DNA of 64,000 bases, from assembly GCA_002083825.1 (NCBI GenBank), contig DAZV01000039.1, positions 9,733-73,732 on the forward strand, in the 5' to 3' direction. Shown piece by piece: positions 1 through 64,000 of this stretch; positions within the stretch are counted from its first letter, which is position 1, and every line of letters begins with the position of its first letter. The translations under genes were made by a program, and so were the position numbers. The stretch comes from Candidatus Sericytochromatia bacterium S15B-MN24 CBMW_12 (GTDB lineage Bacteria; Cyanobacteriota; Sericytochromatia; S15B-MN24; UBA4093). The notes below the pieces were generated by a model that was not told the DNA's origin, searched no databases, and saw only the letters and a program-made list of their open reading frames with translations.

Positions 1-25
1 CGTAGCGGAAGGCTAGAATGGGCCC

Positions 26-859
26 ATGCGTAAATATACCCACGTTCTTACGGGTTTTGCCACCGGAGTTGGCCTGCTTGCTCTGGCGGTCCTCACGGTG
101 GGGCCTTTTCTCTGGCTTCTGGTGACGGCCCTCAAGGGAGGAGGCGAGAATATCTTCGCCTATCCGCCCAGTTTGTGGCCCAAGCAGCCCACGCTATCCA
201 ACTTTCGTCAGGTCTGGGAGGCGGTGCCGCTCGGGCGGTATTTCTTCAACTCGGTGGTGGTCGCCGTCGCGTCGGTCGCGCTCAATCTGGTGCTTGCGAG
301 CTTGGCGGCCTATCCACTCGCCCGGATGCGCTTCCGGGGCCGGGAACCCCTTTTCGTTCTGATTCTCGCCACCATGATGATCCCCCTGCCGGTGATCCTG
401 ATTCCGCTCTTCGTGCTCGCCCAGCGGCTCGGCTTGCTCGATTCCTACGCGGGATTGATCCTTCCCACGGCCGTGAGCGCCTTCGGCATCTTCCTGATGC
501 GTCAGGCCTTTCTGGCGATTCCCAAGGAGATCGAGGAGGCGGCGGTGATCGACGGGGCCAATTCCTGGCAGGTCTTCTGGCAGGTCATGTTGCCCTTGAC
601 CAAGCCCAGCCTCGCGACGTTGGCCATCTTCGTCTTCGTGGGCGCCTGGGGGGATTTTCTCTGGCCTTTGATCGTCCTCAAGGATCCCGACCTCTACACA
701 CTGCCCGTGGGCATCTCCTACCTGGCGGGCACGTTCTCGGCCAACTGGCGTCTGATCGCGGCGGGTTCGGTGCTGTCGATCATCCCCATCGTGCTGGTCT
801 TCATCGGGTTGCAGCGCTTCTTTATCGGCGGGCAGACCTCGGGAGCGGTCAAGGGGTAG
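26..859 (+). CDS. carbohydrate ABC transporter permease (MalG-type inner-membrane component)
   Basis: 277-aa ORF with multiple hydrophobic helices. It has the EAA-loop region 'IPKEIEEAAVIDGANSWQVFWQVMLPLTKP'. The C-terminus 'GGQTSGAVKG' parallels the MalG-type permease at 51912-52778. A TAGAAT hexamer (14-19) lies 6 nt upstream of the ATG. Confidence 0.9.
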   Translation: MRKYTHVLTGFATGVGLLALAVLTVGPFLWLLVTALKGGGENIFAYPPSLWPKQPTLSNFRQVWEAVPLGRYFFNSVVVAVASVALNLVLASLAAYPLARMRFRGREPLFVLILATMMIPLPVILIPLFVLAQRLGLLDSYAGLILPTAVSAFGIFLMRQAFLAIPKEIEEAAVIDGANSWQVFWQVMLPLTKPSLATLAIFVFVGAWGDFLWPLIVLKDPDLYTLPVGISYLAGTFSANWRLIAAGSVLSIIPIVLVFIGLQRFFIGGQTSGAVKG

Positions 860-863
860 GCCG

Positions 864-936
864 CTCTAGCGGCTGTTTCGTAGCGCCAGCGGCTTTTGAT
901 TAAGGCAGCGAGAGAACGCAGTCGAGCTTTGCTCTA
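864..936. repeat. intergenic repeat family, short form copy A (56-bp core 881-936 plus partial head duplication 864-880)
   Basis: Core 'tagcgccagcggcttttgattaaggcagcgagagaacgcagtcgagctttgctcta' differs at 2 of 56 positions from copy B at 22045-22100. Its terminal CTA (934-936) is the TAG stop of the minus-strand S8 protease gene. Confidence 0.85.
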
Positions 937-2406
937 AGGATACGAGGCGGGGAAGTTCGTCGTCAGGGCTTTTCGGACGTTGATGCGGCCCCAGCCGTAG
1001 AGGGGGTCTTTGCCAGGGGCCCCGAGATCGTCGGCGGTGGCCTGGAGGTGTTGCTTCACGGCATCATGATAAGCGGCAAGCTGGCTTGCTGTTGCGCCAT
1101 CGGGGGGCCGGTGCTTGGCGACCAGGAGGGCTGCCGTCCCCGAGACGTAGGGGCAGGCCATGGACGTGCCGCTGATGGTCGCATATCCCACGGGCTGGGG
1201 CTGGTTGTCATAGCCGAAGGTCGCGTAGGAGGGGAAGGTCGAGATGATCTGGCCGCCGGGCGCGGCGAGGTCGATTCGCGCGCCCCGGTTGGAGAAGCCG
1301 GAGAGCCATTCCCAGATCTGGTTGCCGATCCGGTAGTGGCTGGTCGACGAGACGGCGATCGCATGGGCGGAGTTGGCGGGAGCAGCGACCTCGGAGCCCT
1401 CGTTTCCGGCGGCCACCACCACGACGACGCCCATGGTCCGGGCCGTCGCGAATGCGGCGTCGTAGGCGGGGTGGCGCCCGTGATAGGGATAGCCTAGGCT
1501 CATGCTGATGACACCGACGCGGCGATCGTCGACACCCTCGGTCGCTAGGTAGGATTGGCGGGACCCCGCCCCGTCGACGTCCTGCCCGAGGGCATAGGCG
1601 AGCCCCTGAAGGATCTGAAAGTCAGAGCCCCCGTTCGCCCCGAGGACCTTGACCGGCATGAGGCCGACGTTCCAGGAGACTCCCGCGACGCCTTGGCCGT
1701 TGTTGCCGCGCGCCCCGATAATCCCCGCCACGTGCGTTCCATGCGCGCTCAGGTCCTTGACGTCTTTTTCCACGGGAAGGTCAGCCGAAGGGTTCTCGTT
1801 CGTGATGAAGTTCTGGGGAGCGAAGACCCGGCTCTGGCCCAGGTCGTCCTGGAACTCGGGATGGTCGACGTCGAGCCCCGTGTCGAGGATGGCGACCAGG
1901 ACCTTGCTCGCATCGACGGCGGGAGTATCGCTGAGCCAGAGCGCGCGGGCCTCGGTCTGCCGGTGCGACCACTGCGCGTCGAAGTGCGAATCCGTGGGAT
2001 CGGGTCTTGCCTCGGAAGCGCGGTGGATCCGGTTCAACTCGATTCCTGCGACTCCGGGGCGGCTGGCGAGAATCTGATGCGCCTCGGCCAGCGACATGCC
2101 TTCGGGCGCCTGGATGGCCACGAAGCGCTGGTTGAATCGAACTTCGCCGAGCTTGGCGAAGCCCTCGACGATCCTGCTCACGTCAGCGTTTTCGCTGAGC
2201 TGCACGAGCAGCTGATTGGCGACGAAGCTTCCTGCTGGGACCGCCTGGCCACGGCTTAATTCAGGGGGCAGAGCGTCTGCTTTCGCGCCGAGGCCATCGA
2301 CGACGTCGATGCCGAAGGGGCTTCCGCTAGGCGGCGGCAATTGCTGGCAGCCGATGATCAGGCTGAAAGCCAGGAGGCCGAGAAGCCGTTGATTGAAGAA
2401 TCTCAT
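934..2406 (-). CDS. S8 subtilisin-like serine protease, predicted lipoprotein
   Basis: Asp/His/Ser triad motifs are present: 'VAILDTGLDVDHPEF', 'HGTHVAGIIGA', 'GTSMACPYVSG'. The start is trimmed to ATG at 2406 (MRFFNQRLLGLLAFSLIIGCQQ, lipobox) with an AGGAGG RBS upstream. The upstream 74 codons of the tracked ORF are Arg/Pro-rich and non-protein-like. Confidence 0.85.
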   Translation of the reverse strand: MRFFNQRLLGLLAFSLIIGCQQLPPPSGSPFGIDVVDGLGAKADALPPELSRGQAVPAGSFVANQLLVQLSENADVSRIVEGFAKLGEVRFNQRFVAIQAPEGMSLAEAHQILASRPGVAGIELNRIHRASEARPDPTDSHFDAQWSHRQTEARALWLSDTPAVDASKVLVAILDTGLDVDHPEFQDDLGQSRVFAPQNFITNENPSADLPVEKDVKDLSAHGTHVAGIIGARGNNGQGVAGVSWNVGLMPVKVLGANGGSDFQILQGLAYALGQDVDGAGSRQSYLATEGVDDRRVGVISMSLGYPYHGRHPAYDAAFATARTMGVVVVVAAGNEGSEVAAPANSAHAIAVSSTSHYRIGNQIWEWLSGFSNRGARIDLAAPGGQIISTFPSYATFGYDNQPQPVGYATISGTSMACPYVSGTAALLVAKHRPPDGATASQLAAYHDAVKQHLQATADDLGAPGKDPLYGWGRINVRKALTTNFPASYP

Positions 2407-2414
2407 GAGGCCTC

Positions 2415-3602
2415 CTAGGGGCGAAAGACGTCGACGGCGCGCAGCGGGCGACCTGCCTGGTCGAATCCGCCGAGGGCGAATAGGCGCCCGTTCAGGGGAG
2501 TCAACGCGAGGTGTACGCGCGCGCGGGGCATGGGGGCCTTGAAGGTCCAGGTATTGGTTTGAGGATCGTACGCTTCGACGGTATCCAGGACGTTGCCGCT
2601 GGAATCCATGCCGCCGGCCACGATGCATTTGCCGTCGAGAACGGCCGAACCGAAGGAATGGCGAGGTGTGTTGAGCGGGGCGAGGGGGGTGTCGGCGAGC
2701 GAAAGTTCGCTCCAGGCATTGGTCCGGTAGCGGAGCATGCTGCTGGTGGCCTCGGCGCTTCCGGTGGTCGGCAAGTCGCCGTAGCCGCCGACGACGTAGA
2801 GGTGGTGGTCGATCATGGCGGCTCCGAGGCCCGCGCGGGGTGCGGGCAGCTTCGCCAGGTCGTAGTTTTCGGAGTAGCCCGTCGTGACGTCGGGGTTGAA
2901 GGCGACGACGTCGTCGGTGGGCGCCGAGGCGCCGGTCGCTCCTAGCATGCCTCCGATGAGCGTGATGAGGCCGTCGTTTGCCACGGCGGCAAAAGCCGTG
3001 CGCTGGAATCTCGGGTGGCTGAGGACGCGGTTGCTGGCGTCGAGCCAGAGGTGGGTCTGGGGGTTGTAGAGGTCGAGGCGATCCTGGACCGAGTTGGTGG
3101 TGCCGCCGATGTAGAAGATCCGCCCGTGAGCCGCCACGGCGGCGCCGAAGTGGCGCGCGCGCCCACCCGCGGAGCTCGCGGGGGGAAGATAGCTCAGCCT
3201 CCAGGCGTCCCGGGCGGGATCGTAGAACTCGACCGTGGCCTCGGAGTCCCCTCCCAGGGCGAAGATCTTGCCGTCCATCGTCCCCGCTGAGACGCCTCCG
3301 CGCCCATGGACCATGGGAGCGGCCACTTGCCAGGTATCGGGGGGCATCTGGGCGTGCTGGAGCAGGAGCTCACCGAGCGGACTCGGCTCCTTTGCTGGGT
3401 CGGAATCCTTGCCGGGATCTTGTGCCGTATCGGGATCTTGGGCTGAACCGGTAGGCTCCGGGCTAGGCGACCCGGAGCCCGCGGGAACGAAGTTGGTGAT
3501 GCCGAGGGTGCCTTCGGGGCAGCCGGTCAGCAGGAACGTTCCGGCGGCCAGCGAAAGGGTCACTGTGGCTATAGAGGCCTTAATCGGGTACTTTCGCTGC
3601 AT
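2415..3602 (-). CDS. Kelch-repeat beta-propeller lipoprotein
   Basis: Signal peptide with lipobox 'FLLTGC', followed by a Pro/Asp/Ser-rich linker. Six blade signatures are visible (IFALGG, IFYIGG, ITLIGG, LYVVGG, CIVAGG, LFALGG). GGAGG RBS. The gap to the upstream gene is 8 bp. Confidence 0.8.
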   Translation of the reverse strand: MQRKYPIKASIATVTLSLAAGTFLLTGCPEGTLGITNFVPAGSGSPSPEPTGSAQDPDTAQDPGKDSDPAKEPSPLGELLLQHAQMPPDTWQVAAPMVHGRGGVSAGTMDGKIFALGGDSEATVEFYDPARDAWRLSYLPPASSAGGRARHFGAAVAAHGRIFYIGGTTNSVQDRLDLYNPQTHLWLDASNRVLSHPRFQRTAFAAVANDGLITLIGGMLGATGASAPTDDVVAFNPDVTTGYSENYDLAKLPAPRAGLGAAMIDHHLYVVGGYGDLPTTGSAEATSSMLRYRTNAWSELSLADTPLAPLNTPRHSFGSAVLDGKCIVAGGMDSSGNVLDTVEAYDPQTNTWTFKAPMPRARVHLALTPLNGRLFALGGFDQAGRPLRAVDVFRP

Positions 3603-3610
3603 GGAGCCTC

Positions 3611-5404
3611 CTAGCGAGCCAGTGCTTCGACGGCGGAGAGGGGAGCGACGTAGCTGTACGGCGGGCTGTACAAGCCGTCGTGACCGCCCGCGGCGAAGAA
3701 CGAGTCGCCCAGGACTCCTCCGGCCAAGTAGCCTCGCGGAGTCCGGAGCGGAGCGTGGGTTTCCCAGCGGTTTCGGGCCAGGTCGTAGGTTTCGACGGTG
3801 TCCATGGGCATGCCGCTGCGGCCGACGCCGCCGGCGACGACGATCTTGCCGTCGGCAGGCCAGGCAATGGCTCCGAAGCGGGGGGTCGGGATGGGGGCGA
3901 CGGCGAGCACGGTGGGGCTCGCGGGGTCGAAGACCTCGACGGCGTGGATCAGGTCGTCGGCATAGTCGATGCCGCTGATGACGAAGAGCTTGCCTTCGGC
4001 GACCGCCGTGGCGGCTCCGTAGCGCCGGTAGGCGAGGAAAGGCATGGCGGTGGTATGGTTTCCCGTTTCAGGGTCGATGCGGTACACGCTCCAGTTGGTG
4101 CCGACGATCGATCCTGAGAACTCCATGCCGGCGGTGAGGTAGAGGTCTTCCCCGAGGAATCCCGCGGATCCGAGGTTGGAGGGGAACGGAAGCGGGTTCG
4201 GGAGCGTGCTCCAGGCGCCTGACTCGGAATCGAAGACCTGGATCAGATCGGTGCGGGCCCCCGCCTGGGTGATTCCGCCCAGGACCCAGAGCTTGTGGCC
4301 CTTGGATGCGAAGGCGGCATGGGAGACGGCCGTGTCCATCTTGCCGGGAAGGGTTTTCCAGGTCGTGCCGTCGAAGGCGAGGACGGAGTCGGTGGCCACG
4401 GTCAGGTGATTATCCCAGTTGCCGAGCAAGTCCGGGCCGTCGCCGGCGCCCTCGGAAATGACGCCCCCCGCGACGATCAGGTGCTCCTGGCCGTCGAACG
4501 GCAGAGTGGCGGAAGCCGCGCCCCCGCGACCGTGGGGAAGGCTCGGGGCCGTGGCGACCCCGGTGGAAAAGTCGAGCGTGCGGACCTCGGGAGAGGCGGG
4601 ATCGATCTCCACGGGACCGACCCTCAGGGAGCCGGCACGGCCATAGAGCCTCCAGGTGCCGGGTTTGATGGGCGAGATCTCCAGGCCTCCGTTGGAGATC
4701 CCGGTTTGCTTCGGGGAGACGGGATCGTCGACCCAGATCTCGGCGGATAAGCTTTGGGGCAGGCCCTTCACTTCGACTCGGAGGCCGTGGCCATGCTGGA
4801 CGAAGGCGCTGTCGGATGTTGCGAGGGCCTCGATGAGCCCTCCGTTGGTGGAAAGGGCGTCTGCGATCGCCACCCCGTCTATTAATCCAAAATGCCCGAG
4901 ATGCTGGGCCCGATAGATCGCCTCGATCCGGGCTTGCAGGCGGTCGGCGTCCAGGCTGCGCGCGAGATTCGGGTTTTCGGACAGGAGTCTCGAATAGACA
5001 TCCCCACGCGGCGTCGTGGCGACCGAGATCATGGCCGTGTTGGGACCCTCCACGAGGGTGGCTGTCGTCCGGAAGCGCCCGCCGGGAATGGGATCTCCGT
5101 TTTCATCCTGGCTTTCGATCTCGATGACCCGGTTGGGGCCTGCTGGAATGCCGGTCAAGGTGGCTACCAGGCTGGAGCCGTTGATGGGAGCCGTCAGGAT
5201 GAGCGCTTGAGCGATATCTGGCCCCGAGATGCTGACCTTGGCGCGGGCACCCGCTTGAAGCGCCTGGAGCTGGCGTTCTACTGGGAAGAGGCCCGTCAGG
5301 GCGAGTTTCAACGTGCCGGTCGTGGGGAGCGAGCTCGGTTGAGGAGCTGCACAGCTCGCTGCCAGCAAGGCGGAGAGGATCAGGCCTCCTAGGCGTTTCG
5401 TCAT
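3611..5404 (-). CDS. lipoprotein with N-terminal beta-sandwich-like region and C-terminal Kelch propeller
   Basis: Start trimmed to MTKRLGGLILSALLAASCAAP (lipobox). The C-terminal half carries blade motifs LIVAGG, LWVLGG, LYLTAG, LFVISG, IVVAGG, FFAAGG. It is first in an apparent 3-gene operon with 2415-3602 and 934-2406. Confidence 0.8.
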   Translation of the reverse strand: MTKRLGGLILSALLAASCAAPQPSSLPTTGTLKLALTGLFPVERQLQALQAGARAKVSISGPDIAQALILTAPINGSSLVATLTGIPAGPNRVIEIESQDENGDPIPGGRFRTTATLVEGPNTAMISVATTPRGDVYSRLLSENPNLARSLDADRLQARIEAIYRAQHLGHFGLIDGVAIADALSTNGGLIEALATSDSAFVQHGHGLRVEVKGLPQSLSAEIWVDDPVSPKQTGISNGGLEISPIKPGTWRLYGRAGSLRVGPVEIDPASPEVRTLDFSTGVATAPSLPHGRGGAASATLPFDGQEHLIVAGGVISEGAGDGPDLLGNWDNHLTVATDSVLAFDGTTWKTLPGKMDTAVSHAAFASKGHKLWVLGGITQAGARTDLIQVFDSESGAWSTLPNPLPFPSNLGSAGFLGEDLYLTAGMEFSGSIVGTNWSVYRIDPETGNHTTAMPFLAYRRYGAATAVAEGKLFVISGIDYADDLIHAVEVFDPASPTVLAVAPIPTPRFGAIAWPADGKIVVAGGVGRSGMPMDTVETYDLARNRWETHAPLRTPRGYLAGGVLGDSFFAAGGHDGLYSPPYSYVAPLSAVEALAR

Positions 5405-5628
5405 TGAGACCTCTTTCGGGAGAGGGAGCACGGGAGGCGACCGGAACAGCGTGCTCTAGTTGTACCCGGCAAGCAGTAATTGCGCAACATTTCGTGAAGT
5501 CACCTCGGCGAGATCGGGGTTCCGGTTAACCGGTTTTTTCTCGAAGCTTGTCCTCGTCTTTACCAAGTTTGCCTTCGAGGAGCGCGATAAGGCCTTCACG
5601 GGGCGGCGGCTCCGGATTCAGAAGGAGG

Positions 5629-6183
5629 ATGGCCATGAACGCGGTGGATAGATTTTCGAATACCTTGGCGCGCTACCGGCAGTTGCCCCAGCCTGTCTCG
5701 CCGGGAATTCAATCCGTTCCGCAGCCATTTCTTCTGCAGCCCGTGCAGGCCGCGCCTAGAACGGACGTCGAGCGGGCTCTCGACAAGGTCGCCGAGGTTA
5801 CTCCCCTGTTGTCGCGTCTGGCCATGCTGGTGAATCGGGTCCAGAATCCGCAACCTGCCGCCGCTTCTATCAATTCAGCCTATCCGAGCATGTCGACCGT
5901 CGCCCCGGGAGCGCTGGGGCAATCGCTGCAGCGGCTGGGGCAGGCCGTGGGAAACAAGGACGTCGATCGATTCGTTCGGCAGGCGGCTCCTGTGATCGAC
6001 GACGTCATCCCCCTGATCGAGGGCATCTTAAACTTGGCAAGTGGAAAGCCCCAGCAGCCGGTCGGAACGAATTCCTATCAAGCTTCCGCTGTTGGGCAGC
6101 CTTCCATCGCCCAGCAGGTGACGCCGATCGTGGAAGGAATCTCCTCGCTGGTCAGTGCTCTCGGGAGTCTTTTCAAGCGTTGA
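5629..6183 (+). CDS. hypothetical protein (Gln/Pro/Ala-rich, no signal peptide)
   Basis: ATG at 5629 is preceded by GAAGGAGGA. No family recognised by eye. The upstream part of the tracked ORF (5548-) is Ser/Arg/Gly-rich. Confidence 0.55.
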   Translation: MAMNAVDRFSNTLARYRQLPQPVSPGIQSVPQPFLLQPVQAAPRTDVERALDKVAEVTPLLSRLAMLVNRVQNPQPAAASINSAYPSMSTVAPGALGQSLQRLGQAVGNKDVDRFVRQAAPVIDDVIPLIEGILNLASGKPQQPVGTNSYQASAVGQPSIAQQVTPIVEGISSLVSALGSLFKR

Positions 6184-6308
6184 GCTTCCGGTTGCTCTCC
6201 GACCAACCTTCCGTTACAATTTATTACAAGGCTGGCCCCGGGTTCCCGCATGGGAGTCCGGGCCAACAGTTGTAAGGGATCCGTACGTAGAAGGGGGGAC
6301 CTTTCCTG

Positions 6309-8165
6309 ATGACCCAGATCAGCATGACTCCGGGTGCGCCGTCTCAGAAGACGACCCTACCCGCCCTTTTTCACCAGACCGTGGAGCGCCATGGAGCCAA
6401 GGACGCCCTGCTCGTTAAGGTCGAAGGGCGGTACCAGGCCATCAACTACCGGGAGTTCAAGCGGCAGGCCGATTTTTCCAGCGCCCACTTGCTTTCGATG
6501 AAGGTCGGAGTGGGGGATCGCGTCGCCATTCTCGGTGAGAACCGCCCCGAATGGGTCATCATCGATCAGGCCACACTCGCCTTGGGCGGCGTGACGGTCC
6601 CTATTTACCCGACCCTGCCCCCGGATCAAATCGCGTACATCCTCAACGATGCCGGCGTCCGCGTCATCGCCGTCTCCAGCGCCGACCAACTCCAGCGGGT
6701 CATGAGCATCCGATCCGACGTCCCTTCGCTCGAGCATGTGATCATGTTCGACCCTGCGCCGGACGCCCCCCATGCTCAAAAGATCGTCAGGTGGGACAAG
6801 TTCCTCGCGACTGGAGCGACGCTGATGGAGGCGACCAGAGACGAGCGGAGTCGCCGGCTGGAAGCCCTGCGACCCGATGATCTGGCCTCGATCGTCTACA
6901 CCTCGGGCACGACCGGCGAGCCCAAGGGCGCGATGCTCACCCACTGGAACTTCGCGTCCAACGCGTTGACCGCCGCCGAGCTCCTGGGGATCCGGGCCAG
7001 CGATATTCAGCTGTCCTTTCTCCCCCTCTCGCATGTTCTGGAGCGGGTGGTTTCTTATGCCCTGATTTCGCGAGGGGTGGCGATCGCCTACGCCGAGAAC
7101 TTCGACTCCATCGCCCTCAACCTGCGCGAAGTTCGCCCCACCCTGATGGTCGCCGTGCCCCGGGTCCTTTCGAAGATCCACGACCGCACGATGGATAGCC
7201 TTCGCCAAGAGTCATTCGCCAAGCGAGAAGCCTTCTACATGGCCCTCGAACTCGGTGCGTACTATCACGAGGTCATGGACGCCGAGGGACGGGTCACCTT
7301 CCCTCTGAACGCCATGTATTTTTCGGCCGATCGCCTCGTCTTCCGTCAGTTTCGCGAGATGCTTGGCGGCCGGTTGCGCTTGATTTTTTCCGGGGCCGCC
7401 CCGCTTCCTGCCGAGATCGGGCAGTTCTTTCGCGCGGCGGGAATCCCCGTGGTCGAGGGCTACGGCCTGACCGAAACCTCTCCGGTGCTCACGCTCAATC
7501 CCGTGCATCGCCCCAAGTACGGGACGGTGGGCCAGACCATTCCGGGGGTGACCCTCATGATAGCTCCCGACGGCGAGATACTCGCCAAGGGACCCAACGT
7601 CATGCGCGGCTACTGGAACAAGGAAGAAGCCACCCGCCAGGTCATCGATTCTGAGGGCTGGTTTCATACCGGGGACATCGGCATGCTCGATCCGGAAGGC
7701 TACCTCCGGGTCGTCGACCGAAAGAAGGAACTGCTGGTGCTCTCAAACGGCAAGAACGTGGCGCCCCAGCCGCTCGAGAATGCGCTGAAGGCCCATGCGA
7801 TCATCGAGCATGCGGTCGTCATCGGGGAGGGGCGTCACCATGTCGCCGCCCTCCTGGTGCCCGCGTGGGACGTCGTGGAGCGGCTCGCTCTGGAGCTCGG
7901 CCTGGCCGCGGACGATCGCGCCGCACTTCTCGACGAGCCCGCCGTTCGCGAGCGCTTCGACACGGCGGTCTCCGCGGTCAATAGCCTGCGCGCTCCTTTC
8001 GAGCAGATCAAGCGCTATGCGGTCTTGGCCACCGAGTTCACCCAGGAAGGCGGCGAGTTGACCCCCTCGCTCAAGGTGAAGCGCCGCGTGATCGACCAGA
8101 AGTATCGCTCCGAGATCGACGGCATGTACGCGTTGGCCGAGACGCGTACGCCCGTGCGGGCCTGA
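6309..8165 (+). CDS. long-chain fatty acid-CoA ligase (AMP-dependent synthetase)
   Basis: ANL motifs 'YTSGTTGEPKGAMLTH', 'GYGLTETS', 'WFHTGDIG...RVVDRKKELLVLSNGKNVAP'. At 618 aa its length is typical of the FACS subfamily. Confidence 0.9.
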   Translation: MTQISMTPGAPSQKTTLPALFHQTVERHGAKDALLVKVEGRYQAINYREFKRQADFSSAHLLSMKVGVGDRVAILGENRPEWVIIDQATLALGGVTVPIYPTLPPDQIAYILNDAGVRVIAVSSADQLQRVMSIRSDVPSLEHVIMFDPAPDAPHAQKIVRWDKFLATGATLMEATRDERSRRLEALRPDDLASIVYTSGTTGEPKGAMLTHWNFASNALTAAELLGIRASDIQLSFLPLSHVLERVVSYALISRGVAIAYAENFDSIALNLREVRPTLMVAVPRVLSKIHDRTMDSLRQESFAKREAFYMALELGAYYHEVMDAEGRVTFPLNAMYFSADRLVFRQFREMLGGRLRLIFSGAAPLPAEIGQFFRAAGIPVVEGYGLTETSPVLTLNPVHRPKYGTVGQTIPGVTLMIAPDGEILAKGPNVMRGYWNKEEATRQVIDSEGWFHTGDIGMLDPEGYLRVVDRKKELLVLSNGKNVAPQPLENALKAHAIIEHAVVIGEGRHHVAALLVPAWDVVERLALELGLAADDRAALLDEPAVRERFDTAVSAVNSLRAPFEQIKRYAVLATEFTQEGGELTPSLKVKRRVIDQKYRSEIDGMYALAETRTPVRA

Positions 8166-8190
8166 GGCCCCGCGTCCCGAAACGACGAAG

Positions 8191-8249
8191 CCCCTCCCGT
8201 TGCGGGAGGGGCGAGATTTCAGGCCGCCCCGACGGGGCGGCCTGAAATC
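8191..8249. terminator. double hairpin between convergent genes (bidirectional terminator candidate)
   Basis: Hairpin 1 is cccctccc/gggagggg (8191-8211). Hairpin 2 has a ~15-bp stem, gatttcaggccgcccc/ggggcggcctgaaatc (8215-8249), and abuts the stop of the minus-strand ORF. Confidence 0.65.
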
Positions 8250-8566
8250 TAACTAGCGAGAAGGTTTTCGGCGTCCTCGAGGGAGCTGAGGATCATGGTG
8301 CGCTTGCGGCAAGGCCCCTCCGGATAGGAGATGCGAAGCCAGACTTCCTCGCCTTCCGAGAGGCGCCAGAGGGCGTCCGTCAAGGGAAGGGGGGCGGCTC
8401 CGGCTTCAGGAGGGGTTTCGCAGCGGCTGGTTCCACCGGCGAGAATCAGGGAGAGCGCCTTTTGCGCTTCTTTCATGGGGCCGGGAACGGTCGGGGTCTT
8501 GAGACTCCCGGGGGGCGATGTAACTGCGAGGAGGCTTGGGCTTTCCGTGATCGTCAGGTGGCGCAT
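8249..8566 (-). CDS. hypothetical small protein
   Basis: ATG at 8566 (MRHLTITES...) is preceded by AAGGAG. No recognisable domain. Coding status is uncertain because an antisense ORF of similar size exists. Confidence 0.4.
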   Translation of the reverse strand: MRHLTITESPSLLAVTSPPGSLKTPTVPGPMKEAQKALSLILAGGTSRCETPPEAGAAPLPLTDALWRLSEGEEVWLRISYPEGPCRKRTMILSSLEDAENLLAS

Positions 8567-8703
8567 GCGCGTTCTCCTTCTCGGACCGGAGGAGCGGGTT
8601 CTCGGGATCATATTCCCTCTCCCTAGGTTATCGAAACTCGCGGCTCTTTTCAAGAACGGGGGAATCCGGTACGCTGAGGGGCATTCGAAAAGGAGGGGTC
8701 GCT

Positions 8704-11310
8704 TTGTCCGCCAAGGAAGTCGTCGTCGTCCCCCATACGCACTGGGATCGTGAGTGGTACCGTACTTATCAGGAGTTTCGCCTGAGACTGGTCGAAACGG
8801 TCGATCGGGTCATCGAACTCCTGGAGACGGATCGTCTCCCTTTCTTCTTGCTCGATGGTCAGACCATCATGCTCACCGATTACCTCGCGATCAAGCCCGA
8901 TCGCCGCGAGACGATCGCTCGCCTCATCCGCGAGGGACGCCTGGGAATCGGTCCCTGGTACATCCTGCCCGATGAATTCCTGGTGAGCGGAGAAGCGCTC
9001 ATCCGGAATCTCCTGATGGGTCGCCGCATCATGAAGGCTTTCGGCCAAGAGGAGGCCGTCGGCTATCTTCCCGACATGTTCGGCCACGTCGCGCAGATCC
9101 CTCAGATCCTGCTCGGCTTCGACATGGACCAGGCCGTCGTCTGGCGCGGTGTCGACCCCGAGACCGAGCGCTTCTGGTGGCGCGCCCCTTCCGGTCACCG
9201 CATCCAGACCACCTTCCTGCCCACGGGCTACTGCAATATCTTCCTCTGGGAGCGACTGCCCCTCGAACGCCGGCTCGAAGCCTTCCAGAGCTTCCTGGCC
9301 GAGCATCATCATGACCGCGTGTTGCTGCTTTCCGGCTGCGACCACATCGCCCCCAACGCCGACCTGCCCACCATCATCGACGCGATCCAGGCCCGCTGGC
9401 CGGAAGGCAAGATTCGCCTGGGCAAGGTCCACGAAGCCCTGAGCGCCGGCGGCCAGCCGCCGACCCAGGAGATTGCGGGAGAGCTTCGCCAGGGCGGTCG
9501 CGCCTACCTCCTTCCCGATGTCCTCTCGGCCCGGATGTACCTCAAACAAGCCAACGCCGACTGCCAGAACCTCTGGCAAAACCTCGTGGAGCCGCTGACC
9601 GCCCTTGCATGGGCCATGGGAGCCCCCTACGAGGACGGCTTCTGGCAAGAAGGCTGGGATTTGCTCTTGCAAAACCAGCCCCACGACTCGATTTGCGGCT
9701 GCTCGATCGACGAGGTTCACCGCGAAATGCTCTCCCGCTTCTCGCAGGTCAAGGATCTCGGCGAAACCCTGATCCATCGCGCGCTCTTCGCCCTGGCCCC
9801 CGCCGGCGAGAACCCCGGTGTCGTGGCCTACAACCCGACCGGCTGGGAACGCTCCGAATGGATTAGTGCCGATATCGACTGGCCTCTGTCCGGCATCAAC
9901 GGCCAGGAGGCTGCTCCCGAGACCGTCCACCTGGTGGACGAGGACGGAAAACCTGTCCCGTGCTTCGTCTCCAACGCCGAGGACACCGAGTCCTTCTACT
10001 CTGACATCGATCTCTTCCCGAACTGGTACAAGGTCCGCAAGTACCGCCTGCATTTCCTTGCGAGCGAACTTCCCGCCTTCGGTGTCCAGCGCTTCATGTT
10101 GCGCGAAGGGGCCCCTCAGCCAGCGGAATTCGCCCTGGCCGCCGTGGCCAGCGTGATCGAGAACGAGCACCTTCGCCTCGGCGTCAGGGACGGAAAGGTC
10201 GTCATGGAGGACCGGGACACCGGCGCCTTCTACGGGGATCTCATCCGTTTCATCGACGAGGGCGATGCCGGAGACGAGTATAACTACTCGCCGCCTCCCC
10301 AGGATCGCATCGTCGCGAGCCGCCTGATCAACTGGTGGACCGAGCGCGGTCATTCCGCCGAGGCGGTCCTCGTCCTCGAACACCTCATGAACCTTCCCCA
10401 GTCCCTCAGCGATGACCGCCTGGCCCGCAGCCAATCGACCATCCTGACCAAGCTCAAGACGCGCTTGACCCTGAGGCCCGGCATGCGCTCGGTCCAGGCC
10501 GAGACCGTCTTCGATAATCAGGTCCAGGATCATCGCCTCCGCGTGCTTTGCGGAACCGGCCTCAAGCAGGATGTCCGGGTCTGGTCGGAGAACCAGTTCT
10601 GGGTTGCCGAACGTGAGGCGACCACCCGCATTCACCAACTTCCGGTCGAGCCGCTCAAGGAGTACGTCGCCACGACCTTCCCTCAGCAGACCTGGAGCGC
10701 CGTCGAGGGCGACTGGGGCCTGATGGTCTCCAACGTCGGCCTTCCCGAGGCCGAGGTGGTTCAGACCGAAGGGACGTGGGCGCTCGCCATGACCCTGATC
10801 CGGGCCGTGGGCTGGCTCTCCCGCGACGACCTCCGCACCCGCGGCGGCGGAGCGGGACCCCACTTCCAGACTCCCGACGCCCAGTGCCAAGGCGAGCAAC
10901 GTTTCACTTACGCCTTCGCCCCTTATCGCGACCACTGGATGTCGGCCCAACCGCATGCGGTGGCTGCGGTGATGCCCATCCGAACCTTGAGCTTCGGCGG
11001 CGAACGGGCCGTACTGGCGGGGAATCGCTCCCTGCCCCATGGCTGGCTGGATCTTGCCGACGAGCGCCTGGTCGTGACGGCCGTCAAACGCGCCGAGGGC
11101 GGAGACGGTCTGATCGTCCGCCTCTATAACCCGACGGAGCGTGCCATCGAAACCTCGCTGGCAATCGGCTTGCCCCACCAGGGAATTGCGCTGGCGAACA
11201 TGCTCGAGCAGCCTGTCAGGGAACTGGGAACCTCGCCCCTGTCCCTGCCCGTCGGCTCCGGGGAAATCATCACCCTGTTCATCCGAATCGGCGGGGAACG
11301 CCCCGCCTAG
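8704..11310 (+). CDS. glycoside hydrolase family 38 (alpha-mannosidase / mannosylglycerate hydrolase-like)
   Basis: GH38 N-terminal signature 'VVVPHTHWDREWY' and 'GPWYILPDEF'. 868 aa. TTG start with an AAAGGAGGGG RBS. Confidence 0.9.
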   Translation: MSAKEVVVVPHTHWDREWYRTYQEFRLRLVETVDRVIELLETDRLPFFLLDGQTIMLTDYLAIKPDRRETIARLIREGRLGIGPWYILPDEFLVSGEALIRNLLMGRRIMKAFGQEEAVGYLPDMFGHVAQIPQILLGFDMDQAVVWRGVDPETERFWWRAPSGHRIQTTFLPTGYCNIFLWERLPLERRLEAFQSFLAEHHHDRVLLLSGCDHIAPNADLPTIIDAIQARWPEGKIRLGKVHEALSAGGQPPTQEIAGELRQGGRAYLLPDVLSARMYLKQANADCQNLWQNLVEPLTALAWAMGAPYEDGFWQEGWDLLLQNQPHDSICGCSIDEVHREMLSRFSQVKDLGETLIHRALFALAPAGENPGVVAYNPTGWERSEWISADIDWPLSGINGQEAAPETVHLVDEDGKPVPCFVSNAEDTESFYSDIDLFPNWYKVRKYRLHFLASELPAFGVQRFMLREGAPQPAEFALAAVASVIENEHLRLGVRDGKVVMEDRDTGAFYGDLIRFIDEGDAGDEYNYSPPPQDRIVASRLINWWTERGHSAEAVLVLEHLMNLPQSLSDDRLARSQSTILTKLKTRLTLRPGMRSVQAETVFDNQVQDHRLRVLCGTGLKQDVRVWSENQFWVAEREATTRIHQLPVEPLKEYVATTFPQQTWSAVEGDWGLMVSNVGLPEAEVVQTEGTWALAMTLIRAVGWLSRDDLRTRGGGAGPHFQTPDAQCQGEQRFTYAFAPYRDHWMSAQPHAVAAVMPIRTLSFGGERAVLAGNRSLPHGWLDLADERLVVTAVKRAEGGDGLIVRLYNPTERAIETSLAIGLPHQGIALANMLEQPVRELGTSPLSLPVGSGEIITLFIRIGGERPA

Positions 11311-11438
11311 ACCTCCCGCGGGGCCGCCTCGACCGAGGCGGCCCCGACCGTCATAGTCAGGAGTTGCGGAGCTACACGGATGCTCGTGCCCGATGGATCG
11401 GGTAGAATCAGTCCGTTTCGATCACGAAGGGGGGCGTC

Positions 11439-12362
11439 ATGCGGCGAGGGTTCTGGCTTCTTGCCCTGGGTCTGGGGCTCGCCTTCGCCGTCACGGCGCA
11501 AGGGCAACCGCCCCTCGCACAAACCTCCTCGCGCGTCTCCGGTGATCGAGCATGGAAGCATCTCAACGCCCAGGTCAACCATGGCCCCCGCGTGCCGGGA
11601 TCCCTCGGACACGCCAAAACCCTCGCCTACCTGGAAGCGGAATTGCGGCGGGCCGGAGGCCGCGTCACGGTGGATCGCTTCACCGTGCGCCTCGAGGGCA
11701 AGTCCTATGCGATGGCCAACCTCTACGCCGACTTCGGTCCGACTGCACCTGATGGCTTACAGGGGGGCATGTTGGCGGCCCACTGGGATACGCGCCCCGT
11801 CGCCGACCATGATCCCGAGCCCGCGAATCGCGCCCAGCCCATTCCCGGGGCCAACGATGGCGCCTCGGGGACTGCGGTCCTGCTCGAGATCGCCCGGGTC
11901 CTGGGCGAAACTCCCCCTCAAACCCCCCTCCGAATCGCCTTCTGGGACGGGGAAGATCTCGGAACGACCGATGCCACGATGTTCTACGGGTCCCGCTTCT
12001 ACGTCCGGAACCGCCCCCTCCCTCGCTGGGGCATCCTGCTCGACATGGTGGGAGACCGCGATCTGGTGATTCCGCAGGAGGGCTATTCGGCTCACCACGC
12101 CCCTGAACTCACCCGGCGCATCTGGGATGCCGCCAAGCTGCTGGGATACGCTTCTTATTTCCCGCGAAGGGAAGGCCCCGCCATCAATGACGACCATCTT
12201 CCCTTCCTGGGCGCGGGGGTGCCTTTCGTGGATCTGATCGATTTCGACTACCCCTACTGGCATACGCTGGGCGACAAGCCCGAGCGCTGCTCAGCGAAGA
12301 GCCTGGAGATCGTCGGCAACGTCGTCCTGCATGTCGTTCGCGAGTTGGATCGTCAGAAGTGA
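11439..12362 (+). CDS. M28-family peptidase / glutaminyl-peptide cyclotransferase-like, secreted
   Basis: Signal peptide 'MRRGFWLLALGLGLAFAVTAQG'. Metal-ligand-type motifs 'AAHWDTRP', 'GANDGASGTAVLLE', 'FWDGEDLG' and a C-terminal 'DDHLPF...YWHT'. Confidence 0.8.
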   Translation: MRRGFWLLALGLGLAFAVTAQGQPPLAQTSSRVSGDRAWKHLNAQVNHGPRVPGSLGHAKTLAYLEAELRRAGGRVTVDRFTVRLEGKSYAMANLYADFGPTAPDGLQGGMLAAHWDTRPVADHDPEPANRAQPIPGANDGASGTAVLLEIARVLGETPPQTPLRIAFWDGEDLGTTDATMFYGSRFYVRNRPLPRWGILLDMVGDRDLVIPQEGYSAHHAPELTRRIWDAAKLLGYASYFPRREGPAINDDHLPFLGAGVPFVDLIDFDYPYWHTLGDKPERCSAKSLEIVGNVVLHVVRELDRQK

Positions 12363-12369
12363 GTAAGCC

Positions 12370-13053
12370 ATGCGCGTCTTGATCGTCGAGGACGAACAGG
12401 AACTTGCAGCGGCGTTGCGTGAGGCCATGGAGAGCATCGGTCATGCGGTTGACCTGGCGCCCGACGCGGAGCTTGCCGAGGAGTTCCTGGCGGCTTATCC
12501 GTACGATCTGGCGATTCTCGACGTCATGCTCCCGCGGCGATCGGGTCTCGACGTCTGCCGGTTTGCCCGGGCGCGCAAGCTGGACTTGCCCATCCTCATG
12601 CTCACCGCCCGCGATACCCTCGCCGACAAGGTCGCGGGGCTCGACGCGGGGGCGGATGACTACCTGGTCAAACCCTTCGAACTCGCCGAGTTGCTCGCGC
12701 GGGTTCGCGCGCTTCTGCGCCGCCACTCCCCTCGCAAGGATGCGGTATTGCGGGTGGGGGATCTCTCGCTCGACCCGGCAAGCGGCGAGGTCCTGAGGGG
12801 CGGAACTCCCATCCGGCTGGCACGCAAGGAGCGGGCACTTCTGGAGGTCTTGATGCGCAATGCCGGTCGGATCGTGCCGCGCGCCCGGATTCTCGAGCAT
12901 CTCTGGGACATGGACGCGGAACCGGATCCGGAAGTCATCCGGGCGCATGTCAAGCTGCTCCGCAGGGCGATCTCCGATCGACACGAGCCTCGCCTGATCG
13001 AAACCGTCCATGGCGTCGGGTACCGGATGAACGCGGATGTTCAGGACGCTTAA
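12370..13053 (+). CDS. OmpR-family response regulator
   Basis: Receiver domain 'MRVLIVEDE...DLAILDVMLP...LTAR' and a winged-helix output domain ending 'IETVHGVGYRM'. Confidence 0.92.
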   Translation: MRVLIVEDEQELAAALREAMESIGHAVDLAPDAELAEEFLAAYPYDLAILDVMLPRRSGLDVCRFARARKLDLPILMLTARDTLADKVAGLDAGADDYLVKPFELAELLARVRALLRRHSPRKDAVLRVGDLSLDPASGEVLRGGTPIRLARKERALLEVLMRNAGRIVPRARILEHLWDMDAEPDPEVIRAHVKLLRRAISDRHEPRLIETVHGVGYRMNADVQDA

Positions 13054-14257
13054 ACGCCGGCTGACCGGCTTCTACCTCCTGGTGCTCGTTACGTTGCTGG
13101 CCCTCTACGGAGTTGGCGCCTATTCGCTCTTTCGCTTCTCGACGATCGACGGCCTCGACCACCTCAATGCGCGGATGATCGCTCCGGTCGTCGCCGAGTT
13201 CAACCAAGAGCACGAGGGCTACGCCGAGGTGATCCACGAGCTTGCCGAGGTGGCCATCGGTGAGCGTGAGCATCTCGCACTCTTGACCCGCACGGGGCGG
13301 GTGCTCTATGCCCGGGGCGTCCAGCTCGATCCCGAGCCCGAGCTTCATCCGGGCGCGTTCGCCCTCGGCGGGGCCGATCCCATGCGCCTCCTGGTTCTTC
13401 CCCTGCAACGGGACGGGGAAACGATAGGCTATCTGCGGGTCGGGCAATCACTGCTCGAGCCCGAGCGCGCCATGGCGACCCTGGCCTGGGGCCTGGCGGC
13501 ACTGACGCCGCTTGCCATCGGGCTGGCTTACATCGGAGGAAGCTGGCTCGCGGGACGGGCGGTCAAACCCGTCGAGGACGCCTTCGAGCGGGAGCGCCAG
13601 TTCACCCGGGACGCCTCGCACGAACTGAGGACTCCGCTCGCGGTCCTGCTGGCCCATGCGCAGCTCGCGCTCTCCGATCCCGAGATCCCGGACGGAGCGC
13701 GCGCCAAGCTCCAGATCATCGAGCGATGCGCGCGGAGCATGTCCGTCATGGTCGGGGATCTCTTGACCTTGGGGCGGGCCGATTTCGGAAACCAGGACGC
13801 GGGGGTGGCGTTCTCGCTGGAGGAACTGGTGGAGGAAGAGGTCGAAAGTCTGCTACCGCTCGCCACGGAGCGAGGCATGACCTTGGCTTTCACGTCGGTA
13901 GCCGAGCGATCATGGGTTAACGGCGATCCCGCGCGGATCGCGCAGGCCGTGAGGAATCTGCTCGACAACGCCATGCGTTACGCCCCCGGGGGCTCCCGGA
14001 TCGAGGTTTGCTTGCGGGAGCGTGGCGGGCGATTGGCCTTGACCGTGGCCGATTTCGGGGCGGGGATTCCCTTGGATCAGCAGGAGCGGATCTTCGAACG
14101 CTTCGTGAGGTTGGACGAGGCCCGCAGGGTGAATCCCGCGGGATCCGGGCTCGGACTGGCCATATCGCGGGCGGTGGCGCGCGCCCACGGGGGGGATCTG
14201 ACCCTCGAGTCCCAGGCGGGGCGAACGGTCTTCACGCTTTCGATTCCGACGGTCTGA
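13037..14257 (+). CDS. sensor histidine kinase (two TM segments, HisKA + HATPase_c)
   Basis: H-box 'FTRDASHELRTPL', N-box 'NLLDNAMRYAP', G-boxes 'DFGAGIP' and 'GSGLGLAISR'. It overlaps the regulator gene by 17 nt. Confidence 0.9.
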   Translation: MFRTLKRRLTGFYLLVLVTLLALYGVGAYSLFRFSTIDGLDHLNARMIAPVVAEFNQEHEGYAEVIHELAEVAIGEREHLALLTRTGRVLYARGVQLDPEPELHPGAFALGGADPMRLLVLPLQRDGETIGYLRVGQSLLEPERAMATLAWGLAALTPLAIGLAYIGGSWLAGRAVKPVEDAFERERQFTRDASHELRTPLAVLLAHAQLALSDPEIPDGARAKLQIIERCARSMSVMVGDLLTLGRADFGNQDAGVAFSLEELVEEEVESLLPLATERGMTLAFTSVAERSWVNGDPARIAQAVRNLLDNAMRYAPGGSRIEVCLRERGGRLALTVADFGAGIPLDQQERIFERFVRLDEARRVNPAGSGLGLAISRAVARAHGGDLTLESQAGRTVFTLSIPTV

Positions 14258-14327
14258 GATTTCAGGTTTTTTTCACAAGGGCCCCTTATTCTGGAACTCG
14301 ACTCTTGTTATTCAAAGGGAGGATGAG

Positions 14328-14621
14328 ATGGGAAAGTACGGGCTCTCTCTGCTGCTGAGTGCGTTCATGGTCGCGACTCCGGCACTTGCGAGCGATCGGT
14401 CGGGTGACTGGGCGCTGGAAGCCTTGGCTGAGCAGGTGACGATCACTCCCGCTCAGGCCGTGAAGGCGGCGAAGGCGGTGGAGAAGGGGCGGGTGAAAGA
14501 GGTTTGTCTCAAGGCTCATCAAGGCCGTCCCGTCTACGAGGTTGAGCTTGAAGGGGACATCGAGGTCATGGTCGATGCGCGGACGGGCAAGGTCATCCCG
14601 CGCCCGGCCCGAAGAAACTAG
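14328..14621 (+). CDS. PepSY-domain secreted protein
   Basis: Signal peptide followed by a PepSY-like 'AVKAAKAVEKGRVKEVCLKAHQGRPVYEVELEGDIEVMVDARTGKVI'. GGGAGG RBS. It lies downstream of the two-component pair. Confidence 0.75.
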   Translation: MGKYGLSLLLSAFMVATPALASDRSGDWALEALAEQVTITPAQAVKAAKAVEKGRVKEVCLKAHQGRPVYEVELEGDIEVMVDARTGKVIPRPARRN

Positions 14622-14677
14622 GAAGCTTGAAAACCAAGGGAATTCAGAGGCGAACGGAAGTATAAGGAAGGCACGAG

Positions 14678-15166
14678 ATGAGTAAGCTGCAAGAAACATG
14701 GATTCGCGAGCGGTTTCCGCAACTGGTGGGGCTGATGGTGGTCGGGGGCTTCGCCCTGATCCTCGCGGAACTGCTCTTGATGGATCATACCGAGAAGACC
14801 CAGAAGATCGGCGTTTTGATGACGGTCGTCGGGATGCTGGGCGCGGGCCTGGGGCTCGTGGTCGGTCCCCGGTTTCGCAAGGCGCTCTTGGGCGTCTTGG
14901 TGCTGGTGGCGGCAAGCGGATTGTTCGGAACGTACGAGCATCTGGAGGAAGCGCAGGAGCACCGGGAGAAGGCGGCTAAGCGCCAGCAGAGCACCCTGGT
15001 GGTTCGGAAGGCGGATTTCGACCGTTCGGCCTCGCTCGAGTCCGAGGCGGGCGAGCATGACAAGGAAGAGAAGGAGGAGTCCGGTCCGCCACCGCTCGCT
15101 CCCTTGGGCGTGAGCGGCCTGGCGGTGCTGGGGGGGCTGGCTCTGATGGCGCGTAAGGCGGCGTAA
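14678..15166 (+). CDS. hypothetical membrane protein
   Basis: Three to four hydrophobic helices and a charged central segment. AAGGAAGG RBS. Confidence 0.6.
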   Translation: MSKLQETWIRERFPQLVGLMVVGGFALILAELLLMDHTEKTQKIGVLMTVVGMLGAGLGLVVGPRFRKALLGVLVLVAASGLFGTYEHLEEAQEHREKAAKRQQSTLVVRKADFDRSASLESEAGEHDKEEKEESGPPPLAPLGVSGLAVLGGLALMARKAA

Positions 15167-15178
15167 CCGGCGCCTCCC

Positions 15179-15442
15179 CTAGGCTTGCGACGATCTTGCC
15201 AGGATCGACTTCTCGACGAAGTCTACCAGGGCCTCGACGGTGGCCACCTGGCGCATCTGGTCGTCCTCGATGAAGAGGTCGAACTCATTCTCGAGGGCCA
15301 CGGTGATCTCGGCGATGTTGATGGACTCGGCGCCCAGGTCCCGCACGATGTGTGCGTCCGGGCGAAGGGTGGTCGAGTCTTCGATCATGAGCACGTCGGC
15401 CAGGATGGCGACGATCTGGGTTTGTAACGCGGTGCGATCCAT
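15179..15442 (-). CDS. acyl carrier protein (free-standing)
   Basis: 87 aa, acidic. The phosphopantetheine-site motif 'DLGAESINIAEI' has Glu-Ser in place of the usual Asp-Ser. Start trimmed to MDRTALQ with an AGGAGG RBS. It is the last gene of the lipid operon. Confidence 0.8.
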   Translation of the reverse strand: MDRTALQTQIVAILADVLMIEDSTTLRPDAHIVRDLGAESINIAEITVALENEFDLFIEDDQMRQVATVEALVDFVEKSILARSSQA

Positions 15443-15453
15443 GGGGCAGCCTC

Positions 15454-16887
15454 CTAGAAAGACCATAAAGGGGAGCGACGGGGGGGACGAATCCGGGCGG
15501 GGGCCGCCTGCAAGGCCTCGAGGGATGTGATGAGCTCCCGCCGGGTATGCCGGGGATCGATGACCGCGTCGACGATCCCGGCTCGCTGGGCGGCATAGGC
15601 GTCCGACGGGACGCGTCGAAGACCCTCCAGGGCCTCCTTGCGGAAGGCGTCGGGGGCCTCATGAGTCAGGAATTCCTTGCCATGCAGGATGGCGAAGCTG
15701 GCCTCGGCGCCCGCGATGCCGATCTGGGCCGTTGGGTAGGCGAGGACCCTATCCCCTCCTGCTTGCTTGGCCTGCAGCATGACGAAGGCACCTCCGAAGC
15801 ACTTCCGAACGATCAAGGCGATACGGGGCACGTCCGTGTCGACGGCATGAAACAGGACTCCTCCGGCCGATAGGATGGCGGCCTGCTCTTGCTCGACGCT
15901 CACCATGATGCCCGGTACGTCGACCAGGTAGAAGAGCGGCAAGCCATGGGCGTCGCAAAGCCGCACGAAGCGGCTGGCCTTACGGATGGCCTCCACGTCG
16001 AGGGCGCCGCCGCGCACCTTGGACTGGTTGGCGACGAGGCCCACGGGGTGACCGTCGAGTCGGGCGACGCCTACGACGATCGGCTCGCCCCAGGAGCGGT
16101 GGACCTCCATGAACGATCCCCCGTCGAAGATGGCCTCGATCAGGCCCCGGACGTCGTAGGGGACAAAGGGGCTCTTGGGGACGACGGCTTCGATTTCCGC
16201 GCCGGAGGGTGGCACGGGCTCGCGACGGTCCCTTGACAGGTAGCCGAGCATGGAGCGCAGCTCGGCGATGCAGGAGGCGTCGTCATCGGCCAGGAAGTGC
16301 GCGACCCCGCTCTTGGCAGCATGCATGGAGGCCCCGCCGAGCTCGTTGAGGTTCACTCGCTGCCCGGTCGCGACCCTGATGACCGAAGGACTGGTGGTGA
16401 AGGTGTAGCTCTCGCCGGGAATCATCCAGACCAGATCCGCGAGGGCCGCGATGTAGGCGGGGACCCCTGAACAGAGCCCCATGCAGGCCGTGAGCTGGGG
16501 TGCCACCCCGGAGTGCCGCGTGAGGGACAGGAACAGCTCGGCATTCCCCCCCAGAGAGCCATAGCCCTCGGAGACCCGGGCGCCGTTAGACTGCAAGAGG
16601 GCCACCACCGGCAGCCGTTTTCGGGACGCGCGCTCCAGCAACGTGATGATGCTGCGGGTCTCGGCGATTCCTAGCGTGCCTTCCTCGACCAGGTAGTTGC
16701 TCGCATAGGCCAGCGCCGGGCGCCCTTCCACGGTACCTTCGGCCGTCACGACGGCCTGCTTCCATGCCTCGTCCCAGTTCGGGGCGTTCAACAATGCCAG
16801 GGATCCCTCGTCGAACAGGGCCTTCAGACGATCCTCGAACGAGAGCTGTCCCAGTCGCTTCAGTTTGGTCAGATAGCGTGCTTTCAA
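15454..16887 (-). CDS. acyl-CoA carboxylase carboxyltransferase (AccD/PccB beta-subunit family)
   Basis: 477 aa with a two-lobed carboxyl-transferase layout ('VVALLQSNGARVSEG...', 'GGASMHAAKSGVAHF', 'VGLVANQSKVRGGALDVEA', 'KCFGGAFVM'). TTG start 7 nt after AGGAGG. Confidence 0.85.
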   Translation of the reverse strand: MKARYLTKLKRLGQLSFEDRLKALFDEGSLALLNAPNWDEAWKQAVVTAEGTVEGRPALAYASNYLVEEGTLGIAETRSIITLLERASRKRLPVVALLQSNGARVSEGYGSLGGNAELFLSLTRHSGVAPQLTACMGLCSGVPAYIAALADLVWMIPGESYTFTTSPSVIRVATGQRVNLNELGGASMHAAKSGVAHFLADDDASCIAELRSMLGYLSRDRREPVPPSGAEIEAVVPKSPFVPYDVRGLIEAIFDGGSFMEVHRSWGEPIVVGVARLDGHPVGLVANQSKVRGGALDVEAIRKASRFVRLCDAHGLPLFYLVDVPGIMVSVEQEQAAILSAGGVLFHAVDTDVPRIALIVRKCFGGAFVMLQAKQAGGDRVLAYPTAQIGIAGAEASFAILHGKEFLTHEAPDAFRKEALEGLRRVPSDAYAAQRAGIVDAVIDPRHTRRELITSLEALQAAPARIRPPRRSPLWSF

Positions 16888-16898
16888 GTCGCGTCCTC

Positions 16899-17912
16899 CT
16901 ACAGCACGAGCGCGACGGCACCGGCCGTGTAGCCGCCGCCGGCCGCCGTGAGCACCAGGCGATCGCCCTTCTTGATTCGACCGGCATCCGAGGCCAGCTT
17001 CAGAGACAGGGGGATGGTGGCGCTCGAGCAGTTCCCCGTGCGCTGGATGAACTCGGCGCAGCGATCGGGGGGAACGCCGAGTTCATCCCGGATGGCCCGG
17101 ATCATTCCCAGGTTCGCCTGATGGGGAACGAGGTAGTCCACGTCATCCAGGCGCCAGCCGGCCATCTCCATGACCTCCCGGGCACAACGCACCATCGTCT
17201 CGGTCGCCCGCTCGAAGATCTCGCGGCCGTCCTTCATTTCCATGTACTGCCGCCCCGAGGCCAGGCGTTCCGGGGTCAAGGGGAGCCTGGAGCCGCCACC
17301 GGGAATGGTCACGTTGCGCGTCCCCGCCCCATCGGCATAGAGGACCATGGCCTGGAGGCCTTCGGTGCGCGATGGCTCGCGGGAGACGAGCAAGGCGCCC
17401 CCCGCGGCGTCGCCGTAGATGGGCAGGATGCGCCCCTCCCGGGGGTTGATCTGGCGCGAGCGGATCTCGCTCGCGAGCACCAGCACCCGATCCTCGCCGG
17501 TCATGAGCGCCCGGCTCGCGGCTTCGATGGCGTAGAGAAAGCCCGAACATGCGGCCGAGACGTCGTAGGCGGGGTACGTGCAGCCCGGCTCCAGGCGATC
17601 CTGGACGGCGCAGGCCGTCGAGGGCATGATCCAGTCTCCCGAGGTGGTGGACACGATCAGGCGATCGAGTTCATGGGCACGGATGCCCGCCCGATTCAGG
17701 ATCCGGCTGGCCGCCTCGAAGGCCAGGTCGGAGGCGGCCTGGTCCGCGGCGGCCCAGCGGCGCTCCTCGACGCCGATTCGCCCGCGGATCCAGGACTCGG
17801 TGACGGGCAGGCCGAACTCCGCTATCAGATCCCGGTTGGTGACGACGCGCGCAGGCCAGTAGGCGTCGAGCGCCGCCAGTCCGACGCGCCCTTCAACGTT
17901 CAGCCTGGCCAT
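16899..17912 (-). CDS. 3-oxoacyl-ACP synthase III (KASIII/FabH-like), paralogue 1
   Basis: Cys/His/Asn triad contexts 'DVSAACSGFLYA', 'LVPHQANLGMI', 'GNCSSATIP'. Start trimmed to MARLNVEG with a GGGAGG RBS. It overlaps the SDR gene end. Confidence 0.85.
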   Translation of the reverse strand: MARLNVEGRVGLAALDAYWPARVVTNRDLIAEFGLPVTESWIRGRIGVEERRWAAADQAASDLAFEAASRILNRAGIRAHELDRLIVSTTSGDWIMPSTACAVQDRLEPGCTYPAYDVSAACSGFLYAIEAASRALMTGEDRVLVLASEIRSRQINPREGRILPIYGDAAGGALLVSREPSRTEGLQAMVLYADGAGTRNVTIPGGGSRLPLTPERLASGRQYMEMKDGREIFERATETMVRCAREVMEMAGWRLDDVDYLVPHQANLGMIRAIRDELGVPPDRCAEFIQRTGNCSSATIPLSLKLASDAGRIKKGDRLVLTAAGGGYTAGAVALVL

Positions 17913-18672
17913 CGGCCGCCTCCCGGATGTACATGGCCGACAGAGGGTTGCCGAGATGCAGCCCGCCATCCACCCGTAGCGTCTCTCCGGTGATGAAGGA
18001 GGCCTGGGGTGAAGCCAAGAAAGCGACGGCGTTGGCCACGTCCATGGGATCTCCCAGCCGTCGAACGGCCGAGGCCAGGGCGAATCGTCGAGCCTTGGCC
18101 TTCCCGAAGAGTTCCAGGCGTTCGGTGAGAACGGGACCCGGCTGGATGATGTTGGCCGTCAGACCATGGGGCGAGTAGTCGATCGCGAGGTTCCGGATCA
18201 GGCCTTCCATGGCGGCCTTCGAGGCGCAGTAGGCGGGCCCGTAGGCCTCTCCCAGGGAGGCTGCGAGCGAGCTGATGGCGATGATCCGGCCCCATCGCCG
18301 CTCCAGCATGCCCGGGATCACCGCCGCGCTGAGACTGGCCGCGGCGAAGAAGTTCACTTCCATGACCCGGCGCAGCGTTTCCATGCCCCCCTTCAGGAAG
18401 GGCGCCAGTTCGGGGGGATGGGCGGCGTTGTGGACCAGGATGTCGACATGGCCGATCTCGGCGAGAATGGACTCGACCGCGCCCTCGCAAGCGAGGTCCG
18501 CGACGAACGTGCGAACTCCGCCTCCGGACCGGGCCTCGAGCGCCGCGAGGCGATCACCTCGGCGTCCCACTCCGACCACGCGGGCCCCCGCCGTTTCGAG
18601 CGCCAGGGCGATCGCCGCTCCCATGTCGCTCGTGGCCCCGGTGACGAGCGCTACCTTCCCGTTCAGGTTCAT
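17893..18672 (-). CDS. SDR-family oxidoreductase (3-oxoacyl reductase-like)
   Basis: 'GKVALVTGATSDMGAAIA' Rossmann motif and the 'YCASKAA' YxxxK motif. The ATG at 18672 forms an ATGA overlap with the upstream stop. Confidence 0.85.
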   Translation of the reverse strand: MNLNGKVALVTGATSDMGAAIALALETAGARVVGVGRRGDRLAALEARSGGGVRTFVADLACEGAVESILAEIGHVDILVHNAAHPPELAPFLKGGMETLRRVMEVNFFAAASLSAAVIPGMLERRWGRIIAISSLAASLGEAYGPAYCASKAAMEGLIRNLAIDYSPHGLTANIIQPGPVLTERLELFGKAKARRFALASAVRRLGDPMDVANAVAFLASPQASFITGETLRVDGGLHLGNPLSAMYIREAADGQAER

Positions 18673-19721
18673 GTCCATCCCTTCCACAAGGCGGAGCCCC
18701 AGCGCATGCCGCCTCCCAGCGCGCTGAGCGCGCACCAGCCCTCGGGCCGCTCGTGCCTTACCTCATGCAGGGCCATCAACAGGGAGGCCGCGCCCGTATT
18801 GCCGTACCGCTCGATCGTCGTGACCATGCGCAGATCCGGCCTTCCGAGCGAGCGATGAACGTCCTGCAGGATGGGCAACGAAACCTGGTGCGGGATCCAG
18901 AGTGCCAGCTCATCCATGCCGACCTGTGTCCTGGCGACCAGCTCCTGCAAGCCGTCTCGGTAGCGCGCGACGACCAGGTCGCGGGTCTGAGTCGGAGCCC
19001 CCCGGTAGTAGAAGGCGCCCGAGTCGATGTCCGCCTGACGGGGGGGCATGGAGCCGAAAACCCCCGCGTGATCCCATGTGGAGTACTCGCCGCCGAGCAG
19101 GCACGCGAAGTTCGGCTCCGGGGCCGCCTCGAGAACGAGCGCCCCCGCGCCGTCGCCCACGTTCAGGAAGCCGGAGAGAGCCTGGGCGTCCACGTATTTG
19201 CTCATGGTGTCCGAACCGACCACCAGCACGCGGCGGTAACCGTTCGCCAGGCTCATGGCTGCCCACTGCAGGGAGTACACGCTGCCCGCGCACCCGGCCT
19301 TGAGATCGAAGCTGGGGCCCATGTAACCCAGGCGCGCACAAAGGGGGCTCGCCGAGGGCAGCGTGGCCATGGGGGAGGTGTTGAGGGCGAGGATCACCAG
19401 ATCGAGATCGGAAGCTTGAAGTCCGGCATCCCTCAGGGCGGCCGAGGCCGCCTCGGTGGCCAGGTCGATGGCCGTCGCCTCGTCCTCGCGCGCCTCGGAG
19501 CCGACCCAGTGGCTCCAGTGGCGGCGCTGCCCCCCGCTGGCCGCGATCATTCGCTGCATGGCCTGCTGCTTGCGCAGGGAGAGTTCCCCGTACCCGAGGA
19601 CGCCGAGCATGTCCGCGTTGGTGACGACGTCTTTGGGGCCGTCGGGCGTGGGGCAGCTCGGCACGGCGATTCCCGAGCCCCGGACGCGCATGGATCCTCG
19701 GATGAGTGGCAACTCAGGCAT
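18669..19721 (-). CDS. KASIII-like condensing enzyme, divergent paralogue 2
   Basis: Thiolase-fold triad contexts 'DLKAGCAGSVYSL', 'WIPHQVSLPIL', 'YGNTGAASLL'. The N-terminal region is longer and more divergent than FabH. It overlaps the FAAL gene end by 8 nt. Confidence 0.8.
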   Translation of the reverse strand: MPELPLIRGSMRVRGSGIAVPSCPTPDGPKDVVTNADMLGVLGYGELSLRKQQAMQRMIAASGGQRRHWSHWVGSEAREDEATAIDLATEAASAALRDAGLQASDLDLVILALNTSPMATLPSASPLCARLGYMGPSFDLKAGCAGSVYSLQWAAMSLANGYRRVLVVGSDTMSKYVDAQALSGFLNVGDGAGALVLEAAPEPNFACLLGGEYSTWDHAGVFGSMPPRQADIDSGAFYYRGAPTQTRDLVVARYRDGLQELVARTQVGMDELALWIPHQVSLPILQDVHRSLGRPDLRMVTTIERYGNTGAASLLMALHEVRHERPEGWCALSALGGGMRWGSALWKGWT

Positions 19722-21372
19722 CCTGCAGAGGCCTACGTGACTCGATGTGGCGTTGACGGGCCTCGGAGCGTCTCACCTTGCCACTGGTGGTCTTGGGAAG
19801 GGACCGTGGCGGCAGGAGGATCACCTCGTCCACCCGCAGGCCGACATGCTCCATGACCCGCGTCCGGATGGCCCGGTGCAGCGCTTCTCGCTCGACGGCC
19901 ACCTGGAGGCGGGTCTCGACGTGCATCACGAGGTGTTCCGGCGCCCCGAACTCCTGGGAGTAGGAGAAGGCGATCGCTCCGCCGTTGCGGACCTCCGGCA
20001 GCGCCTCGGCGATCGCCTCGATGTCCTGGGGGTGGTATTTGCAGCCTCCCCTGATGATCAGGTCCTTGACGCGGCCCGTCACGTAGAGGCGCCCGGCGGA
20101 CAGGTAGCCCAGGTCCCCCGTGCGCAGGAATCCGCCCTGCAGGGCCTCTTGGCTCGCGGCGGCGTCTCCGAAGTAGCCGTCCATGATCGAGGGGGACTGC
20201 GCCCAAATCTCCCCGATTTCCCGCTCGGGGAGGTCCGCGCCACCTTGGTCGCGGATGGCGAGGGTGACGCCCGGCATGGGGGGCCCCACGCAGACGATCT
20301 CCTGGGCTGCTGCGTCCGGGTTCCCGGCAAGGACGGCCGACCGGTGCTCCTCGTAGGCCGCCCGCGTCAGGCGCTCGACCTGCATGCCTGCGCCGGGGCG
20401 GGTCATGGCGACCCCGAGCGTCGCCTCCGCGAGCCCGTAGGCGGCGACGAAGGCCCCAGGATCGAAGCCATGCGGCTGCATTCGCTCGGCAAAGGCCCTC
20501 AGCGTCGCTGGGCGGATGGGCTCGGCGCCCACCATTGCCGCGCGCCAGCGCGATAGGTCGAGTCCCGACAGGTGCGAGTCCGACAGGCGGGTGCAAAGCT
20601 GATAGGCGAAGTTGGGCGCCACCGAGATGGTGGCCCCGTAGTCGGAGAGGGCCCGCAACCAGCGAATGGGATGCTGGATGAAGTGCTGAGGGGGCATCAA
20701 GACCAGATGGCAGCCGACGACCTGGGAAAAGATCAGCTTGCCGATCAGGCCCAGGTCATGGTGCAAGGGGAGCCAGGAGACGAGCACGTCCTGGGGACCG
20801 GCCTCCAGCACGTCCCTGATGGCCCACGTGTTCGCCAGGAGCTGGGTCCAGCCCAGAGCGGCCCCCTTGGGGTGGCCGGTGCTGCCCGAGGAGAATTGGA
20901 TGATTCCGCCTCCGGGTCCTGCCGGCAGCCTGGCGTCACCGGTTGCTTGCGGCAGATCGTCGGGCGTCAGGATCAAGCACGGGGCGTCCGGCAGCAGGAG
21001 CCGGTTCTCGGGGGTGACGAGCGCGAGGCGTGGATCCGCCTTGACGAGCGTCCGGAGCAGCCGGAGCCTCTCGTGATCCTGTCCCGGCGTGGGCGGGGCC
21101 AGCGGGACCACCGTGGCGCCAAGCATCCAGGCCCCGAAAAGGGCTCCCAGGAAGTCCTCGCAGGTCGGCAGGACGAGGGCCAGTCGATCTCCCTCTCGCA
21201 GACCCGCTTGCTGCAGGCGCGCCGCCCATCCCATGGCGAGGGCGCTCAAATCGGCCCCCGTGTAGGACCTTGGGCCTGCGTCCTCGAACAAGGTCAGGCG
21301 AACGCGCCCGTGGTCCTTGATCCATTGTTCGTTGACCTGGATAATCAGAGAGTCTTGCGCCGTGAAAGCCAT
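19714..21372 (-). CDS. fatty acyl-AMP ligase (FAAL)-type adenylating enzyme
   Basis: Motifs 'IQFSSGSTGHPKGA', 'SWLPLHHDLGLIG', 'APNFAY', 'YGLAEATL', 'RTGDLGY', 'GRVKDLIIRGGCKYHPQDIE' match the FadD32/FAAL pattern as I remember it. Start is at MAFTAQDS (21372). The tracked 1027-aa ORF is an artefactual upstream extension. Confidence 0.85.
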   Translation of the reverse strand: MAFTAQDSLIIQVNEQWIKDHGRVRLTLFEDAGPRSYTGADLSALAMGWAARLQQAGLREGDRLALVLPTCEDFLGALFGAWMLGATVVPLAPPTPGQDHERLRLLRTLVKADPRLALVTPENRLLLPDAPCLILTPDDLPQATGDARLPAGPGGGIIQFSSGSTGHPKGAALGWTQLLANTWAIRDVLEAGPQDVLVSWLPLHHDLGLIGKLIFSQVVGCHLVLMPPQHFIQHPIRWLRALSDYGATISVAPNFAYQLCTRLSDSHLSGLDLSRWRAAMVGAEPIRPATLRAFAERMQPHGFDPGAFVAAYGLAEATLGVAMTRPGAGMQVERLTRAAYEEHRSAVLAGNPDAAAQEIVCVGPPMPGVTLAIRDQGGADLPEREIGEIWAQSPSIMDGYFGDAAASQEALQGGFLRTGDLGYLSAGRLYVTGRVKDLIIRGGCKYHPQDIEAIAEALPEVRNGGAIAFSYSQEFGAPEHLVMHVETRLQVAVEREALHRAIRTRVMEHVGLRVDEVILLPPRSLPKTTSGKVRRSEARQRHIESRRPLQDA

Positions 21373-21486
21373 GCGATCGCCGTTTCGTAACGAAGTGGGG
21401 AGTCTTGTTCGGCTATACCCAAGCCCGTACGAAAGAGCACCTAACGGGCAATACCTCGTGTCGGCCTCAACCTGAAGGGATACCTC

Positions 21487-22047
21487 ATGACGGATTGGAT
21501 CACCCTCGTCGCCATCATCGGCAGCACCCTGCTGCATTTCATCCTGGAAGGACGGATCAAGGCCAATCCCACGGCCGCGGATCGCGTCTTCGACCTCAAG
21601 AGCGCGCGGCTCTGGAACCTGATCACCCTGTCCTGCATGGCCTTGCCGCTCATCGAGATGGCGATCCTGGGCCCCGTGACGCCTTGGCCGCGCGGGGCCA
21701 TGCTGGGACTGCCCCTCATGACGCTCGGCATGGGGCTGCGCTACCAGGCGATCCTCCAGCTCGGGGCGTACTTCACCTATCCCATCTGCCTGCGCCCGGA
21801 GCATCGGCTGGTCCAGGAGGGTCTCTACCGCCGCTGGCGCCACCCTAGCTACTTCGCCAACTTCCTCATCCTGACGGGTGCCTGGACCATGCTGCAGAGC
21901 CGCTGGTTGCCTTTCGGAATCCTCGCCTACGCCGCCATGACCTGGTACCGCATCCGGCGCGAGGAGAAGGTGCTGCTGGAGCATTTCGGGGAGGATTACG
22001 CCCGCTATCAGGCGAGCAGCAAGGCGCTGATACCCTTCGTCCTTTAG
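21487..22047 (+). CDS. isoprenylcysteine carboxyl methyltransferase (ICMT/PEMT)-family membrane methyltransferase
   Basis: Five hydrophobic helices. Family motif 'GLYRRWRHPSYFANFLIL' and C-terminal 'REEKVLLEHFGEDYARYQ'. It is divergent from the FAAL gene. Confidence 0.8.
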   Translation: MTDWITLVAIIGSTLLHFILEGRIKANPTAADRVFDLKSARLWNLITLSCMALPLIEMAILGPVTPWPRGAMLGLPLMTLGMGLRYQAILQLGAYFTYPICLRPEHRLVQEGLYRRWRHPSYFANFLILTGAWTMLQSRWLPFGILAYAAMTWYRIRREEKVLLEHFGEDYARYQASSKALIPFVL

Positions 22048-22100
22048 CGCCAGCGGCTGTTGATTAAGGCAGCGAGAGAACGCCGTCGAGCTTTGCTCTA
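22045..22100. repeat. intergenic repeat family, short form copy B
   Basis: 'tagcgccagcggctgttgattaaggcagcgagagaacgccgtcgagctttgctcta'. Its first TAG is the stop of the ICMT gene and its last CTA is the TAG stop of the minus-strand acyltransferase gene. Confidence 0.85.
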
Positions 22101-22883
22101 AAGCGATCGCGCGAGGGGCCTGGCCGGATTCCCGCCCCAGCGCTCCTGCGCTGGGATGTGGGTGCCCTTCTCGACCACCGAGTTCCAGTCGAGCTCGCAG
22201 CCGTCGCCGAGGGTGCAGTTGGACTGGATCATGCAGTAGGGGCCGATCTTCACCCCCGAACCCACCCTGACGTTCGGGCTGAGCGCGGTGCGGGCCCCGA
22301 TGAGGCAGTCCTCTCCGATGGTCACCCCCGGACCGACCTCGGCGGCGCCGCCCAGGACGCTGCGGCTCCCGATCCGGATGCTCCCGAACAGGAGGGTGTG
22401 GCCCTCTCCGCCCAGGTGGGTGGCGAGGCTCGAGAGGGTTCCCAGCGTCACGTCGTCTCCTACCTCGACGAGGCAGGGCTCCAGGATCGTGACGTAGGGG
22501 GCGATGTTGGTTCGGCGGCCGAGCTTGGCTCCCATGAGCCCGAAGTAGAGGCGCTGGAAGGAGATGAAGGTGCTCAGGAAGGGCTTCAGCTCCCCGAGGG
22601 CGAAGCCGTGGAAGAGCGTGTAGAATCCCCAGCGCAGGAAGGTAGGGGATCCGGCCGGCGCTGGCCCCGGCGTCAGGCGTCCCACCAGGAGGCGCGAGAG
22701 CACGCCGCAAAGGATCAGGAACAGGAAGATGCCCAGGTACCCCAGGAAGGGCAAAACCCCGACGAGGCCCCAGACTCCCCCGCGTCCGAAGGCCCACTGC
22801 CCCACGAGAACCATGGGCCCGAAGGCAATGGGAGCCAAGAGGGCGACCAGGATCAGCCGCATGAGATCGTAGAGGATCAGCAT
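22098..22883 (-). CDS. membrane-anchored hexapeptide-repeat (left-handed beta-helix) acyltransferase
   Basis: The N-terminal ~110 aa have 3-4 TM helices. The C-terminal part shows imperfect hexapeptide periodicity ('VEVGDDVTLG', 'IRIGSRSVLGGAAEVGPGVTIGEDCLIGARTALSPNVRVGSGVKIG'). AGGAG RBS. Confidence 0.75.
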   Translation of the reverse strand: MLILYDLMRLILVALLAPIAFGPMVLVGQWAFGRGGVWGLVGVLPFLGYLGIFLFLILCGVLSRLLVGRLTPGPAPAGSPTFLRWGFYTLFHGFALGELKPFLSTFISFQRLYFGLMGAKLGRRTNIAPYVTILEPCLVEVGDDVTLGTLSSLATHLGGEGHTLLFGSIRIGSRSVLGGAAEVGPGVTIGEDCLIGARTALSPNVRVGSGVKIGPYCMIQSNCTLGDGCELDWNSVVEKGTHIPAQERWGGNPARPLARSL

Positions 22884-22890
22884 AAGGCTC

Positions 22891-24126
22891 CTAGTAGCTC
22901 ACGTGCTCGATCTTGCGCCGTTCGACGACGCGGATCCGGTCGGGGGCGTCCATCTCGTAGGTGACGCCCCGCCAGGTGATGCGGTTGGTCGGGATGGAGG
23001 CGACCACGTTGACGAGCCCCAGAAGGCTGGTGAGTGGCATGGCGAGGAGGTAAGCGAGGGGCAGCTTGCGGTAGTGCTCCGCGTTCTCCGGCACCGCGTC
23101 GCGCAAGGCCCCGAGCATGATGGCGCCCATCAGCCAGGTCAGGGGGGCATGGGTCAGAAGCAGGAATATGGCGGGGTCGAGCTGTCCCCGGAAGAGCCCC
23201 ATCGTCAGCAACACGAGGCTCATGAGCAGGAAGAAGTTGGGCAAGCCGTAGGAGATGAAGGCCGTTCCCCACATGCGACCGAGGTAGACCTTGGCGATTG
23301 CCATCTGGCGGTTGGTCCATTCCAGCAGGCCGGGCATGGTCGCGTTCTCGAAGGTGCCCACCACGCAGTGGGGGACGAAGCAGATTCCCAGGCCCGCCTC
23401 CTTGACCGAGGCGGCGACGAGGGGACCGTCACAGAGGGCTTGCTCCCATCGCCGGGCAATCTCCAGGCGCTCGAAATTGTGACGAAGGATGGCCATGGAA
23501 CCGGCCCAGGTGCCGTTCAGCTTGTCGTTCGCGAGCACCGCCGTGGACATCATGCTCCAGGAGGAGCGCAACAAGGAGGCGAGGTTGCCGTCGGTCGGGA
23601 AGATCATGCGGTAGCCGGTGCTCGCACCGAACTGCGGATCCCCGAGGGGACGAACCAGGTCCCTCAGCCAGGAGGCATGGGGTCGGATATCCGAATCGAT
23701 GAAGACCAGGGCCTGCGAGTCGGGATCCGCATGGCGCAGCCCGACCAGGTGGTTGTGGTTCTTCTCGCTGCACAAGGAGCCGTGACCCGACACGACGATC
23801 CGGGCGCGAACGCCCGGATGGGCCGCGATCGCTTCTCGGATGACCGGCAGGCAGGGATCCGTCTCGTCGGCCACCACGCAGAGCAGTTCCCAGTCCGGAT
23901 ACTCCTGGCCGAAGATGGCTGCCAGGTTCTCCTTTAGCCCGGGGTCGAGGCCCTTGCAGGGCAAAAGGATGCTGCAGCGAGGCGAGAAGTCGGGGAAATT
24001 CCGGCTCGGGAAGTCCCGGACATACTGCCTGAACCGCATGGCCAGCGCCACCGGGACCAGGTTGAAGGCCAGGGCCAAGAGGCCCACTGAGAGGGTTCCG
24101 GCCGAAAAGCCGCTGAACGTGATCAT
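22891..24126 (-). CDS. glycosyltransferase family 2 (GT21 ceramide-glucosyltransferase / HpnI-like)
   Basis: N-terminal TM helix, then 'CSILLPCKGLDPGL', 'ALVFIDSDIRP' (DxD-type), followed by C-terminal TM helices. The ATG at 24126 forms an ATGA overlap with the MMPL stop. Confidence 0.8.
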   Translation of the reverse strand: MITFSGFSAGTLSVGLLALAFNLVPVALAMRFRQYVRDFPSRNFPDFSPRCSILLPCKGLDPGLKENLAAIFGQEYPDWELLCVVADETDPCLPVIREAIAAHPGVRARIVVSGHGSLCSEKNHNHLVGLRHADPDSQALVFIDSDIRPHASWLRDLVRPLGDPQFGASTGYRMIFPTDGNLASLLRSSWSMMSTAVLANDKLNGTWAGSMAILRHNFERLEIARRWEQALCDGPLVAASVKEAGLGICFVPHCVVGTFENATMPGLLEWTNRQMAIAKVYLGRMWGTAFISYGLPNFFLLMSLVLLTMGLFRGQLDPAIFLLLTHAPLTWLMGAIMLGALRDAVPENAEHYRKLPLAYLLAMPLTSLLGLVNVVASIPTNRITWRGVTYEMDAPDRIRVVERRKIEHVSY

Positions 24127-26309
24127 GAGGGGATCCTGCCGTTTCTGAAGTGTGGCCCGCGAGGCCACCAGTAGTTCCAGCGACCCATCAGGGCCATCAT
24201 GGAGGGAACCAATACCAGACGAATGAGCGTTGCGTCAACCAGGATCGCCACCGAGAGGCCGAGGCCTATCTCCTTGAGGGTCCGGATTTCCATGGCCAGG
24301 TAGGGCAGAAAGACGCTGAGCATCACCAACGCGGCCCCGAGCACGACGCCGCTCGAGCGCTGCAGGCCGTCGGCGATCGCCTCGAGGGGCGGCATCCCCT
24401 CGTCATGGGCTTCTCGGATGCGCGCCAGAATGAAGAGCTCGTAGTCCAGGCTGATCGCATAGAGCACCGAGAAGAGGATCAGAGGCGTGAGGCTCTGGAC
24501 GTAGCCATTGCCGTAGGTGCCGAGGAACTGCGCTCCGAACCCGTACTGGAACACGGCGACCACCGCCCCGAAGCCGGCCAGCACCGGTAGCAGGTTGGTC
24601 AGGATGGCCTTGATCGGAAGGATGGCCGAACGCAGGAACCGCGCGAGCAGGAAGTAGGAGCCGAAGAGGTTGATGCCCAGGACCCATGGCAGGGCCTTCT
24701 GGAGGGCTCTCTGGGAGTCCTCTTGCTCGGCGAGCATTCCTCCCAGGTAGGGCCTGGCTTCAGGGATCGGATTCTCCCCCAGCGTGCGCGCCAGGTCCGA
24801 GAGCAGTCCGGCCCCCTCGGGACTGTCCGGCGCAAGGCGTGTCGTGACGCGCATGAGGGTGATGCGTCCGTCCGGACTCAAGGGTGAGGAAGGCAGCACC
24901 AGGCCCGCGAGGGACGACTTCAGGAGGTGGGAGAGTGCCGCCGGACTCAGGCCGCGATCGCTCGCGAGGCTTTCGACCCGGGCAACCCGCGGATCGGCGG
25001 CGATGGCCGCTTCGACCCTGCGCAGGCCCGCGAGGAAGGCTTCCTCCTTGGCTCCGTCCGGGCGATCGCACTGCCAGGTGACGAGGATCGGGCTCACGAG
25101 GCCGCCCTCCCCACGGGAGAGCAGCCACTCGAAACCGCGGTAGCTCTCGAGCCCATGAGGCAAGAGGGAGATGAAGGGAGACCAGGTCCTGGCGTGAGCG
25201 ATGGGGAGGATGAGTAGCCCCAAGAGCAGGGACGAGAACAGCAAGGAGCGCCGCGGCCTCTGGACGATGGCGCGGCTGAGCCTCCCCCAGGTACGCGCGG
25301 CGGGGCGGTCCTTGATCCGCAGGAGCGAGGCCAGGGGGAAATAGCGTCCGAGCAGGAAGAGCGCGCTCGGGATCAGCGTGAGCGTGAGGGCCGCCGCGAT
25401 CGGTCCCGTCAAGGCGACCGTCAGTCCGATGGACCGGACCTCCGGGACGGCGACGACCAGGAGCGAGAGCCCCCCAAGCGCGATGACGAGGCTCGAGAGG
25501 CCCACGGTCCTCCCGGCGGTAGCCAGCGTTCTCGCCAGGGCGCCCTCGGGGTTCTTGGCATGTTCTTCTTTCAGGCGCGAGAGGAGGATCAAGGGGTAAT
25601 CGATCCCCAGGGCCATGGCCAGGATGGCGACCATGATCTGGTTGAGGCTGGAGACGGGTAGCCAAGGGAGCAGGAGCGCCATGACGAGGTTGCCCGCAAG
25701 CAGGGTCGATAGGCCCGAGAGCAGGGACAGCGCGGCCATGAGGATGCCCCGGAAGGTGAGGACGAGCACGATCATGGAGATCAGGAGGGACACCTTCTCG
25801 ACCCGGGCGAGGTCGTCGCTGAGCTGCTGGAAGGCGTCGTAGGCGGCCGCCCCCGGCCCCGTGAGGGCCGCCTCGACGCCGGGCGGCAGCGTCACTTGGC
25901 GGATGGCCCCGCGCAGTGCGGGGATCATGCGGGCCGGCGGGATCCCGCGCTCGGTGATCACGAGGAGGGGGGTGGCGCCCTGAACGCCGCGCACGCCGGG
26001 GACCGCGCGGAGGGCGCGCTCGAGGTCGGGTTCGACCTGCCGGGCGACTTCGGGATCACCGCTCAGGACGAGGAGGTGGTGCGAGCCGTCCAGGGCGGGG
26101 AGGGCCCGGGACAGGTGAAGGCGGGCCATGGCCGAGTCGGAGTTGGGAGGGGGGGCTTGTTCTTGGACCAGGCGCGTCGCGAGGTGCGGAGCCAGCCAGG
26201 CCCCCAGGGCAAGGACGATTGCCCAGCCGAGCACCCAGAGGAGCGGCCAGCGCTGGACCCGGGGGCCAATTCGGGTCGAGAGGTCGGATGGTGTCGTGGA
26301 TCGTCCCAA
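24123..26309 (-). CDS. MMPL/RND-superfamily lipid exporter
   Basis: Two blocks of ~6 TM helices separated by soluble loops, typical of MMPL proteins. The proposed TTG start at 26309 lies 9 nt after GGGAGG. The upstream 88 codons of the tracked ORF have no Met and overlap the divergent promoter region, so the start is uncertain. Confidence 0.8.
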   Translation of the reverse strand: MGRSTTPSDLSTRIGPRVQRWPLLWVLGWAIVLALGAWLAPHLATRLVQEQAPPPNSDSAMARLHLSRALPALDGSHHLLVLSGDPEVARQVEPDLERALRAVPGVRGVQGATPLLVITERGIPPARMIPALRGAIRQVTLPPGVEAALTGPGAAAYDAFQQLSDDLARVEKVSLLISMIVLVLTFRGILMAALSLLSGLSTLLAGNLVMALLLPWLPVSSLNQIMVAILAMALGIDYPLILLSRLKEEHAKNPEGALARTLATAGRTVGLSSLVIALGGLSLLVVAVPEVRSIGLTVALTGPIAAALTLTLIPSALFLLGRYFPLASLLRIKDRPAARTWGRLSRAIVQRPRRSLLFSSLLLGLLILPIAHARTWSPFISLLPHGLESYRGFEWLLSRGEGGLVSPILVTWQCDRPDGAKEEAFLAGLRRVEAAIAADPRVARVESLASDRGLSPAALSHLLKSSLAGLVLPSSPLSPDGRITLMRVTTRLAPDSPEGAGLLSDLARTLGENPIPEARPYLGGMLAEQEDSQRALQKALPWVLGINLFGSYFLLARFLRSAILPIKAILTNLLPVLAGFGAVVAVFQYGFGAQFLGTYGNGYVQSLTPLILFSVLYAISLDYELFILARIREAHDEGMPPLEAIADGLQRSSGVVLGAALVMLSVFLPYLAMEIRTLKEIGLGLSVAILVDATLIRLVLVPSMMALMGRWNYWWPRGPHFRNGRIPS

Positions 26310-26595
26310 GCCCCCGAGCCTCCCTAAAAAGCAAGCACAATGGAATTCCTGGCGGGATGAGAGCCCTGTACCCCGGGTCGGTTCAAGGCTAACGGCCGCG
26401 TCTGCTTCAAGGAGGGCCTGCGCGCCTGGGGCCCCGATCAACGGGTTTTTTTTCACTTGCCGTTCGGGAGGGGGGCTGGCGCGTCGGGACGAGATCGCGG
26501 CCGGCTGGAGAATTTGCTCTCCAGCCGGTTGATCGGTATCGGAGCATTGGCGTGGTATGCTTTGGGGGTTCACATCACGTCACGGGAGGTGGGCC

Positions 26596-28284
<1,689 letters not shown>

Positions 28285-28309
28285 TCGACTGGCGACCAGG
28301 AATGCTGGG

Positions 28310-28318
28310 TGGTATAGT
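28310..28318 (+). promoter_or_regulatory. extended -10 element (TGgTATAGT) upstream of second GH57 gene
   Basis: TGnTATAGT at 28310-28318, 33 nt upstream of the ATG at 28352. There is no good -35. Confidence 0.3.
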
Positions 28319-28351
28319 GGAAGCGACTATTTTACCGCCTGAGGACACTCC

Positions 28352-30523
28352 ATGCTGCTTTCCGATCAACCGAAGATCAACTTCGCCTTCGGGGTGCATA
28401 ACCACCAACCCGTGGGCAACTGGGACGCGGTGATCGAGGAGTCCTACCAGAGGGCCTACCTCCCGTTCATCGAGGTTCTCGAGCGCCATTCGGGCATCCG
28501 GACCAGCATCCACTACGCGGGTTTTCTGCTCGACTGGTTGAGCGAGCATCATCCCGAGTTCATCGCCAAGCTCAGGGTGCTGGTGAAGCGCGGGCAACTC
28601 GAACTCCTGACGGGAGCCTTCTACGAGCCCATCCTGGCGGCCATCCCCGACGAGGACAAACGCGGCCAGATCCGGCGACTCTCGGAGACGATCGACAGCC
28701 TGACGGGAGATCGTCCCGAAGGCCTCTGGCTCGCCGAGCGTGTCTGGGAACCCCACCTCGTCAAGCCTATCGCCGAGTCCGGCGCCCAGTACACCATCCT
28801 CGACGACGTCCACTTCAAGGCCGCCGGCCTGCGCGGCCCGGAACTCTTCGGCTACTACCAGAGCGAAGAGCAGGGCCGGACCATCGAGGTCTTCGCCGTC
28901 AACTCCCAGTTGCGCAGCCTCATTCCTTTCGCCTCCCCCGAGAAGGTCGTCGCCACCCTGCGATCTTTCGCAACCCCGGACGGCGGCCGAATCGCCGTCT
29001 GCCTGGACGACGGAGAGAAGCTCGGCCGCTGGCCCAATACCTATCAACTCGTCTACGCCGAGGGCTGGCTCGATCGCTTTTTCACCCTGCTCGAGGACAA
29101 CGCCGACTGGATTACCATGACCACCCTGAGGGACTACCGGCGCAATCGCCGCCCCTGGGGCCGCACCTACATCCCCTCCGCCACTTACGCCCAGATGCAG
29201 GAATGGGCCCTGCCCACCGACCTGGTCGGAGTCTTCCAGCACGCCCGTCACGAGGTCGATTCCCGCTACCAGGACTTCCTGCGCGGAGGATCCTGGCGCA
29301 ACTTCCTGGTCAAGTACCCTGAAAGCAACAACCTCCACAAGAAGATGCTCCTCGTCTCCGCCAAGGTCGCGGCCGCCCGCGAGGTCAAAGCCCCGGTTCC
29401 CGCCCTTTCGCCGGTTTCGGGGGGGGCGGAGTCCCTGGCGGAGGCCGTCACGGCCCTTTACCAGGCCCAGACGAACGATCCGTACTGGCATGGAACCTAT
29501 GGAGGACTTTACCTCAGCCACCTGCGCTCGACCAGCTACCAGAATCTCCTGCGCGCCGAGACCATCGCCGACCGCATCCTTCACGAGGGCCGCGAGTTCT
29601 GCGAGATCTCCGAGCGCGACTTCGACTGCGACGGCGCTCCCGAGATCCTCATCTCGACGGCCTCCCAGAACCTCTACTTCCGGCGGGAGGGCGGCGCGCT
29701 CTTCGAACTGGACTTCAAACCCAAGGCCTTCAACCTGATAGATACCCTGGCCCGCCGACCGGAGCCCTACCATAGCAAGATTGCCGGTGCCTCCGAGGGC
29801 ATTCCCCGCGATCGCATCCCCCATTCCCTCCACGAGCTCTACTTCGCCAAGGAACCGGGGCTCGAACGCCTGCTCTTCCACGATTGGTTCCGGCGAATCT
29901 CGTTCATCGATCACTTCCTTCACCCGGATTCCCGCCTGGAATCCTTCTACAACGTGAGCTACGGCGAGCAAGGCGACTTCGTCAACCAGCATTACCGCCC
30001 GACCATCGAGCGCGAGAGCGACGGCGCCGTTCTCACCCTCATGCGCGAGGGGAACGTCTGGGTGGGCCATGACTTCTGGCCCGTCTCGATTTCCAAGCGG
30101 ATCAAAGTGCCCAAGATCGGCCCCACGGCCCAGGTGGAGTACGTCTTGACCAACGGCCGCGACCTGCCGGTTTCGCTCTGGTTCGGGGTCGAGTTCGCCT
30201 TCAACTTGCTGGCCGGCCATTCCGACGATCGCCGCTACGTCTCTCCATGCCGCGAGATCGCCAATCCCCACCTGGCCTCCAAGGACGAGTTGCTCGACCT
30301 GAGCGCCCTGGGCGCTCGGGACGAGGTACAGGGAATCGAGTTCCTGCTCTCGTGGAGCAAGCCCACCACGGTCTGGCGCTTTCCGATCGAGACCGTTTCG
30401 ATGTCCGAGTCGGGCTTCGAGAGGGTCTATCAAGGCTCGGTCTTCATGCCGCACTGGAAGATCGACCTGCCGGCTGGCGGCACCTGGAACCTGACCTTCG
30501 ACCAGCGCGTCTCGGAACTTTGA
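28352..30523 (+). CDS. GH57-family alpha-amylase / 4-alpha-glucanotransferase-like protein
   Basis: 'FAFGVHNHQPVGNW', 'GQLELLTGAFYEPIL', 'GLWLAERVWEP', 'ILDDVHF' are GH57 catalytic-region motifs. 723 aa with a long C-terminal beta-rich extension. Confidence 0.85.
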   Translation: MLLSDQPKINFAFGVHNHQPVGNWDAVIEESYQRAYLPFIEVLERHSGIRTSIHYAGFLLDWLSEHHPEFIAKLRVLVKRGQLELLTGAFYEPILAAIPDEDKRGQIRRLSETIDSLTGDRPEGLWLAERVWEPHLVKPIAESGAQYTILDDVHFKAAGLRGPELFGYYQSEEQGRTIEVFAVNSQLRSLIPFASPEKVVATLRSFATPDGGRIAVCLDDGEKLGRWPNTYQLVYAEGWLDRFFTLLEDNADWITMTTLRDYRRNRRPWGRTYIPSATYAQMQEWALPTDLVGVFQHARHEVDSRYQDFLRGGSWRNFLVKYPESNNLHKKMLLVSAKVAAAREVKAPVPALSPVSGGAESLAEAVTALYQAQTNDPYWHGTYGGLYLSHLRSTSYQNLLRAETIADRILHEGREFCEISERDFDCDGAPEILISTASQNLYFRREGGALFELDFKPKAFNLIDTLARRPEPYHSKIAGASEGIPRDRIPHSLHELYFAKEPGLERLLFHDWFRRISFIDHFLHPDSRLESFYNVSYGEQGDFVNQHYRPTIERESDGAVLTLMREGNVWVGHDFWPVSISKRIKVPKIGPTAQVEYVLTNGRDLPVSLWFGVEFAFNLLAGHSDDRRYVSPCREIANPHLASKDELLDLSALGARDEVQGIEFLLSWSKPTTVWRFPIETVSMSESGFERVYQGSVFMPHWKIDLPAGGTWNLTFDQRVSEL

Positions 30524-30543
30524 CTCGATGGAGATTAAAGCCC

Positions 30544-31935
30544 ATGTCTAACCGATCCTGGCTGTCCTTCGCCCTCGGGCTCACCCTGGCGACGGGCGCC
30601 TGGCCGTTCGCGGCGCCGGCCCGTGCGGAAGCTCCGCTGGTCCGGAACGTCATCCTGATGATCGGTGACGGCATGGGCCTACCCATCGTCGGTGCCGCGG
30701 AACTGGCGTCCCGCCAGCAGCGCGGGCGTTCCCTCACCTTGACCCGACTCTACAAGGAGGGGGCCATGGGCCTGGCCTTCACGGGTTCGGCGAACTCCAT
30801 GATCACGGATTCCGCCGCCGCCGCGACCACCCTGGCCACCGGAGTCAAGACCAAGAACGGCTACATCGGCATGGGACCCGAGGATCAGGATCTCCTGACC
30901 GTAGCCGAGGCCGCCAAGCAAAATGGCAAGCGCGTCGGGCTGGTCACCACCACCCGGATCTCTCACGCGACGCCGGCCGCCTTCTCCGCCTTGCAGAACG
31001 ACCGCGACGAGGAGAACGCCATCGCCGAGCAGCAGGTGGACTCGGGGGTCGACTTACTGCTCGGGGGAGGCGCCCGCCACTGGCTCCCGAAGGGATCCCC
31101 AGGCAGCAAGCGCAAGGACCATCGGAACCTCGCAGCCGAGGCCCAGGCCAAGGGCTATCAGCTCGTTCGAACCCGCCAGGAACTCCTGGCGTCCAAGAGC
31201 GACAAGCTCCTGGGTCTCTTCCATCTGGATCACCTTTCCTTTCAGGTGGACAAACCCGATGATAGCGAGCCTTCGCTCGCGGAAATGACCGGAAAAGCCC
31301 TCGACGTGCTGGACCGGAACGCGAAGGGCTTCTTTCTGATGGTGGAAGGCGGCAAGATCGATCATGCCCTTCACTCCAACGACGGAGCAGCGGCGATCGC
31401 CGAACTACTGGCCTTCGACGACGCGATCTCCAGGGCCTGGGACTACCAGAAGCTCCATCCCGACACCCTCTTGATCGTCACCTCGGATCATGACACCGGG
31501 GGCTTCACGATCATCGGTCAGCAGCAGCCCGAAAAGCCCCGCTCGATCCGTTACCCGGAGCCGGACGGCATCAAGGTGCTCCACCGCGCGCAACGCTCCC
31601 TCGAATCGATGCTTCCCGAGCTCGAGAAGGCCTCCTCCATCGAGGAGGTCCAGCGGATCATCAAGAGCCACGCGGGAATCGACGTCGACCGCGAATGGGT
31701 GGAGCGGACCGCGGCCAAGCATGCCTGGATGAAGGGGTTCCCTTACCACGAGACCGCAGCCATCGCCGCGGGCGAGCAGCACGTGCTGCCCTTCGGCTTC
31801 ACCACCTCCAGCCACGTGGCGACCCCGGTGCTCATCGGGGCTGTCGGCCCGGATTCCCTGCTTGCGCGACTGCGCATGCCGCAGGAGAACGCGGAGATCG
31901 GTCGCTTGATTGTCGAGATCATGAGCCAGCGCTAG
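30544..31935 (+). CDS. alkaline phosphatase (PhoA family), secreted
   Basis: Signal peptide 'MSNRSWLSFALGLTLATGAWPFAAPARA', 'MIGDGMG', active-site 'TDSAAAATTLATG', 'VEGGKIDHALH', 'TSDHDTGG'. Start trimmed from the tracked ORF. Confidence 0.9.
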   Translation: MSNRSWLSFALGLTLATGAWPFAAPARAEAPLVRNVILMIGDGMGLPIVGAAELASRQQRGRSLTLTRLYKEGAMGLAFTGSANSMITDSAAAATTLATGVKTKNGYIGMGPEDQDLLTVAEAAKQNGKRVGLVTTTRISHATPAAFSALQNDRDEENAIAEQQVDSGVDLLLGGGARHWLPKGSPGSKRKDHRNLAAEAQAKGYQLVRTRQELLASKSDKLLGLFHLDHLSFQVDKPDDSEPSLAEMTGKALDVLDRNAKGFFLMVEGGKIDHALHSNDGAAAIAELLAFDDAISRAWDYQKLHPDTLLIVTSDHDTGGFTIIGQQQPEKPRSIRYPEPDGIKVLHRAQRSLESMLPELEKASSIEEVQRIIKSHAGIDVDREWVERTAAKHAWMKGFPYHETAAIAAGEQHVLPFGFTTSSHVATPVLIGAVGPDSLLARLRMPQENAEIGRLIVEIMSQR

Positions 31936-31991
31936 GGCTTTCGCCCGCTTCCAAGGCGGGGATGCCGTCACAGGGGCAAGGAGGGGGTTGC

Positions 31992-33116
31992 ATGCGACGT
32001 GAATGGGGAGTCTTGCTGGCGGCCAGCCTCGGCTTGATGGGGCTCGGGTTGCCTGGGTGCGACCTTCCGGGTTTGTCTGTTTCTGACGCGCCAAGCAGCG
32101 CCCCGACGTTGCTCGATCCCGCGGAACGGGCCGAGATGGTCCGGGTTTTCCGAGAGTTCCTCACCACCCAGCAGGCACGCCAGCAGGTCAACATCACCTC
32201 GACGACCCTCATCGCCGGCAATTCGGCGGGAATCCTCTCCAACAACGCAGCGAGCCTGACCCAAAACGCGCCCCTCATTTCCAACGGCGGCTCCACCTTG
32301 ATTTCCAACGGCGGAAGCTCCTACCGCTTGGCCGTTGCGCGAGACCAGGCTCCCTCCCAGCACCATGCCTTGCCCGACGGCAATCACTTTTACCGCCTCG
32401 GCAACACCGGAGATACGTTCATCGAGACCTTCGTCACGCGAACGGCCAACTCGGCGGTCGAGAGTTTCGACGTGCCCGATGCCGACGTATTGGTTCACGG
32501 CGAGATGCGGGTGACCCCGGCGGATTACAGCGAGACCGACGTTGGCGATTGGCTTTACGGGATGGGCACGAATCACTACGCCATCAAGGTCCTGAAGAGC
32601 CCGGTCCTGGAAGGCTACACGAGCGATGTCTGGATCACCGCTCCCATGGGGGGCGGGCCCAGCCAGCAATACGTCGAGAACGCCGCCTACGAGGTCGGCG
32701 GCCTGAGCGTCACCGCCGAGGCGACTCACAGTTCCTTCGCAGGGTTCAACGTCGACGGCAAGAATCTACATCTACCGACCTCAGGCGAGGAACGGATCCG
32801 GATCGGCGGGGCTTTGCTCGACCTGAACTACCAAAATGTCTCCGGCCAAGGAGTCGGCTCCGGCACCTGGAAGGCGAGCGCTCGGGACGCCTGGCCCTTG
32901 ACCTATACCTTCGACTTCGGAAAGAACATCGCCGAGATGCGCGTCAGTCTCCCGGCGGATCGCTTCATGGTTTTCACGATCCGACCGGGCATGCACGTGG
33001 AAACGGGCAGGGCCACGAACCAGGCCGGTGAGACGCTCGCCACGCTCGCGAAGCGTCCGGACGGGGCCCTCGTCCTGCGCGTCTCCGGTGCGGAAGACCT
33101 GCCGATCTTCGAGTAA
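31992..33116 (+). CDS. hypothetical lipoprotein
   Basis: 'LGLMGLGLPGC' lipobox and an AAGGAGGGGG RBS. It contains a short 'LISNGGSTLISNGGSSY' repeat. No family recognised. Confidence 0.7.
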   Translation: MRREWGVLLAASLGLMGLGLPGCDLPGLSVSDAPSSAPTLLDPAERAEMVRVFREFLTTQQARQQVNITSTTLIAGNSAGILSNNAASLTQNAPLISNGGSTLISNGGSSYRLAVARDQAPSQHHALPDGNHFYRLGNTGDTFIETFVTRTANSAVESFDVPDADVLVHGEMRVTPADYSETDVGDWLYGMGTNHYAIKVLKSPVLEGYTSDVWITAPMGGGPSQQYVENAAYEVGGLSVTAEATHSSFAGFNVDGKNLHLPTSGEERIRIGGALLDLNYQNVSGQGVGSGTWKASARDAWPLTYTFDFGKNIAEMRVSLPADRFMVFTIRPGMHVETGRATNQAGETLATLAKRPDGALVLRVSGAEDLPIFE

Positions 33117-33118
33117 GC

Positions 33119-34609
33119 TCAGGCGATCCACTCGCGCCCGGTGCCCGGCGCGCGCGCGTCGGCCTCGGGCCCGCCGCCGCGCAGGACCCGCTGGATATCG
33201 GCCTCGTAGAGCACCTCGTGAGTCAGAAGCGCCTGCGCCAGCCGGTCCAGCTCCTTGCGCCGCAGGACCAGCAGTTCCTGGGCTTCACGGTAGGATGCCG
33301 TCATGAGCCCCTCGATTTCCTGATCCAGCCGGCTCCGGGTCCCTTCCGAGAGGCTCATCTCCTTGTAATTCGCGGGCACGCCGATGCTCGTCATGCCGAG
33401 CTCCCAGACCATGAGCTCGGCAAGTTTGGTGGCGCGCTTCAGATCCGAGTGCGCGCCGCTCGTCACCTCTCCGAACACGAGCGCTTCGGCGGCCCGTCCG
33501 CCCAAGAGCGCGGTGATCTCGGACCGGTACTCGTCACACCCGACCAAGTACCGGTCCTCCACGTTCACGGCCCAGGTATAGCCGAGAGCGCTGCGCCCCG
33601 TCGGGATGATGGAGATCTTATGGATTCGCTTGTGAGGTTGTAGATAGAGATTCACCAGGGCATGGCCCGCCTCGTGGAAGGCCACGATTTCGCGTTCGCG
33701 TGCCGTGATGCTCTGGGCATGTTCGAGCCCGAGCCCGAGCCGCTCGATGGCATGAGAGAAGTCTTCCTGCTTCGCCCGTTGCCTCCCCGCCCTTACCGCC
33801 ATGATGCTCGCCTCGTTGACCATGTTGGCGAGATCGGCGCCGCTCATGTTGATTGCTGCTCGTGCCAGTGACTGGAGGTCGAGCCCGTCCTCGACCTGGA
33901 TCTTGCGGGAGTAGTGGGCCAGGAGGGCCTCGCGCCCCTTGAGGTCGGGAAGGCCGATGTGAAGCTTGCGATCGAAGCGTCCGGGGCGGAGGAGGGCCAC
34001 ATCCAGGCTCTCTTCGAGGTTCGTCGCGCCGATGGTGATGACGTTTCCGCCGTGGGAGAAGCCGTCGAGCTCGACCAGGAACTGATTGAGGGTCTGGTTG
34101 GACTCCTGGCTGCCGAACATGCCTGACGAGCGCGATCGCCCCAGGGCGTCTATCTCGTCGATGAAGACGATGGCCGCCGGATGCTTGCGAGCCTTCTGGT
34201 AGAGCTTGCGAATGCGGCTCGCGCCCACCCCCACGAAGACCTCGACGAAATCCGAACCGGAAAGGGAGTAGAAAGGAACGCCGGCCTCGTTGGCGATCGC
34301 CTTGGCCAGGAGCGTCTTTCCCGTTCCCGGAGGGCCCACCAACAGAAGCCCCTTGGGAACCTTCGCGCCGATTTGCTGGTATTGTCCGGCGTTTTTCAGG
34401 AAATCAACGATTTCTTGGGCCTCGAGCTTGGCCTCGTCCACCCCGAGAACGTCGGCAAAGCGGATGCTTCCCACGTCCTTGGCCGGCGCGAACTTGGCTC
34501 CCCGGTTGAAGGCTCCGCTCATGACCTTGGCGTAGACCAGGACGAAGACCACCGCATAGAGCACGATCATCAGGAAAGTCACAGCAAGCTGGGCGATGAA
34601 TTCGAGCAT
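33119..34609 (-). CDS. FtsH-family AAA+ zinc metalloprotease, short single-TM form
   Basis: Walker A 'GPPGTGKT', Walker B 'IVFIDEIDA', SRH 'TNLEESLDVALLRPGRFD', Zn site 'FHEAGHALV'. There is only one N-terminal TM helix, followed directly by the AAA module. Confidence 0.85.
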   Translation of the reverse strand: MLEFIAQLAVTFLMIVLYAVVFVLVYAKVMSGAFNRGAKFAPAKDVGSIRFADVLGVDEAKLEAQEIVDFLKNAGQYQQIGAKVPKGLLLVGPPGTGKTLLAKAIANEAGVPFYSLSGSDFVEVFVGVGASRIRKLYQKARKHPAAIVFIDEIDALGRSRSSGMFGSQESNQTLNQFLVELDGFSHGGNVITIGATNLEESLDVALLRPGRFDRKLHIGLPDLKGREALLAHYSRKIQVEDGLDLQSLARAAINMSGADLANMVNEASIMAVRAGRQRAKQEDFSHAIERLGLGLEHAQSITAREREIVAFHEAGHALVNLYLQPHKRIHKISIIPTGRSALGYTWAVNVEDRYLVGCDEYRSEITALLGGRAAEALVFGEVTSGAHSDLKRATKLAELMVWELGMTSIGVPANYKEMSLSEGTRSRLDQEIEGLMTASYREAQELLVLRRKELDRLAQALLTHEVLYEADIQRVLRGGGPEADARAPGTGREWIA

Positions 34610-34782
34610 GGTCACCTCCTCGTTCCGTGGGAATGGAGGCATCCTAGCAAACGAGCAAGTAATCGTGATTCATCCCGAACGACCAGGCTTTCTCTCCGAA
34701 TTGGCCAATAACAGCCGCGGCTTGGTTTTTTCAGGGATTGAGGCTATCATGAGGACGGAAACCCCCATTTCGCGAGGCTTGA

Positions 34783-36396
34783 TTGCAGATCCTGCTCACC
34801 ATCCTGGGCGGCGTCGCCCTCCTGCTGCTCGGCATGCATATGGCCGGCGAGGGCCTTCAGCAGGCCGCAGGGGCCCGCCTGCGCGCCATGGTCAACACCC
34901 TGACCACGACCCGCTTGCGCGGCCTCATGCTCGGCACTGCGATGACGGCCATCATGCAGAGCTCCGGCGCCACCACCGTCCTCTTGGTCTCGTTCGTCGG
35001 GGCGGGGCTCTTGTCGTTCGAGCAGACCATCGCCGTGATTCTGGGCGCCAACATCGGCACCACCGTCACGGTCCAGCTCATCGCCTTCAAGATCACCGAT
35101 TACGCCATGGGCCTGGTCGCGCTCGGTTTCCTGGTTTCCCGGATTGCCCGCAAGTCCTTCTTGAAGCACATGGGCCATGCGATCCTCGGCTTCGGCCTGA
35201 TCTTCCTGGCCATCCACCTCTTCGGACAGACCATGGCTCCCCTCAAGGACGCCCCCATCGTCGCCGACATGATGGTCGCTCTTGGGCGTGACATCTGGCT
35301 CGGAGTCCTGCTAGGCGCTCTCGCCACCGCGGCCGTCAACTCCTCGGCGGCCATCATCGGCCTGACGCTCGTGCTCGCCTCTCATGAGGTCATGCCGCTC
35401 GCCACCGCCCTACCGCTGATGCTGGGAGCCAATGTCGGGACCTGTGCGACCTCGCTCCTCGCCTCGGTTGGCGCTCCGCTCGAAGCCAAGCGGGTCGCTG
35501 CGGTGCATACCCTGGTGAAAGTCTCGGGCGTGTTGATTGCCGTGCCCTTGCTGGAGCCCTTCACGAGGCTGGTCATGCTCACGGCTGAGGATGCCCCGCG
35601 CCAGATCGCCATGGGGCATACGATCTTCAATGTGGGCCTGTCCCTGATGTTCCTGCCGCTGGCAGGTCCACTCGCCCACTTCATCAAGCGCGTCCTTCCC
35701 AATAATCCCAGCGAGGAGGTGGGTTTCCAGATTCGCTATCTCGACGAGCGGATTCTGTCGTCGCCGGTGCTCGCTCTGGGTGCTGCCAATCGCGAGGTTC
35801 GGCGCATGGCGGACCGGGTCCAGATCATGATGAGCGAGGCCATGGCGCTCTTCTTGCGGGGCGACGAGGATATTCTCGATCGGCTCGAAAAGCTGGAGAT
35901 CGAACTCGATGCGCTCACGCGCGCCATCATCAACTACCTCGCCAACCTTTCGCAGAACGCGTTGACGGCCGAGGAGTCGCGCAAGGCCGCGAGCATCCTT
36001 TACATCGTCAACGATCTCGAGCACATTGGCGACGCGCTCACCAAGCTTGCCTTACAGGGGCGCAAGGTGATCGATCTCGGGCTCTCCTTCTCGCCGGAAG
36101 GTGTCCTGGAGCTGGTGGACATGCACCAGAAGGTCACCACCAACCTCGACATGGCGATCGTTGCGTTCATGACTTCCGATCGGGCCTTGGCTGAGAGCGT
36201 GGTGGAAACCAAGCCCAAGATTGCGCGCCTGGAGCGTGATTTACGTCAGGCGCACCTGGGCAGGCTCTGGGCGGGGTTGATCGACACGCGAAACACCTCG
36301 GCGATTCACCTCGAGCTCATCAACGGGTGGCAGCGAATCAACGATCATGCCGCCGATATCGCCATGGCCGTCCTCGAGGTGAGTCCTTCCGCCTAG
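34783..36396 (+). CDS. Na/Pi cotransporter family protein with PhoU-like C-terminal domain
   Basis: N-terminus 'ILLTILGGVALLLLGMHMAGEGLQ' and a duplicated NptA-type membrane repeat. The C-terminal helical PhoU-like region is 'ASILYIVNDLEHIGD ... INDHAADIA'. TTG start. Confidence 0.85.
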   Translation: MQILLTILGGVALLLLGMHMAGEGLQQAAGARLRAMVNTLTTTRLRGLMLGTAMTAIMQSSGATTVLLVSFVGAGLLSFEQTIAVILGANIGTTVTVQLIAFKITDYAMGLVALGFLVSRIARKSFLKHMGHAILGFGLIFLAIHLFGQTMAPLKDAPIVADMMVALGRDIWLGVLLGALATAAVNSSAAIIGLTLVLASHEVMPLATALPLMLGANVGTCATSLLASVGAPLEAKRVAAVHTLVKVSGVLIAVPLLEPFTRLVMLTAEDAPRQIAMGHTIFNVGLSLMFLPLAGPLAHFIKRVLPNNPSEEVGFQIRYLDERILSSPVLALGAANREVRRMADRVQIMMSEAMALFLRGDEDILDRLEKLEIELDALTRAIINYLANLSQNALTAEESRKAASILYIVNDLEHIGDALTKLALQGRKVIDLGLSFSPEGVLELVDMHQKVTTNLDMAIVAFMTSDRALAESVVETKPKIARLERDLRQAHLGRLWAGLIDTRNTSAIHLELINGWQRINDHAADIAMAVLEVSPSA

Positions 36397-36434
36397 GAGT
36401 GGCCCTGGAGCTCGTGCCCGCGCGCTTGCATCGT

Positions 36435-37895
36435 TCATCCTGTCGGGGCCCGCCTCGGCAGGATTCGCTTGAGGTGTCGTTTTTCCTGGGCGGTGTAGAA
36501 GCCCAGCGCATGGAGTGCGAGGGGGAAGGCCAGCAGGGCCAGCACCCGGAGCGGAAGGCTCCATGATCCGGTTCGTGCCGCGAGCTGACCGATGAAAAAA
36601 ATTCCCGAACAGGCCAGAGAGAGCTTGCCCAGCCGTCCCCAGTCATAGGGGATGGGGTGGAGCCGTTGTGCGACGGTATAGGTGACGGCGGCAACCGCCG
36701 CGTAGCTGGCGACCTTTGCCGATGCCGCCCCCATGGCGCCCCAGCGTGGGACTAGGAGGCAGTTTAGGGCCAAATTGACGCCGGCTCCGATGCCGGTGAA
36801 GAGGAGGTAGAAGCCGAAGCGCCGGGCGAGGTTCACTCCGGTGAGGAAGACGGGGTGGGCGGTGGCGAGGACGGAGGATAGGAGCAGGAGGGGGATGAGT
36901 TCGGCGGCGCCCTGGTAGGAGTCGTTGGCGATCAGGGCGATCAACTCGGGGGCGAAGAGCGAGAGCGCGAGGAAGGCGGTGGCTGCGGCGAGCATGAGGT
37001 AGGTGAGAGCGGCGGCGAAGATGCGGGGTGCGCCTTGGGGGTCTTTTTCTGCGAGCGAGTACATGTAGGCCGGCCATGCCAGGGAGAAGGGGGTGGCGAG
37101 ACCTATCATGACGATCATGCCGATTTTGTTTCCGAGCGAGTAGATACCGACCTGGGTGGCGGTGGTGTAGAAGAGCAGGAAGTATCGGTCGGTGAGCTGG
37201 GTGATCCATGCGGCGATGGAGTTGGGTAGGTGAAGGCCTCCCCAGCAGAGCAGGATCCATGCGAGTCGGGGGCTGAAGCGAGGGGGGTATTTCCAGAAGA
37301 TGCCTCCGAGGGTGACGACGGCGAGTCCGCCTTGGACGATGGCCATGCTGAGTAGGACTCCGTTGACACCCATGCCGCGCATGCCGACGTGGTAGAGGTT
37401 GAGTCCGACGGTGAGCAGGAGCTGCGAGAGGGTGAGCGCGACGAAGAGGTGGGGTTTTTGTCGGGCTCTGAGGATGGAGAGGGGGAGGAGTCCGAGGGCG
37501 CCGAGGGCGGCGATGGCGATGACGGGTCGCAGGTGGTGGACGGGAAGATCGGGAAGGGCGTTGGCGAGCATGGGGGCGGCCCAGAGGGCGACCGCGGTCA
37601 TGAGGGCAGCGACGGCGAGGACCATGAAGACGGCGGTGGTGACGAGGGTTCGGCGCTCGATTTCGTCCTGGCAGCGGCCGAAGTAGGTGCCGTAGAGTGA
37701 GCTGGCCATGCCCCAGGCGAAGAGGATCAGGCCGATCTGGTAGGTGGCGAGGATGGTTTCGAGCTGGCCGTACTCGGCGGGTGAGAGGTGATGGGTGTAG
37801 AGGGGGATGAGCAGGAAGCTAACCATGCTTCCGGCGACGGATCCGAGTCCGTAGATGACGCTTTGGGTGAAGAGCTGGCGCAGGGCGCTGAGCAA
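36435..37895 (-). CDS. MOP-superfamily polysaccharide/oligosaccharide flippase (Wzx-like)
   Basis: 486 aa with ~12-14 TM helices. The N-terminus 'LRQLFTQSVIYGLGSVAGSMVSFLLIPLYTHHLSPAEYG' is typical of the family. TTG start after GAGGAGG. Confidence 0.8.
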   Translation of the reverse strand: MLSALRQLFTQSVIYGLGSVAGSMVSFLLIPLYTHHLSPAEYGQLETILATYQIGLILFAWGMASSLYGTYFGRCQDEIERRTLVTTAVFMVLAVAALMTAVALWAAPMLANALPDLPVHHLRPVIAIAALGALGLLPLSILRARQKPHLFVALTLSQLLLTVGLNLYHVGMRGMGVNGVLLSMAIVQGGLAVVTLGGIFWKYPPRFSPRLAWILLCWGGLHLPNSIAAWITQLTDRYFLLFYTTATQVGIYSLGNKIGMIVMIGLATPFSLAWPAYMYSLAEKDPQGAPRIFAAALTYLMLAAATAFLALSLFAPELIALIANDSYQGAAELIPLLLLSSVLATAHPVFLTGVNLARRFGFYLLFTGIGAGVNLALNCLLVPRWGAMGAASAKVASYAAVAAVTYTVAQRLHPIPYDWGRLGKLSLACSGIFFIGQLAARTGSWSLPLRVLALLAFPLALHALGFYTAQEKRHLKRILPRRAPTG

Positions 37896-38194
37896 GGGAT
37901 CCTCCTCTCGCGAGTTCCTTTCAAGATGCCAGGGGTTGCGGTGGAATCCCAGGTCCAGGGCAGACGAGGAGGTTTGTGGGGCGGGGGGTTTCGAGCGGGT
38001 GAAGCTAGCTCGTCGCTTTTGTCGGGGGAGGGTCTTTGTTAAGATGGGTCCGCCGGAGGAAAGCTTCCGGAGCGGGTGCTGCGGATGTCCGTGCGTGGGT
38101 CGGTCAGGTTGTGGGCGTTTCGCTATCCCGTGGCATTCAACGGCACCGAGCGGCCTCGAAGGGCAACGAGCGGCGTCACGAAAAAGGAGGGACT

Positions 38195-38557
38195 ATGGGC
38201 ACCCGAGTCATTCCCACCGATCAGTGGTTGGGTTACCTCAACAGCATCAGCACGATCAAGCGTAAAGCCGACGTTCGGGTGGAGATCCTGAGCGAGGAGT
38301 TCGGGGACCAGGTCATCACGGAGCGGGCTCCCCTTTTGGCCCTGATGAGCGAGCAGAAGGGTTCGGAGGCTTGTGCGGTGGACATCGAGATCGGCAACCA
38401 GAACGTGAACAATGCCGATCGCTTGACGCACTCGGTGATTTGCACCTCCAAGCTTCAGGTGGAGGAGGACGCGTCGGGGGATCCGCGGGCGATCGCGCTC
38501 ATCGGGGAGGACCCGCAGACCCATGCGAAGGTGACTACCATCGTTCGTTTTCTCTAG
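38195..38557 (+). CDS. small hypothetical protein (DUF5335-like by recollection)
   Basis: ATG at 38195 is preceded by AAAAAGGAGGG. 120 aa, 'IPTDQWLGYLNSIS...VRVEIL' and ending 'TTIVRFL'. Its TAG stop is the first triplet of the long-form repeat. Confidence 0.7.
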   Translation: MGTRVIPTDQWLGYLNSISTIKRKADVRVEILSEEFGDQVITERAPLLALMSEQKGSEACAVDIEIGNQNVNNADRLTHSVICTSKLQVEEDASGDPRAIALIGEDPQTHAKVTTIVRFL

Positions 38558-38760
38558 CGCCAGCGGCTGTTGATTAGGACCGCGAGAGAACGCCGTGAGG
38601 CAGGGAGCATGGGGCGTATTTCCATCTCTCGCTGTCCTGAAGAAACGAGCTTGGCTCTAGCGCCAGCGGCAGTTTCGTAAGGCAGCGAGAGAACGCCGTG
38701 AGGCAGGGATCATGGGGCGTGTGTCCATCTCTCGCTGTCCTGAAGAAACGAGCTTGGCTC
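38555..38760. repeat. intergenic repeat family, long form, two tandem 103-bp copies
   Basis: Copies at 38555-38657 and 38658-38760 share the head 'tagcgccagcggc...gcgagagaacgccgt' and tail 'gagcttggctc' with the short form. They also carry a ~47-bp internal insert that creates a 10-bp stem (cagcgagaga / tctctcgctg). Confidence 0.85.
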
Positions 38761-38858
38761 CAGCAGTCCCGAGGCCGGTGGGCCGATGGGGGAGGATCGG
38801 CCCGCAGGTGGGCGGGGGGTAATGGGGTAAGGTTAGCGATGGGTTTGGGAGCGAATTC

Positions 38859-38868
38859 ATGCTAGAAT
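38859..38868 (+). promoter_or_regulatory. extended -10 (TGcTAGAAT) 6 nt upstream of ATG: leaderless-type promoter candidate
   Basis: TGcTAGAAT at 38860-38868 and ATG at 38875, with no Shine-Dalgarno in between. Confidence 0.4.
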
Positions 38869-38874
38869 CTCCGC

Positions 38875-39357
38875 ATGAACGCGCGTCCATGGGTCATGAT
38901 TGCCGCACTGCCCGTCCTGCTCTGGGCATGCCAGGGGGGATTGTATCCGGTTGCGCCGGATACGCCCGAGCGGGTGACGGTCGGTTCGCCGGATCCGGGG
39001 GGATCCCCGGGAAGCGATCCTGCTCCCCAGGAGGGTCCTTTCGGCGGCCAATTGGTCGCTTCGGGGACGCACTTCCTGGAGTTTCTGGGATACACGCCTC
39101 CGAGGGGCTCCTACACGCTCTACCTCTTTCCCTGGGGTGCGGGCCAGAGCCCGATTCCTGCCGCTCTGGACGCCACGGCCAAGCTCAAGCTCTCTAATGG
39201 CCGAGAAATTCCCATGACGGCCGCGACGAATTCGGACGACGGCAGTCTCTTCTTCTACGCTGTGCCCGAGGCCTCCTTCGCGTCCCTGAACGTCACGGTG
39301 CAGGCGGAGGTCACGCTCGGGGGCACGATCCTCACGGGGAGCTTCTCTCACCCGTAG
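38875..39357 (+). CDS. hypothetical lipoprotein
   Basis: 'MIAALPVLLWAC' lipobox. 160 aa, Pro/Gly-rich N-terminal region and then a beta-rich part. Confidence 0.65.
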   Translation: MNARPWVMIAALPVLLWACQGGLYPVAPDTPERVTVGSPDPGGSPGSDPAPQEGPFGGQLVASGTHFLEFLGYTPPRGSYTLYLFPWGAGQSPIPAALDATAKLKLSNGREIPMTAATNSDDGSLFFYAVPEASFASLNVTVQAEVTLGGTILTGSFSHP

Positions 39358-39513
39358 CTTGGAACGTCTACCATGACTTGGACAAGAAAACCTCGCGACT
39401 TGAGGAGAAAGACCCCGCCACAATGGCGGGGTCTTCTCTTATGATGCATGCATGCGGGCTCGGGGGCCTGCTGCCGAGAGAGCGAGCACGACGGGCACGA
39501 GAGGAGGCGACTG

Positions 39514-40194
39514 ATGCGAAGGACGGAAAAGGCGCTGTGGACCGCGGCCATCGGGGCGGGGATCGTCCTGGCCACCGGATTGCCGGCTTTCGCGCAGATG
39601 CGAACCTCGCAGCCGTCGCGCCCCTCGGGGGCCGTGACGGCGTACGCGACTCCGAAGCCCTCGGGAGCGGTGGGTCTCTTCGGCTGGTATCCGTTTCTGA
39701 GTTCCGGGGCGACCAGCGCCTCGACCCTGGCTCTCGGGCTTGCCGGAAACCTCTGGTTCACGCCGAACCTCTCCTTTGGTATCTGGGGCTTCACCGGGGG
39801 CTTTCCCGGTTATGGCAACCTCACCAGCGCCGATCTCGAAGGCAAGGTCAAGTTCTTTCAGAGCGGCACAGGCGTCTTTGGTTACGCCCTGACGGGCACC
39901 GGGGGGGTCAAGTACCTGAGCTACGCCCCCGGAACCGGCGTGGGAGTGGTCCTGGGCCTGATCTTCGACTGGAATCTGCCCCAGCAGTTCGTGTTGCAGG
40001 GACGGATGGGCTATACGCCGTGGCTCAGCATCGCGGGCGCGAATCGGCAGGTGGTTGACGGCAAGCTCGGGCTCGGAAGGTCGCTAACCGACATGGTGGG
40101 TATGGACGTGGGAATCCGGACGCAGAGCAGCTTCGGAAGCCCCGACACCTACCAGCTTGCAGGCCCCTACGTCGGAGTGGGCTTCGTCTTTTGA
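39514..40194 (+). CDS. putative outer-membrane beta-barrel protein
   Basis: Start trimmed to MRRTEKALWTAAIGAGIVLATGLPAFAQ (signal peptide) after GAGGAGG. It has alternating Gly/aromatic beta-strand patterns and a C-terminal 'VGVGFVF' ending in Phe. Confidence 0.65.
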   Translation: MRRTEKALWTAAIGAGIVLATGLPAFAQMRTSQPSRPSGAVTAYATPKPSGAVGLFGWYPFLSSGATSASTLALGLAGNLWFTPNLSFGIWGFTGGFPGYGNLTSADLEGKVKFFQSGTGVFGYALTGTGGVKYLSYAPGTGVGVVLGLIFDWNLPQQFVLQGRMGYTPWLSIAGANRQVVDGKLGLGRSLTDMVGMDVGIRTQSSFGSPDTYQLAGPYVGVGFVF

Positions 40195-40343
40195 CGGAGT
40201 TTAAACTTGATTTAAACTTCGAGCGTTCGCGCAAGCCTCCCGCGTTCCCGCCGGATAACCGCTTGTAAGGGCCTCGCCCGGGCGAGGTTCGACAGGCTTG
40301 CAAGCGCTGAATCGTGAAAGCGCCTATCCAGAAGGGGGACGCC

Positions 40344-41231
40344 ATGCCCAGTGGAATCAACGGCAGATTCTTCAGTCGAGAAGGTGGGAAAGCCAACGAT
40401 TGGGCCAGCGTCCTCGCCACCAGCCCATCGGCAGGCACCCAGCCGGCCTTGCAAATGAGGACGGATGGCCTTTCGCGGATGCCCCACTTGGCGCATCCGC
40501 GCTTCAGCTCCCATGCCGATCTGCTGGGAGTCATGGAGGGAAGGAGCCTCACGCTTGGAGCCAAGAGTGACGGGGTCACGGCGCTTCAAAACGCGCTTCT
40601 GGACCTGGGCTTCGGCCTTCCCTCCGGCGCCGACGGCGCTTTCGGCAAGGAACTCAAGCTGGCCATCGAGGGATTTCAGTCGAGTCAAGACCTTCCGCTG
40701 ACCGGCGAACTCGACGGAAAAACCCTCAGGGCCCTCGATGCCGTGGCCCCCGCCGAAGGCAAGAAGGCCTGGGAAGACCCCGGTCTTTCCCCCGATGCCT
40801 ACCTCCGCTCCCCCATGGTCAAGGGCAAGCCCGCTCGCATCGTCGTCGATACCTCCGAGCATCGCCTCTTCCTCTTCGACAAGAAGGGCCAGCTGGAGCG
40901 GATTTATCCCATCGCCACCGGCCTTGCGGGCTCCGAGACCGACCCCATGATCAAGATCGTCACGGGCTTCCTCAAGGACCCCTCCGCCGTGGCCCGCCGA
41001 CTCTGGCCGGAATCCGGCGGCAAGGCCTTCGGGACCCGCCTGGTGGATCTCAGCAAGTACGACCCCCAAACCGGAAGGGCTACCCGCCACGGCGAGGAGC
41101 TCCACGGGACCTTTACCCGCCGATCCATCGGTACCGACGCCTCTCACGGCTGCATGCGACTCTATAACGAGGACATCGAGGACCTCTACGGACGCCTCGC
41201 CATGGGGGATGTCGTCGTGGTTCAAAAGTGA
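40344..41231 (+). CDS. L,D-transpeptidase (YkuD) with peptidoglycan-binding domain
   Basis: PG_binding_1-like 'GVTALQNALLDLGFGLPSGADGAFGKELKLAIEGFQSSQDLPLTGELD' and the YkuD catalytic motif 'SHGCMRLYNEDIEDLY'. The start could be either 40314 or 40344. Confidence 0.85.
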   Translation: MPSGINGRFFSREGGKANDWASVLATSPSAGTQPALQMRTDGLSRMPHLAHPRFSSHADLLGVMEGRSLTLGAKSDGVTALQNALLDLGFGLPSGADGAFGKELKLAIEGFQSSQDLPLTGELDGKTLRALDAVAPAEGKKAWEDPGLSPDAYLRSPMVKGKPARIVVDTSEHRLFLFDKKGQLERIYPIATGLAGSETDPMIKIVTGFLKDPSAVARRLWPESGGKAFGTRLVDLSKYDPQTGRATRHGEELHGTFTRRSIGTDASHGCMRLYNEDIEDLYGRLAMGDVVVVQK

Positions 41232-41257
41232 ACTGTTAATCACCGGTAAAAAAAAGG

Positions 41258-41286
41258 TTGACGGCAACCCGGTAAAGCAGTATTAT
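41258..41286 (+). promoter_or_regulatory. sigma70-type promoter for tRNA-Asp
   Basis: TTGACG (41258-41263), a 17-nt spacer, then TATTAT (41281-41286), 10 nt upstream of the tRNA 5' end. Confidence 0.6.
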
Positions 41287-41296
41287 TAATCTTGTT

Positions 41297-41370
41297 GGGG
41301 TTGTAGTTCAGTTGGTTAGAATGCCGCCCTGTCAAGGCGGAGGTCGCGGGTTCGAGCCCCGTCAACCCCG
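41297..41370 (+). tRNA. tRNA-Asp (anticodon GTC)
   Basis: Cloverleaf read by eye: acceptor GGGGTTG/CAACCCC, anticodon stem CCGCC/GGCGG with loop CTGTCAA, T-arm GCGGG-TTCGAGC-CCCGT. There is no encoded CCA. Confidence 0.95.
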
Positions 41371-41372
41371 CT

Positions 41373-41413
41373 GAAGGCCGAGATCGCAAGATCTCGGCCT
41401 TCTGCTTTTTTTT
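41373..41413 (+). terminator. rho-independent terminator
   Basis: 13-bp stem gaaggccgagatc/gatctcggccttc with a GCAA loop, followed by T8. Confidence 0.85.
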
Positions 41414-41501
41414 CGCCATCACCCGCGCGCCGGCCGGAATTCGCAAGATTCTCGGTTAAGACGGCGACAATCCCCCTCGGGGAGAACCCCGGGAGAAGGC
41501 C

Positions 41502-43835
41502 ATGACCCAGGAGCCGCGACGCCAAACTGCCTCGCTCAACCGAGATCGCTTTCAGCGCTCTCGCACCCGCCCCTTGGGCTCCACCGTCGACCTGCCCCGC
41601 CGGAACGACATCCTCCCCGACGATCCCGATGCCCGTCTCGAAATCGCGCGGGACCCGTCGGTCTCCTCGGCCATCCTGGAGGCCCTCGCGGCCGACTTGT
41701 CCCCCGCCATCCGCGCCGCTCTCCTCGCCCGCAAGGACGTCACCCCCGAGGTCATGCATCGCCTGGCCGAGGATCCCGATGCCGCGCTTCGCGCTCGATT
41801 GGCCGCTCGTGGCGACCTGCCCCCTTCCGTCATGCTGAGGTTGGCTCAAGATTGCCATCCCGAGGTGCGCCTGGCCCTGGCCAGGAACCCTTACGCCCCC
41901 CGGGCGGTCCTCGAAGTCCTCGCCACGCCGACCGATGAGGCGATCGCCCATGCCATCCTCAGGCACCCCCGCGTCGACGACCGGATCCTCGAAACGTTCT
42001 CCCGCTCCCCCTTCCCCGCGGTCAGGTTCGACCTCGCCATGCACGCCAAGGTGACCGCCGAGATCCTCCTGGGGCTCGTCGGCGACATCGACCGGCAAGT
42101 CCGCGAAGCCGTCCTCTCCAGTCCACGCGCCGACCTCGAGGTCCTCGACGCCCTCGCTCGCGATCCGGACCCCTCGCTGCGTATCCGAGTGGCGCACGAT
42201 CCCCGAACCGTCGAGGCGACCCTGGAGCGCATGGCCCGCGATTCCGACCCGGAGGTTCGCCTGCAACTCGCCCACTCCAAAGGAGCCACCTCCTCGATTC
42301 TTCGCGTCCTCGCCGACGATCCCGACCCCCGGATCCAGGAGCGGGTCGCCGTGCACCCGATGACCCCCCCGGGCGGTCTCGTGAGCCTCGCTCGGCGTGG
42401 GTCCCTCCAGGCCCGCCAAGACGTCCTCATGCACCGAAATGTCGTCCCCTCCGTTCTAGAGGCCCTGGCATGGGCTCCCGAAAACGAGCTTCGCGCGAGA
42501 TTGGCGACTCACGCCGCCTTGCCGGCCTCGGTCCGTGAACGCCTGGCGCATGATCCCGACGTGAACGTCCTCCGCGCGATCGTCCGCATCCCCCTCCTCT
42601 CCCCCGATTCCCTCGCGCGCCTGGCCGCTCACGCCGACGACGAGATCCGAACCCTCACCGCGCGACACCCCGCCACGCCAGCAGAGGCCCTGGAACTCCT
42701 CTCCGAGGACCCGCTCCTGGGTATCCGCTTCGGCGTCCTCACCCACTCCTATGCCACCCCCACTGCCTGCGCCAAGGCCCTGGCCCAGGGAATGGACCCC
42801 GCCGCCCTCCGAAAACTGGCCGAGATCCCGACGACCTCGGCGCCGGCCCTCAACCTTCTCGCCTCCGAAAGCGATCCGCTGGTCCGCTACCACGTCGCCA
42901 TGCATGCCAATACCTCCCCCGTCACCCTGGAACGCCTCTCCCAGGACGATATCCCCGAGATCAGAGCCGCGGTGGCCTGGCATCCCCGGACCCCCGACGA
43001 CGCCCTCGCGCGCCTCGCCGGGGACTCCGAGCGCAAGGCCCGGGCCGGAGTGGCCCAGAACCCCAGATCCTCCGAGCAGGCCCTGCGCCAGCTCATGGGC
43101 GACCCGGATCGCAACATCCGCTGGGCCGCCGTCACGCACGCCTCGGCCGGCCTGCCCATGTGGCTGGAACTGGCTCAGGATAACGCGGTTCCGGTGGATC
43201 GGCGGCGTGACCTGTTGGCCCTCCCCCTTCTCCCACCCGAATTGCTCGTGCCGCTCTCCCAAGCTCCCGAGTTCGAGCTACGCGAGGAAGTGGCCCGCCA
43301 CCCCGCAGCGAGCCGCCTGGTGCAGGCCCAGCTGGCGCAGGACCCGGACTTCCGGGTAAGGGTAGCCTTGCTCTCCAACCCGCGCGTTCTGCCGGCTGCC
43401 TTCGACGTGCTCGCCGAAGACGAGGAGCCGGATCTTCGTAAACTGCTGGCCCAGCGCTCCGATCTGACGGTACAGGTGGCCTCTCGCCTGGCTGCGGACG
43501 CGGATCCGGAGGTGCGGCGCGACCTGGTCTCCAACCCTCATCTTCCGCCAAAGGCCCTGGCCATGCTGCTTCAAGACGCCCTGATCGACATTCGCTACTC
43601 GGCCGTTCACCATCCGCGCCTGACCCCGAAGCTCGCCGAACAAGCCGCTCGGGATGCCAGCTGGGCCGTTCGTGAGGTGGCATGCCGATCGGGGCTCGTC
43701 AGCCGGCGCATGCTGGCCGCATTGACCCGCGATCCGAACGGTTGGGTCCGCCAAGCGGCCAAGGGATCGGCGATCTTCGAGATGATGCGTTCCTGGCACC
43801 GCTCGCAACTGGCTCGCGAACTCTGGGGCGCTTAA
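41502..43835 (+). CDS. leucine-rich-repeat-variant (LRV)/HEAT-like repeat protein
   Basis: 777 aa made almost entirely of ~23-24-aa repeats of the form 'L..LA.DPD..VR..LA..P..P...' (roughly 30 copies by eye). There is no signal peptide. Confidence 0.8.
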   Translation: MTQEPRRQTASLNRDRFQRSRTRPLGSTVDLPRRNDILPDDPDARLEIARDPSVSSAILEALAADLSPAIRAALLARKDVTPEVMHRLAEDPDAALRARLAARGDLPPSVMLRLAQDCHPEVRLALARNPYAPRAVLEVLATPTDEAIAHAILRHPRVDDRILETFSRSPFPAVRFDLAMHAKVTAEILLGLVGDIDRQVREAVLSSPRADLEVLDALARDPDPSLRIRVAHDPRTVEATLERMARDSDPEVRLQLAHSKGATSSILRVLADDPDPRIQERVAVHPMTPPGGLVSLARRGSLQARQDVLMHRNVVPSVLEALAWAPENELRARLATHAALPASVRERLAHDPDVNVLRAIVRIPLLSPDSLARLAAHADDEIRTLTARHPATPAEALELLSEDPLLGIRFGVLTHSYATPTACAKALAQGMDPAALRKLAEIPTTSAPALNLLASESDPLVRYHVAMHANTSPVTLERLSQDDIPEIRAAVAWHPRTPDDALARLAGDSERKARAGVAQNPRSSEQALRQLMGDPDRNIRWAAVTHASAGLPMWLELAQDNAVPVDRRRDLLALPLLPPELLVPLSQAPEFELREEVARHPAASRLVQAQLAQDPDFRVRVALLSNPRVLPAAFDVLAEDEEPDLRKLLAQRSDLTVQVASRLAADADPEVRRDLVSNPHLPPKALAMLLQDALIDIRYSAVHHPRLTPKLAEQAARDASWAVREVACRSGLVSRRMLAALTRDPNGWVRQAAKGSAIFEMMRSWHRSQLARELWGA

Positions 43836-43849
43836 CTCTCGCTTGCCGC

Positions 43850-43878
43850 TTGCGGATTGGCGACAGGAGTGTTATTGT
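43850..43878 (+). promoter_or_regulatory. candidate promoter for initiator tRNA
   Basis: TTGCGG (43850-43855), a 17-nt spacer, then TATTGT (43873-43878), 12 nt upstream of the tRNA 5' end. Confidence 0.4.
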
Positions 43879-43890
43879 TGTAAGTCCTGA

Positions 43891-43965
<75 letters not shown>

Positions 43966-43968
43966 TCA

Positions 43969-44000
43969 ACCGGTCTCCTTTCGAGGAGGCCGGTTTTTTT
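43969..44000 (+). terminator. rho-independent terminator
   Basis: 11-bp stem accggtctcct/aggaggccggt (one G:U pair) with loop TTCG, followed by T7. Confidence 0.85.
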
Positions 44001-44006
44001 CATGAC

Positions 44007-44044
44007 GAAACGGCCGGCTTCCCCAAGGGGAAGCCGGCCGTTTC
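44007..44044 (-). terminator. strong hairpin downstream of cytochrome c gene (no U-tract)
   Basis: ~17-bp stem gaaacggccggcttcccc/ggggaagccggccgtttc, 7 nt past the stop at 44052. Confidence 0.5.
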
Positions 44045-44051
44045 GAAGCGC

Positions 44052-44507
44052 TTACTTCTTGAGCGAGATCGCGTAGGCCGTGACGTCGTTGATCTGAGCC
44101 TCGGAGAGCGTGCCGGACCAAGGAGCCATGCCGGTGCCGGCAACGCCGTTCACGATGACTTCCTTCCACTGCTCGACGGTCCCGCCATGCTTGAAGGGGC
44201 CTTCCACCAGGTTGGTCGGCCGCGGGGTCAGCGCGGTGGCCGCCGGGCCGTCGCCCATGCCCTCAGGACCGTGGCAGGTGGCGCAGTTGGTCGCGAAGAT
44301 CTGCTGACCGGCCGCCAGGTCGGCGCCAGGAACGGCTGCGACTTCGCTGGTCGCGGCTCCCGTCGTGGTTTCGCCTGCGGGAGCTTCCGTTACCGGGCTC
44401 TCGGTGGCCAAGGGGGTGGTTTCGGCGGCTTTTTCCTCGGAAGGCTGACAGCCAACCAGGGATATCGAGGCCGCGAGAGCAAGAACGAGCGAAAGGGAGC
44501 GCTTCAC
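44052..44507 (-). CDS. class I c-type cytochrome, lipoprotein
   Basis: Heme motif 'CATCHG'. GTG start at 44507, 6 nt after AGGAGG, gives 'KRSLSLVLALAASISLVGC' (lipobox). There is a distal Met-ligand region 'GTGMAPW'. Confidence 0.8.
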   Translation of the reverse strand: MKRSLSLVLALAASISLVGCQPSEEKAAETTPLATESPVTEAPAGETTTGAATSEVAAVPGADLAAGQQIFATNCATCHGPEGMGDGPAATALTPRPTNLVEGPFKHGGTVEQWKEVIVNGVAGTGMAPWSGTLSEAQINDVTAYAISLKK

Positions 44508-44674
44508 CAGAATACCTCCTGTGATGCAACATGACCGGGACAGCCACGCGACCGACCCGGGGACCGTGATGAGGTCTACTTCGCGTTCCAGTGTAAGGTC
44601 TGCTTGCACGCTTGTAAAGTTTCTGGTATCGATCCCCCAGGCCGCGCGAAACCAAAAGCCATCGACCCCGCCGC

Positions 44675-47440
44675 TCAACCCGAGTTGCGAAGCCCCGCAG
44701 CGATTCCCGTCACGGTCAGCGCCAAGGCCGAATCCAGGCGCTCGGCCTCCTCTGGGGACGCCCTTCGCCGCTTGCGTCCCAAGAGCTCGATTTGCAGGTG
44801 GCTGAGGGGATCCACGTAGGGATTGCGCAGACGAATCGACCGCTGAAGGACCGGATTTCTCTCGAGCAGCTCGCTTTGCTCCGAGATGGCGAGAACCACC
44901 TGACGGGTGCGCGCGAACTCGGTGTGAACCTCCCCCCAGATCCGCTCGCGCAAGGCCGAATCCTCGACCAGGTCCGCGTAACGCCGGGCGATCGCCATGT
45001 CCGCCTTCGCCAGCGAGACCTCCACGTTCCCGACCAGCGTCCGGAAGTAGCTCCAGTCCCGGTACCAGCGCCTCAGCGTCTCGACTCCCGACGCTTCGCG
45101 CGCCATGAAGGCCGTCAGGGCCGTTCCCGCTCCTAGCCAGCTCGGCAGAAAGAAGCGCGACTGGATCCAGGCGAATACCCAGGGTATGGCCCGCAGCGTC
45201 GAGATGCCGCCTTCCTTTTGGCGGCGGGCGGGGCGCGACCCTAGCTTGAGCGACTCGATCTCCGAAATAGGGGTGGCCTGCTGGAAAAACGTCAGGAAAT
45301 CCGGATCCTCGAAGACCAAGCGCCGGTAGGCCTCGAAGGCATCTTGCGAGATCCGCTCCATCGCGGCATCCCGCTCGCGGGTCTCCCCCGCGAGGGGCGG
45401 TTCCGTGAGGCTGGCGAGGAGCGTGGCCGAGAGAACCTGCTCGAGGTTGCGATCGGCGAGTTCGGGTACCCCGTACTTCCAGGCGAGTACTTCACCTTGC
45501 TCGGTGAGCTTGATTTCCCCCGTGACCGTGCCGGGAGGCTGCGCCAGAATGGCCTCGTAGGTCGGCCCGCCGCCCCGACTCACCGTGCCACCGCGCCCAT
45601 GGAAGAGCCTCAGGTCGATGTCATGGGCCCTCGCTATCCGACTCAGGTCCCGTTGGGCCTTGTAGAGTTCCCAGTTGGAGGTCAGGATTCCCCCATCCTT
45701 GTTGGAGTCGGAGTAGCCGATCATGACCTCCTGGCGGTTGTCCCGGCTGCGAAGCGCCTCTCGGTACGGAGCATGGGACCAGATGGTCTCCATGAGGGCT
45801 GCCGACGCTCGCAGATCCTCGATGGTCTCGAACAAGGGAACCACGTTCAGCCGTGACACGGTCCCCTTGGAATCCCGCCGGTAGAGGCCCGCCTCCTTGG
45901 CCATGACGAGCAGGGCCAGGAGGTCGCTCGGGTAGCGCGTCATGCTGACGACGTAATCTTCGGTCGCACACGGCCCCACGAGGTCCTGGCAGTCCCTCAT
46001 CGCCCGTAAGGTCTCGAACGTCTCGTGCGTTTCCTCGCTCAGCGAGGAGTCGATGGGCAAGAGCGGTCGCGGGTTCTCCAGCTCGCAGAGAAGGATGGCT
46101 TGACGCTCGGATTCCGGGAGGTCCGCGTATCCCTCCACGACTCCGGCCAGCGCCAGGGCCTCCGTCATTGCCGCGTCATGCGTACGGCTATTCTGACGGA
46201 TGTCGAGCGCAGCGAGGTGGAACCCGAACGTTCGCGCCTTGAGCCGAAGGGCTTTGAGCCTACCGTCCGCCAGGCGTTCCCCCCTGTTGGCGCGCAGGCT
46301 GCGGTCCATGCGTTCGAGGTCCTCGGAGAATTCCGAACAGCTCGCGTAGCCCCCCTCGCGTCCCTGGAGGGTCCGTTCCAGCCGAAACCCCATCAAGGTC
46401 AGAAAGCGCCGGTAGGGTTCTTCCTCATTGCGCTCCAACCAGCCGTGAGCCGTGGCGTCGAGCGGAAGCGTCGTCTCGTAGCGGGTGATCGCTTCCCGTA
46501 GGTCTTCCGAGATGCCGACCCGACGGTCGGAAAGGCTCAGTTCGACCAGCTGACGACCGAGCTCCTCGCGGTAGTGGCCGAGGATGAACTCCCGCTGCCG
46601 GCGCATCGCCTCGCGGGTCGCCTGGGGCGTGACGAAGGGGTTGCCGTCGCGATCGCCCCCGATCCATGTTCCGAAGCTGACGAGCAGGGGGCTCGAGCCC
46701 AGGGGCTCGGAAAAAGCGGCATGGAAATCGAGTTCCAGTTCTTGGTAGAGCCGGGGAATGGCTTCCAGGAGGGACTCGCGGAAGAAAAACAGGGCTGCGT
46801 TCTGCTCGTCGTAGACCGTCGGCCGGCGATGCCTCACCTCATCAGTCTGCCAGAGGGCCGTCAGGGTCTCGCGGATGGCGGCTTCGATGCGCATGCGCCC
46901 GCGGGGGGTAAGGCGGGGATCGTCCCAAGCGGCGAGTTCATGGGTGATGGCTTGCCACTGGCGCAGGACCGTCTTGCGGTTGGGCTCGGTGGGGTGAGCC
47001 GTGACCACCAGCCCCACTCGAATCCGTTCCAGGAGGGCCCTGACTGCCTGGGGATCAGGCGTATTGCCGCGAAGGAGGCGCAGGGTTTCGGGAATGGAGC
47101 CCCGCTGGGGGCGATCGCCCGCGAGCATGGCCTCGCGCCGCCTCACCCGGTGATGCTGCTCCGCCAGGTTGACCAGCCCGAAGTAAAGCGAGAAGGCCCT
47201 TATCACGCCCACGGCCTCGTCGATGTCGAGGTCCCGGATGATCCCGACGATCTGCGCCTGGCACCGATCGGTGGGGTGTCGTCGGTAGCGCTTGCTGAGG
47301 ATGCGCAGGCGCTCCTCGGTTTCGAAGAGCGCCTTGCCGGCCTGCGAAATCAGGGTCTCGCCCAGGAGCGTTCCGAGCCAGCTGATGTCCCGGCGCAAGG
47401 GAGCATCTCGATCTCGGGGATCGTGCGTCAGGTCGATCAT
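44675..47440 (-). CDS. ppc: phosphoenolpyruvate carboxylase
   Basis: 'VVTAHPTE', 'VMIGYSDSNKDGG', 'FHGRGGTVSRGGGP' and the C-terminal 'GIAAGLRNSG' are PEPC signatures. Start is at MIDLTHD after GGGGGAGG. Confidence 0.95.
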   Translation of the reverse strand: MIDLTHDPRDRDAPLRRDISWLGTLLGETLISQAGKALFETEERLRILSKRYRRHPTDRCQAQIVGIIRDLDIDEAVGVIRAFSLYFGLVNLAEQHHRVRRREAMLAGDRPQRGSIPETLRLLRGNTPDPQAVRALLERIRVGLVVTAHPTEPNRKTVLRQWQAITHELAAWDDPRLTPRGRMRIEAAIRETLTALWQTDEVRHRRPTVYDEQNAALFFFRESLLEAIPRLYQELELDFHAAFSEPLGSSPLLVSFGTWIGGDRDGNPFVTPQATREAMRRQREFILGHYREELGRQLVELSLSDRRVGISEDLREAITRYETTLPLDATAHGWLERNEEEPYRRFLTLMGFRLERTLQGREGGYASCSEFSEDLERMDRSLRANRGERLADGRLKALRLKARTFGFHLAALDIRQNSRTHDAAMTEALALAGVVEGYADLPESERQAILLCELENPRPLLPIDSSLSEETHETFETLRAMRDCQDLVGPCATEDYVVSMTRYPSDLLALLVMAKEAGLYRRDSKGTVSRLNVVPLFETIEDLRASAALMETIWSHAPYREALRSRDNRQEVMIGYSDSNKDGGILTSNWELYKAQRDLSRIARAHDIDLRLFHGRGGTVSRGGGPTYEAILAQPPGTVTGEIKLTEQGEVLAWKYGVPELADRNLEQVLSATLLASLTEPPLAGETRERDAAMERISQDAFEAYRRLVFEDPDFLTFFQQATPISEIESLKLGSRPARRQKEGGISTLRAIPWVFAWIQSRFFLPSWLGAGTALTAFMAREASGVETLRRWYRDWSYFRTLVGNVEVSLAKADMAIARRYADLVEDSALRERIWGEVHTEFARTRQVVLAISEQSELLERNPVLQRSIRLRNPYVDPLSHLQIELLGRKRRRASPEEAERLDSALALTVTGIAAGLRNSG

Positions 47441-47509
47441 GATTGCCTCCCCCATGGTCGGCCTCATCATGAGGGATCTTCCCGCGAAGATCCAGCGCGC
47501 CGCGGCCGG

Positions 47510-48922
47510 CTAGTTGCGCTTCCCCAGATAACGTTCGAGCAAGCTCTCGGGCAGCCGGTTGTTCGTGGCGACCTGGCGATAGACCTCGGCCCCGCCGGTT
47601 CGGAAGCGGCGAAGCTCGGAGTCGCGTCGATCGATCCCGTAGAGTCCGAACTTCGGAGTGTAGGAGCCCCACTCGTAGTTGTCGGTCAAGGACCAGTGCA
47701 TGTACCCGAGGACCGGCACGCCTTCCGTCATGGCCCTGCGCAACTGCGCCAGGTGATTCACCAGGAAGGCCTCGCGGGTCCAGCCGTCCTTGCGCGGGTT
47801 GTCGGACTCGGTGGCGAGACCGTTCTCCGCCACGAGCAGCGGCAAGCGATAGCGCTCGTACAGCTTCTTGGAGACCTCGTAGAGTCCCTCGGGGTAGATG
47901 GGCCACTCCCAGAAGGTTCCTATCTTGCTCACGTCCCAGAACCCCAGGGCGTAGTAGTAGTCGAAGGCGACATAGTCGAGGTAGCGCTTCTCGGTTTGCG
48001 CCGTCGGCGGTGCCTCTCGGGTCGGGACGGTCGCGGGCGCCAGACGATCGAGCAGGCTGAAATCGTTGAGGTCATGGCTGGCTTGCGTCCCGTAGTTCGG
48101 CGCGTGCTGGCGGCGATGGAAGATGAAGGGGTTGATCGAGACCTGCGCGTCCGCATCGTGGGCGTGGAGGGCCTCGAACCCAGCCTGGTGAGCGAGGGCC
48201 ATGCGATCCATGGCCTTGGCGTAGGCGAAGGGATTACGCTTGCCGGGGGGATGAACGCCGGCAACGTAGCCGGTCAGGCCCGCCGTGTTGGGTTCGTTGA
48301 GCGTGATCCACCAGCGAACCTTGGGCCCGAACTCCTGGGCGGCCCATGCGGCGTAACGACGGAACTCGACGACGGTCTCGTCGGATTCCCAGCCGCCGTC
48401 CCCCCCCGTGAGGGGCCGATCGAGCCATGCGGGGTAGGCGAAGTGAAGCAGGGTGACCAGGGGTTCGATGCCCCGCGCGCGAAGCCCGTCGATCACCTGG
48501 TGGTAGTGCTGAACCGCTGCGGGATCGATCCGCCCCCGTTCAGGTTCGATGCGGGCCCACTCGATGCTCAGCCGAAAGGCATTCAAGCCCAGGTCCTGGG
48601 CCAGATCGAGGTCTTCTTGCCAGCGATTCCAGTGGTCCGTGGCCTTGCCGATGGGGTGCTCGACTCGCCTGGCGCGCTCCCACTCGGCCCACTGCGACGT
48701 CTGGTCCCCGCCGTCGTACTGATAGCCCGCCGTGGCGACGCCCCAGAGGAAGCCCGAGGGAAAGGCCTGATCCGAGCCTGGAACCGACTGGATGCGGAGT
48801 TTGCCGGAGTCGCCAAGCAAAGAGTTGCCCCCGAGGCCGCCGCAACCGGCCAAGAGGGCCAGCAGCCCCAGCATGCCACCGAACGCGCCCAGGAAACGGC
48901 TCAACTCGCTCCGAATTCCCAT
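47510..48922 (-). CDS. GH1 beta-glucosidase, lipoprotein-type signal
   Basis: 'FPSGFLWGVATAGYQYDGG', acid/base 'TLNEPN', nucleophile 'VAENGLA'. N-terminal 'LLALLAGCGG'. Confidence 0.9.
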   Translation of the reverse strand: MGIRSELSRFLGAFGGMLGLLALLAGCGGLGGNSLLGDSGKLRIQSVPGSDQAFPSGFLWGVATAGYQYDGGDQTSQWAEWERARRVEHPIGKATDHWNRWQEDLDLAQDLGLNAFRLSIEWARIEPERGRIDPAAVQHYHQVIDGLRARGIEPLVTLLHFAYPAWLDRPLTGGDGGWESDETVVEFRRYAAWAAQEFGPKVRWWITLNEPNTAGLTGYVAGVHPPGKRNPFAYAKAMDRMALAHQAGFEALHAHDADAQVSINPFIFHRRQHAPNYGTQASHDLNDFSLLDRLAPATVPTREAPPTAQTEKRYLDYVAFDYYYALGFWDVSKIGTFWEWPIYPEGLYEVSKKLYERYRLPLLVAENGLATESDNPRKDGWTREAFLVNHLAQLRRAMTEGVPVLGYMHWSLTDNYEWGSYTPKFGLYGIDRRDSELRRFRTGGAEVYRQVATNNRLPESLLERYLGKRN

Positions 48923-49245
48923 GCTTTATCCTCTCCTCGTCGAACGTTCGCTCCGTCGATGTCTTATAGAGGGAGGGGCCTCGTAACTTTCGCTGGGATT
49001 TAATCTAATGACGGCATGTCGTTCTTGTTCTGACGTACGGCGTGCGATGGCTTCGAGCGGCCCGTCATGAGGAACGAACGGCCCGTGGGTATGTTAGCTA
49101 AGGGGCCCGTCGCGGGGCCGGGAAAGACTGCTGGAATCTGGATCGGGGTCGGTCGCGATGTTTGTCCCGCGCATCCGCAAGGTTCCTGGGCCGAATGGCG
49201 ATAATCATTGAAAGATTCACTCGTTGATCGTGGGAGGACATAGAG

Positions 49246-50364
49246 ATGGACAAGCAGGTTTCGACTTCCAAGCTGGGTTCCCTGAACTGGGCGGCCATTC
49301 TCGCTCCCTCCAAGTCGGCCGAAGCGCCGGCTACCGATGCCAAACCGGTGGAGTCGCAGGAAGAGATCGGAACGGCGGGTCTGTTCAAGCCCAAGCGGGA
49401 CGTCGTCGACATCAGCGTGCCGAATCGGGGCGCCTCGGGGGCGGTCATCCGCGAGCAGGTGATGCGGATCGACGGCGAAATCACCTCGCTCAACAAGGCG
49501 CTTTACCGCAATCAGGTCGACCTTGCCGACGCTCACGACGAGCGCGCCGAGCTTGGCGACGAGCTGGCCCGCAAGCTGAAGCGCGCCGACGAGATCAAGC
49601 AGGATCTGACCGGCGCCCGGGGTGAGAAGGCCCAGCTCAAGGAGGAGATCGCGGAGATCGCCGGCAGGATCGACGTGGTCGACGGCAAGATCGATGATCT
49701 CAAGTCGGAGCAAGACGCGCTGATCAAGCGAGAGTCGGAACTCAGCAAGCAGCATCGCCAGCAATACGGGCGGGCTCAGGGCGCCCAGGACTACGCCGAG
49801 TACTTGAAGACGCTTCCTGGTCATGCCCAGGGCGACGACTCGCTGAGTCAGGTCCGGGAGGAAGCCGCTTCCCAGGAAGCCCGCGATGCCCGGGGGCGCA
49901 TGCATGGGACGGAAGGCAAGCTGACCGAGACCAACACGCGGCAAGCGGTCATCTCCATCGAGGGGTACTTTCTCGGCCTGCGCCGCGGCAAGTTGCAGGC
50001 CCAGGGCGAGGCCAAGGAAGGCGAGCTGGATCTGACCCAGCACCGGATCGACCTCTTGAGGGGCAAGCAAGACCGGCTCGGGGACCGGATCTCCGAGAAT
50101 CGCGAGCAGCTTTCGAAGGTCGATGCCCAGATTTCCAAGACCGAAAAGACGATAGCGACCATCGAGCGCAAGATTACCGATTTCGAGACCATGCGCGACG
50201 AGGTGCTCGGAGCTGCCATCGACGCTCGCATCGAGAACGCCGACGCGCTGGGGGGCAAGATTGCCGAGTTGGAGGATGCCATCCTCAGGCTCAAGAGCGA
50301 GCTTTCCAGCACCAAGGACGAGCTCAAGGATCTCAAGGAGATGCGCGAGTCCTACGCGCCCTAG
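49246..50364 (+). CDS. hypothetical coiled-coil protein
   Basis: 372 aa, rich in Glu/Lys/Arg/Leu/Asp with heptad-like stretches. GGGAGGA RBS 7 nt upstream. A hairpin lies downstream. Confidence 0.7.
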   Translation: MDKQVSTSKLGSLNWAAILAPSKSAEAPATDAKPVESQEEIGTAGLFKPKRDVVDISVPNRGASGAVIREQVMRIDGEITSLNKALYRNQVDLADAHDERAELGDELARKLKRADEIKQDLTGARGEKAQLKEEIAEIAGRIDVVDGKIDDLKSEQDALIKRESELSKQHRQQYGRAQGAQDYAEYLKTLPGHAQGDDSLSQVREEAASQEARDARGRMHGTEGKLTETNTRQAVISIEGYFLGLRRGKLQAQGEAKEGELDLTQHRIDLLRGKQDRLGDRISENREQLSKVDAQISKTEKTIATIERKITDFETMRDEVLGAAIDARIENADALGGKIAELEDAILRLKSELSSTKDELKDLKEMRESYAP

Positions 50365-50381
50365 TTCCAAAAAATCGAGAA

Positions 50382-50409
50382 GCGAGGGGAGACGGGAGTC
50401 TCCCCTCGC
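50382..50409. terminator. hairpin between convergent genes
   Basis: 11-bp stem gcgaggggaga/tctcccctcgc with a 6-nt loop. Confidence 0.6.
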
Positions 50410-50451
50410 TTCGTTCTCCGCCTCAACGCGGGACGACCCGGGTGCGCTTGG

Positions 50452-51837
50452 CTAGTTGGCGGTCTGTGAAGGGACGGTGGACTTGACGATGGCGTCGAGG
50501 AGGCGGGTCACGCCGACGACTTCCATGCCTGGGGGCGGGACGAGGCGCTCGTCGAGATTGTGCCCGGGGACCACGGCCAGGGTGAAACCCAGTTTCTGGG
50601 CTTCCTTGAGGCGGGCTTCGAGGGAGCTTACGGCGCGGACTTCGCCGTTGAGCCCCACTTCTCCGATGGCGATGGCGTGGGGTTTGAGGGCGACGTCTCG
50701 CAAGCTGGAGGCGACCGCGAGGGCCACGCCGAGGTCGCCGGCGGGTTCGTCGATGGAGAGGCCGCCCACGACGTTGACGTAGACGTCGCACTTGGAGAGG
50801 GGAAGGCCGACCCTTTTTTCGAGGACGGCGAGGATCTGCACCATGCGGTTGTGCTCGATGCCGGTGGCGGCGCGGCGCGGAGACGGCAGGAACGAGGGGC
50901 TGACGAGCGCCTGGATTTCGACCAGGAGGGGGCGGGTGCCTTCCATGGTGGAGACGATGGCGGAGCCCATGGTTTCGGTGGTTCGTTCGGCGAGAAAGAG
51001 GGCCGAGGGGTTGGTGACCTCGGCGAGGCCGTCGGAGCGCATCTCGAAGATGCCGACCTCGTTGGTGGATCCGAAGCGGTTCTTGACGGCGCGCACCAGG
51101 CGGTAGGATTTGAAGCGATCGCCCTCGAAGTAGAGGACGGTATCCACCATGTGCTCCAGCACCCGGGGGCCGGCGAGGGTGCCCTCCTTGGTGACATGCC
51201 CGACGATGCAGAGGCTGACGCCTTGATCCTTGGCGAGGCGCATGAGCGAGCCGGTGGCGGCCCGGACCTGCGAGACGGAGCCCGGAGTCGAGGCGAGGTC
51301 GGGGTTGTAGATGGCCTGGATCGAGTCGATCACCGCCCAGTCGGGCTGCATCTCGTGGAGGGCCGCCTCGATGACGTTGGTGTCGTTCTCGGCGAGGATG
51401 AAAAGGCCGTCATGCTCGGCTCCGAGCCGCTTGGCGCGCATGCGGATCTGCCGGGCCGACTCCTCGCCGGAGACGTAGAGGACCCGCTTTCCGACCGACG
51501 CCAGGTACTGGGCCACTTGCAGCAGCAAGGTGGACTTGCCGATGCCGGGATCTCCGCCGAGCAGGACGAGCGAGCCGGGAACGATGCCACCGCCGAGCAC
51601 CCGATCCAGCTCTTCCAGACCGGTGGTGAAGCGCTCCTCTTCATCGAGCGTGACGGCCTTGAGCGGGACGGGCGTACTCCGCCGGGCGGCCTTTACGGCA
51701 GGCGCCAGCTTTGCGTCGTTCTCCTCGGCCATGGTGTTCCATTCGCTGCATTCGGGGCAGCGCCCCACCCAGCGGGGCTGCTCGGAGGCGCAGTTTTGAC
51801 AGACGAACTTGATCTTGACCTTGCTTACCTTCGCCAT
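50452..51837 (-). CDS. radA: DNA repair protein RadA
   Basis: N-terminal zinc ribbon 'FVCQNCASEQPRWVGRCPECSEWNT', Walker A 'GGDPGIGKSTLLLQ', the 'KNRFG' motif and a Lon-like C-terminal domain. Start trimmed to MAKVSKVK. Confidence 0.95.
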   Translation of the reverse strand: MAKVSKVKIKFVCQNCASEQPRWVGRCPECSEWNTMAEENDAKLAPAVKAARRSTPVPLKAVTLDEEERFTTGLEELDRVLGGGIVPGSLVLLGGDPGIGKSTLLLQVAQYLASVGKRVLYVSGEESARQIRMRAKRLGAEHDGLFILAENDTNVIEAALHEMQPDWAVIDSIQAIYNPDLASTPGSVSQVRAATGSLMRLAKDQGVSLCIVGHVTKEGTLAGPRVLEHMVDTVLYFEGDRFKSYRLVRAVKNRFGSTNEVGIFEMRSDGLAEVTNPSALFLAERTTETMGSAIVSTMEGTRPLLVEIQALVSPSFLPSPRRAATGIEHNRMVQILAVLEKRVGLPLSKCDVYVNVVGGLSIDEPAGDLGVALAVASSLRDVALKPHAIAIGEVGLNGEVRAVSSLEARLKEAQKLGFTLAVVPGHNLDERLVPPPGMEVVGVTRLLDAIVKSTVPSQTAN

Positions 51838-51911
51838 GGAGCCCCCTTCGGATTTCAAACGGATGTTCGAGTCAGTATACCGGATCCGGGAACCCGGAGC
51901 GAGCGGATCGC

Positions 51912-52778
51912 TTAACCCTTGACGCCGCCGGAAGTGAGACCGGAGACGATGTAGCGCTGGAGGAAGAGCATGACCACGACCACGGGCAGGGAGATGATGA
52001 TGCTCATGGCGGCGAACTGGCTCCAGGGCTTGAAGGTGCCGTACTGACCGACCATCGAGTAGAGGGCCATGGCGAGCGTGAAGGTCTTGGGATTCTCGAG
52101 CATGGTCCATGCGAGGATGATTTCGGTCCAGCCGGTCATGAAGCCGAAGAGGGCGGTGACCGCCACGGCGGGGGCCGAGAGGGGCAGGACGATTTTCCAG
52201 AACGTCTGGGTCCGGGTGCAGCCGTCGATCATGGCGGCTTCTTCGAGGTCCTTGGGAACGGTATCGAAGTATCCCTTGAGGTTCCAGATGGCGAAGGGCA
52301 GGGTGCCTGCCGCATAGGCGATCATGAGGCCGAGGATGGACGTGCGGATATGCAGGGCGGAAAGCAGAACGAAGAGGGGGGCGATCGAGACGACGGCGGG
52401 GAACATCTGCAGGACGATGAAGGTCATGAGGCCCGTCTGCCTCCCCGGGAAGCGGAAACGCGAGAACGCGTAAGCGGCGCTGGCCCCTAGCGCGATGCCG
52501 AAGGCGGTGGTGCCGAAGGAGACCAGCATGCTGTTGCGCAGCAGATCCCAGAAGGTGATGCCGTCGATTTCGGTGGGGTTGGAAAGGACCTGGCGGAAAG
52601 CGTCGAAGGAGATGCCGGACGGCAAGAGCTTGAGCTCGGTGGGACGCGCTACCGAGTTGGGGTCGAGCGCCATCGCGATCACCCAGAGCACCGGGAAGAT
52701 CGAGAAGAGGGCGAAGACGACGAGGACGAAGTGGGCGCCCGTGAGGCGGGCGAGGGTCATGAGGTTTCTCTTGCTCAC
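51912..52778 (-). CDS. carbohydrate ABC transporter permease (MalG-type)
   Basis: EAA loop 'VPKDLEEAAMIDGCTRTQTFWKIVLP' and C-terminal 'SGLTSGGVKG'. GTG start 7 nt after AGGAGG, just past the upstream stop. Confidence 0.9.
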   Translation of the reverse strand: MSKRNLMTLARLTGAHFVLVVFALFSIFPVLWVIAMALDPNSVARPTELKLLPSGISFDAFRQVLSNPTEIDGITFWDLLRNSMLVSFGTTAFGIALGASAAYAFSRFRFPGRQTGLMTFIVLQMFPAVVSIAPLFVLLSALHIRTSILGLMIAYAAGTLPFAIWNLKGYFDTVPKDLEEAAMIDGCTRTQTFWKIVLPLSAPAVAVTALFGFMTGWTEIILAWTMLENPKTFTLAMALYSMVGQYGTFKPWSQFAAMSIIISLPVVVVMLFLQRYIVSGLTSGGVKG

Positions 52779-52780
52779 GG

Positions 52781-53701
52781 CTAGACCTCCTGAGTGGCCT
52801 TGGTGAGCTTGAGATTCACCAGGGTGAAGCCGAGCAGGATGAAGAAGATGATGAACGCGAAGGCCGAAGCCTGGCCGTACATCCCCATGTCCACCAGCTT
52901 GTAGGCTTGAGTGACGAGGATCTCCGTCTTCCCGAAGGGATTGCCCTGGGTGACGAAGTAGATCACGTTGAAGTTGTTGAAGGTCCAGATGAAGCCCAGC
53001 ATGATGGCGGGAACCATGGCAGGCTGGAGCATGGGGGCGGTGACGGTCCAGAACTTGCGCCAGGGGTTGGCGCCGTCCATGTCGGCGGCCTCGTAGAGGT
53101 CGGAGGGAATGGCCTGGAGCGCCCCGGAAGCCACCATCATCATGAAGGGAAAGCCCATCCAGACATTGACGAGCAAGACGGCGTAGAAGGCGTTGGGGAA
53201 CTGTCCGAGCCAGTCGACGTTGGCGGGAAGGAAGGGCAGGATCTGCCGCCATTCCTTGAGGAGCAGGTTGACGGCTCCGAACTGGGTATCGAACATGTTC
53301 TTCCAGACCAGGGCCGTCACGTACGTGGGAACGGCCCATGGCAGGATGAGCAGGGCGCGGTAAACGCGCTTGCCTCGGAGTCCCGGCGTGTTGATGAGCA
53401 GTGCCAAGGAGACGCCGAGCGAGACGTGGAAGATCAGGTTGGCGAAGGTCCAGACGAAGTTGAACCCGAGGACGTTCAGGAAGTTGAAGTCGAGGTAGGG
53501 CGCGTGGGTGAGGATGTCCCAGAAGTTCTGGAAGCCGACGTATTCGGGGTTCTGGAGGCGGATATGGCGCGGGCTGAAGTTGGTGAACGCCATCCAGACG
53601 CCGTAGAAGAGCGGGTAGAGCGTGATGAGCGCCATGATGACGGCGGAGGGCAGGATGAAGCGGACGGCGAGGCTCGTCTCGGAGAGGTCCTTTTTCTTCA
53701 T
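52781..53701 (-). CDS. carbohydrate ABC transporter permease (MalF-type)
   Basis: 'AIPSDLYEAADMDGANPWRKFWTVTAPML' EAA loop. Start MKKKDLSE with an ATGA overlap to the binding-protein gene. Confidence 0.9.
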   Translation of the reverse strand: MKKKDLSETSLAVRFILPSAVIMALITLYPLFYGVWMAFTNFSPRHIRLQNPEYVGFQNFWDILTHAPYLDFNFLNVLGFNFVWTFANLIFHVSLGVSLALLINTPGLRGKRVYRALLILPWAVPTYVTALVWKNMFDTQFGAVNLLLKEWRQILPFLPANVDWLGQFPNAFYAVLLVNVWMGFPFMMMVASGALQAIPSDLYEAADMDGANPWRKFWTVTAPMLQPAMVPAIMLGFIWTFNNFNVIYFVTQGNPFGKTEILVTQAYKLVDMGMYGQASAFAFIIFFILLGFTLVNLKLTKATQEV

Positions 53702-54915
53702 AGCTTGCGCACGGCGGCGATCTTGGCCTCGATGAGCGACTGGGCGTCGACGATCGCCTCCGCCGGTGGCTTGGCGCCCGTCAGAACCTCCTCGATGGCC
53801 TTGTCCATGGGAGTCCAGACCTCCTTCATCTCGGGGTCGGGGGGAAGCGGGGTTCCCCACTTGGCCTGGCGCTCGAAGGCTGCCAAGGGGCTGTCTTCGG
53901 GGATGGTGATGCCCTTGATGGCGGGGACGTGTCCGGCCATGTCCAGCATGCGGACCATGTTGGAAGCCGAGGTGAAGAAGTCGGCGAAGTCCAGGGCGCG
54001 CTCCCGATGGGCGGCGTCCGAGTTGGGATTGAACATCATGCACTTGATGCCGACGAACGGCATGGCCGGCACCATCCCCTCGACCATGGGCAACGTGGTG
54101 ACGCCGAGGTCAGCTCCTAGCACCTGCTGGTAATCCCCGAGCGCCCAGGGACCGTTGATCGTCATGGCGGCCTTCTTCTCGCGGAAGAGAGCGTCGGCGT
54201 AGCCGTAGTCGCTCTTGGCGGCAAACCGGGGATGATCCCGCATGCTCTTCAGGAGACTCAACCACTTCGTCGCTCCCGGAGTCGCTACCCGTGCTTTCCC
54301 CTCGGCATCGAGCAGCTTGCCGCCATGGCCGAAAAGATAGCCTGCCGCGAAGTAGAACTGGGTGTTGTAGGCGAGCAAGTACTCGCCATTCCAGTAGTCG
54401 CGCGAATTGGCGCGAACGAAGAGGGCCTCGAGGGTCTTGGGAGGGCCGCTTGGGATCATGGCCTTGTTGTAATAGAGCGCGACGGTTTCCATGCTCTCCG
54501 GGAGGGCGTAGAGCCGGTCCTTGTAGCGAAGGGCCGAGAGCGCCACGTTTTGGTAGCGCTGAAGTTGAGCATCGGGAATCTGATCGTCGAGCGGAGCGAC
54601 GACCTCGGACTGGACGAACTTGCCGATCCAATCGGTGGCGCCGATCAAGACGTCGGGGCCACCGTTGGCGGCTGCGCTTCGCAAGTACTTGTCCTGAAGG
54701 CGGTCGGAGGGAACCTGGAGGGCGATGACCTCGGTGCCGGGGCGCTCGGTCTGATAGACCTCGATGGCTTCTTTGAGGGCCGCGAGTTCGGCTCCGCCCC
54801 AGGGGTGCCAGAGCGTGATGGTCCGGGTGGATCCGGCATCGGAACAGCCGGCGAGCAAGGTGACCGCCAGGGTTGTCGTCAGGGTCGCGACTGCGACCGT
54901 TCGCCACCGTCGCAT
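53698..54915 (-). CDS. ABC transporter sugar-binding lipoprotein (MalE-type)
   Basis: Start trimmed to 'MRRWRTVAVATLTTTLAVTLLAGCS' (lipobox). Family-1 SBP features include 'ITLWHPWGG' and 'DVLIGATDWIGKF'. Confidence 0.85.
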   Translation of the reverse strand: MRRWRTVAVATLTTTLAVTLLAGCSDAGSTRTITLWHPWGGAELAALKEAIEVYQTERPGTEVIALQVPSDRLQDKYLRSAAANGGPDVLIGATDWIGKFVQSEVVAPLDDQIPDAQLQRYQNVALSALRYKDRLYALPESMETVALYYNKAMIPSGPPKTLEALFVRANSRDYWNGEYLLAYNTQFYFAAGYLFGHGGKLLDAEGKARVATPGATKWLSLLKSMRDHPRFAAKSDYGYADALFREKKAAMTINGPWALGDYQQVLGADLGVTTLPMVEGMVPAMPFVGIKCMMFNPNSDAAHRERALDFADFFTSASNMVRMLDMAGHVPAIKGITIPEDSPLAAFERQAKWGTPLPPDPEMKEVWTPMDKAIEEVLTGAKPPAEAIVDAQSLIEAKIAAVRKL

Positions 54916-55218
54916 CCTGGAAATCTGCCGTCGTTGCGTGACCAAGGTCTTCGCCCCTCTTCGTCGCCGTGGCGACCGACGCTTGCCTTCGATGGCCGCT
55001 TGACGGCCATTGGGCAACCCCACTACGGTTTTTTCCTTATAGCATAGCAGTCAATTGACCGTCAAACGACGAAGGCCGTAGGTTTTCAGCTCGGTTTCCG
55101 TAAGCTTATCCTCCGCGAGCGGATGGCTTGTTATATAATGTCTCGGGTTGTGAAGTTTCTTGTAGGCGCTGGTCATGGATCGCGCTTTCGGAATCGAACT
55201 TCCCCACGGGAAACCGGC

Positions 55219-55273
55219 TGATGCCGGGGTGATACCGGGGTGATACCGGGGTGATACCGGGGTGATATGGAGG
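55219..55273. repeat. five tandem 11-bp direct repeats (tgatRccgggg)
   Basis: tgatgccgggg, then tgataccgggg three times, then tgatatggagg. The last unit runs into the GGAGG RBS of the kinase gene at 55284. Confidence 0.9.
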
Positions 55274-55283
55274 GACGCCAGCG

Positions 55284-56126
55284 ATGACGCTACGACATGG
55301 CCCCAGAGCCGCCCCGCCCGTCTCGGGCATGGAGATCCTCTTTTACATGGCCCTGGCGAACCAGGCCCTCCGCGAGGAATCCGCCACGCCCCGCACCGTC
55401 GAGCGCGAGGTCTCCTCCTTTCACGACGACATCCTCGCCAACATCGGCCACGAGCTTCGCACGCCGCTCACCATCATCCAGGGGCTCTCCGAGATCCTTC
55501 TCGACGACGCCACCGGCACCCTCCCCCCCCAGTACTGCGATTTCCTCAAGCAAATCCACCAGGCGAGCCGAAAGCTCGGACAACTGGCCGAAACCAGCAT
55601 CATGCTGACCAAGCTGAATTCGGGCTACCTCAAGATCCATCCCGTCCCCATCCAGGTCGACGAAGCCATCCAGCGGGTGATCGGTCAGTACCAGGAAGAG
55701 ATCGAAGCCAAGCGTCTCGTCTTGTCGATGGTCCTCGAGGATCACCTGCCGCTGGTCTGGGCCGATGGGCTCTGCCTCGAAATCGCCCTGCAAGCCCTCA
55801 TGGATAACGCCATCAAGTTCAACGTCGAGGGGGGGCACATCACCTGGACGGCTTCCTCCCGCAACGGTCACGTTTGCTTGGCACTGGCCGATACCGGGGT
55901 CGGCATTCCCCCCGCGAAGCTTCCCGCCCTGTTTGCCGTTTTCGGGCAAGTGGAGAGCGGCACCACGCGCCGTTTCGGGGGGCTGGGCCTGGGCTTGCCT
56001 CTCGTCAAGAAACTCATGGCCAGCATGCACGGCGACATCATCGCCGACAGTCGCGGCGACAACCTAGGAACCACCTTCACCATGACCTTGCCTAGCGTCT
56101 CTGCCGACGATCAGTTCTCCGATTAG
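55284..56126 (+). CDS. soluble histidine kinase lacking a recognisable sensor domain
   Basis: H-box 'ILANIGHELRTPLT', N-box 'ALMDNAIKFN', G-boxes 'DTGVGIP' and 'FGGLGLGLPLVK'. Only ~45 aa precede the HisKA domain. The alternative start is 55329. Confidence 0.8.
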   Translation: MTLRHGPRAAPPVSGMEILFYMALANQALREESATPRTVEREVSSFHDDILANIGHELRTPLTIIQGLSEILLDDATGTLPPQYCDFLKQIHQASRKLGQLAETSIMLTKLNSGYLKIHPVPIQVDEAIQRVIGQYQEEIEAKRLVLSMVLEDHLPLVWADGLCLEIALQALMDNAIKFNVEGGHITWTASSRNGHVCLALADTGVGIPPAKLPALFAVFGQVESGTTRRFGGLGLGLPLVKKLMASMHGDIIADSRGDNLGTTFTMTLPSVSADDQFSD

Positions 56127-56144
56127 GCAGCAAGGGGATCGGGG

Positions 56145-56150
56145 TAAGAT
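56145..56150 (+). promoter_or_regulatory. -10-like hexamer TAAGAT 6 nt upstream of trpC ATG (leaderless-type)
   Basis: TAAGAT at 56145-56150 and ATG at 56157, with no Shine-Dalgarno in between. Confidence 0.35.
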
Positions 56151-56156
56151 TCCCCT

Positions 56157-56924
56157 ATGAGTACCATTCTTGAAGCGATTCTCACCCGCAAGCGCAGCGA
56201 GGTCGCGAGTATCGATCCGTCCGCACTCCCCCCGCCGAGCCATCTTCGCCGCAGCTTCCGATCGGCTCTCCTTCGCGGGGCCCCGGTCGCCCTCATCGCC
56301 GAAATCAAACGCCGTAGCCCCAGCCGCCCGCTCATTCGAGAGGATTTCGACCCGCCGGCGATGGCGATTGCCTATCAGGCGGGTGGGGCGTCAGCCCTGT
56401 CCGTCCTCACCGACGAATTCTTCTTCGGGGGGGCGCTCACCGACATGCGCGCCGCCCGAATGGCCTGCGATCTTCCGATTCTGCGCAAGGACTTCATCAT
56501 CGACGAGGTCCAACTTCCCCAGGCGCGCGCTTACGGGGCCGATGCGGTCCTGCTGATCGCCGCGGCCCTCGACGATGCCGAGCTTTCCGCCCTCATGAAG
56601 GCCTGCGCTCGCTGGGAACTGGAGTTCCTGCTGGAGGTGCATGACCTGGCCGAGCTGGAGCGCGCCTTGAGTCTCGGAGCTCCGCTCATCGGGGTGAACA
56701 ACCGGGATCTCAAGCACTTCACGGTCGACCTGGCATCGACTCGCGCGGTCGCCGAGCGTATCCGGACGCTTTCGACGCCTCCGGTCCTGGTTAGCGAGTC
56801 CGGGATCGCAACGGTCCAGGACCGGCACATGCTGGAAGATTGGGGCGTTCAGGCGATGCTGGTCGGGGAGTCCTTGCTCAAGCAGTCGGATCTCGCGGCG
56901 GCGACCCGGGCGATCTTGGCGTGA
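56157..56924 (+). CDS. trpC: indole-3-glycerol phosphate synthase
   Basis: 'ILEAILTRKRSEV', 'ALIAEIKRRSPS', 'ALSVLTDEFFFGG', 'PILRKDFIIDEVQ', 'IGVNNRDL' are TrpC signature blocks. Confidence 0.93.
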   Translation: MSTILEAILTRKRSEVASIDPSALPPPSHLRRSFRSALLRGAPVALIAEIKRRSPSRPLIREDFDPPAMAIAYQAGGASALSVLTDEFFFGGALTDMRAARMACDLPILRKDFIIDEVQLPQARAYGADAVLLIAAALDDAELSALMKACARWELEFLLEVHDLAELERALSLGAPLIGVNNRDLKHFTVDLASTRAVAERIRTLSTPPVLVSESGIATVQDRHMLEDWGVQAMLVGESLLKQSDLAAATRAILA

Positions 56925-57553
56925 TGCGGGTGAAGATCTGCGGGTTGACCCGCGAGGATGACGTGCGAATGGTCTGTGCGGCCGGTGCCGACGCCCTGGG
57001 CTTCGTCATGGTGCCGGGAACGAAGCGCCATGTCGCCCCGGCGCGCGTTCGAGAGTTGGCGCGCCAAGCGCATCCCTTCGTGCTGACGGTCGGGGTCGTG
57101 GCGGATCTCGGCGTGGAGGAGGCGATCGCCCTCGCGGACGCCGCCGGCGTTGGCGCCCTGCAGCTTCACGGTTCCGAGACCGTCGAAACCTGCCTTGCCA
57201 TCAAGCGAGTTCGACCCGCATTGGCGTTATTCAAGGCCATCCGGCTTCGCAGTCGCTCGGATCTCCCGGACTTCGCCGTCTGGAATGGCTTGGATGGCGT
57301 TCTTCTGGACTCCGGGGCCGGTTCGGGAGTCCCCTTCGATTGGAGCTGGCTCGATTCCTTGCCGCAGCCCCCCGTTCCGCTCATCGTGGCCGGTGGACTC
57401 GACCCCTCGAACGTGGGAGCCTTGCTCGCCCACTGTCGCCCCGCGGCGCTCGACGTCTCCAGCGGTGTCGAGAGTGGACCGGGCCGCAAGGATCCCGCAA
57501 AAGTCGGGGCCTTCCTCGCGGCGGTTGCGAATCCACGGTTTTTCTCCGCTTAA
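56924..57553 (+). CDS. trpF: phosphoribosylanthranilate isomerase
   Basis: 'MRVKICGLTREDD', 'ADALGFV', 'LQLHG', and 'DSGAGSGVPFDW'. The TGATG start overlaps the trpC stop. Confidence 0.9.
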   Translation: MRVKICGLTREDDVRMVCAAGADALGFVMVPGTKRHVAPARVRELARQAHPFVLTVGVVADLGVEEAIALADAAGVGALQLHGSETVETCLAIKRVRPALALFKAIRLRSRSDLPDFAVWNGLDGVLLDSGAGSGVPFDWSWLDSLPQPPVPLIVAGGLDPSNVGALLAHCRPAALDVSSGVESGPGRKDPAKVGAFLAAVANPRFFSA

Positions 57554-57560
57554 AGCCGGG

Positions 57561-57566
57561 TATAGT
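57561..57566 (+). promoter_or_regulatory. -10-like hexamer TATAGT 6 nt upstream of HD-GYP gene ATG (leaderless-type)
   Basis: TATAGT at 57561-57566 and ATG at 57573, with no Shine-Dalgarno in between. Confidence 0.35.
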
Positions 57567-57572
57567 CAGGCC

Positions 57573-58637
57573 ATGCGTCCCATTGATCTTGATAAAGTCC
57601 AGCCGGGGCAAATACTCGGCAAAACCATCTTCACGTCGGACGGGCGGGTCCTCCTCAGGGAAGGCACGCCTCTTTCGCTGCGTTACCTCAAGGCCCTGCG
57701 GGAGATGCAGTACGGGTTCATCTACATCGTGGATCCGCGCGTTCCCGACATCGAAGTGCAAGACGTCATCCCGGAGCAGTTGCGCCAGGAAGCCGTCCTC
57801 ACCATTCGGCGCGCCTTCGGGGACATCTGCAAGACCGGGGTCAACCTCCAGGCGATCTCGGAGGTGACCTCCCGAATCGTCGAGTCGATCATGGCCAACG
57901 ACGAATTGATCGTGCAGATGGCCGATCTCAAGAACCACGATTCCTACACGTTTTCCCACTCGGTGAACGTCTGCGTGGTGGGAACCATCCTCGGGGTCAA
58001 ACTGGGGCTCGACGAGCGCAAGCTCAAGGATCTCGCCCTGGGATTGATGCTTCACGACATCGGCAAGATGCAGGTCTCCGAGGAAATCCTTCTCAAGGCG
58101 GGGCGCCTCACCGAGGATGAGTACACCAGAATGCAGGACCATGCCCGCTCGGGTTTCGACCTGCTCCGCTCGATCCAATCGCTTTCGGCCCATGCCAAGA
58201 TCGTGGTGCTCCAGCATCACGAGAAGTACGACGGGACCGGATACCCCAAGGGTCTGAAGGGCGATGATATCCACTTGAACGGCCAGATCGGGGCGATCGC
58301 CGACGTCTACGATGCGCTGACCTCGGATCGGACCTATCGCAATCGCTTCTTGCCCCACGAGGCCATCGAGTACCTCATGAGCCAGGCTTCCCGCCATTTC
58401 TCCCTGGAACTGATCACCACCTTCATCTCGACCGTCGCTCCGTATCCTCCCGGGACCGTGCTCAAGCTCTCTTCGGGAGAGACGGGCATCGTTCACGAGG
58501 TGAACATGCGGCTTGCGTCCCGTCCCGTTGTCACGCTGGTCCAGGATGCTTCGGGCAAGGATCTTTCCGCGCCCTTTCCGATCGTGGATCTTCGTGCCGC
58601 TCCCTCCCTCACCATCACCAAGGTCGTGTCAACCTAG
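57573..58637 (+). CDS. HD-GYP domain c-di-GMP phosphodiesterase-like protein
   Basis: 'HSVNVCV', 'LHDIGK', 'HHEKYDGTGYPKGL', 'IADVYDALTSDRTYR'. Start trimmed from the tracked ORF. Confidence 0.9.
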   Translation: MRPIDLDKVQPGQILGKTIFTSDGRVLLREGTPLSLRYLKALREMQYGFIYIVDPRVPDIEVQDVIPEQLRQEAVLTIRRAFGDICKTGVNLQAISEVTSRIVESIMANDELIVQMADLKNHDSYTFSHSVNVCVVGTILGVKLGLDERKLKDLALGLMLHDIGKMQVSEEILLKAGRLTEDEYTRMQDHARSGFDLLRSIQSLSAHAKIVVLQHHEKYDGTGYPKGLKGDDIHLNGQIGAIADVYDALTSDRTYRNRFLPHEAIEYLMSQASRHFSLELITTFISTVAPYPPGTVLKLSSGETGIVHEVNMRLASRPVVTLVQDASGKDLSAPFPIVDLRAAPSLTITKVVST

Positions 58638-59513
58638 ATGAATTACCTCGAATTAGCCGTCACCGTCCCCGCCGAGGCTGCCGAAGCGGTGGCCTGGAAC
58701 CTGACCGAACGGGGCGTCCCCGGCGTCGTCGTCTCGGAGCGCTCCCCCGAAGCTCCGCCTCAAGCGCTTGCGACCCTCAAGGTATACTTCCCCGAGATTG
58801 CCCCGCCGGACATGGCGGATCTCGAAGCGGGCATCCGAGAAGGGCTCCGCCCGTTTCCCGATGCCGAGTTCCACGTGGAGACACGGACGCTTCCTGAGGA
58901 GAATTGGGCGACGAGCTGGCAAAAGTACTGGCACGTTCAGCGCATCGGCGCGAACATCGTCGTTCGTCCCTCCTGGGAGGAGTACGCCCCCCAGAGCCAA
59001 GATCTCGTGATCACCCTGGATCCGAAGCAGGCCTTCGGAACGGGAACCCACGGGACCACGCGGCTCTGCCTGAGAGCGATCGAGCGCATCATGAGCGAGG
59101 CTCCGGCCGAAACGGTATTCGACGTCGGTGCCGGCACCGGAATCCTGGCGATCCTCGCCTCCATGATGGGAGCCAAGCACGTCGTCGCCGTGGACAACGA
59201 CCCGGTCGCGGTGGCCGCGGCCGAGGAGAATGCCGAGATCAACGGCGTTTCCGTCAAGAACTTCGTGGGTTCGGCGGGTGATTTGACCGGCCAGGCTGAC
59301 CTGGTGGTCGCCAATATCCTCGCGGAGGTCATCATCGAACTCGCCCCCGAACTCTGGCGGATCACCCGCCCCGGAGGTCGACTCGTCACGTCGGGAATCA
59401 TCTCCCGCAAGGCGGATGACGTGGCCCTGGCGCTCTCGGAACAGGGCTTTCAACTGCTCGACCGTGAGCATGACGGGGACTGGGTCCTCGTGGAAGCCAA
59501 AAGACCTCTCTAA
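58638..59513 (+). CDS. prmA: ribosomal protein L11 methyltransferase
   Basis: 'LDPKQAFGTGTHGTTRLCL' and the SAM motif 'VFDVGAGTGILAI', plus 'VANILA'. The ATG directly follows the upstream stop. Confidence 0.92.
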   Translation: MNYLELAVTVPAEAAEAVAWNLTERGVPGVVVSERSPEAPPQALATLKVYFPEIAPPDMADLEAGIREGLRPFPDAEFHVETRTLPEENWATSWQKYWHVQRIGANIVVRPSWEEYAPQSQDLVITLDPKQAFGTGTHGTTRLCLRAIERIMSEAPAETVFDVGAGTGILAILASMMGAKHVVAVDNDPVAVAAAEENAEINGVSVKNFVGSAGDLTGQADLVVANILAEVIIELAPELWRITRPGGRLVTSGIISRKADDVALALSEQGFQLLDREHDGDWVLVEAKRPL

Positions 59514-59531
59514 GCCTGAATCCTAGACGCA

Positions 59532-59557
59532 CTCCTCCCGATCGGGAGGAGTTTTTT
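59532..59557 (+). terminator. rho-independent terminator
   Basis: Stem ctcctccc/gggaggag with loop GATC, followed by T6. Confidence 0.85.
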
Positions 59558-59734
59558 GTTTCAAGCTGGCTCCGGCACCGAACTTCGCTGAACTACGACC
59601 AAGCCCGATGCAGCCGGTTTATCAAGGGCATAGAGCGGTTCACGATATGCCGGTGCTTTCCGCAGCCCGACCCAGTTTCCTCTCTGGCGGCTCCTAGCCG
59701 GCACTTGGAAACCGGGTCCGCCCAAGGAGTCAGC

Positions 59735-59860
59735 ATGGCTGAGATCAAGCTCACCAAGACCGCCGTAAGCCTGCCTTGGGCCTGTTCGGGGAGCTGACCG
59801 TCGAACAGGCTCACGTCATGGCGCAGGACTAGTTGGCTGAGGTTCGCCAGGTCCGCAACC
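59735..59860 (+). pseudogene. tyrosine-integrase N-terminal fragment (DUF4102-type arm-binding region), frameshifted and stop-interrupted
   Basis: 'MAEIKLTKTAV' after AAGGAG. In another frame it reads 'LGLFGELTVEQAHVMAQD*LAEVRQVRNP', resembling the N-terminus of P4-type integrases. No catalytic domain follows. A 15-bp direct duplication 'gccaggtccgcaacc' sits at its end. Confidence 0.4.
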
Positions 59861-59885
59861 CCGGCGCGGCCAGGTCCGCAACCAA

Positions 59886-59993
59886 CTGCGCCGACAGGGC
59901 CTCAAGGTCAGTATTCATACCGTGCGCTGCGTTCTCGATGAGAACGGCTACGTGACCCCTCCGCTCCTCGAGATCTACACGACCAATCTATAG
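59886..59993 (+). mobile_element. transposase helix-turn-helix fragment (IS3-like), remnant
   Basis: This frame reads 'LRRQGLKVSIHTVRCVLDENGYVTPPLLEIY', like the HTH segment of IS3-family OrfB proteins. There is no start and no catalytic region, and it overlaps the 3' end of the GNAT gene. Confidence 0.3.
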
Positions 59994-60799
59994 TACGGAA
60001 GGCTCAGCGCGGGAACGAAGCCGAGCTTCTCGGCCAGGCGATGTGAGGCCGAATTCTCGAGACGACATGCCCAGACGGGCTCGTATCCTCTCTCAAGACA
60101 GTAATCAATGAGGGCCATGCAGACGAGTTGGGCAAGGCCCTTCCCACGGTACTTTTCAAGAGTCTCTATGCCGAGTTCTAACTGGTTGCCGTGTACGAAG
60201 GACGAAAAGGCCATACACGCGACCTCGCCCTCGATGACCAGGCAAGAGCCTACGCCCTCGCTCAGGAACCGCTCGGAACTTGGCCAGAAATTCCGAGGAA
60301 CTACGGTGCCTTGCATCGAGCGGAAGATCGCTTCGGTGGCGCGGACAACCTCGTAGACTGGTTCATCAGCCTCCGACCTCTGGAGGTCATACCGGTCTCG
60401 ATCGAACGCGAAGTTGACCCTGGTGTTTTCGACCACTTGGCCGCGATTCTCGCCGAGATCGGCGCTTTTTGCCAGGCGAGGCCCCACCATGGCTTCGATC
60501 GTCCCGGACCAGCCGGAGGGAGCGACCTGGAGCCATTCATCGCGATGTCTCGTGCCCTCGGTGTTGAGGAGGTGAGCCCGCAGGCGACCATGAAAGTGCG
60601 CGTCGTCGGTCATTCCATACAACAGGGACATGCCGTAGGGATGCTGGACATAGAAGGCGCCTGGATTCATCAGATCATCGACGTAGATGACCCCAGGCAT
60701 GGCTCCTTCCACCACTGAGCGAGCGAACAGCGTATTGAAGGGTACTTCTTCCAGCGGCGTCTTTGCCTCGGCGTAGCGACTCGGTTCCAAGATCAGCAT
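59975..60799 (-). CDS. GNAT-family N-acetyltransferase
   Basis: C-terminal acetyl-CoA-binding region 'LEKYRGKGLAQLVCMALIDYCLERGYEPVWACRLENSASHRLAEKLGF'. Start trimmed to MLILEPS. No Shine-Dalgarno. The region is visibly less GC-rich than its neighbours. Confidence 0.75.
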   Translation of the reverse strand: MLILEPSRYAEAKTPLEEVPFNTLFARSVVEGAMPGVIYVDDLMNPGAFYVQHPYGMSLLYGMTDDAHFHGRLRAHLLNTEGTRHRDEWLQVAPSGWSGTIEAMVGPRLAKSADLGENRGQVVENTRVNFAFDRDRYDLQRSEADEPVYEVVRATEAIFRSMQGTVVPRNFWPSSERFLSEGVGSCLVIEGEVACMAFSSFVHGNQLELGIETLEKYRGKGLAQLVCMALIDYCLERGYEPVWACRLENSASHRLAEKLGFVPALSLPYYRLVV

Positions 60800-61416
60800 C
60801 GTACTCGCGTTTCTCTGGGCGACCAGGCAATTGATATCAAGGACAAGCGTGGGGCAGCAGGAGCGAGTATTTCCGTCGGTCGATATCACAGGAACAGAGT
60901 ATCGACTCTGGGCTCGCGCCCCTCTAAGTGGACCCATTCACGATGATACTCTGGCTGGCAACTGAAGACTACCGACGATTCCTTCGAAGTCGGAAAGTGG
61001 TCCCAAAAACACGGCCCATCACCGTTTGGGGGCGATCACCGATTTGAAGGCAGTTCGATCGTTGTCGATCCAGGCGCCATAAGCCCCCACCTCAAGGGCA
61101 GGCGGGGGCTGTTCGTTTCTGCGCAAGCGGGGCGACCCCGGGTCAAGGTCGAGTAGCTCAGCTATTCGGCTTTTGCCCTCACAGGCCCGGGCTTGCGGCT
61201 TTCCCGCACCCGGCTCCTCCCAAGGGTTGCCGCAAGCCCCGGACCCAGTGTCCGGAGTTAGACGGCCTGCTTTGGATGGCTATTGTGCGACAACAGCAGT
61301 TACGGCATCTCCGTTCGGCTTCGAGGTGCCGAGCGAGTGGCGGCATCGGACTTTGACCATCAAGCGAGGGTTGTGTTAAGATTATTGAGAAATATTTCAG
61401 CAGGAAAGGAGTTCCC

Positions 61417-62283
61417 GTGACTCTCCTCCCCCCTGACCGCAAGCCCCTATTTCTGGCGTTGACGCTGGCACTGGCTGCCGGCCTCCCCCTGGGGCCCTCG
61501 GCCCATGCGACGCTCGAGTCCGACGCGGCAACCTACGCGCTCGACTCCGAGGAGACCCTGGCCAATCTTGGAGGATCCCTCGATGCCGATCAGGCCCCTG
61601 CTGCCCATGCGGAGTCGCGTCCGCCCGTTCTAGCTCCCATTCGCTGGGATCGGGATGCTGGGGGAACCCGGGTGATCCTCGAGAACCAACCCATTTTCCG
61701 CTTCAAAGGAGATGATGGTGCGCTCGCTCAAAGGGTGACCCTGCGGCTGAGTGGCCTGAAGCGTCAGGGTGTGTTGCGCAGTGACCGAATCACCCCGGCC
61801 AGCCACGGCGGCCGCTACTACGTGAACGTCGGCAACACGTCGCTCATCGAAATCGACGACTCCTTCGCCAAGAAGCAGGGCTCAAGGGCTGGCGCCTTGA
61901 CCCTCAGCTACGTCAACGCGCTTCGCAATCATCTAGGCGGGGTTCCTATTCAGATTCAGGTTTCGCGCGGGCTCTTGCCAGGTGCGCGCAGCGGAGTAGG
62001 TCTCGCCTCTTGGTACGGGGGCTTGTTCCACGGGCGACGGGCCGCCAGCGGCGAGCGTTTCGACATGCATGCCCATACCGCCGCGCACAAGACCCTTCCC
62101 TTCGGAACCTTGCTGCTGGTCACCAATCTATCGAATAGTAAGACCACCCTCGTCAGGATCACCGATCGGGGCCCTTATTCTCACGGTCGCTCTCTGGATC
62201 TCAGTCGGGCGGCTGCCGGAGCCCTGGGGATGCTGGGGTCCGGAGTCGCGCGCGTCCGATACACCGTACTCAGCCGATCCTGA
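61417..62283 (+). CDS. RlpA-like double-psi beta-barrel lytic transglycosylase family protein
   Basis: GTG start after AGGAAAGGAG, then a signal peptide. DPBB motif 'GLASWYGGLFHGRRAASGERFDMHAHTAAHKTLPFGTLLLVTN...VRITDRGPY'. Confidence 0.85.
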   Translation: MTLLPPDRKPLFLALTLALAAGLPLGPSAHATLESDAATYALDSEETLANLGGSLDADQAPAAHAESRPPVLAPIRWDRDAGGTRVILENQPIFRFKGDDGALAQRVTLRLSGLKRQGVLRSDRITPASHGGRYYVNVGNTSLIEIDDSFAKKQGSRAGALTLSYVNALRNHLGGVPIQIQVSRGLLPGARSGVGLASWYGGLFHGRRAASGERFDMHAHTAAHKTLPFGTLLLVTNLSNSKTTLVRITDRGPYSHGRSLDLSRAAAGALGMLGSGVARVRYTVLSRS

Positions 62284-62466
62284 CGTTTGCCGGCAGGTCG
62301 TGAGCCGCCGTCAGCCGAGCCGCGGGCGCGGCTAAACGTTGCGCGTGTCGAGCCTTTAGGGCTGCTCTCAAGTAAGCTCGGTTGGTGCCGATAGAAGACA
62401 TGGAAGCCGACAGTTCCAAGGAGGGGGCCTTCTCGCAGCGCGAGAAGCGGCAGGAGGATCCATGCC

Positions 62467-62751
62467 ATGACTTTCAACCACTTCGATCAGCTCTTGGGTC
62501 AGCGTTTGCTGCAGAATAAGCAAATCGATCCGGAAAATCTGGATCGGGCACTCGCCATTCAACGCGAGCAGCCGGAAACGGCACTCGGCGAGATCCTCAT
62601 CCGCATGAGCGTGCTCACGCAGGAGGCGCTGACCTTGGCCTTCCTGCAGCTTTACGCGCAGGTCAATGCGAATGATTTCCGCCGGATCCGCTGGGCGAGA
62701 GGCGTGGGCCGGGCCAAGCTGCCCCCGGGCACGGTGCGTCCCACGGCCTGA
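62467..62751 (+). CDS. stand-alone MshEN/T2SSE_N-like domain protein
   Basis: Two tandem motif halves, 'LLGQRLLQNKQIDPENLDRALAIQ' and 'ALGEILIRMSVLTQEALTLAF'. AGGAGG lies 9 nt upstream of the ATG. Confidence 0.55.
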   Translation: MTFNHFDQLLGQRLLQNKQIDPENLDRALAIQREQPETALGEILIRMSVLTQEALTLAFLQLYAQVNANDFRRIRWARGVGRAKLPPGTVRPTA

Positions 62752-62859
62752 ACGGCGGGGCTTCGCGAGACCCTCACTCAAAAGACCAGTTGAAGCCAGC
62801 CAAATCGTCCAGGAATTCTCCGCCCCGTCTCTCTAGACTGGCAGGAGGAGGGACTGTCG

Positions 62860-63906
62860 ATGGTCTGGCGCGCGGTGATGATGATCGCCTTGCTGCTCGG
62901 TGGCCTCTGGGTCGCCGGGCGGCTTTTTGGCATCCTGATTCTGGTGGCGATCGCCTTGCTCGTGACCGTCACGCTATTGCCCGTCGTTAGCTGGCTCGAG
63001 AGGCGACACCTCCCGCATGGCCTGTCCGTCACGCTGTGTTTTTTGGGCATCCTGGGCGCCCTGGGCGGTTTCATCGCCTACTTGATTCCCGTCTTGCTGG
63101 AACAGCTTTCCCAACTCTCGAACGCCTTGCCCGCTTTGGTTGACCGCTGGTCGGCCTTTGAAGCGAGCTGGATCGGCTGGAGGGGGCAGTACCCGTTTCT
63201 GCCGCGTCTGACGCAGATCACCGCCGGCGTCACCGCTCAAGCGACTGGCTGGCTTCAGCAGACCCTCAGCTACACCGGGCGCGTCCTGACCATGGCCGTC
63301 GAAACCGTCTCGATCCTCTTCCTGGCCTTCTTCTTCGTCAAGGACGGCCCGCAGCTCCTGCGGCAGGTCTCACAGCTGCTTCCCGAGCAGATCCGGCCGC
63401 AACTTCCGCCTTTGCTCGATCGTATCGGCATGCGCGTCGGCGGCTACGTCCTCGGAAGGCTGCTGGTCTCCGTGATCCTGGGCGCGATCGTCACCATCAG
63501 CCTGGCATGGGTGGGAATGCCCTACGCCGTCCTCCTGGGAGTGCTGGTGGGCGTCCTCGACATCATCCCCTACCTGGGCCCCTTCCTCGCGGCAGCGCCC
63601 GGAGTGCTCATCGCGCTCACCCAGTCATGGTCGCTCACCCTCTGGGTACTCGGGATTTACCTGGTGGCCCAGCAAATCGAGTCCTATCTGCTCAGTCCCT
63701 TCATCGTCGGGAAATCGGTGGGCATCCACCCCGCATGGATCCTGATCGCGTTGCTGATCGGCGCCGAACTCATGGGAGTCACCGGGATGGTCCTGGCCGT
63801 CCCAGCCGCAGCGACGCTGCACGTGCTGCTCGATGAGCTCTACCTACCCCGCATGCAGGCTCAAACGCCATCAGGGGGCCAGCAGGACGGTGAGCCGGAA
63901 GGGTGA
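62860..63906 (+). CDS. AI-2E family transporter (PerM/UPF0118)
   Basis: 348 aa with ~8 TM helices. The conserved C-terminal region is 'LDIIPYLGPFLAAAPGVLIAL' and 'GVTGMVLAVPAAA'. Confidence 0.9.
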   Translation: MVWRAVMMIALLLGGLWVAGRLFGILILVAIALLVTVTLLPVVSWLERRHLPHGLSVTLCFLGILGALGGFIAYLIPVLLEQLSQLSNALPALVDRWSAFEASWIGWRGQYPFLPRLTQITAGVTAQATGWLQQTLSYTGRVLTMAVETVSILFLAFFFVKDGPQLLRQVSQLLPEQIRPQLPPLLDRIGMRVGGYVLGRLLVSVILGAIVTISLAWVGMPYAVLLGVLVGVLDIIPYLGPFLAAAPGVLIALTQSWSLTLWVLGIYLVAQQIESYLLSPFIVGKSVGIHPAWILIALLIGAELMGVTGMVLAVPAAATLHVLLDELYLPRMQAQTPSGGQQDGEPEG

Positions 63907-63956
63907 ACCCCGCTTCGGTTGCCCCTATCGGGATCGACGAGAGGAGACATCAACCA

Positions 63957-64000
63957 TGCGTACGGCCCTACTGCTTGGCGTAGCCCTGGCATTCGCTTCT
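63957..64000 (+). CDS. 5' end of a secreted-protein gene (partial, runs off window)
   Basis: GAGGAG RBS, then ATG and 'MRTALLLGVALAFAS', which is signal-peptide-like. Confidence 0.4.

Follow-up and report, generated by a model that had tools for sequence, protein, structure and literature searches.

A conserved, uncharacterised ten-gene lipid cluster of stand-alone enzymes in Sericytochromatia-like Cyanobacteriota

Gene content of the locus

The window, i.e. the whole 64,000-nucleotide stretch of DNA that was analysed, stems from Candidatus Sericytochromatia bacterium S15B-MN24 CBMW_12 and contains a conserved, uncharacterised ten-gene lipid cluster at positions 15179-26309. The original prediction of ten adjacent genes with their domains was confirmed for every gene by Pfam and NCBIfam. 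The genes are closely spaced, with overlaps of 4-13 nt.

In order of rising coordinate, the minus-strand genes begin with a dedicated acyl carrier protein (ACP, 15179-15466; PP-binding PF00550, 38.5 bits), which contains the Ser of an LGAES motif and scores below the AcpP equivalog cut-off (48.5 < 70.45). On the same strand it is accompanied by a carboxyltransferase (CT, 15454-16887; PF01039, 338 bits), a PccB/AccD-type beta-subunit homologue of 477 aa from the biotin-dependent family, and by a FabH-type ketosynthase (KASIII-1, 16899-17969; NF006829). These are followed, also on the minus strand, by a FabG-like beta-ketoacyl reductase of the SDR type (17893-18735; adh_short and adh_short_C2, 145-168 bits), a divergent FabH-fold ketosynthase (KASIII-2, 18669-19721; FabH models, 160 bits) and a fatty acyl-AMP ligase (FAAL, 19714-21372; NF006624, 417 bits; PF23024 C-terminal domain). 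Synteny with relatives suggests that the SDR probably starts at 18672, in an ATGA overlap with KASIII-2, KASIII-1 at 17912 and the ACP at 15442, 11 nt past the CT stop. The 8-nt overlap between the FAAL and KASIII-2 genes is common to two of the related loci (L002 and L023).

The SDR carries the TGxxxGxG and YxxxK motifs and matches FabG models with 150-165 bits, while no match to the 3-beta-HSD family was listed at E<=0.001. From its sequence, the ANL enzyme can be regarded as a true FAAL: its best PDB match is the E. coli FAAL 3pbk (308 bits), with FadD32 structures at 180-203 bits. FAALs give no CoA esters.

Divergent from the FAAL gene lies an ICMT/PEMT-family membrane methyltransferase on the plus strand (21487-22047; PF04140, 60 bits; PF04191, 46 bits), which is found beside the FAAL in the P0022 locus as well. 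A further minus-strand operon contains a hexapeptide acyltransferase of the left-handed beta-helix type that is anchored in the membrane (22098-22883; PF00132), a GT2/GT21 membrane glycosyltransferase (22891-24168; PF13641, PF13506, PF00535) and an MMPL-family RND transporter (24123-26309; PF03176, 214 bits). The MMPL reading frame has no stop before 26573. The TTG start at 26309 is nevertheless preferred, since an AGGGAGG box precedes it and an overlap with the divergent GH57 gene is avoided. All four proteins have hydrophobic segments and are predicted to be integral membrane proteins. In the acyltransferase, these form two N-terminal helices (around residues 6-32 and 35-72), and in the GT2 they lie at both ends. 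The acyltransferase weakly resembles LpxA/LpxD, as well as the C-terminal domain of Pls/PosA synthetases (TIGR02353, E=1.4e-20). The GT2 reaches 103 bits against the HpnI model (cut-off 310), and the MMPL protein 156 bits against MmpL3 (cut-off 1400) and 57 bits against HpnN (cut-off 752).

In line with the original prediction, the ORFs tested over the 64 kb include no enoyl reductase, dehydratase or thioesterase, nor a type I PKS or an alpha/beta-hydrolase (OleB type included). The same ORFs yielded no biotin carboxylase (BC) or BCCP, so that the CT has no such partner nearby, and no FabD, PPTase, FabF, FabZ or FabI.

Conservation in related loci

The FAAL-KASIII-2-SDR-CT-ACP core is present in every one of about ten independent related metagenomic loci. 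As it recurs there with differing flanks, its co-localisation is not due to chance. The idea of a dedicated lipid cluster of stand-alone enzymes, for which a gene-neighbourhood comparison had been proposed, was thereby borne out. One relative, L022, has the identical six-gene order with 49-68% amino-acid identity to the window, and the SDR is 54-64% identical across all relatives. A second FabH-like KASIII is usual, and a membrane hexapeptide acyltransferase, an MMPL protein or an ICMT-type methyltransferase is often present. The ACP gene directly follows the CT gene in L002, L005, L021, L023, L024 and L027. In fuller relatives the activating enzyme, the ACP and the KASIII each occur twice, whereas the window has a single activating enzyme and a single ACP.

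The membrane genes vary more. Acyltransferase homologues (28-33% identity) adjoin the FAAL in L001, L004, L005, L023 and the P0022 locus, and the acyltransferase gene is translationally coupled to an ACP gene in relatives. In L025, a divergent sister cluster that likewise contains a glycosyltransferase and a methyltransferase, the homologue sits elsewhere within the cluster. MMPL is present in 3 of about 11 loci; in L023 and L024 it adjoins the cassette ACP (about 30% identity). The GT2 was not found in the other related loci and belongs to the window's version only, L025 having a GT1-like gene instead. The glycosylation and MMPL export that had been foreseen are matched by confirmed genes, but neither gene is a constant part of the cassette.

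KASIII-2 is the signature gene of the cassette. Its family comprises 28 clusters with at least 49% identity, after which identity drops to 34%, and in a set of 1.84 billion representatives its orthologues all fall into one cluster at 50% identity. Named orthologues come only from Candidatus Sericytochromatia MAGs. The closest named relatives are Sericytochromatia and cyanobacterial MAGs, in agreement with the earlier view that the host does not belong to the Corynebacteriales. A match to a characterised cluster had been named as a possible refutation; none was found for this gene set. The cluster is best described as an orphan system for lipid biosynthesis of type II, with stand-alone enzymes, that is characteristic of Sericytochromatia-like Cyanobacteriota.

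The two ketosynthases

KASIII-1 exceeds the NCBIfam FabH subfamily cut-off (284.6 bits versus 249) and its catalytic residues are intact (Cys141, the His of VPHQAN and the Asn of GNCSS). Its orthologue in L022 occupies the equivalent position (59% identity), and it shares 38-40% identity with the KASIIIs that other loci pair with an AMP-ligase and an ACP. In KASIII-2, the corresponding Cys134, His268 and Asn298 are kept in 23 orthologues. The nearest sequences in the PDB are FabH enzymes, and the nearest folds of its AF2 model (pLDDT 89) are FabH structures as well (TM 0.79-0.88). OleA was absent both from the PDB sequence matches of KASIII-2 (E<=1e-10) and from the top 50 fold matches.

In the non-decarboxylative condensers OleA, PpyS and NocG, a conserved Glu serves as the base (E100, E105 or E117, depending on the enzyme; PMC9486936). 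This Glu was sought 24-26 residues before the Cys and is absent from both KASIIIs. The label of OleA-type enzymes, initially given to the pair, was consequently rejected. With the Cys-His-Asn triad kept and the Glu base missing, both enzymes should need a carboxylated extender, which fits the invariable presence of the CT.

The carboxyltransferase

The best PDB matches of the CT are the beta subunits of ACC and PCC (260-317 bits). With scores of 301 bits for PccB, 282 for MccB and 262 for AccD4, it displays no special affinity to AccD4 or MccB. The gatekeeper position is occupied by Phe119, which is invariant across 25 aligned sequences, and Val369, a residue that its relatives share, occupies the position of D422 in PccB. 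In MccB, Gly161 and Ala423 open the pocket for the hexanoyl chain (PMC5187497), and AccD4 from M. smegmatis also has Gly and Ala at these two positions. Judged from the alignment, the residues of the CT correspond to the short-chain pattern.

The CT clade differs from the canonical enzymes in two further respects. Its first oxyanion motif reads GLCxGV[AP]AY instead of GPCAGGAxY, with Gly-Val in place of Gly-Gly, and an Asn is found at the position of Tyr156 in PccB. Because of these deviations, specificity rules derived from canonical enzymes may not transfer to this CT. The second oxyanion hole (GGA), which is the carboxybiotin oxyanion hole, is retained. Weak matches to malonate decarboxylase subunit models were also observed.

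Proposed route and alternatives

Of the readings considered, the leading one, to which we assign a probability of roughly 45%, is that the cluster extends a fatty acid to a 3-hydroxy lipid, which is then decorated and exported. Every step is read from the family membership of the enzyme concerned. The FAAL would adenylate a free fatty acid and load it onto the dedicated ACP. The CT would borrow housekeeping BC and BCCP and generate a short carboxylated extender of the malonyl, methylmalonyl or ethylmalonyl type; since every version of the cassette retains the CT, an extender not otherwise made in the cell, e.g. methylmalonyl, is favoured. KASIII-2, aided or followed by KASIII-1, could then catalyse a decarboxylative Claisen condensation, after which the SDR would reduce the 3-oxo group. 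With dehydratase, enoyl reductase and thioesterase all lacking, the chain would remain an acyl-ACP with a 3-hydroxy group and possibly a 2-methyl or 2-ethyl branch. The acyltransferase may subsequently move it from the ACP to a membrane or sugar acceptor, the GT2/GT21 may add a sugar and the ICMT-type enzyme may methylate, probably on a carboxylate. Finally, the MMPL pump would export the lipid from the cytoplasmic membrane. The condensation logic put forward originally (activation, condensation with a carboxylated partner, reduction to 3-hydroxy, decoration, export) is consistent with the parts, but its joining of two long chains is unsupported.

The resemblance of the acyltransferase to LpxA/LpxD, which are acyl-ACP-dependent, and its coupling to an ACP gene in relatives count for the proposed route. 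So do the conserved cassette with its intact catalytic motifs, the FabH-like, decarboxylative type of the KASIIIs, the short-chain residues of the CT, the true FAAL, the membrane nature of all four tailoring and export proteins, and the glycosyltransferase and methyltransferase of L025. Counting against it, a CT that makes malonyl-CoA alone would be redundant with the housekeeping ACC, and the FAAL yields no CoA ester as CT substrate. The restriction of the GT2 to the window locus, the low identity of the acyltransferases between loci, the lack of a BC/BCCP, FabD or PPTase gene nearby and the unusual motifs of the CT clade also count against it.

Other chemistry on the same scaffold is rather unlikely, though it should be taken seriously. 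Two KASIII extensions in succession might give a 5-hydroxy-3-oxoacyl chain that is released as a pyrone or dihydropyrone. Such a chain could plausibly lactonise and so release itself, as the cluster has two ketosynthases against a single reductase and lacks a thioesterase. Alternatively, one of the KASIIIs might be an acyltransferase, or the CT might decarboxylate a carboxylated intermediate bound to the ACP, for which its weak malonate decarboxylase matches speak. The cassette may also be a side-chain module that decorates, in relatives, the five-membered ring of an AmcB/F/G/H-like set, as it adjoins an AmcF/AmcH-like operon and a GH3 gene there (PMC10698177). However, both KASIIIs keep the triad of condensing enzymes and the CT keeps its carboxybiotin oxyanion hole. 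Moreover, the cassette is intact in L022 and in the window, from which Amc-like module genes are absent in both cases.

A mycolate-type head-to-head condensation by discrete enzymes, as originally envisaged, seems improbable. The CT would alpha-carboxylate a long acyl thioester (CoA-bound, or acyl-ACP loaded by the FAAL), KASIII-2 would join it decarboxylatively to a second long chain, and the SDR would yield a 2-alkyl-3-hydroxy acid that is transferred, glycosylated and exported. The FAAL-ketosynthase-(SDR)-CT-ACP order indeed mirrors fadD32-pks13-accD4, and the doubled activating enzymes, ACPs and KASIIIs of fuller relatives would suit the joining of two chains. The decarboxylative type of both KASIIIs, the recurring MMPL exporter and the constant CT, tightly coupled to the ACP, agree with this scheme, and the substrate-side motifs of the CT, unlike those of all canonical short-chain enzymes, would allow for an unusual substrate. 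Nevertheless, both pocket-opening positions are of the short-chain kind, which weakens long-chain alpha-carboxylation, the CT is no closer to AccD4 than to PccB, and the window offers one activating enzyme and one ACP. To our knowledge, there is no precedent for a biotin-dependent CT that acts on acyl-ACP.

Far less probable is a non-decarboxylative condensation of the OleA/Lst/Nlt type towards a beta-lactone or olefin, the other component of the original prediction. With its pair of KASIII-fold proteins, its ANL enzyme and its SDR, the cluster bears a superficial likeness to such a system. However, the Glu base is missing, OleA is absent from the PDB sequence matches at E<=1e-10 and from the top 50 fold matches, the ANL enzyme is of the FAAL and not of the OleC kind, the ORFs tested over 64 kb include no OleB-type hydrolase, and the CT would be left without a role. 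The SDR is a classical adh_short member and not of the OleD-type family. It is equally improbable that FabH, FabG, AcpP and an ACC subunit of normal housekeeping fatty-acid synthesis are neighbours by chance: KASIII-1 and the SDR would fit, but the 64-kb ORFs tested lack FabD, FabF, FabZ and FabI, the ACP stays below AcpP cut-offs, the CT is of the PccB type and not of the AccA/AccD type that cyanobacterial ACC uses, and the cluster, with its extremely rare KASIII-2, occurs in differing genomic contexts.

Comparison with known systems

FabH-initiated priming modules of type II fatty acid and polyketide synthesis, such as ZhuH- or DpsC-type starter modules, share with the cluster a Cys-His-Asn KASIII, a decarboxylative malonyl-type condensation, FabG-like reduction and a discrete ACP. 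The primer in the cluster, however, would come from a FAAL and not from an acyl-CoA, and a dedicated CT is present. Elongating KS/CLF, DH and ER are lacking, whereas membrane tailoring and export genes are included.

The AmcB/F/G/H clusters for cispentacin and coronafacic acid are 'minimal type' cyclopentane-forming type II PKS-like systems (PMC10698177). Relatives of the cluster carry an operon of ACP, AmcF-like KS, an unknown gene and AmcH-like ligase beside the cassette, of which the window keeps only the heading hexapeptide acyltransferase. NocH/NocG (nocuolin A) and the OleA/PpyS condensers (PMC9486936) resemble the cluster in that a cyanobacterial-type FAAL and an ACP work together with a stand-alone ketosynthase of thiolase fold whose substrates are fatty acyl chains. 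Those systems are non-decarboxylative with a Glu base and contain no CT, in contrast to the cluster.

The MccB/SamR0482 supply of alkylmalonyl-CoA in the stambomycin and primycin clusters (PMC5187497) likewise places a lone acyl-CoA carboxylase beta subunit beside an acyl-activating enzyme. Neither case includes an alpha subunit, so the dedicated extender would presumably be made with the BC and BCCP of primary metabolism. The Gly161/Ala423 pair of MccB is Phe/Val in the window, and the CT is partnered by FAAL, ACP and discrete KASIIIs instead of a CoA ligase that feeds a modular PKS.

From the mycolic acid system of Corynebacteriales (FadD32, Pks13, an AccD4-containing carboxylase, CmrA and MmpL3), the cluster differs in its stand-alone FabH-fold KASIIIs instead of the type I Pks13, in the Phe/Val of its CT, where AccD4 has Gly/Ala, and in its host, an uncultured diderm relative of cyanobacteria. 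Its FAAL, MMPL and ACP also fall well short of the model cut-offs for FadD32, MmpL3 and AcpM. Both systems nevertheless have a FAAL gene beside ketosynthase and carboxyltransferase genes, and both do without dehydratase and enoyl-reductase steps. They further share an SDR as beta-keto reductase, an acceptor to which the product is transferred and an exporter of the MMPL family.

Gene content and surroundings

The ten genes at 15179-26309 are arranged in two units on the minus strand and one divergent gene. Every assignment made for them in the original prediction was upheld by Pfam and NCBIfam scans. The second, downstream unit has tight or overlapping junctions and comprises FAAL (19714-21372), KASIII-2 (18669-19721), SDR (17893-18735), KASIII-1 (16899-17969), the carboxyltransferase CT (15454-16887) and ACP (15179-15466). 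For three of these, synteny with relatives suggests another start, namely 18672 for SDR (giving an ATGA overlap), 17912 for KASIII-1 and 15442 for ACP. The upstream unit encodes MMPL (24123-26309), a weakly HpnI-like GT2/GT21 protein (22891-24168) and a hexapeptide acyltransferase (22098-22883). The ICMT/PEMT methyltransferase gene lies on the plus strand (21487-22047), divergent from the FAAL gene. The MMPL ORF is open as far as 26573. As the TTG at 26309 is preceded by an AGGGAGG box and stays clear of the divergent GH57 gene, the start first proposed is sensible. Hydrophobic membrane segments are found in the ICMT, acyltransferase, GT2 and MMPL proteins alike.

Among the large ORFs of the 64 kb, Pfam detected no dehydratase, enoyl reductase, thioesterase, type I PKS or alpha/beta-hydrolase, and no biotin carboxylase (BC), biotin carboxyl carrier protein (BCCP), FabD or PPTase. 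Rfam, tRNA, promoter and terminator scans gave nothing relevant inside the cluster.

The flanks are unrelated to the cluster: a two-component system (12370-14257) and a small membrane ORF on one side, and two GH57 genes on the other. The small ORF (14678-15166, 162 aa) is convergent with the ACP gene and encodes several hydrophobic segments and an acidic, Lys/Glu-rich middle; it has no Pfam match, and none of the related loci contains a homologue. Carbohydrate genes around the cluster (26557-30523, 8551-11310, 47510-48925) comprise the two GH57 genes, of the branching enzyme and 4-alpha-glucanotransferase types, one GH38 gene resembling alpha-mannosidases, and one gene of GH1. At 6291-8165, 7 kb away from the cluster, a gene similar to those of long-chain acyl-CoA ligases could be a source of CoA esters. 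Further off, an LRV/HEAT-repeat protein of 791 aa (41460-43835) is encoded between tRNA-Asp (41297-41371) and tRNA-Met (43891-43965).

Conservation and distribution

KASIII-2 was chosen as probe because it is the most distinctive protein of the cluster. In a collection of 5.8 billion sequences it retrieved 28 clusters that are 49-60% identical to it; below them, identity falls at once to 34%, the level of ordinary FabH. When 1.84 billion representatives at 50% identity were searched exhaustively, the orthologous group came down to a single one (349 bits, with the next match at 170 bits), and among 15 billion proteins the signature ketosynthase likewise forms one 50%-identity cluster. No exact match to the window KASIII-2 was found with either its 350-aa or its 340-aa start. 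When one genome per GTDB species was considered, an orthologue was present in only two loci, both from MAGs of Candidatus Sericytochromatia, which are described as a sister group of the oxygenic cyanobacteria that does not photosynthesize.

The CT orthologues are 54-64% identical to the window protein. A second tier at 42-48% identity consists of Sericytochromatia and cyanobacterial MAGs, and a next tier at 38-40% of Streptomyces acyl-CoA carboxylase beta subunits. The PEP carboxylase of the window has close relatives at 72-79% identity and its nearest named ones in cyanobacterial MAGs (52-54%), where taxonomy by this gene is indicative only. By these relatives, the host most probably belongs to the Cyanobacteriota and is Sericytochromatia-like, which fits an envelope unlike that of Corynebacteriales, as had been proposed.

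The neighborhoods of about ten related loci were compared. FAAL, KASIII-2, SDR, CT and ACP, the core cassette, are present in all of them, SDR-CT-ACP is contiguous in every one, and the flanking genes differ at each. As this cassette is kept together across differing flanks, its co-localization is conserved, on which the original prediction had depended. In the locus L022, the six genes from FAAL to ACP are arranged exactly as in the window, with identities of 49% (FAAL), 60% (KASIII-2), 63% (SDR), 59% (KASIII-1), 59% (CT) and 68% (ACP). The remaining genes are more variable. A second FabH-like KASIII occurs in most loci, usually within an AMP-ligase-ACP-KASIII trio. The membrane hexapeptide acyltransferase adjoins FAAL in five loci, MMPL directly follows ACP in two, the ICMT/PEMT gene follows FAAL in one, and GT2 was found in the window alone. 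A more distant Sericytochromatia cluster (L025, CT 42% identical) contains two KASIIIs, CT, ACP, SDR, an AMP-ligase and a hexapeptide acyltransferase, supplemented by a methyltransferase, a GT1-like protein, an aminotransferase and a thioesterase.

In one relative (L027:4767-17283), about 3.4 kb with a MarR-like gene and unknown ORFs lie between KASIII-2 and SDR-CT-ACP. Behind the cassette come the transhydrogenase genes PntA/PntB and genes for a fatty acid desaturase, a FAAL and an aldo-keto reductase, which hints at NADPH supply and substrate desaturation.

Many relatives also carry an operon beside the cassette for a hexapeptide acyltransferase, an ACP, a KS, an unknown protein of 176-244 aa, an AMP-ligase and an SDR (L023:117-5205; L001:2694-8020; L021:1-2773; L027:1-1011). 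The KS matches the model of the cispentacin enzyme AmcF with 228 bits, and the ligases match that of AmcH, the 2-oxoglutaryl-ACP ligase, with 144-179 bits. The "minimal type" AmcB/F/G/H set uses 2-oxoglutarate and malonyl-ACP to form a five-membered ring (PMC10698177). By sequence, the operon of the relatives looks like such a cyclopentane-forming set, and their fuller clusters may make cyclopentane-containing lipids. The module is absent from the window: in tblastn searches with the L023 and L021 module proteins, only FAAL, the distant AMP-ligase at 6291-8165, SDR and the acyltransferase were hit.

Several relatives combine the cassette with a gene of the GH3 family, often right beside it (L001:1016-2686; L002:3764-5377; L021:3595-5274), which comprises acyl-acid amido synthetases such as the jasmonate-conjugating JAR1. 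In NCBIfam it matches a single model, that of the lyso-ornithine lipid synthetase OlsH, and this weakly. The pairing of the Amc-like module with the GH3 amido-synthetase hints at bacterial lipids of a jasmonate- or prostaglandin-like kind, and amino-acid-conjugated, jasmonate-like products are conceivable.

Overall, the cluster is real, conserved, rare and uncharacterized, and its cassette is among the few gene sets seemingly specific to Sericytochromatia, for which no characterized lipid or natural-product pathway was found in the literature. It could indicate a distinctive envelope glycolipid and, with it, a possible biomarker for this lineage. The way in which a lone CT is combined here with FAAL, ACP and ketosynthases of the FabH fold was not found in the literature either and could therefore reveal a new way of supplying and using extender units in lipid synthesis by discrete enzymes.

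Proposed route

The best reading, at a probability of roughly 45%, is a FAAL-primed and CT-fed extension to a 3-hydroxy lipid, followed by decoration and export. FAAL would load a fatty acid onto ACP, and CT would supply a short malonyl-type extender together with the cell's own BC and BCCP, which it would have to borrow because neither is encoded nearby. A CT that merely duplicated malonyl-CoA would hardly be kept at every locus, so that methylmalonyl or ethylmalonyl is favored as the extender; cyanobacteria are usually without either. Condensation would be carried out by KASIII-2, the invariant ketosynthase, and the reduction by SDR. As there is no dehydratase, enoyl reductase or thioesterase, the chain would remain on ACP as a 3-hydroxyacyl group, perhaps with a 2-methyl branch. 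For KASIII-1, a second extension or a part in priming is conceivable. The acyltransferase would then lift the chain from ACP at the membrane, GT2/GT21 would glycosylate it, the ICMT-type enzyme would methylate it and MMPL would export it.

The acyltransferase (22098-22883) begins with two transmembrane helices, continues as a left-handed beta-helix and is weakly similar to LpxA/LpxD. Its best NCBIfam match is the Pls/PosA C-terminal domain model (TIGR02353), with weak similarity to one repeat of that domain. In the C-terminal domain of epsilon-poly-lysine synthetase, membrane helices alternate with acetyltransferase-like domains. An enzyme that resembles a single repeat of this kind, as the acyltransferase appears to, would be suited to releasing chains from a carrier protein at the membrane. 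In relatives, the acyltransferase gene is translationally coupled to an ACP gene. The membrane helices, the likeness to LpxA/LpxD and Pls and this coupling make the enzyme a good candidate for chain off-loading.

The same scaffold might instead serve other chemistry, namely a pyrone-type release, a CT that works as decarboxylase, or a module that makes the side chain of a ring, which is a tentative and rather unlikely option.

Carboxyltransferase specificity

The acyl chain length accepted by such carboxyltransferases can be related to two positions. The CT pocket is located at a dimer interface, so that a single-chain model would not show it. MccB takes hexanoyl-CoA since its Gly161 stands for a Phe that is universal in enzymes for substrates of C4 or shorter, and it has Ala423 in place of Asp422 of PccB (Ray et al., PMC5187497). 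In AccD4 from M. smegmatis (PDB 9t97), Gly (WYAELGRRH) and Ala (GGGYAVMG) are found at the positions of MccB Gly161 and Ala423. The window CT has Phe119 (NAELFLSL) and Val369 (GGAFVML), at the positions of PccB Phe160 and Asp422. The gatekeeper Phe is invariant in the aligned CT sequences (25 of 25) and the hydrophobic Val is kept in nearly all orthologues. ACC-type enzymes that accept acetyl-, propionyl- and butyryl-CoA have an Ile at the second position. In comparison to PDB entries, the window CT is no closer to AccD4 (262 bits) than to AccD6 (278), MccB (282) or PccB (301). No list of AccD4 tunnel residues was found in papers on the mycobacterial long-chain carboxylase. The CT of the Mycobacteriales locus L017 is not AccD4 but an ordinary beta subunit of ACC. 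Judged from the two residues, long-chain alpha-carboxylation is disfavored, short of proof.

The CT clade also departs from canonical enzymes on the substrate side. With oxyanion-hole assignments that follow the LCC preprint, the region of residues 137-145 reads GLCxGV[AP]AY[LIM]A, which replaces the near-universal first oxyanion motif GPCAGGAxYSPA, and an Asn in region 113-119 takes the place of PccB Tyr156. The second oxyanion hole, for carboxybiotin (GGA), is intact. The second-tier cyanobacterial and Sericytochromatia CTs have G[VF]PAY in common. Given these substrate-side deviations, the substrate may be unusual, and the active-site motif makes the biochemistry of the clade worthwhile.

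It is here that a mycolate-like joining of two long chains by discrete enzymes has to be weighed. The presence of FAAL and a gene order that recalls fadD32-pks13-accD4 speak for the mycolate part of the original prediction, as do the deviations that are particular to the CT clade. Against it stand Phe119 and Val369, where both AccD4 and MccB have Gly and Ala, and the absence of Pks13 and MmpL3 orthologues, so that such a joining is improbable. In a more specific form, CT would carboxylate a FAAL-loaded acyl-ACP or a long acyl-CoA and KASIII-2 would extend with the alkylmalonyl thioester to a mycolate-like 2-alkyl-3-hydroxy lipid. This would be prompted by the altered substrate-side motifs and the invariant coupling of CT to ACP and FAAL, and we regard it as a long shot. 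If true, stand-alone enzymes would make a mycolate-like lipid outside Actinobacteria, and the lipid would be glycosylated and pumped by MMPL towards the outer membrane in a non-photosynthetic cyanobacterial lineage.

Ketosynthases

The FAAL-primed extension relies on decarboxylative ketosynthases, and the Cys-His-Asn triad is intact in both KASIIIs: C134, H268 and N298 in KASIII-2, conserved across its family, and C141 with His and Asn in KASIII-1. The original prediction had proposed, in part, an OleA-type head-to-head condensation. Ketosynthases that condense in this non-decarboxylative way contain a Glu base 24-26 residues ahead of the catalytic Cys, i.e. E117 in OleA, E105 in PpyS and E100 in NocG (PMC9486936). 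Across 23 KASIII-2 orthologues, positions -22 to -28 relative to the Cys are free of acidic residues. At the position aligned with Phe87 of E. coli FabH, which we take to be the equivalent of OleA E117, KASIII-2 has a Leu (Ile in most orthologues) and KASIII-1 a Met.

KASIII-1 scores 284.6 bits with the FabH subfamily model NF006829, above its cut-off of 249, and KASIII-2 reaches only 160 bits with the NCBIfam FabH model. The PDB sequence matches of KASIII-2 (E<=1e-10) are headed by FabH (110 bits), followed by PqsD, CorB and BioZ; OleA is absent from them. It is also absent from the top 50 Foldseek matches of the AF2 model (pLDDT 89), which are FabH, PqsD, BioZ and KASIII structures with FabH as the best. 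The modeled fold of KASIII-2 is thus FabH-like, where the model informs on the fold and not on substrate pockets. In the 340-aa form, two stretches are of lower confidence (pLDDT 61-77), residues about 200-240 and 101-110. One contains a conserved Trp, Gly-Val and Pro-Pro, and the other is the loop that bears the equivalent of FabH Phe87. In the model, these stretches may represent the substrate channels that set the family apart from FabH.

The partner enzymes point away from Ole as well. We take OleD to belong to the 3-beta-HSD family, OleC to be an ANL beta-lactone synthetase and OleB an alpha/beta-hydrolase. The ANL enzyme of the cluster is best scored as FAAL (NF006624, 417 bits; PDB 3pbk, 308 bits), and its top PDB matches are the FAALs of E. 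coli and Legionella, with FadD32 lower. The SDR is a classical, FabG-like member (adh_short) with TGxxxGxG and YxxxK motifs and no match to the 3-beta-HSD family at E<=0.001, and no hydrolase of the OleB sort was found within the window. The Ole/Lst/Nlt reading (olefin, beta-lactone) failed on every feature tested, and a non-decarboxylative condensation of the Ole type is exceedingly improbable. Ordinary housekeeping fatty-acid synthesis was rejected too, as a very remote prospect. The original chemical interpretation is upheld only in part: the OleA component is rejected and the long-chain carboxylation is weakened by the CT specificity residues. With Ole-type features absent and Cys-His-Asn kept, we infer a decarboxylative mechanism for both KASIIIs and with it a requirement for a carboxylated extender, an obvious task for a CT that no locus lacks.

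Comparison with known systems

The cluster shares a FAAL with the mycolate system (FadD32-Pks13-AccD4-CmrA-MmpL3), yet it has no FadD32 orthologue (230 bits versus a cut-off of 975), its MMPL reaches 156 bits where the MmpL3 model demands 1400, and a Pks13-like type I PKS is missing from the window. The hallmarks of aryl polyene clusters, i.e. a KS/CLF pair, FabZ-like dehydratases, a LolA-like protein and a thioesterase, are all missing at 12-30 kb and in the rest of the window. For the hopanoid hpn genes, the scores are 103 bits versus a cut-off of 310 for HpnI and 57 versus 752 for HpnN, and the window has no squalene-hopene cyclase. Heterocyst glycolipid synthesis is characterized by a type I PKS (HglE/HglC-type) and the DevBCA exporter; neither a type I PKS nor ABC-type Dev genes were found in the window. 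These three identities were rejected on their missing defining features. The AmcB/F/G/H (cispentacin/CFA) system differs in that the window has no AmcF-like KS, AmcG-like partner or AmcH-like 2-oxoglutarate ligase. As tested defining features are lacking in each case, the cluster falls outside the Ole/Lst/Nlt, mycolate, aryl polyene, hpn, heterocyst glycolipid or Amc/Cfa systems. The architecture is also undescribed in the literature on clusters of FAAL, KASIII and carboxyltransferase and on gene clusters of Sericytochromatia, and was not found within the FAAL review or the FAALPred paper.

Closer parallels exist for single parts. Both KASIIIs share the Cys-His-Asn triad and, by the KASIII-2 model, the fold of the decarboxylative FabH-type enzymes. 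Like the extender carboxylase MccB, CT is a lone YCC beta subunit in a cluster, beside an acyl-activating enzyme and without an alpha subunit: CT, FAAL and ACP occur in all loci, and BC/BCCP in neither the window nor the neighborhoods inspected. However, the medium-chain residues of MccB, Gly161 and Ala423, are replaced by Phe119 and Val369. In its working, the cluster is most like a FAAL-primed type II FAS/PKS module of one or two steps, combined with a dedicated extender carboxylase of the MccB kind.

Follow-up and report, generated by a model that had tools for sequence, protein, structure and literature searches.

The window analysed here, the whole stretch of 64,000 nucleotides, contains a tightly coupled minus-strand operon in the order FAAL-KAS2-SDR-KAS1-CT-ACP. 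The pair of minus-strand ORFs at the centre of the original prediction, KAS1 (16899-17912) and KAS2 (18669-19721), is present, and the claim that two KASIII genes lie either side of a reductase is correct, a classical SDR being encoded between them. The operon and its neighbours are as follows.

15179-15466, minus strand: acyl carrier protein (ACP), last gene of the operon (Pfam PP-binding 1.4e-9)
15454-16887, minus strand: carboxyltransferase (CT), beta subunit of a biotin-dependent acyl-CoA carboxylase, AccD/PccB family (Pfam Carboxyl_trans 1e-100)
16899-17912, minus strand: KAS1, clade-B KASIII with an intact Cys/His/Asn triad (NCBIfam NF006829 284.6 bits)
17893-18678, minus strand: classical SDR, a FabG-like ketoreductase, translationally coupled on both sides (adh_short 3e-42, adh_short_C2 5e-49)
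18669-19721, minus strand: KAS2, clade-A KASIII of predicted FabH fold, with the triad intact, 'KAGC' as its active-site motif and a longer N-terminus
19714-21372, minus strand: fatty acyl-AMP ligase (FAAL), which opens the operon (NCBIfam model of that name, 8e-124)
21487-22047, plus strand: ICMT/PEMT-type membrane methyltransferase, divergent from the operon (Pfam ICMT 2.7e-16)
22098-22883, minus strand: membrane-anchored hexapeptide-repeat (LbH) acyltransferase (Pfam Hexapep 2.8e-18)
22891-24168, minus strand: family-2 glycosyltransferase (GT2), HpnI-like (Pfam Glyco_tranf_2_3 2.6e-9; TIGR03472 HpnI 1e-29, below its cut-off)
24123-26573, minus strand: MMPL-family RND exporter (Pfam MMPL 3.6e-63)

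Overlaps of 8 nt (FAAL/KAS2), 10 nt (KAS2/SDR) and 20 nt (SDR/KAS1) join the first four genes, and an 11-nt gap separates KAS1 from CT. The KAS1 frame is open to 17969 (16899-17969), with the start at 17912 backed by homologues of 337-341 aa; the ACP start likely lies further in, near 15442. A 1027-aa ORF (19714-22797) was considered as a fused protein and discarded as an artefact on third-position GC and Pfam evidence, its span holding FAAL (19714-21372), the plus-strand ICMT-like gene and the LbH acyltransferase.

The best PDB match of FAAL is an entry titled Fatty Acyl-Adenylate Ligase (8e-91), with FadD32 at about 1e-52. Those of CT are carboxyltransferases of the PccB/AccD type (about 1e-93 to 1e-77), and by PDB ranking CT is equally close to the several solved subtypes, none being singled out. 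Biotin carboxylase (BC) genes are found on other contigs of the source genome.

KAS1 and KAS2 in relation to FabH

FabH, the KASIII of type II fatty acid synthesis, is the best PDB match of both KAS1 (5e-55) and KAS2 (1e-30) and the top structural match of KAS2, and it shares with both proteins the same fold and Cys/His/Asn triad. Both are matched by PF08545 and PF08541, with ACP_syn_III and ACP_syn_III_C at 2e-15 and 4e-29 in KAS1 and at 2e-18 and 3e-18 in KAS2. Against NF006829, a curated NCBIfam KASIII subfamily model with a cut-off of 249 bits, KAS1 scores above the threshold and KAS2, at 160 bits, below it. The Cys, His and Asn motifs quoted in the original prediction occur in both proteins, and phmmer alignments to solved FabH structures place them on the triad.

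The two paralogues are clearly diverged, as had been proposed, sharing 28% identity (BLASTP E 4e-20), and KAS2 does possess an extended N-terminus, with about 33 extra residues relative to FabH; alignments between the two start at KAS2 residue about 77-83, equivalent to FabH residue about 44-50. In the AlphaFold model of KAS2 (pLDDT 87.5; TM 0.78-0.88 to FabH) this region is confidently folded and adds a hairpin, a lengthened helix and a coil of 22 residues, with no separate domain. KAS2 further departs from FabH in its KAGC motif and in having HQVS for HQAN. The top 50 Foldseek matches to the KAS2 model consist of FabH, PqsD and BioZ, and no entry among them is titled OleA. Both proteins are thus, as judged from sequence, FabH-like, and KAS2 is so in its predicted fold as well.

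Cys144 and Asn308 are invariant, and the His is present in more than 90%, across 18 aligned KAS2 orthologues, from a family of about 28 metagenomic members; the triad is likewise kept in all nine clade-B sequences. The Asn is replaced by Ser in one clade-A subclade (L040, L041 and L045), so that some clade-A proteins may be something other than classical decarboxylating condensing enzymes.

Phylogenetic analysis separated the two proteins widely. The deepest split of the tree (100/100 support) divides clade A, which contains KAS2, from clade B plus FabH, and KAS1 falls within clade B, the sister group of FabH. Clade B (98/97) unites KAS1 with the second KASIII of L001, L005, L031, L040, L043, L044, zcTP-0wq and a second cluster of the source genome, G000 C1. 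Its members differ from FabH in the 'SGDW/SPDY' loop and have a small residue at what we take to be the position of FabH Phe87. The Arg two residues past HQAN, presumably the ACP-docking Arg249 of FabH, is absent from both KAS1 and KAS2.

A candidate housekeeping fabH of the source genome (G000 C59:10422-11519) clusters with genuine FabH sequences in the tree, and its surroundings look, by gene order and sizes only, like plsX-fabH-fabD-fabG-acpP-fabF. Neither KAS1 nor KAS2 sits in a plsX/fabD/fabG/acpP/fabF housekeeping context; unlike the copy on C59, they have FAAL, CT and a dedicated ACP for neighbours. That KAS1 and KAS2 are not a redundant FabH duplication is supported by these sequence relationships, and the earlier view that the locus holds more than a plain duplication was well founded: the genes fall in two deep KASIII clades, and an A-like and a clade-B KASIII are found together in those related clusters that were examined.

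KAS1 might still be regarded as a spare FabH-like initiation enzyme caught by the operon, with only KAS2 mattering to the pathway. Its score above the subfamily cut-off would suit such a role, as would its 'bracketing' position between SDR and CT, found only in the window and in the relative L031, and the L003 locus, which has no nearby second KASIII. We nevertheless consider this very unlikely, given that KAS1 belongs to a supported clade of cluster-associated partners distinct from housekeeping FabH, that this clade departs from FabH in the loop and at the presumed Phe87 position, and that nine of the ten related loci with enough context contain a clade-B gene.

Comparison with head-to-head condensing enzymes

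The original prediction likened the locus to the LstA/LstB and NltA/NltB head-to-head condensation systems. These, like OleA, do offer a parallel in that two diverged KASIII-fold proteins are found in one lipid cluster, LstA and LstB sharing 23% identity (PMC12141560) compared with the 28% seen here. An OleA/LstAB/NltAB-type thiolase would join two fatty acyl thioesters head-to-head without decarboxylation; the SDR would take the part of OleD, and the ANL enzyme that of a beta-lactone synthetase resembling OleC. The gene set invites this comparison, albeit superficially, through its two KASIII-fold genes, reductase and ANL-superfamily enzyme.

The active sites argue otherwise. The catalytic Glu and Cys are E117/C143 in OleA, E105/C129 in PpyS and E100/C125 in NocG (PMC9486936), and the catalytic Glu of LstB is E60 (PMC12141560). 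Applying the published residue spacing relative to the Cys, we found no Glu at 24-26 residues before it in either the KAS1 or the KAS2 family: the loop sequence is ...WIMPSTAC for KAS1 and ...MATLPSAS for KAS2, and the Glu is missing from 18 KAS2-family and 8 KAS1-clade sequences, and equally from a wider set of 12 clade-A and 9 clade-B sequences. Furthermore, in LstAB the triad has been assigned to LstA and the Glu to LstB (review PMC12141560), whereas Cys, His and Asn are found on both KAS1 and KAS2. LstAB is also non-decarboxylative, uses CoA substrates and is encoded by adjacent genes; here CT, ACP and FAAL are present and the SDR lies between the two KASIII genes.

Chains that we take to be Xanthomonas OleA (3row, 4kti and 5vxd) are matched at 4e-20 by KAS1 and at 2e-5 by KAS2, far behind the FabH matches given above, and against NF006720, presumably an OleA-like model, the two proteins score 114 and 43.5 bits for a cut-off of 285. 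No protein of the source genome exceeds that cut-off. The accompanying genes are also at variance with a head-to-head system: model and structure searches both identify the ANL enzyme as a FAAL, the reductase belongs to the classical adh_short SDRs and not to the OleD type (3-beta-HSD-like), and CT and ACP are core operon genes. The analogy is not supported, and we hold head-to-head condensation at this locus to be extremely improbable.

NocG (cyanobacterial nocuolin A) and PpyS (photopyrones) are KASIII-fold enzymes that join two FAAL/ACP-delivered fatty-acid-derived chains (PMC9486936). They are, however, single, non-decarboxylative enzymes with a catalytic Glu (E100 and E105, respectively), whereas the pair described here has no such Glu and is accompanied by a carboxylase component.

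Recurrence of the pair and the heterodimer question

Of the ten related loci with enough context, which include the second cluster of the source genome, nine combine an A-like with a clade-B KASIII and also encode an SDR and an adenylating enzyme; eight of these have a carboxyltransferase as well within the stretch read. The core FAAL-KAS2-SDR-CT-ACP is kept at 44-64% identity in L001/L002, L003, L005 and L031; parts of this order are seen on two short contigs, L004 and L024, and the gene list of 4FC2vHL4 reads KAS2-SDR-CT-ACP. FAAL is upstream of KAS2 in L001, L003, L004, L024 and L031, SDR orthologues (55-64% identity) come after KAS2 at all orthologous loci, and ACP orthologues come after CT in L001, L005 and L031. 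Homologues of the LbH acyltransferase occur in L003, L004, L005 and the second source-genome cluster, and one of the ICMT/PEMT-type methyltransferase lies at the edge of 4FC2vHL4. The system is spread over Sericytochromatia and a small number of other bacteria, most of them uncultured.

The distance between the A and B genes ranges from 1 nt to several genes. They are adjacent with a 1-nt gap in G000 C1, adjacent and divergent in L043, separated by one gene in the window, L001 and L031, and 2-3 genes apart in L040 and L044, while in L005 and 4FC2vHL4 the second KASIII is on the strand opposite KAS2. In L001, L005 and 4FC2vHL4 it stands beside an AMP-ligase and ACP of its own (placement in clade B being made for L001 and L005) and so, partly on the opposite strand, looks like a separate module and not a subunit. 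No second KASIII lies within 10 kb of the KAS2 orthologue in L003, and around the clade-A genes of L041 and L042 nothing in 19 kb matches KASIII, SDR or CT. Two such 'solo' clade-A genomes do have, elsewhere, a KASIII whose loop is B-like, but it may be their housekeeping FabH.

These arrangements bear on the earlier suggestion of a heterodimeric condensing enzyme. An obligate FabH-type A/B heterodimer with two different active catalytic sites would act as one condensing machine, in which one site could suit the FAAL/ACP-delivered acyl chain and the other the carboxylated partner. The co-occurrence of the two genes across the deepest split of the tree speaks for it, as does their adjacency in the second source-genome cluster and in L043, and LstAB provides a precedent for KASIII heterodimers (PMC12141560). 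Modelling of KAS1:KAS2 predicted a heterodimer through the canonical FabH interface, with an ipSAE of 0.87 against 0.00 for the best control, at least 87% of contacts shared between runs and a pLDDT of at least 85 for the partner. Among solved complexes 58 of 80 reached the ipSAE mark, and among mismatched pairs 2 of 110. A predicted FabH-like heterodimer interface is also a point of likeness to LstAB. The suggestion is thus borne out as far as a confidently predicted interface goes, but proteins this similar to solved FabH homodimers would be expected to score so highly, and the result does not tell a heterodimer from homodimers.

Several observations weigh on the other side. Gene spacing varies (1 nt, one gene, four genes or opposite strand), the second KASIII may come with its own ligase and ACP, and the L003, L041 and L042 loci lack a nearby partner. 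The predicted interface positions show no A/B charge complementarity, both sides being mildly acidic, and although we count this against a heterodimer it is uninformative either way. PqsB, and the CLF of KS/CLF pairs, lack the active-site Cys, which is a further point against. LstAB, moreover, splits its roles between subunits (PMC12141560), while KAS1 and KAS2 each keep a full triad. We regard the obligate heterodimer as possible, though somewhat doubtful.

A different precedent is alkylquinolone synthesis, in which several KASIII-fold enzymes (PqsD and PqsB/PqsC) act in sequence in a pathway begun by an adenylating enzyme, PqsD being among the structural matches of KAS2. PqsBC is a heterodimer with one subunit lacking an active site. 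This pathway differs in having no ACP, CT or reductase and in using an aromatic substrate.

A proposed model for lipid-tail synthesis

The explanation that we favour, giving it about even chances, is that KAS1 and KAS2 are two competent FabH-type enzymes of anciently separated clades, each catalysing its own decarboxylative C-C step in a single ACP-based pathway towards a modified fatty-acyl tail. It builds on what the sequences show, namely which genes are present, their catalytic residues and fold, how the clades are structured and how regularly the two recur together; the substrates, step order, product and homodimeric rather than half-heterodimeric state of each enzyme are our proposal. 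An acyl-CoA carboxyltransferase and an ACP in a tight operon point indirectly to decarboxylative, ACP-based chemistry. Similarly, dedicated BC+BCCP+CT sets inside clusters L040 and L043, and CTs in both clusters of the source genome, fit carboxylated extenders and hence decarboxylative condensation; BC and BCCP are also present in the truncated L045.

In this pathway, a fatty acid would be adenylated by FAAL and loaded onto the cluster ACP, while CT, with BC and BCCP encoded elsewhere, would generate a carboxylated extender, which could be a malonyl-, methylmalonyl- or longer alkylmalonyl-thioester. One KASIII would condense the ACP-loaded acyl chain with the extender, the SDR would reduce the resulting beta-keto group, and the second KASIII would either add a further unit or prime or branch the chain. 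The product would then pass to the membrane LbH acyltransferase and GT2, followed by MMPL export as an envelope (glyco)lipid. Against the involvement of two homodimers stand the predicted KAS1:KAS2 heterodimer and the 1-nt A/B gap in the second source-genome cluster, a spacing typical of subunits. Against two condensations stand the Ser that replaces the triad Asn in one clade-A subclade and the single ketoreductase that would have to serve both.

The neighbourhood also invites comparison with the mycolate condensation system, which consists of the FAAL FadD32, the AccD4 carboxyltransferase, Pks13, the CmrA reductase and MmpL3. Each of these functions has a counterpart here within one neighbourhood: a FAAL, a CT of the AccD family, condensing enzymes, a ketoreductase and an exporter of the MMPL family. 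The FadD32 and MmpL3 models, however, score far below their cut-offs (FadD32 at about 1e-67); a discrete KASIII pair and a free ACP are found here in place of the type I PKS Pks13; the CT is not closest to any one solved subtype, whereas AccD4 is long-chain-specific; and the host is Sericytochromatia-like and not a member of the Corynebacteriales. It is tempting to speculate that the A/B pair could be a two-site heterodimeric machine that, with FAAL, free ACP, a long-chain acyl-CoA carboxylase and the ketoreductase, joins two fatty-acid-derived chains without a PKS, giving a 2-alkyl-3-hydroxy (mycolate-like) or branched acyl unit for an MMPL-exported glycolipid in these non-photosynthetic cyanobacterial relatives. 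We consider this more ambitious scheme unlikely.

No relevant account of a system with these genes emerged from literature searches. The recurrent A/B pairing is the new element and, on the sequence evidence, appears to mark an uncharacterised two-condensation lipid pathway. As a caution for annotation, a two-KASIII-plus-reductase cluster is not automatically Ole/Lst-like. The pair would be a rare case of KASIII partners with full active sites in both members, and a clean system in which to ask how KASIII enzymes diversify, as heterodimers or as sequential homodimers.

If work is really divided between the members of the recurrent A/B pair, they would represent an uncharacterised route from free fatty acids to lipid tails, in which a FAAL and a dedicated ACP operate with two distinct KASIII enzymes, a single ketoreductase and an acyl-CoA carboxylase dedicated to the pathway. 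The source genome has the two-KASIII system twice, an MMPL gene flanking the second cluster also, and the Sericytochromatia cell envelope is, to our knowledge, unstudied. That both copies in this genome stand beside genes for an LbH acyltransferase and an MMPL exporter suggests that the lineage makes envelope lipids of an unknown kind.

Gene content of the operon

Six closely packed minus-strand genes span 15179-21372 and were told from many spurious open frames by their third-position GC, the sequence being 65% GC:

19714-21372, minus strand, fatty acyl-AMP ligase (FAAL), ~552 aa
18669-19721, minus strand, KAS2, a KASIII protein matching Pfam PF08545 and PF08541
17893-18678, minus strand, classical SDR (adh_short)
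16899-17912, minus strand, KAS1, a KASIII protein matching PF08545 and PF08541
15454-16887, minus strand, carboxyltransferase (CT)
15179-15466, minus strand, ACP

Neighboring genes of the operon overlap by 8, 10 or 20 nt or are separated by an 11-nt gap. Upstream, on the same strand, lie genes for an MMPL exporter, a GT2 and a membrane-anchored hexapeptide (LbH) acyltransferase, while an ICMT-type methyltransferase gene is divergent from the operon. A 1027-aa open frame at 19714-22797 was rejected as a high-GC artefact: it continues the FAAL frame across the antisense strand of the ICMT-like gene and reaches into the LbH acyltransferase gene in another frame. The adenylating (ANL superfamily) enzyme matches fatty acyl-AMP ligases, both in NCBIfam models and among solved structures (FAAL and FadD32). 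The CT is about equally close to several solved CT subtypes, none of them markedly nearest.

The original prediction described two KASIII genes, strongly diverged from one another, the second with an extended N-terminus, and this description was borne out. The expected motifs are present, their Cys, His and Asn aligning with those of solved FabH enzymes, and KAS1 and KAS2 share 28% identity. In KAS2 the likeness to FabH begins at about residue 80, as against about residue 48 in FabH. An AlphaFold model (pLDDT 87.5, pTM 0.89) shows a complete FabH fold to which the extra 30-odd residues add a hairpin, a coil and a lengthened helix.

Comparison with OleA, LstAB and NltAB

The pair had been proposed as a possible head-to-head condensing system of the LstAB/NltAB type. 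Five results, concerning the catalytic Glu, the triad, the best matches, the ANL type and the SDR type, all speak against this, and KAS1 and KAS2 are not OleA/LstAB/NltAB-like. In non-decarboxylative KASIII-fold enzymes the base is a Glu located 24-26 residues before the catalytic Cys, as in OleA (E117/C143), PpyS (E105/C129) and NocG (E100/C125) (PMC9486936); according to a review, LstA of lipstatin synthase bears the triad and LstB the Glu, at E60 (PMC12141560). The recommended search for an OleA-type Glu in the KAS1 and KAS2 families found none: the pre-Cys loop lacks it in 18 of 18 KAS2-family and 8 of 8 KAS1-clade sequences, and broader sets, of 12 clade-A and 9 clade-B sequences, lack it too. 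Unlike LstAB, with its triad on one protein and Glu on the other, the full triad is kept in both KAS1 and KAS2. FabH enzymes lead the sequence matches to solved structures by a wide margin (5e-55 for KAS1, 1e-30 for KAS2), whereas chains that we take to be Xanthomonas OleA score no better than 4e-20 and 2e-5, respectively, and the top 50 structural hits of the KAS2 model include no entry titled OleA. The operon further differs from the OleA/Lst/Nlt type in that its ANL enzyme is an FAAL and its reductase a classical adh_short SDR. Finally, CT and ACP belong to the core of the operon, and biotin carboxylase (BC) and BCCP are present in some related clusters; these components also argue against an OleA-type reaction, since non-decarboxylative CoA-based condensation needs none of them.

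A recurrent pairing of two KASIII clades

A maximum-likelihood KASIII tree built from correctly framed sequences revealed a single deepest split (support 100/100). On one side lies clade A, comprising the KAS2 family, a more distant KAS2-like group and C1a, one of a second KASIII pair in the source genome. On the opposite side lie housekeeping FabH, including the fabH of the same genome on contig C59, and its sister clade B (98/97), which contains KAS1, C1b (the partner of C1a) and the second KASIII of loci L001, L005, L031, L040, L043, L044 and zcTP-0wq. Clade-B and A-like KASIII genes occur together in nine of the ten related loci with enough context, the longer zcTP-0wq KASIII and both genes of locus 4FC2vHL4 not being fully placed in the tree. 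An SDR and an adenylating enzyme accompany the pair in 9/9 of these loci and a CT, sometimes with BC and BCCP, in 8/9 within the stretch read. Such recurrence upholds the earlier argument that a single FabH would need no second copy. Another KASIII-like gene of the source genome (contig C55:170317-171324) is of a distinct type: it has NSTCLSF as its Cys motif as well as HQAS, falls on a long branch in the tree and precedes a 425-aa ORF.

C1a and C1b belong to a paralogous two-KASIII cluster on contig C1 (L046, C1:150001-170000, genes at ~4979-17524). MMPL, hydrolase and LbH acyltransferase genes run in one direction, and methyltransferase, KAS-A, KAS-B, CT, SDR, ACP, SDR and AMP-ligase genes in the other, KAS-A and KAS-B being 1 nt apart. 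In both clusters the CT is an orphan without BC (window 15454-16887; C1:162923-164278), the three BC genes of the genome lying on contigs C37, C39 and C43; BC and BCCP are encoded within the clusters of L040, L043 and L045. The A and B genes make up an ancient functional unit that recurs in related loci.

The KAS2 family comprises ~28 orthologues (49-60% identity), nearly all metagenomic and separated by a wide gap from generic FabH; those that are named come from Candidatus Sericytochromatia only. Of 40 genomes related to the source genome, just 3 have true orthologues, and all 3 lie outside its genus and family. Its spread is patchy, and the cluster is an accessory trait, probably a mobile one. 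Where the DNA around an orthologue is long enough (L001/L002, L003, L005 and L031), the genes follow the order FAAL-KAS2-SDR-CT-ACP wholly or for the most part; short contigs L004 and L024 show parts of it, and 4FC2vHL4 lists KAS2-SDR-CT-ACP. Only in the window and L031 does KAS1 lie between SDR and CT. GH3-family (acyl-acid amido synthetase-like) genes adjoin three related two-KASIII clusters (L001:3764-5377, L003:1016-2686, L043:2906-4414), with none in the window. At L042:9248-11944, in genome G030, a B12-binding radical SAM gene comes immediately after a clade-A KASIII gene that has no clade-B, SDR or CT neighbor. All component families are known. Our literature search found no paper describing a system with this gene set, and, to the extent of that search, the recurrent A/B pairing with FAAL, ACP, SDR and carboxylase has not been described.

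A possible division of labor and a proposed pathway

We give about even credence to KAS1 and KAS2 being sequential, separately acting enzymes, and hold a two-site heterodimer to be the less probable arrangement, though a serious one. In favor of the heterodimer, clades A and B co-occur across deep divergence, C1 and L043 have the two genes side by side, and in a predicted complex KAS2 and KAS1 meet at the interface that is canonical for FabH dimers. The ipSAE of this model is 0.87, with 0.00 for the best control; 58 of 80 solved complexes attained that mark, as did 2 of 110 mismatched pairs. At least 87% of contacts are shared between runs, with partner pLDDT of at least 85. However, the score may only show likeness to FabH homodimers, of which structures have been solved, KAS1 and KAS2 both being homologous to FabH. 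Several observations speak against an obligate heterodimer. At the predicted interface, the charges of the two proteins are not complementary. PqsB and the CLF subunit are without an active-site Cys; KAS1 and KAS2 both have complete active sites. They also differ in this from LstAB, whose triad and Glu a review places on different proteins (PMC12141560). Furthermore, the spacing and even the strand of the A and B genes differ between loci, and no KASIII partner lies near the clade-A genes of L041 and L042 or within 10 kb of the L003 KAS2 orthologue. In L001, L005 and 4FC2vHL4 the second KASIII adjoins its own AMP-ligase and small ACP, and so looks like a second loading module.

The sequences suggest distinct roles for the two clades. 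HQAN and GN motifs occur in all clade-B members, and the position that we equate with E. coli FabH Phe87 holds Met, Thr or Ser, a small residue in each case; clade B thus looks like the classical decarboxylating partner. In the mycobacterial enzyme, Thr at this site opens the pocket to long acyl chains. Clade A, judged by its motifs, is more derived: it carries KAGC, the HQAN Asn is lost in KAS2 orthologues, and Ser replaces the triad Asn in one subclade. Accordingly, clade A may act on the chain that the ligase delivers, or make C-C bonds in a different way. The Ser-for-Asn subclade (YGS or HGS, with Cys and His kept; L040:9419-10570, L041:9391-10488, L045:1649-2743) hints at a non-canonical activity.

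We propose that FAAL would put a fatty acid onto ACP, while CT, with BC/BCCP encoded elsewhere, would supply a carboxylated extender. One KASIII would join the ACP-loaded acyl group and the extender, with SDR then reducing the 3-keto group, and the other KASIII would prime or add a further unit. The LbH acyltransferase, GT2 and MMPL pump could attach, glycosylate and export the product. The extender could be malonyl or a long alkylmalonyl unit; in the latter case, the product would be a mycolate-like branched hydroxy acid.

What the first reader, a model, noticed from the sequence alone, without database searches (positions are those of the whole stretch)
22045..22100. 56-bp repeat that exactly bridges the stop codons of convergent genes (second copy at 881-936)
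The same 56-bp sequence (54 of 56 identical) occurs at 881-936 and at 22045-22100. In copy B the first triplet TAG is the stop codon of the plus-strand ICMT gene, and the last triplet CTA is the TAG stop of the minus-strand acyltransferase gene. In copy A the terminal CTA is the stop of the S8 protease gene, and the plus-strand permease stops 8 nt before a partial extra head copy (864-880). The long-form copy at 38555 also starts with the TAG stop of the preceding gene. The element therefore either targets TAG/CTAG sites at gene ends or has remodelled four gene C-termini by providing new stops. I see no strong hairpin and only weak terminal inverted repeats, so it is neither a classic REP nor a classic MITE.
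Basis: seen in the sequence. Interest (0 to 1): 0.65.

Follow-up and report, generated by a model that had tools for sequence, protein, structure and literature searches.

The report
Small TA-inserting transposon landing in stop codons
The 56-bp repeat is a copy of a small non-coding mobile element (a MITE) that inserts at TA dinucleotides and duplicates them; it landed in the TA of existing stop codons without changing the proteins, so it is a tidy but ordinary kind of bacterial repeat.

Summary
The repeats at 881-936 and 22045-22100 match at 54 of 56 positions, and each end coincides with a stop codon. A tandem pair of a 101-nt long form lies at 38557-38760.

A close relative (ICMT 93% identical) has the empty site ...CCTT-TA-AAGCG..., where the two convergent genes overlap at TTAA. 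The window has ...CCTT-TA-[52 nt]-TA-AAGCG... This is a 52-nt insert with a 2-bp TA target-site duplication. Both stops changed from TAA to TAG, and no protein length changed because of the insert.

The long form has imperfect terminal inverted repeats of about 36 nt and folds end to end (-47 kcal/mol). The short form is a mobile derivative with a 49-nt internal deletion.

I found five loci in 84 kb of this genome. Four start or end on the TA of a pre-existing stop codon. The rebuilt targets are C/T-TA-A/G. Because the element begins with G and ends with C, it regenerates TAG on both strands.

All affected proteins keep their native C-termini. Related groundwater metagenomes hold many copies, and their homology to the element starts exactly at (C)TA.

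Verdict: a new family of a known kind, a TA-duplicating MITE, probably mobilised by an IS630/Tc1-mariner-type transposase. That transposase was not found. Interest is modest.

The parts
867..868 (.). Locus A, left TA. With C866 it forms CTA, which was the pre-insertion TAG stop of the S8 gene on the minus strand.
   Evidence: Sequence. Native spacer TAGGCCGC is conserved in L109. The reconstruction is my inference.
869..880 (+). Extra, partly deleted head unit (GCGGCTGTTTCG) of the long-copy-2 subtype.
   Evidence: Compare with the head of 38660-38677. Analogous head-unit repeats occur at L112 11744-11823.
881..882 (.). TA between the extra head unit and short copy A.
883..934 (+). Short-form element, copy A (52 nt).
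935..936 (.). Right TA duplication of locus A. With C934 it is the present TAG stop of the S8 protease (minus strand, 934-936).
22045..22046 (.). Left TA target-site duplication of copy B. TA plus the element's first G forms the TAG stop of ICMT.
   Evidence: Filled/empty-site alignment with L108.
22047..22098 (+). Short-form element, copy B (52 nt), absent from the close relative L108.
22099..22100 (.). Right TA duplication of copy B. The element's last C plus TA forms the TAG stop of the acyltransferase on the minus strand.
38555..38556 (.). Left TA of the long-form array. It is the TA of the DUF5335 gene's TAG stop.
38557..38657 (+). Long-form element, copy 1 (101 nt). It has imperfect terminal inverted repeats of about 36 nt and folds as an end-to-end hairpin.
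38658..38659 (.). TA shared by the two tandem long copies.
   Evidence: The same tail-TA-head junction is seen in run X4.
38660..38760 (+). Long-form element, copy 2 (101 nt), 90% identical to copy 1.
38761..38762 (.). CA, probably a mutated right TA duplication. Removing the array predicts the empty site TTCTC-TA-GCAGTCC.
   Evidence: Relatives L117 and L122 have only 76 and 62 nt between the two genes and no array.
21487..22047 (+). ICMT-family methyltransferase gene. Its stop was TAA in the relative and is TAG here.
22098..22883 (-). Hexapeptide-repeat acyltransferase gene, convergent with ICMT. The two overlapped by 4 nt (TTAA) before the insertion.
934..2406 (-). S8 serine protease gene (490 aa as called in the public record).
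38195..38557 (+). DUF5335 gene (120 aa; the true start is at residue 54 of the ORF that begins at 38036).

Best explanation

Forms (shown):
- The full form is 101 nt, non-coding, with imperfect terminal inverted repeats of about 36 nt.
- The 52-nt form at 883-934 and 22047-22098 is a 49-nt internal-deletion derivative that itself spread to at least three unlinked sites.

Mechanism:
- Shown: the element integrates at a TA dinucleotide and duplicates it.
- Inferred: a DDE transposase supplied in trans does this, most likely of the IS630/Tc1-mariner family. An IS5-family transposase of the IS427 type is not excluded.
- Based on four or five sites: the rebuilt targets are pyrimidine-TA-purine.

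Why it sits on stop codons (inferred):
- In this 65% GC, tightly packed genome, TA is rare, and a third of the tolerable Y-TA-R sites are the TA of TAA/TAG stop codons.
- The element starts with G and ends with C. An insertion into a stop codon's TA therefore rebuilds TAG for the gene reading in from either side and is neutral.
- At copy B the target was the TA shared by two overlapping convergent TAA stops (TTAA). After duplication each gene got its own TA. That is why the 56-bp block 'exactly bridges' the two stops.

Consequence: the stop-codon association reflects target preference plus purifying selection, not remodelling of proteins. Extra 20-nt head units, tandem arrays sharing a single TA, and degenerate relics are secondary rearrangements.
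For: 1. Filled versus empty site. The relative L108 (ICMT 93% identical) reads ...GTCCTT-TA-AAGCG..., with the two genes overlapping by 4 nt. The window reads ...GTCCTT-TA-[52 nt]-TA-AAGCG....
2. Flanking TAs. TA flanks both ends of copy A, copy B and relic D, the left end and internal junction of the long array, and the right end of locus C. The long array's right end reads CA, one mutation from TA, and locus C's left end lacks the T.
3. Structure. The long form folds end to end at -47.2 kcal/mol, z = -3.6. Its arms align as terminal inverted repeats of about 36 nt.
4. Mobility of the short form. Copies A, B and C share the same deletion junction at three unlinked loci, so the short form moves as such.
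5. Dispersed, multicopy. There are five loci in 84 kb.
6. Copies in related metagenomes. In related groundwater metagenomes the 36-nt head reaches a word depth of about 1,700, against about 60 for single-copy flanks. It lies on 21 contigs with different flanks, and homology starts at the C or T of (C)TA.
7. Native C-termini.
8. Empty relatives at the array site. L117 and L122 go from the stop codon to a terminator hairpin within about 20 nt.
9. Site statistics. The window has 916 TA, 0.46 of expectation. Stop codons make up 12% of tolerable NTAN sites and 34% of tolerable YTAR sites. Four of five loci on stops gives p = 0.0009 under NTAN and about 0.05 under YTAR.
10. Known biology. IS630-family elements insert almost exclusively at TA and duplicate it (PMC2170065). 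Bacterial MITEs under 200 bp with terminal inverted repeats, terminal TA and target duplications are a known class, including two-size families that differ by a 50-bp internal segment (PMC2229807).
Against: - No transposase gene was found in the 84 kb examined, and no autonomous element with matching ends was found. The partner family is inferred only from the TA duplication.
- Only one locus (B) has a clean empty site in a close relative. No outgroup formally polarises insertion versus precise loss.
- The short form keeps only about 12-14 nt of the 3' arm and has weak inverted repeats, yet it appears to be mobile.
- The left end of locus C lacks the T of TA, and the right end of the array reads CA.
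- The stop-codon enrichment rests on five loci and on my crude ORF calls.
- Exact-pattern scans of the GTDB species genomes and the JGI metagenome contigs found no further copies. The family is therefore known only from this lineage and from Logan contigs that I could not read in full.
Confidence: 0.8

Rival explanations
1. The element is a REP/REPIN-type repeat. Two inverted REP units form a hairpin of about 100 nt, mobilised as single-stranded DNA by a RAYT (IS200/IS605-like tyrosine transposase). The 'TAG' would be part of a conserved GTAG-like recognition head rather than a target duplication.
For: - The long form is a hairpin of about 100 nt made of two inverted arms.
- The copies are extragenic, GC-rich and often lie between convergent genes, as reported for REPs (PMC3184786).
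- Copy A is preceded by G, which gives GTAG.
Against: - The empty site shows that the TA pre-exists in the target and is duplicated. RAYT/IS200-type insertion makes no duplication (established knowledge).
- The base before TAG varies (G, T or C), so it is flank and not part of the element.
- The singleton short form is not a palindromic REP unit and does not fold (z = +0.6).
Confidence: 0.06
2. The mechanism is the same MITE mechanism, but the mobilising enzyme is not of the IS630/Tc1-mariner family. It could be an IS5-family transposase of the IS427 group, which is reported to make 2-4-bp duplications at YTAR-like sites, or another DDE transposase.
For: - The rebuilt targets are Y-TA-R, a preference that I recall is also typical of IS5-family elements.
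- The element ends with G(C/A)GCC.
- No partner was identified, so the family assignment is open.
Against: - A strict 2-bp TA duplication is the hallmark of IS630/Tc1-mariner (PMC2170065).
- At copy B a 4-bp duplication is excluded, because the insert is 52 + 2 nt and its flanks read TTAG...CTAA.
- IS630 itself is reported to prefer CTAG (my recollection; not verified here).
Confidence: 0.12
3. The repeat is a selected functional module, such as a terminator, RNA-stability element or small RNA. On this view it is placed at 3' ends because it serves the flanking genes, and its spread is secondary.
For: - It lies at the 3' ends of genes.
- The long form would make a very stable RNA hairpin on either strand (-47 and -41 kcal/mol).
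- At locus A it occupies the place where distant relatives have a GC-rich terminator hairpin.
Against: - The short form, which is the finding itself, has no structure beyond shuffled controls (z = +0.6).
- No hairpin followed by a T-tract was found in 38400-38950, the only stretch scanned. The long form itself has no U-tract, and the native terminator hairpin is still present downstream of the array.
- No Rfam family matched.
- Copy B is absent from a 93%-identical relative whose genes are intact.
- Locus C lies 38 nt upstream of a gene start, not at a 3' end.
Confidence: 0.05
4. The copies arose by local segmental duplication or gene conversion within this region rather than by transposition.
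Against: - Nothing beyond the element is shared between the loci.
- There are further copies outside the window.
- There are many copies with unrelated flanks in other metagenomes.
- The element boundaries are exact, with a TA duplication.
Confidence: 0.01

Closest known systems
RUP (repeat unit of pneumococcus), a 107-bp MITE thought to be mobilised by IS630-Spn1
   Same: It is about 100 nt and non-coding, with terminal inverted repeats. It inserts at TA, is multicopy and intergenic, and depends on a transposase supplied in trans (PMC2229807).
   Different: I made no sequence comparison. RUP's link to its IS rests on similarity of the inverted repeats, whereas no partner is known here. RUP is AT-rich and found in a Firmicute. 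This family is GC-rich, sits in a probable cyanobacterial-lineage MAG, and lies mostly on stop-codon TAs.
Correia / NEMIS / CREE elements of Neisseria
   Same: They have TA at the termini with target duplication, and long inverted repeats. There are two size classes (about 155 and about 107 bp) differing by an internal segment of about 50 bp (PMC2229807). That parallels the 101- and 52-nt forms here, which differ by 49 nt. Filled/empty-site comparisons define their ends in the same way.
   Different: The host is unrelated, and I did not compare the sequences. Correia elements carry IHF sites and promoter-forming ends. No such motifs were tested or seen here. The short form here lost most of one arm, which the 107-bp Correia form did not.
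ISY100 / IS630 / Tc1-mariner transposons
   Same: They insert almost exclusively into TA with a 2-bp TA duplication, and about 24-30 bp of each end suffices for transposition (PMC2170065). IS630-family elements occur in cyanobacteria, ISY100 of Synechocystis being one (PMC2170065).
   Different: Those are autonomous elements of about 950 bp or more that encode the transposase. The elements here encode nothing, and similarity of their ends to any IS630-family end was not tested.
REP / BIME / REPIN elements with RAYT transposases
   Same: They are extragenic, GC-rich and hairpin-forming, and often lie between convergent genes (PMC3184786).
   Different: REPs make no target duplication and carry a conserved head tetranucleotide. 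Here TA is duplicated target and the preceding base varies.

Membership tests
Bacterial MITE of the TA-duplicating (IS630/Tc1-mariner-mobilised) type | Small (under about 200-600 bp) and non-coding | tested here: met
   The units are 52 and 101 nt and cannot hold an ORF of meaningful length.
Bacterial MITE of the TA-duplicating (IS630/Tc1-mariner-mobilised) type | Terminal inverted repeats | tested here: met
   The long form has imperfect terminal inverted repeats of about 36 nt and an end-to-end hairpin of -47.2 kcal/mol, z = -3.6. The short form keeps only about 12-14 nt of the 3' arm, so its repeats are weak.
Bacterial MITE of the TA-duplicating (IS630/Tc1-mariner-mobilised) type | Insertion at TA with a 2-bp TA target-site duplication, shown by a filled/empty-site pair | tested here: met
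   L108 has the empty site CCTT-TA-AAGCG and the window has CCTT-TA-[52 nt]-TA-AAGCG. TA also flanks both ends of copy A and relic D, the array's left end and internal junction, and locus C's right end. The array's right end reads CA and locus C's left end lacks the T.
Bacterial MITE of the TA-duplicating (IS630/Tc1-mariner-mobilised) type | Multiple dispersed copies with unrelated flanks | tested here: met
   There are five loci in 84 kb of the genome. In run X2, 21 contigs carry the head, with a summed word depth of about 1,700 against about 60 for single-copy DNA.
Bacterial MITE of the TA-duplicating (IS630/Tc1-mariner-mobilised) type | A cognate autonomous IS whose ends match the MITE's inverted repeats | tested here: inconclusive
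   No transposase domain appears among the called genes of L009, L111 and L112. Pattern scans of public collections gave only chance hits. Some Logan contigs continue from the 36-nt head into other sequence for 0.5-1.8 kb, but they could not be read.
REP / REPIN (RAYT-mobilised) | A conserved head tetranucleotide (GTAG-like) belonging to the element, and no target duplication | tested here: not met
   The base before TAG is G, T or C in different copies. The TA pre-exists in the empty site and is duplicated.
REP / REPIN (RAYT-mobilised) | A RAYT gene in the genome, flanked by the repeats | not testable with these tools
   Only 84 kb of the genome could be read.
Intrinsic (Rho-independent) terminator | A GC-rich hairpin followed by a T-tract | tested here: not met
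   The scan of 38400-38950 found none. The short form does not fold better than shuffles.
Any curated RNA family (Rfam 15) | A match at the gathering threshold | tested here: not met
   Only two tRNAs matched in the window.
Correia/CREE | Sequence similarity to the Correia inverted repeat; Neisseria host | not tested
   No reference sequence was compared. The resemblance is in architecture only (PMC2229807).

The most novel reading that the evidence does not exclude
The family may be adapted to use stop codons as safe harbours. Its G...C termini would have been selected so that TA + G and C + TA rebuild TAG for genes reading in from either side. Its integration preference (T-Y-TA-R in four of four rebuilt sites) may go beyond plain TA. 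Together these would let it colonise even zero-spacer junctions, such as overlapping convergent stops (TTAA), which are closed to other mobile DNA. As a by-product it would convert TAA stops to TAG and pull overlapping genes apart.
Probability: 0.2. Interest if true: 0.5.

Novelty: new member of a known kind. Interest (0 to 1): 0.3.

Why it matters
- It explains a striking pattern, a repeat whose two ends are the stop codons of convergent genes, by one simple rule. The element duplicates TA and has G...C termini, so no protein remodelling is needed.
- It adds a previously undescribed MITE family in an uncultivated, probably cyanobacterial-lineage, groundwater bacterium.
- For annotation, such elements can be recognised and masked, and their TAG ends should not be read as evidence of truncated genes.
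- They also break short-read assemblies. The contig of one relative (L116) ends about 100 nt after the DUF5335 stop, which may be an example.
- If the stop-codon preference holds genome-wide, the family would be a clean natural example of how target choice and end sequence together make a transposon nearly harmless in a compact genome.

Tried and rejected
- Exact-pattern scan of the GTDB species genomes. It gave 8 single hits, and BLAST showed all of them to be chance matches of the two anchors only.
- The same kind of scan of JGI metagenome contigs. It gave 98 stretches, and none of those returned as loci extended beyond the anchors.
- Viral contigs. Three chance hits, with no BLAST extension.
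- Plasmid collection, distant blastn. No match.
- Rfam. Only tRNAs matched.
- RNA runs. None were available.
- Look-up of the 490-aa S8 product. It was not on record.
- L116, an 85%-identical relative, at the array site. It has TAGCGCGAAC... after the stop, but this is not significantly element-like (local score 8 against 7.8 +/- 1.4 for shuffles). I do not count it as either a filled or an empty site.
- Reading 860-866 (GCCGCTC) as element-derived. I considered this and rejected it, because TAGGCCGC is conserved after the permease stop in L109.
- A 4-bp (YTAR) duplication. I considered and rejected it, because the insert is 52 + 2 nt.
- A possible relic at L111 6984-7048. It is too weak to count (nhmmer E = 0.4).

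Full report
**Observation**

The 56-bp sequence at 22045-22100 recurs at 881-936 with 2 mismatches, and no shuffle of the window gave any match (sequences).

The ORF listings confirm every stop-codon statement:
- ICMT (21487-22047, +) ends with TAG at 22045-22047.
- The hexapeptide acyltransferase (22098-22883, -) ends with CTA at 22098-22100.
- The S8 protease (-) ends at 934-936.
- The ABC permease (26-859, +) ends at 857-859.
- The DUF5335 gene ends with TAG at 38555-38557, exactly where the long form starts.

Pfam supports the gene identities. Tandem Repeats Finder shows that the long form is a tandem pair with a 103-bp period at 38552-38764, 90% identical.

**Anatomy**

The short form is the long form minus 49 internal nucleotides (alignment):
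- Long: TA-GCGCCAGCGGCTGTTGATTAGGACCGCGAGAGAACGCCGT[GAGG...GAAGAAA]CGAGCTTGGCTC-TA.
- Short: the same without the bracketed part.

The long form folds end to end on either strand. The plus strand gives -47.2 kcal/mol with z = -3.6, and the minus strand gives -41.5 with z = -3.1. Its 5' arm aligns with the reverse complement of its 3' arm over about 36 nt. The short form has lost most of the 3' arm and folds no better than shuffles (z = +0.6).

**Source and relatives**

The window lies on NCBI contig DFYB01000042.1 (129,358 nt) of MAG GCA_002382535.1. It is also present in JGI metagenome 3300000052.

GC content is 64.7%. The cyanobacterial HIP1 octamer GCGATCGC occurs 27 times against 5.2 expected. 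The nearest named homologues come from cyanobacterial-lineage MAGs. The taxon is otherwise not established. Relatives occur in groundwater metagenomes.

**The decisive result: a filled/empty pair**

A Logan contig (L108) encodes an ICMT that is 93% identical and has the same gene order.
- In L108 the two convergent genes overlap by 4 nt...TTCGTCCTT-TA-AAGCGGCGCGAGG....
- The window reads ...TTCGTCCTT-TA-[GCGCC...TTTGCTC, 52 nt]-TA-AAGCGATCGCGCGAGG....

The difference is the 52-nt element plus one extra TA, which is a 2-bp TA target-site duplication.

Before insertion both genes ended in TAA, and the two stops shared their TA within TTAA. After insertion each gene owns one TA. The element's first G and last C complete TAG on each strand. 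ICMT is 186 aa in both genomes. The acyltransferase is 261 vs 260 aa because of an unrelated 3-bp indel nearby, which creates a HIP1 site in the window. I had predicted this empty-site sequence from the TA-duplication hypothesis before fetching the relative.

**Other loci**

- *Array at 38555-38762.* It reads TA, copy 1, a shared TA, copy 2, then CA, which is one mutation from TA. Removing it predicts TTCTC-TA-GCAGTCC, a CTAG target that is the stop of DUF5335. Of the 17 other DUF5335 homologues listed, fourteen are 120 aa, two are 121 aa and one is 115 aa, and all align over the full query, so the C-terminus is native. Relatives at 75-78% identity (L117, L122) have only 76 and 62 nt between this gene and the next. 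In them the stop is followed directly by a terminator hairpin, with no array. In the window the homologous hairpin lies downstream of the array.
- *Locus A.* The string TAGGCCGC after the permease stop is conserved in the distant relative L109, so 860-866 is native spacer. The inserted block is TA(867-868), GCGGCTGTTTCG, TA, the 52-nt copy A, and TA(935-936). Removing it gives TAG-GCCGCTC-TA-AGG. There CTA is already a TAG stop for S8 at the same codon. S8 ends ...FPASYP, within one residue of orthologues that end ...FPATLPE/Q. The permease is 277 aa, as in L109.
- *Two further loci outside the window.* Walking 10 kb beyond each end of the window revealed both.
  - Locus C (L112 11744-11861) has four tandem 20-nt head units followed by a short-form copy. 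It lies between co-directional genes, 117 nt after a stop and 38 nt before a start. It is the only locus not on a stop codon.
  - Locus D (L112 15630-15693) is a degenerate long-form relic that starts on the TAG stop of a thiolase gene and ends with TA.
- *Profile search.* An nhmmer profile of the six copies found nothing else in the 84 kb or in about 70 kb from relatives.

**Copies elsewhere**

Exact-pattern scans of the GTDB genomes, the JGI metagenome contigs and the viral contigs returned only chance matches.

Logan contigs of groundwater runs do carry the family:
- In run X2, 21 contigs align to the element's first 36 nt or so. Their summed word depth is about 1,700, against about 60 for the neighbouring single-copy DNA of the abundant relative.
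- In nearly all contigs homology begins at 38657 or 38658, that is, at the C or T of (C)TA, and the upstream sequences differ.
- Several contigs share only the head and then continue into other sequence for 0.5-1.8 kb. These may be sister subfamilies or the autonomous parent. I could not read them.
- Run X4 shows tail-TA-head tandem junctions and a short form whose deletion junction differs by 2 nt.

**Why stop codons?**

- TA is under-represented: 916 in 64 kb, which is 0.46 of expectation.
- With crude ORF calls, stop codons provide 12% of the TA sites outside coding sequence. They provide 34% of the Y-TA-R sites, 18 of 53.
- The rebuilt targets are CTAA (A), TTAA (B), CTAG (array) and CTAA (D), and all are preceded by T at position -2.
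- Four of five loci on stop-codon TAs gives p = 0.0009 under a plain-TA model and about 0.05 under a Y-TA-R model.
- Insertions elsewhere in the short intergenic regions would often hit promoters. In relatives the -10-like TAGAAT lies just upstream of the next gene.
- An insertion into a stop codon's TA is neutral, because the element supplies G and C to rebuild TAG.

I therefore attribute the association to target preference plus purifying selection. The relative weights of the two are not resolved with five loci.

**Comparison with known systems**

- IS630/Tc1-mariner elements insert almost exclusively at TA and duplicate it, and about 30 bp of each end suffices for transposition (PMC2170065).
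- Bacterial MITEs of about 100-200 bp with terminal inverted repeats, terminal TA and target duplications are a recognised class. It includes RUP, which is linked to IS630-Spn1, and the Correia elements, whose two sizes differ by a 50-bp internal segment (PMC2229807).
- This family meets every testable defining feature of that class. The cognate transposase remains unidentified.
- The REP/REPIN alternative fails on the target duplication and on the variable base before TAG.
- A terminator or RNA-gene reading fails for the short form.

**Verdict**

- 'Remodelled C-termini' and 'not a MITE' are not supported.
- This is a new family of a known kind.
- The neat feature is that it splits overlapping convergent stop codons and rebuilds both. 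That follows from the TA duplication plus the G...C ends.

Noticed in passing
window, 27 sites (e.g. 22103-22110, 38489-38496): The cyanobacterial HIP1 octamer GCGATCGC occurs 27 times against 5.2 expected. The site at 22103-22110 exists only because of a 3-bp (ATC) indel relative to the close relative L108.
   Followed up: partly
window, whole: By my crude ORF calls, TAG is the commonest stop codon (26 TAG, 18 TGA, 5 TAA) in a 64.7% GC genome, where TGA usually dominates. At copy B the element turned two TAA stops into TAG. That cannot explain the genome-wide bias.
   Followed up: no
L112 11744-11823 (about 600 nt beyond the window's right end) and window 869-880: The element's 20-nt head unit (TA + GCGCCGGCGGCTGTTGAT) is tandemly repeated four times before a short copy. 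At locus A there is one extra head unit, with a 6-nt deletion, and it is of the other (GTTTCG) subtype. The cause could be slippage, or nested insertion at the element's own internal TTAA/GTAA followed by deletion. This is unresolved.
   Followed up: partly
L109 11513-11645: In a distant relative, the last 35 nt of the permease gene (ATCGGCGGCCAGACAGCGGGAGCGGTCAAGGGATAG) are duplicated on both sides of an insert of about 60 nt that contains a hairpin. This looks like a different kind of insertion, one with a long target duplication.
   Followed up: no
L116 4222-4250: In an 85%-identical relative, the DUF5335 stop is followed by a 13-nt tandem (TAGCGCGAACCAC / TAGCGCGAACGCC) at the very site where the window has the long-form array. 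It is not significantly similar to the element. The contig ends about 100 nt after the stop, which may mark a repeat-induced assembly break.
   Followed up: partly
L111 6984-7048 (about 3 kb left of the window start): There may be a decayed relic (…GTCCTGACGAAAC…) directly after a TAG stop between convergent genes. The nhmmer E-value is only 0.4.
   Followed up: partly
window 55219-55267: An 11-nt tandem repeat, TGATACCGGGG, occurs 4.5 times at 97% identity, just upstream of the ORF starting at 55284.
   Followed up: no
window about 15200-26600: Copy B sits inside a lipid-type gene cluster: acyl carrier protein, carboxyltransferase, two KAS III genes, a short-chain dehydrogenase, an AMP-binding ligase, ICMT, the hexapeptide acyltransferase, a GT2 glycosyltransferase and an MMPL transporter.
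   Followed up: no
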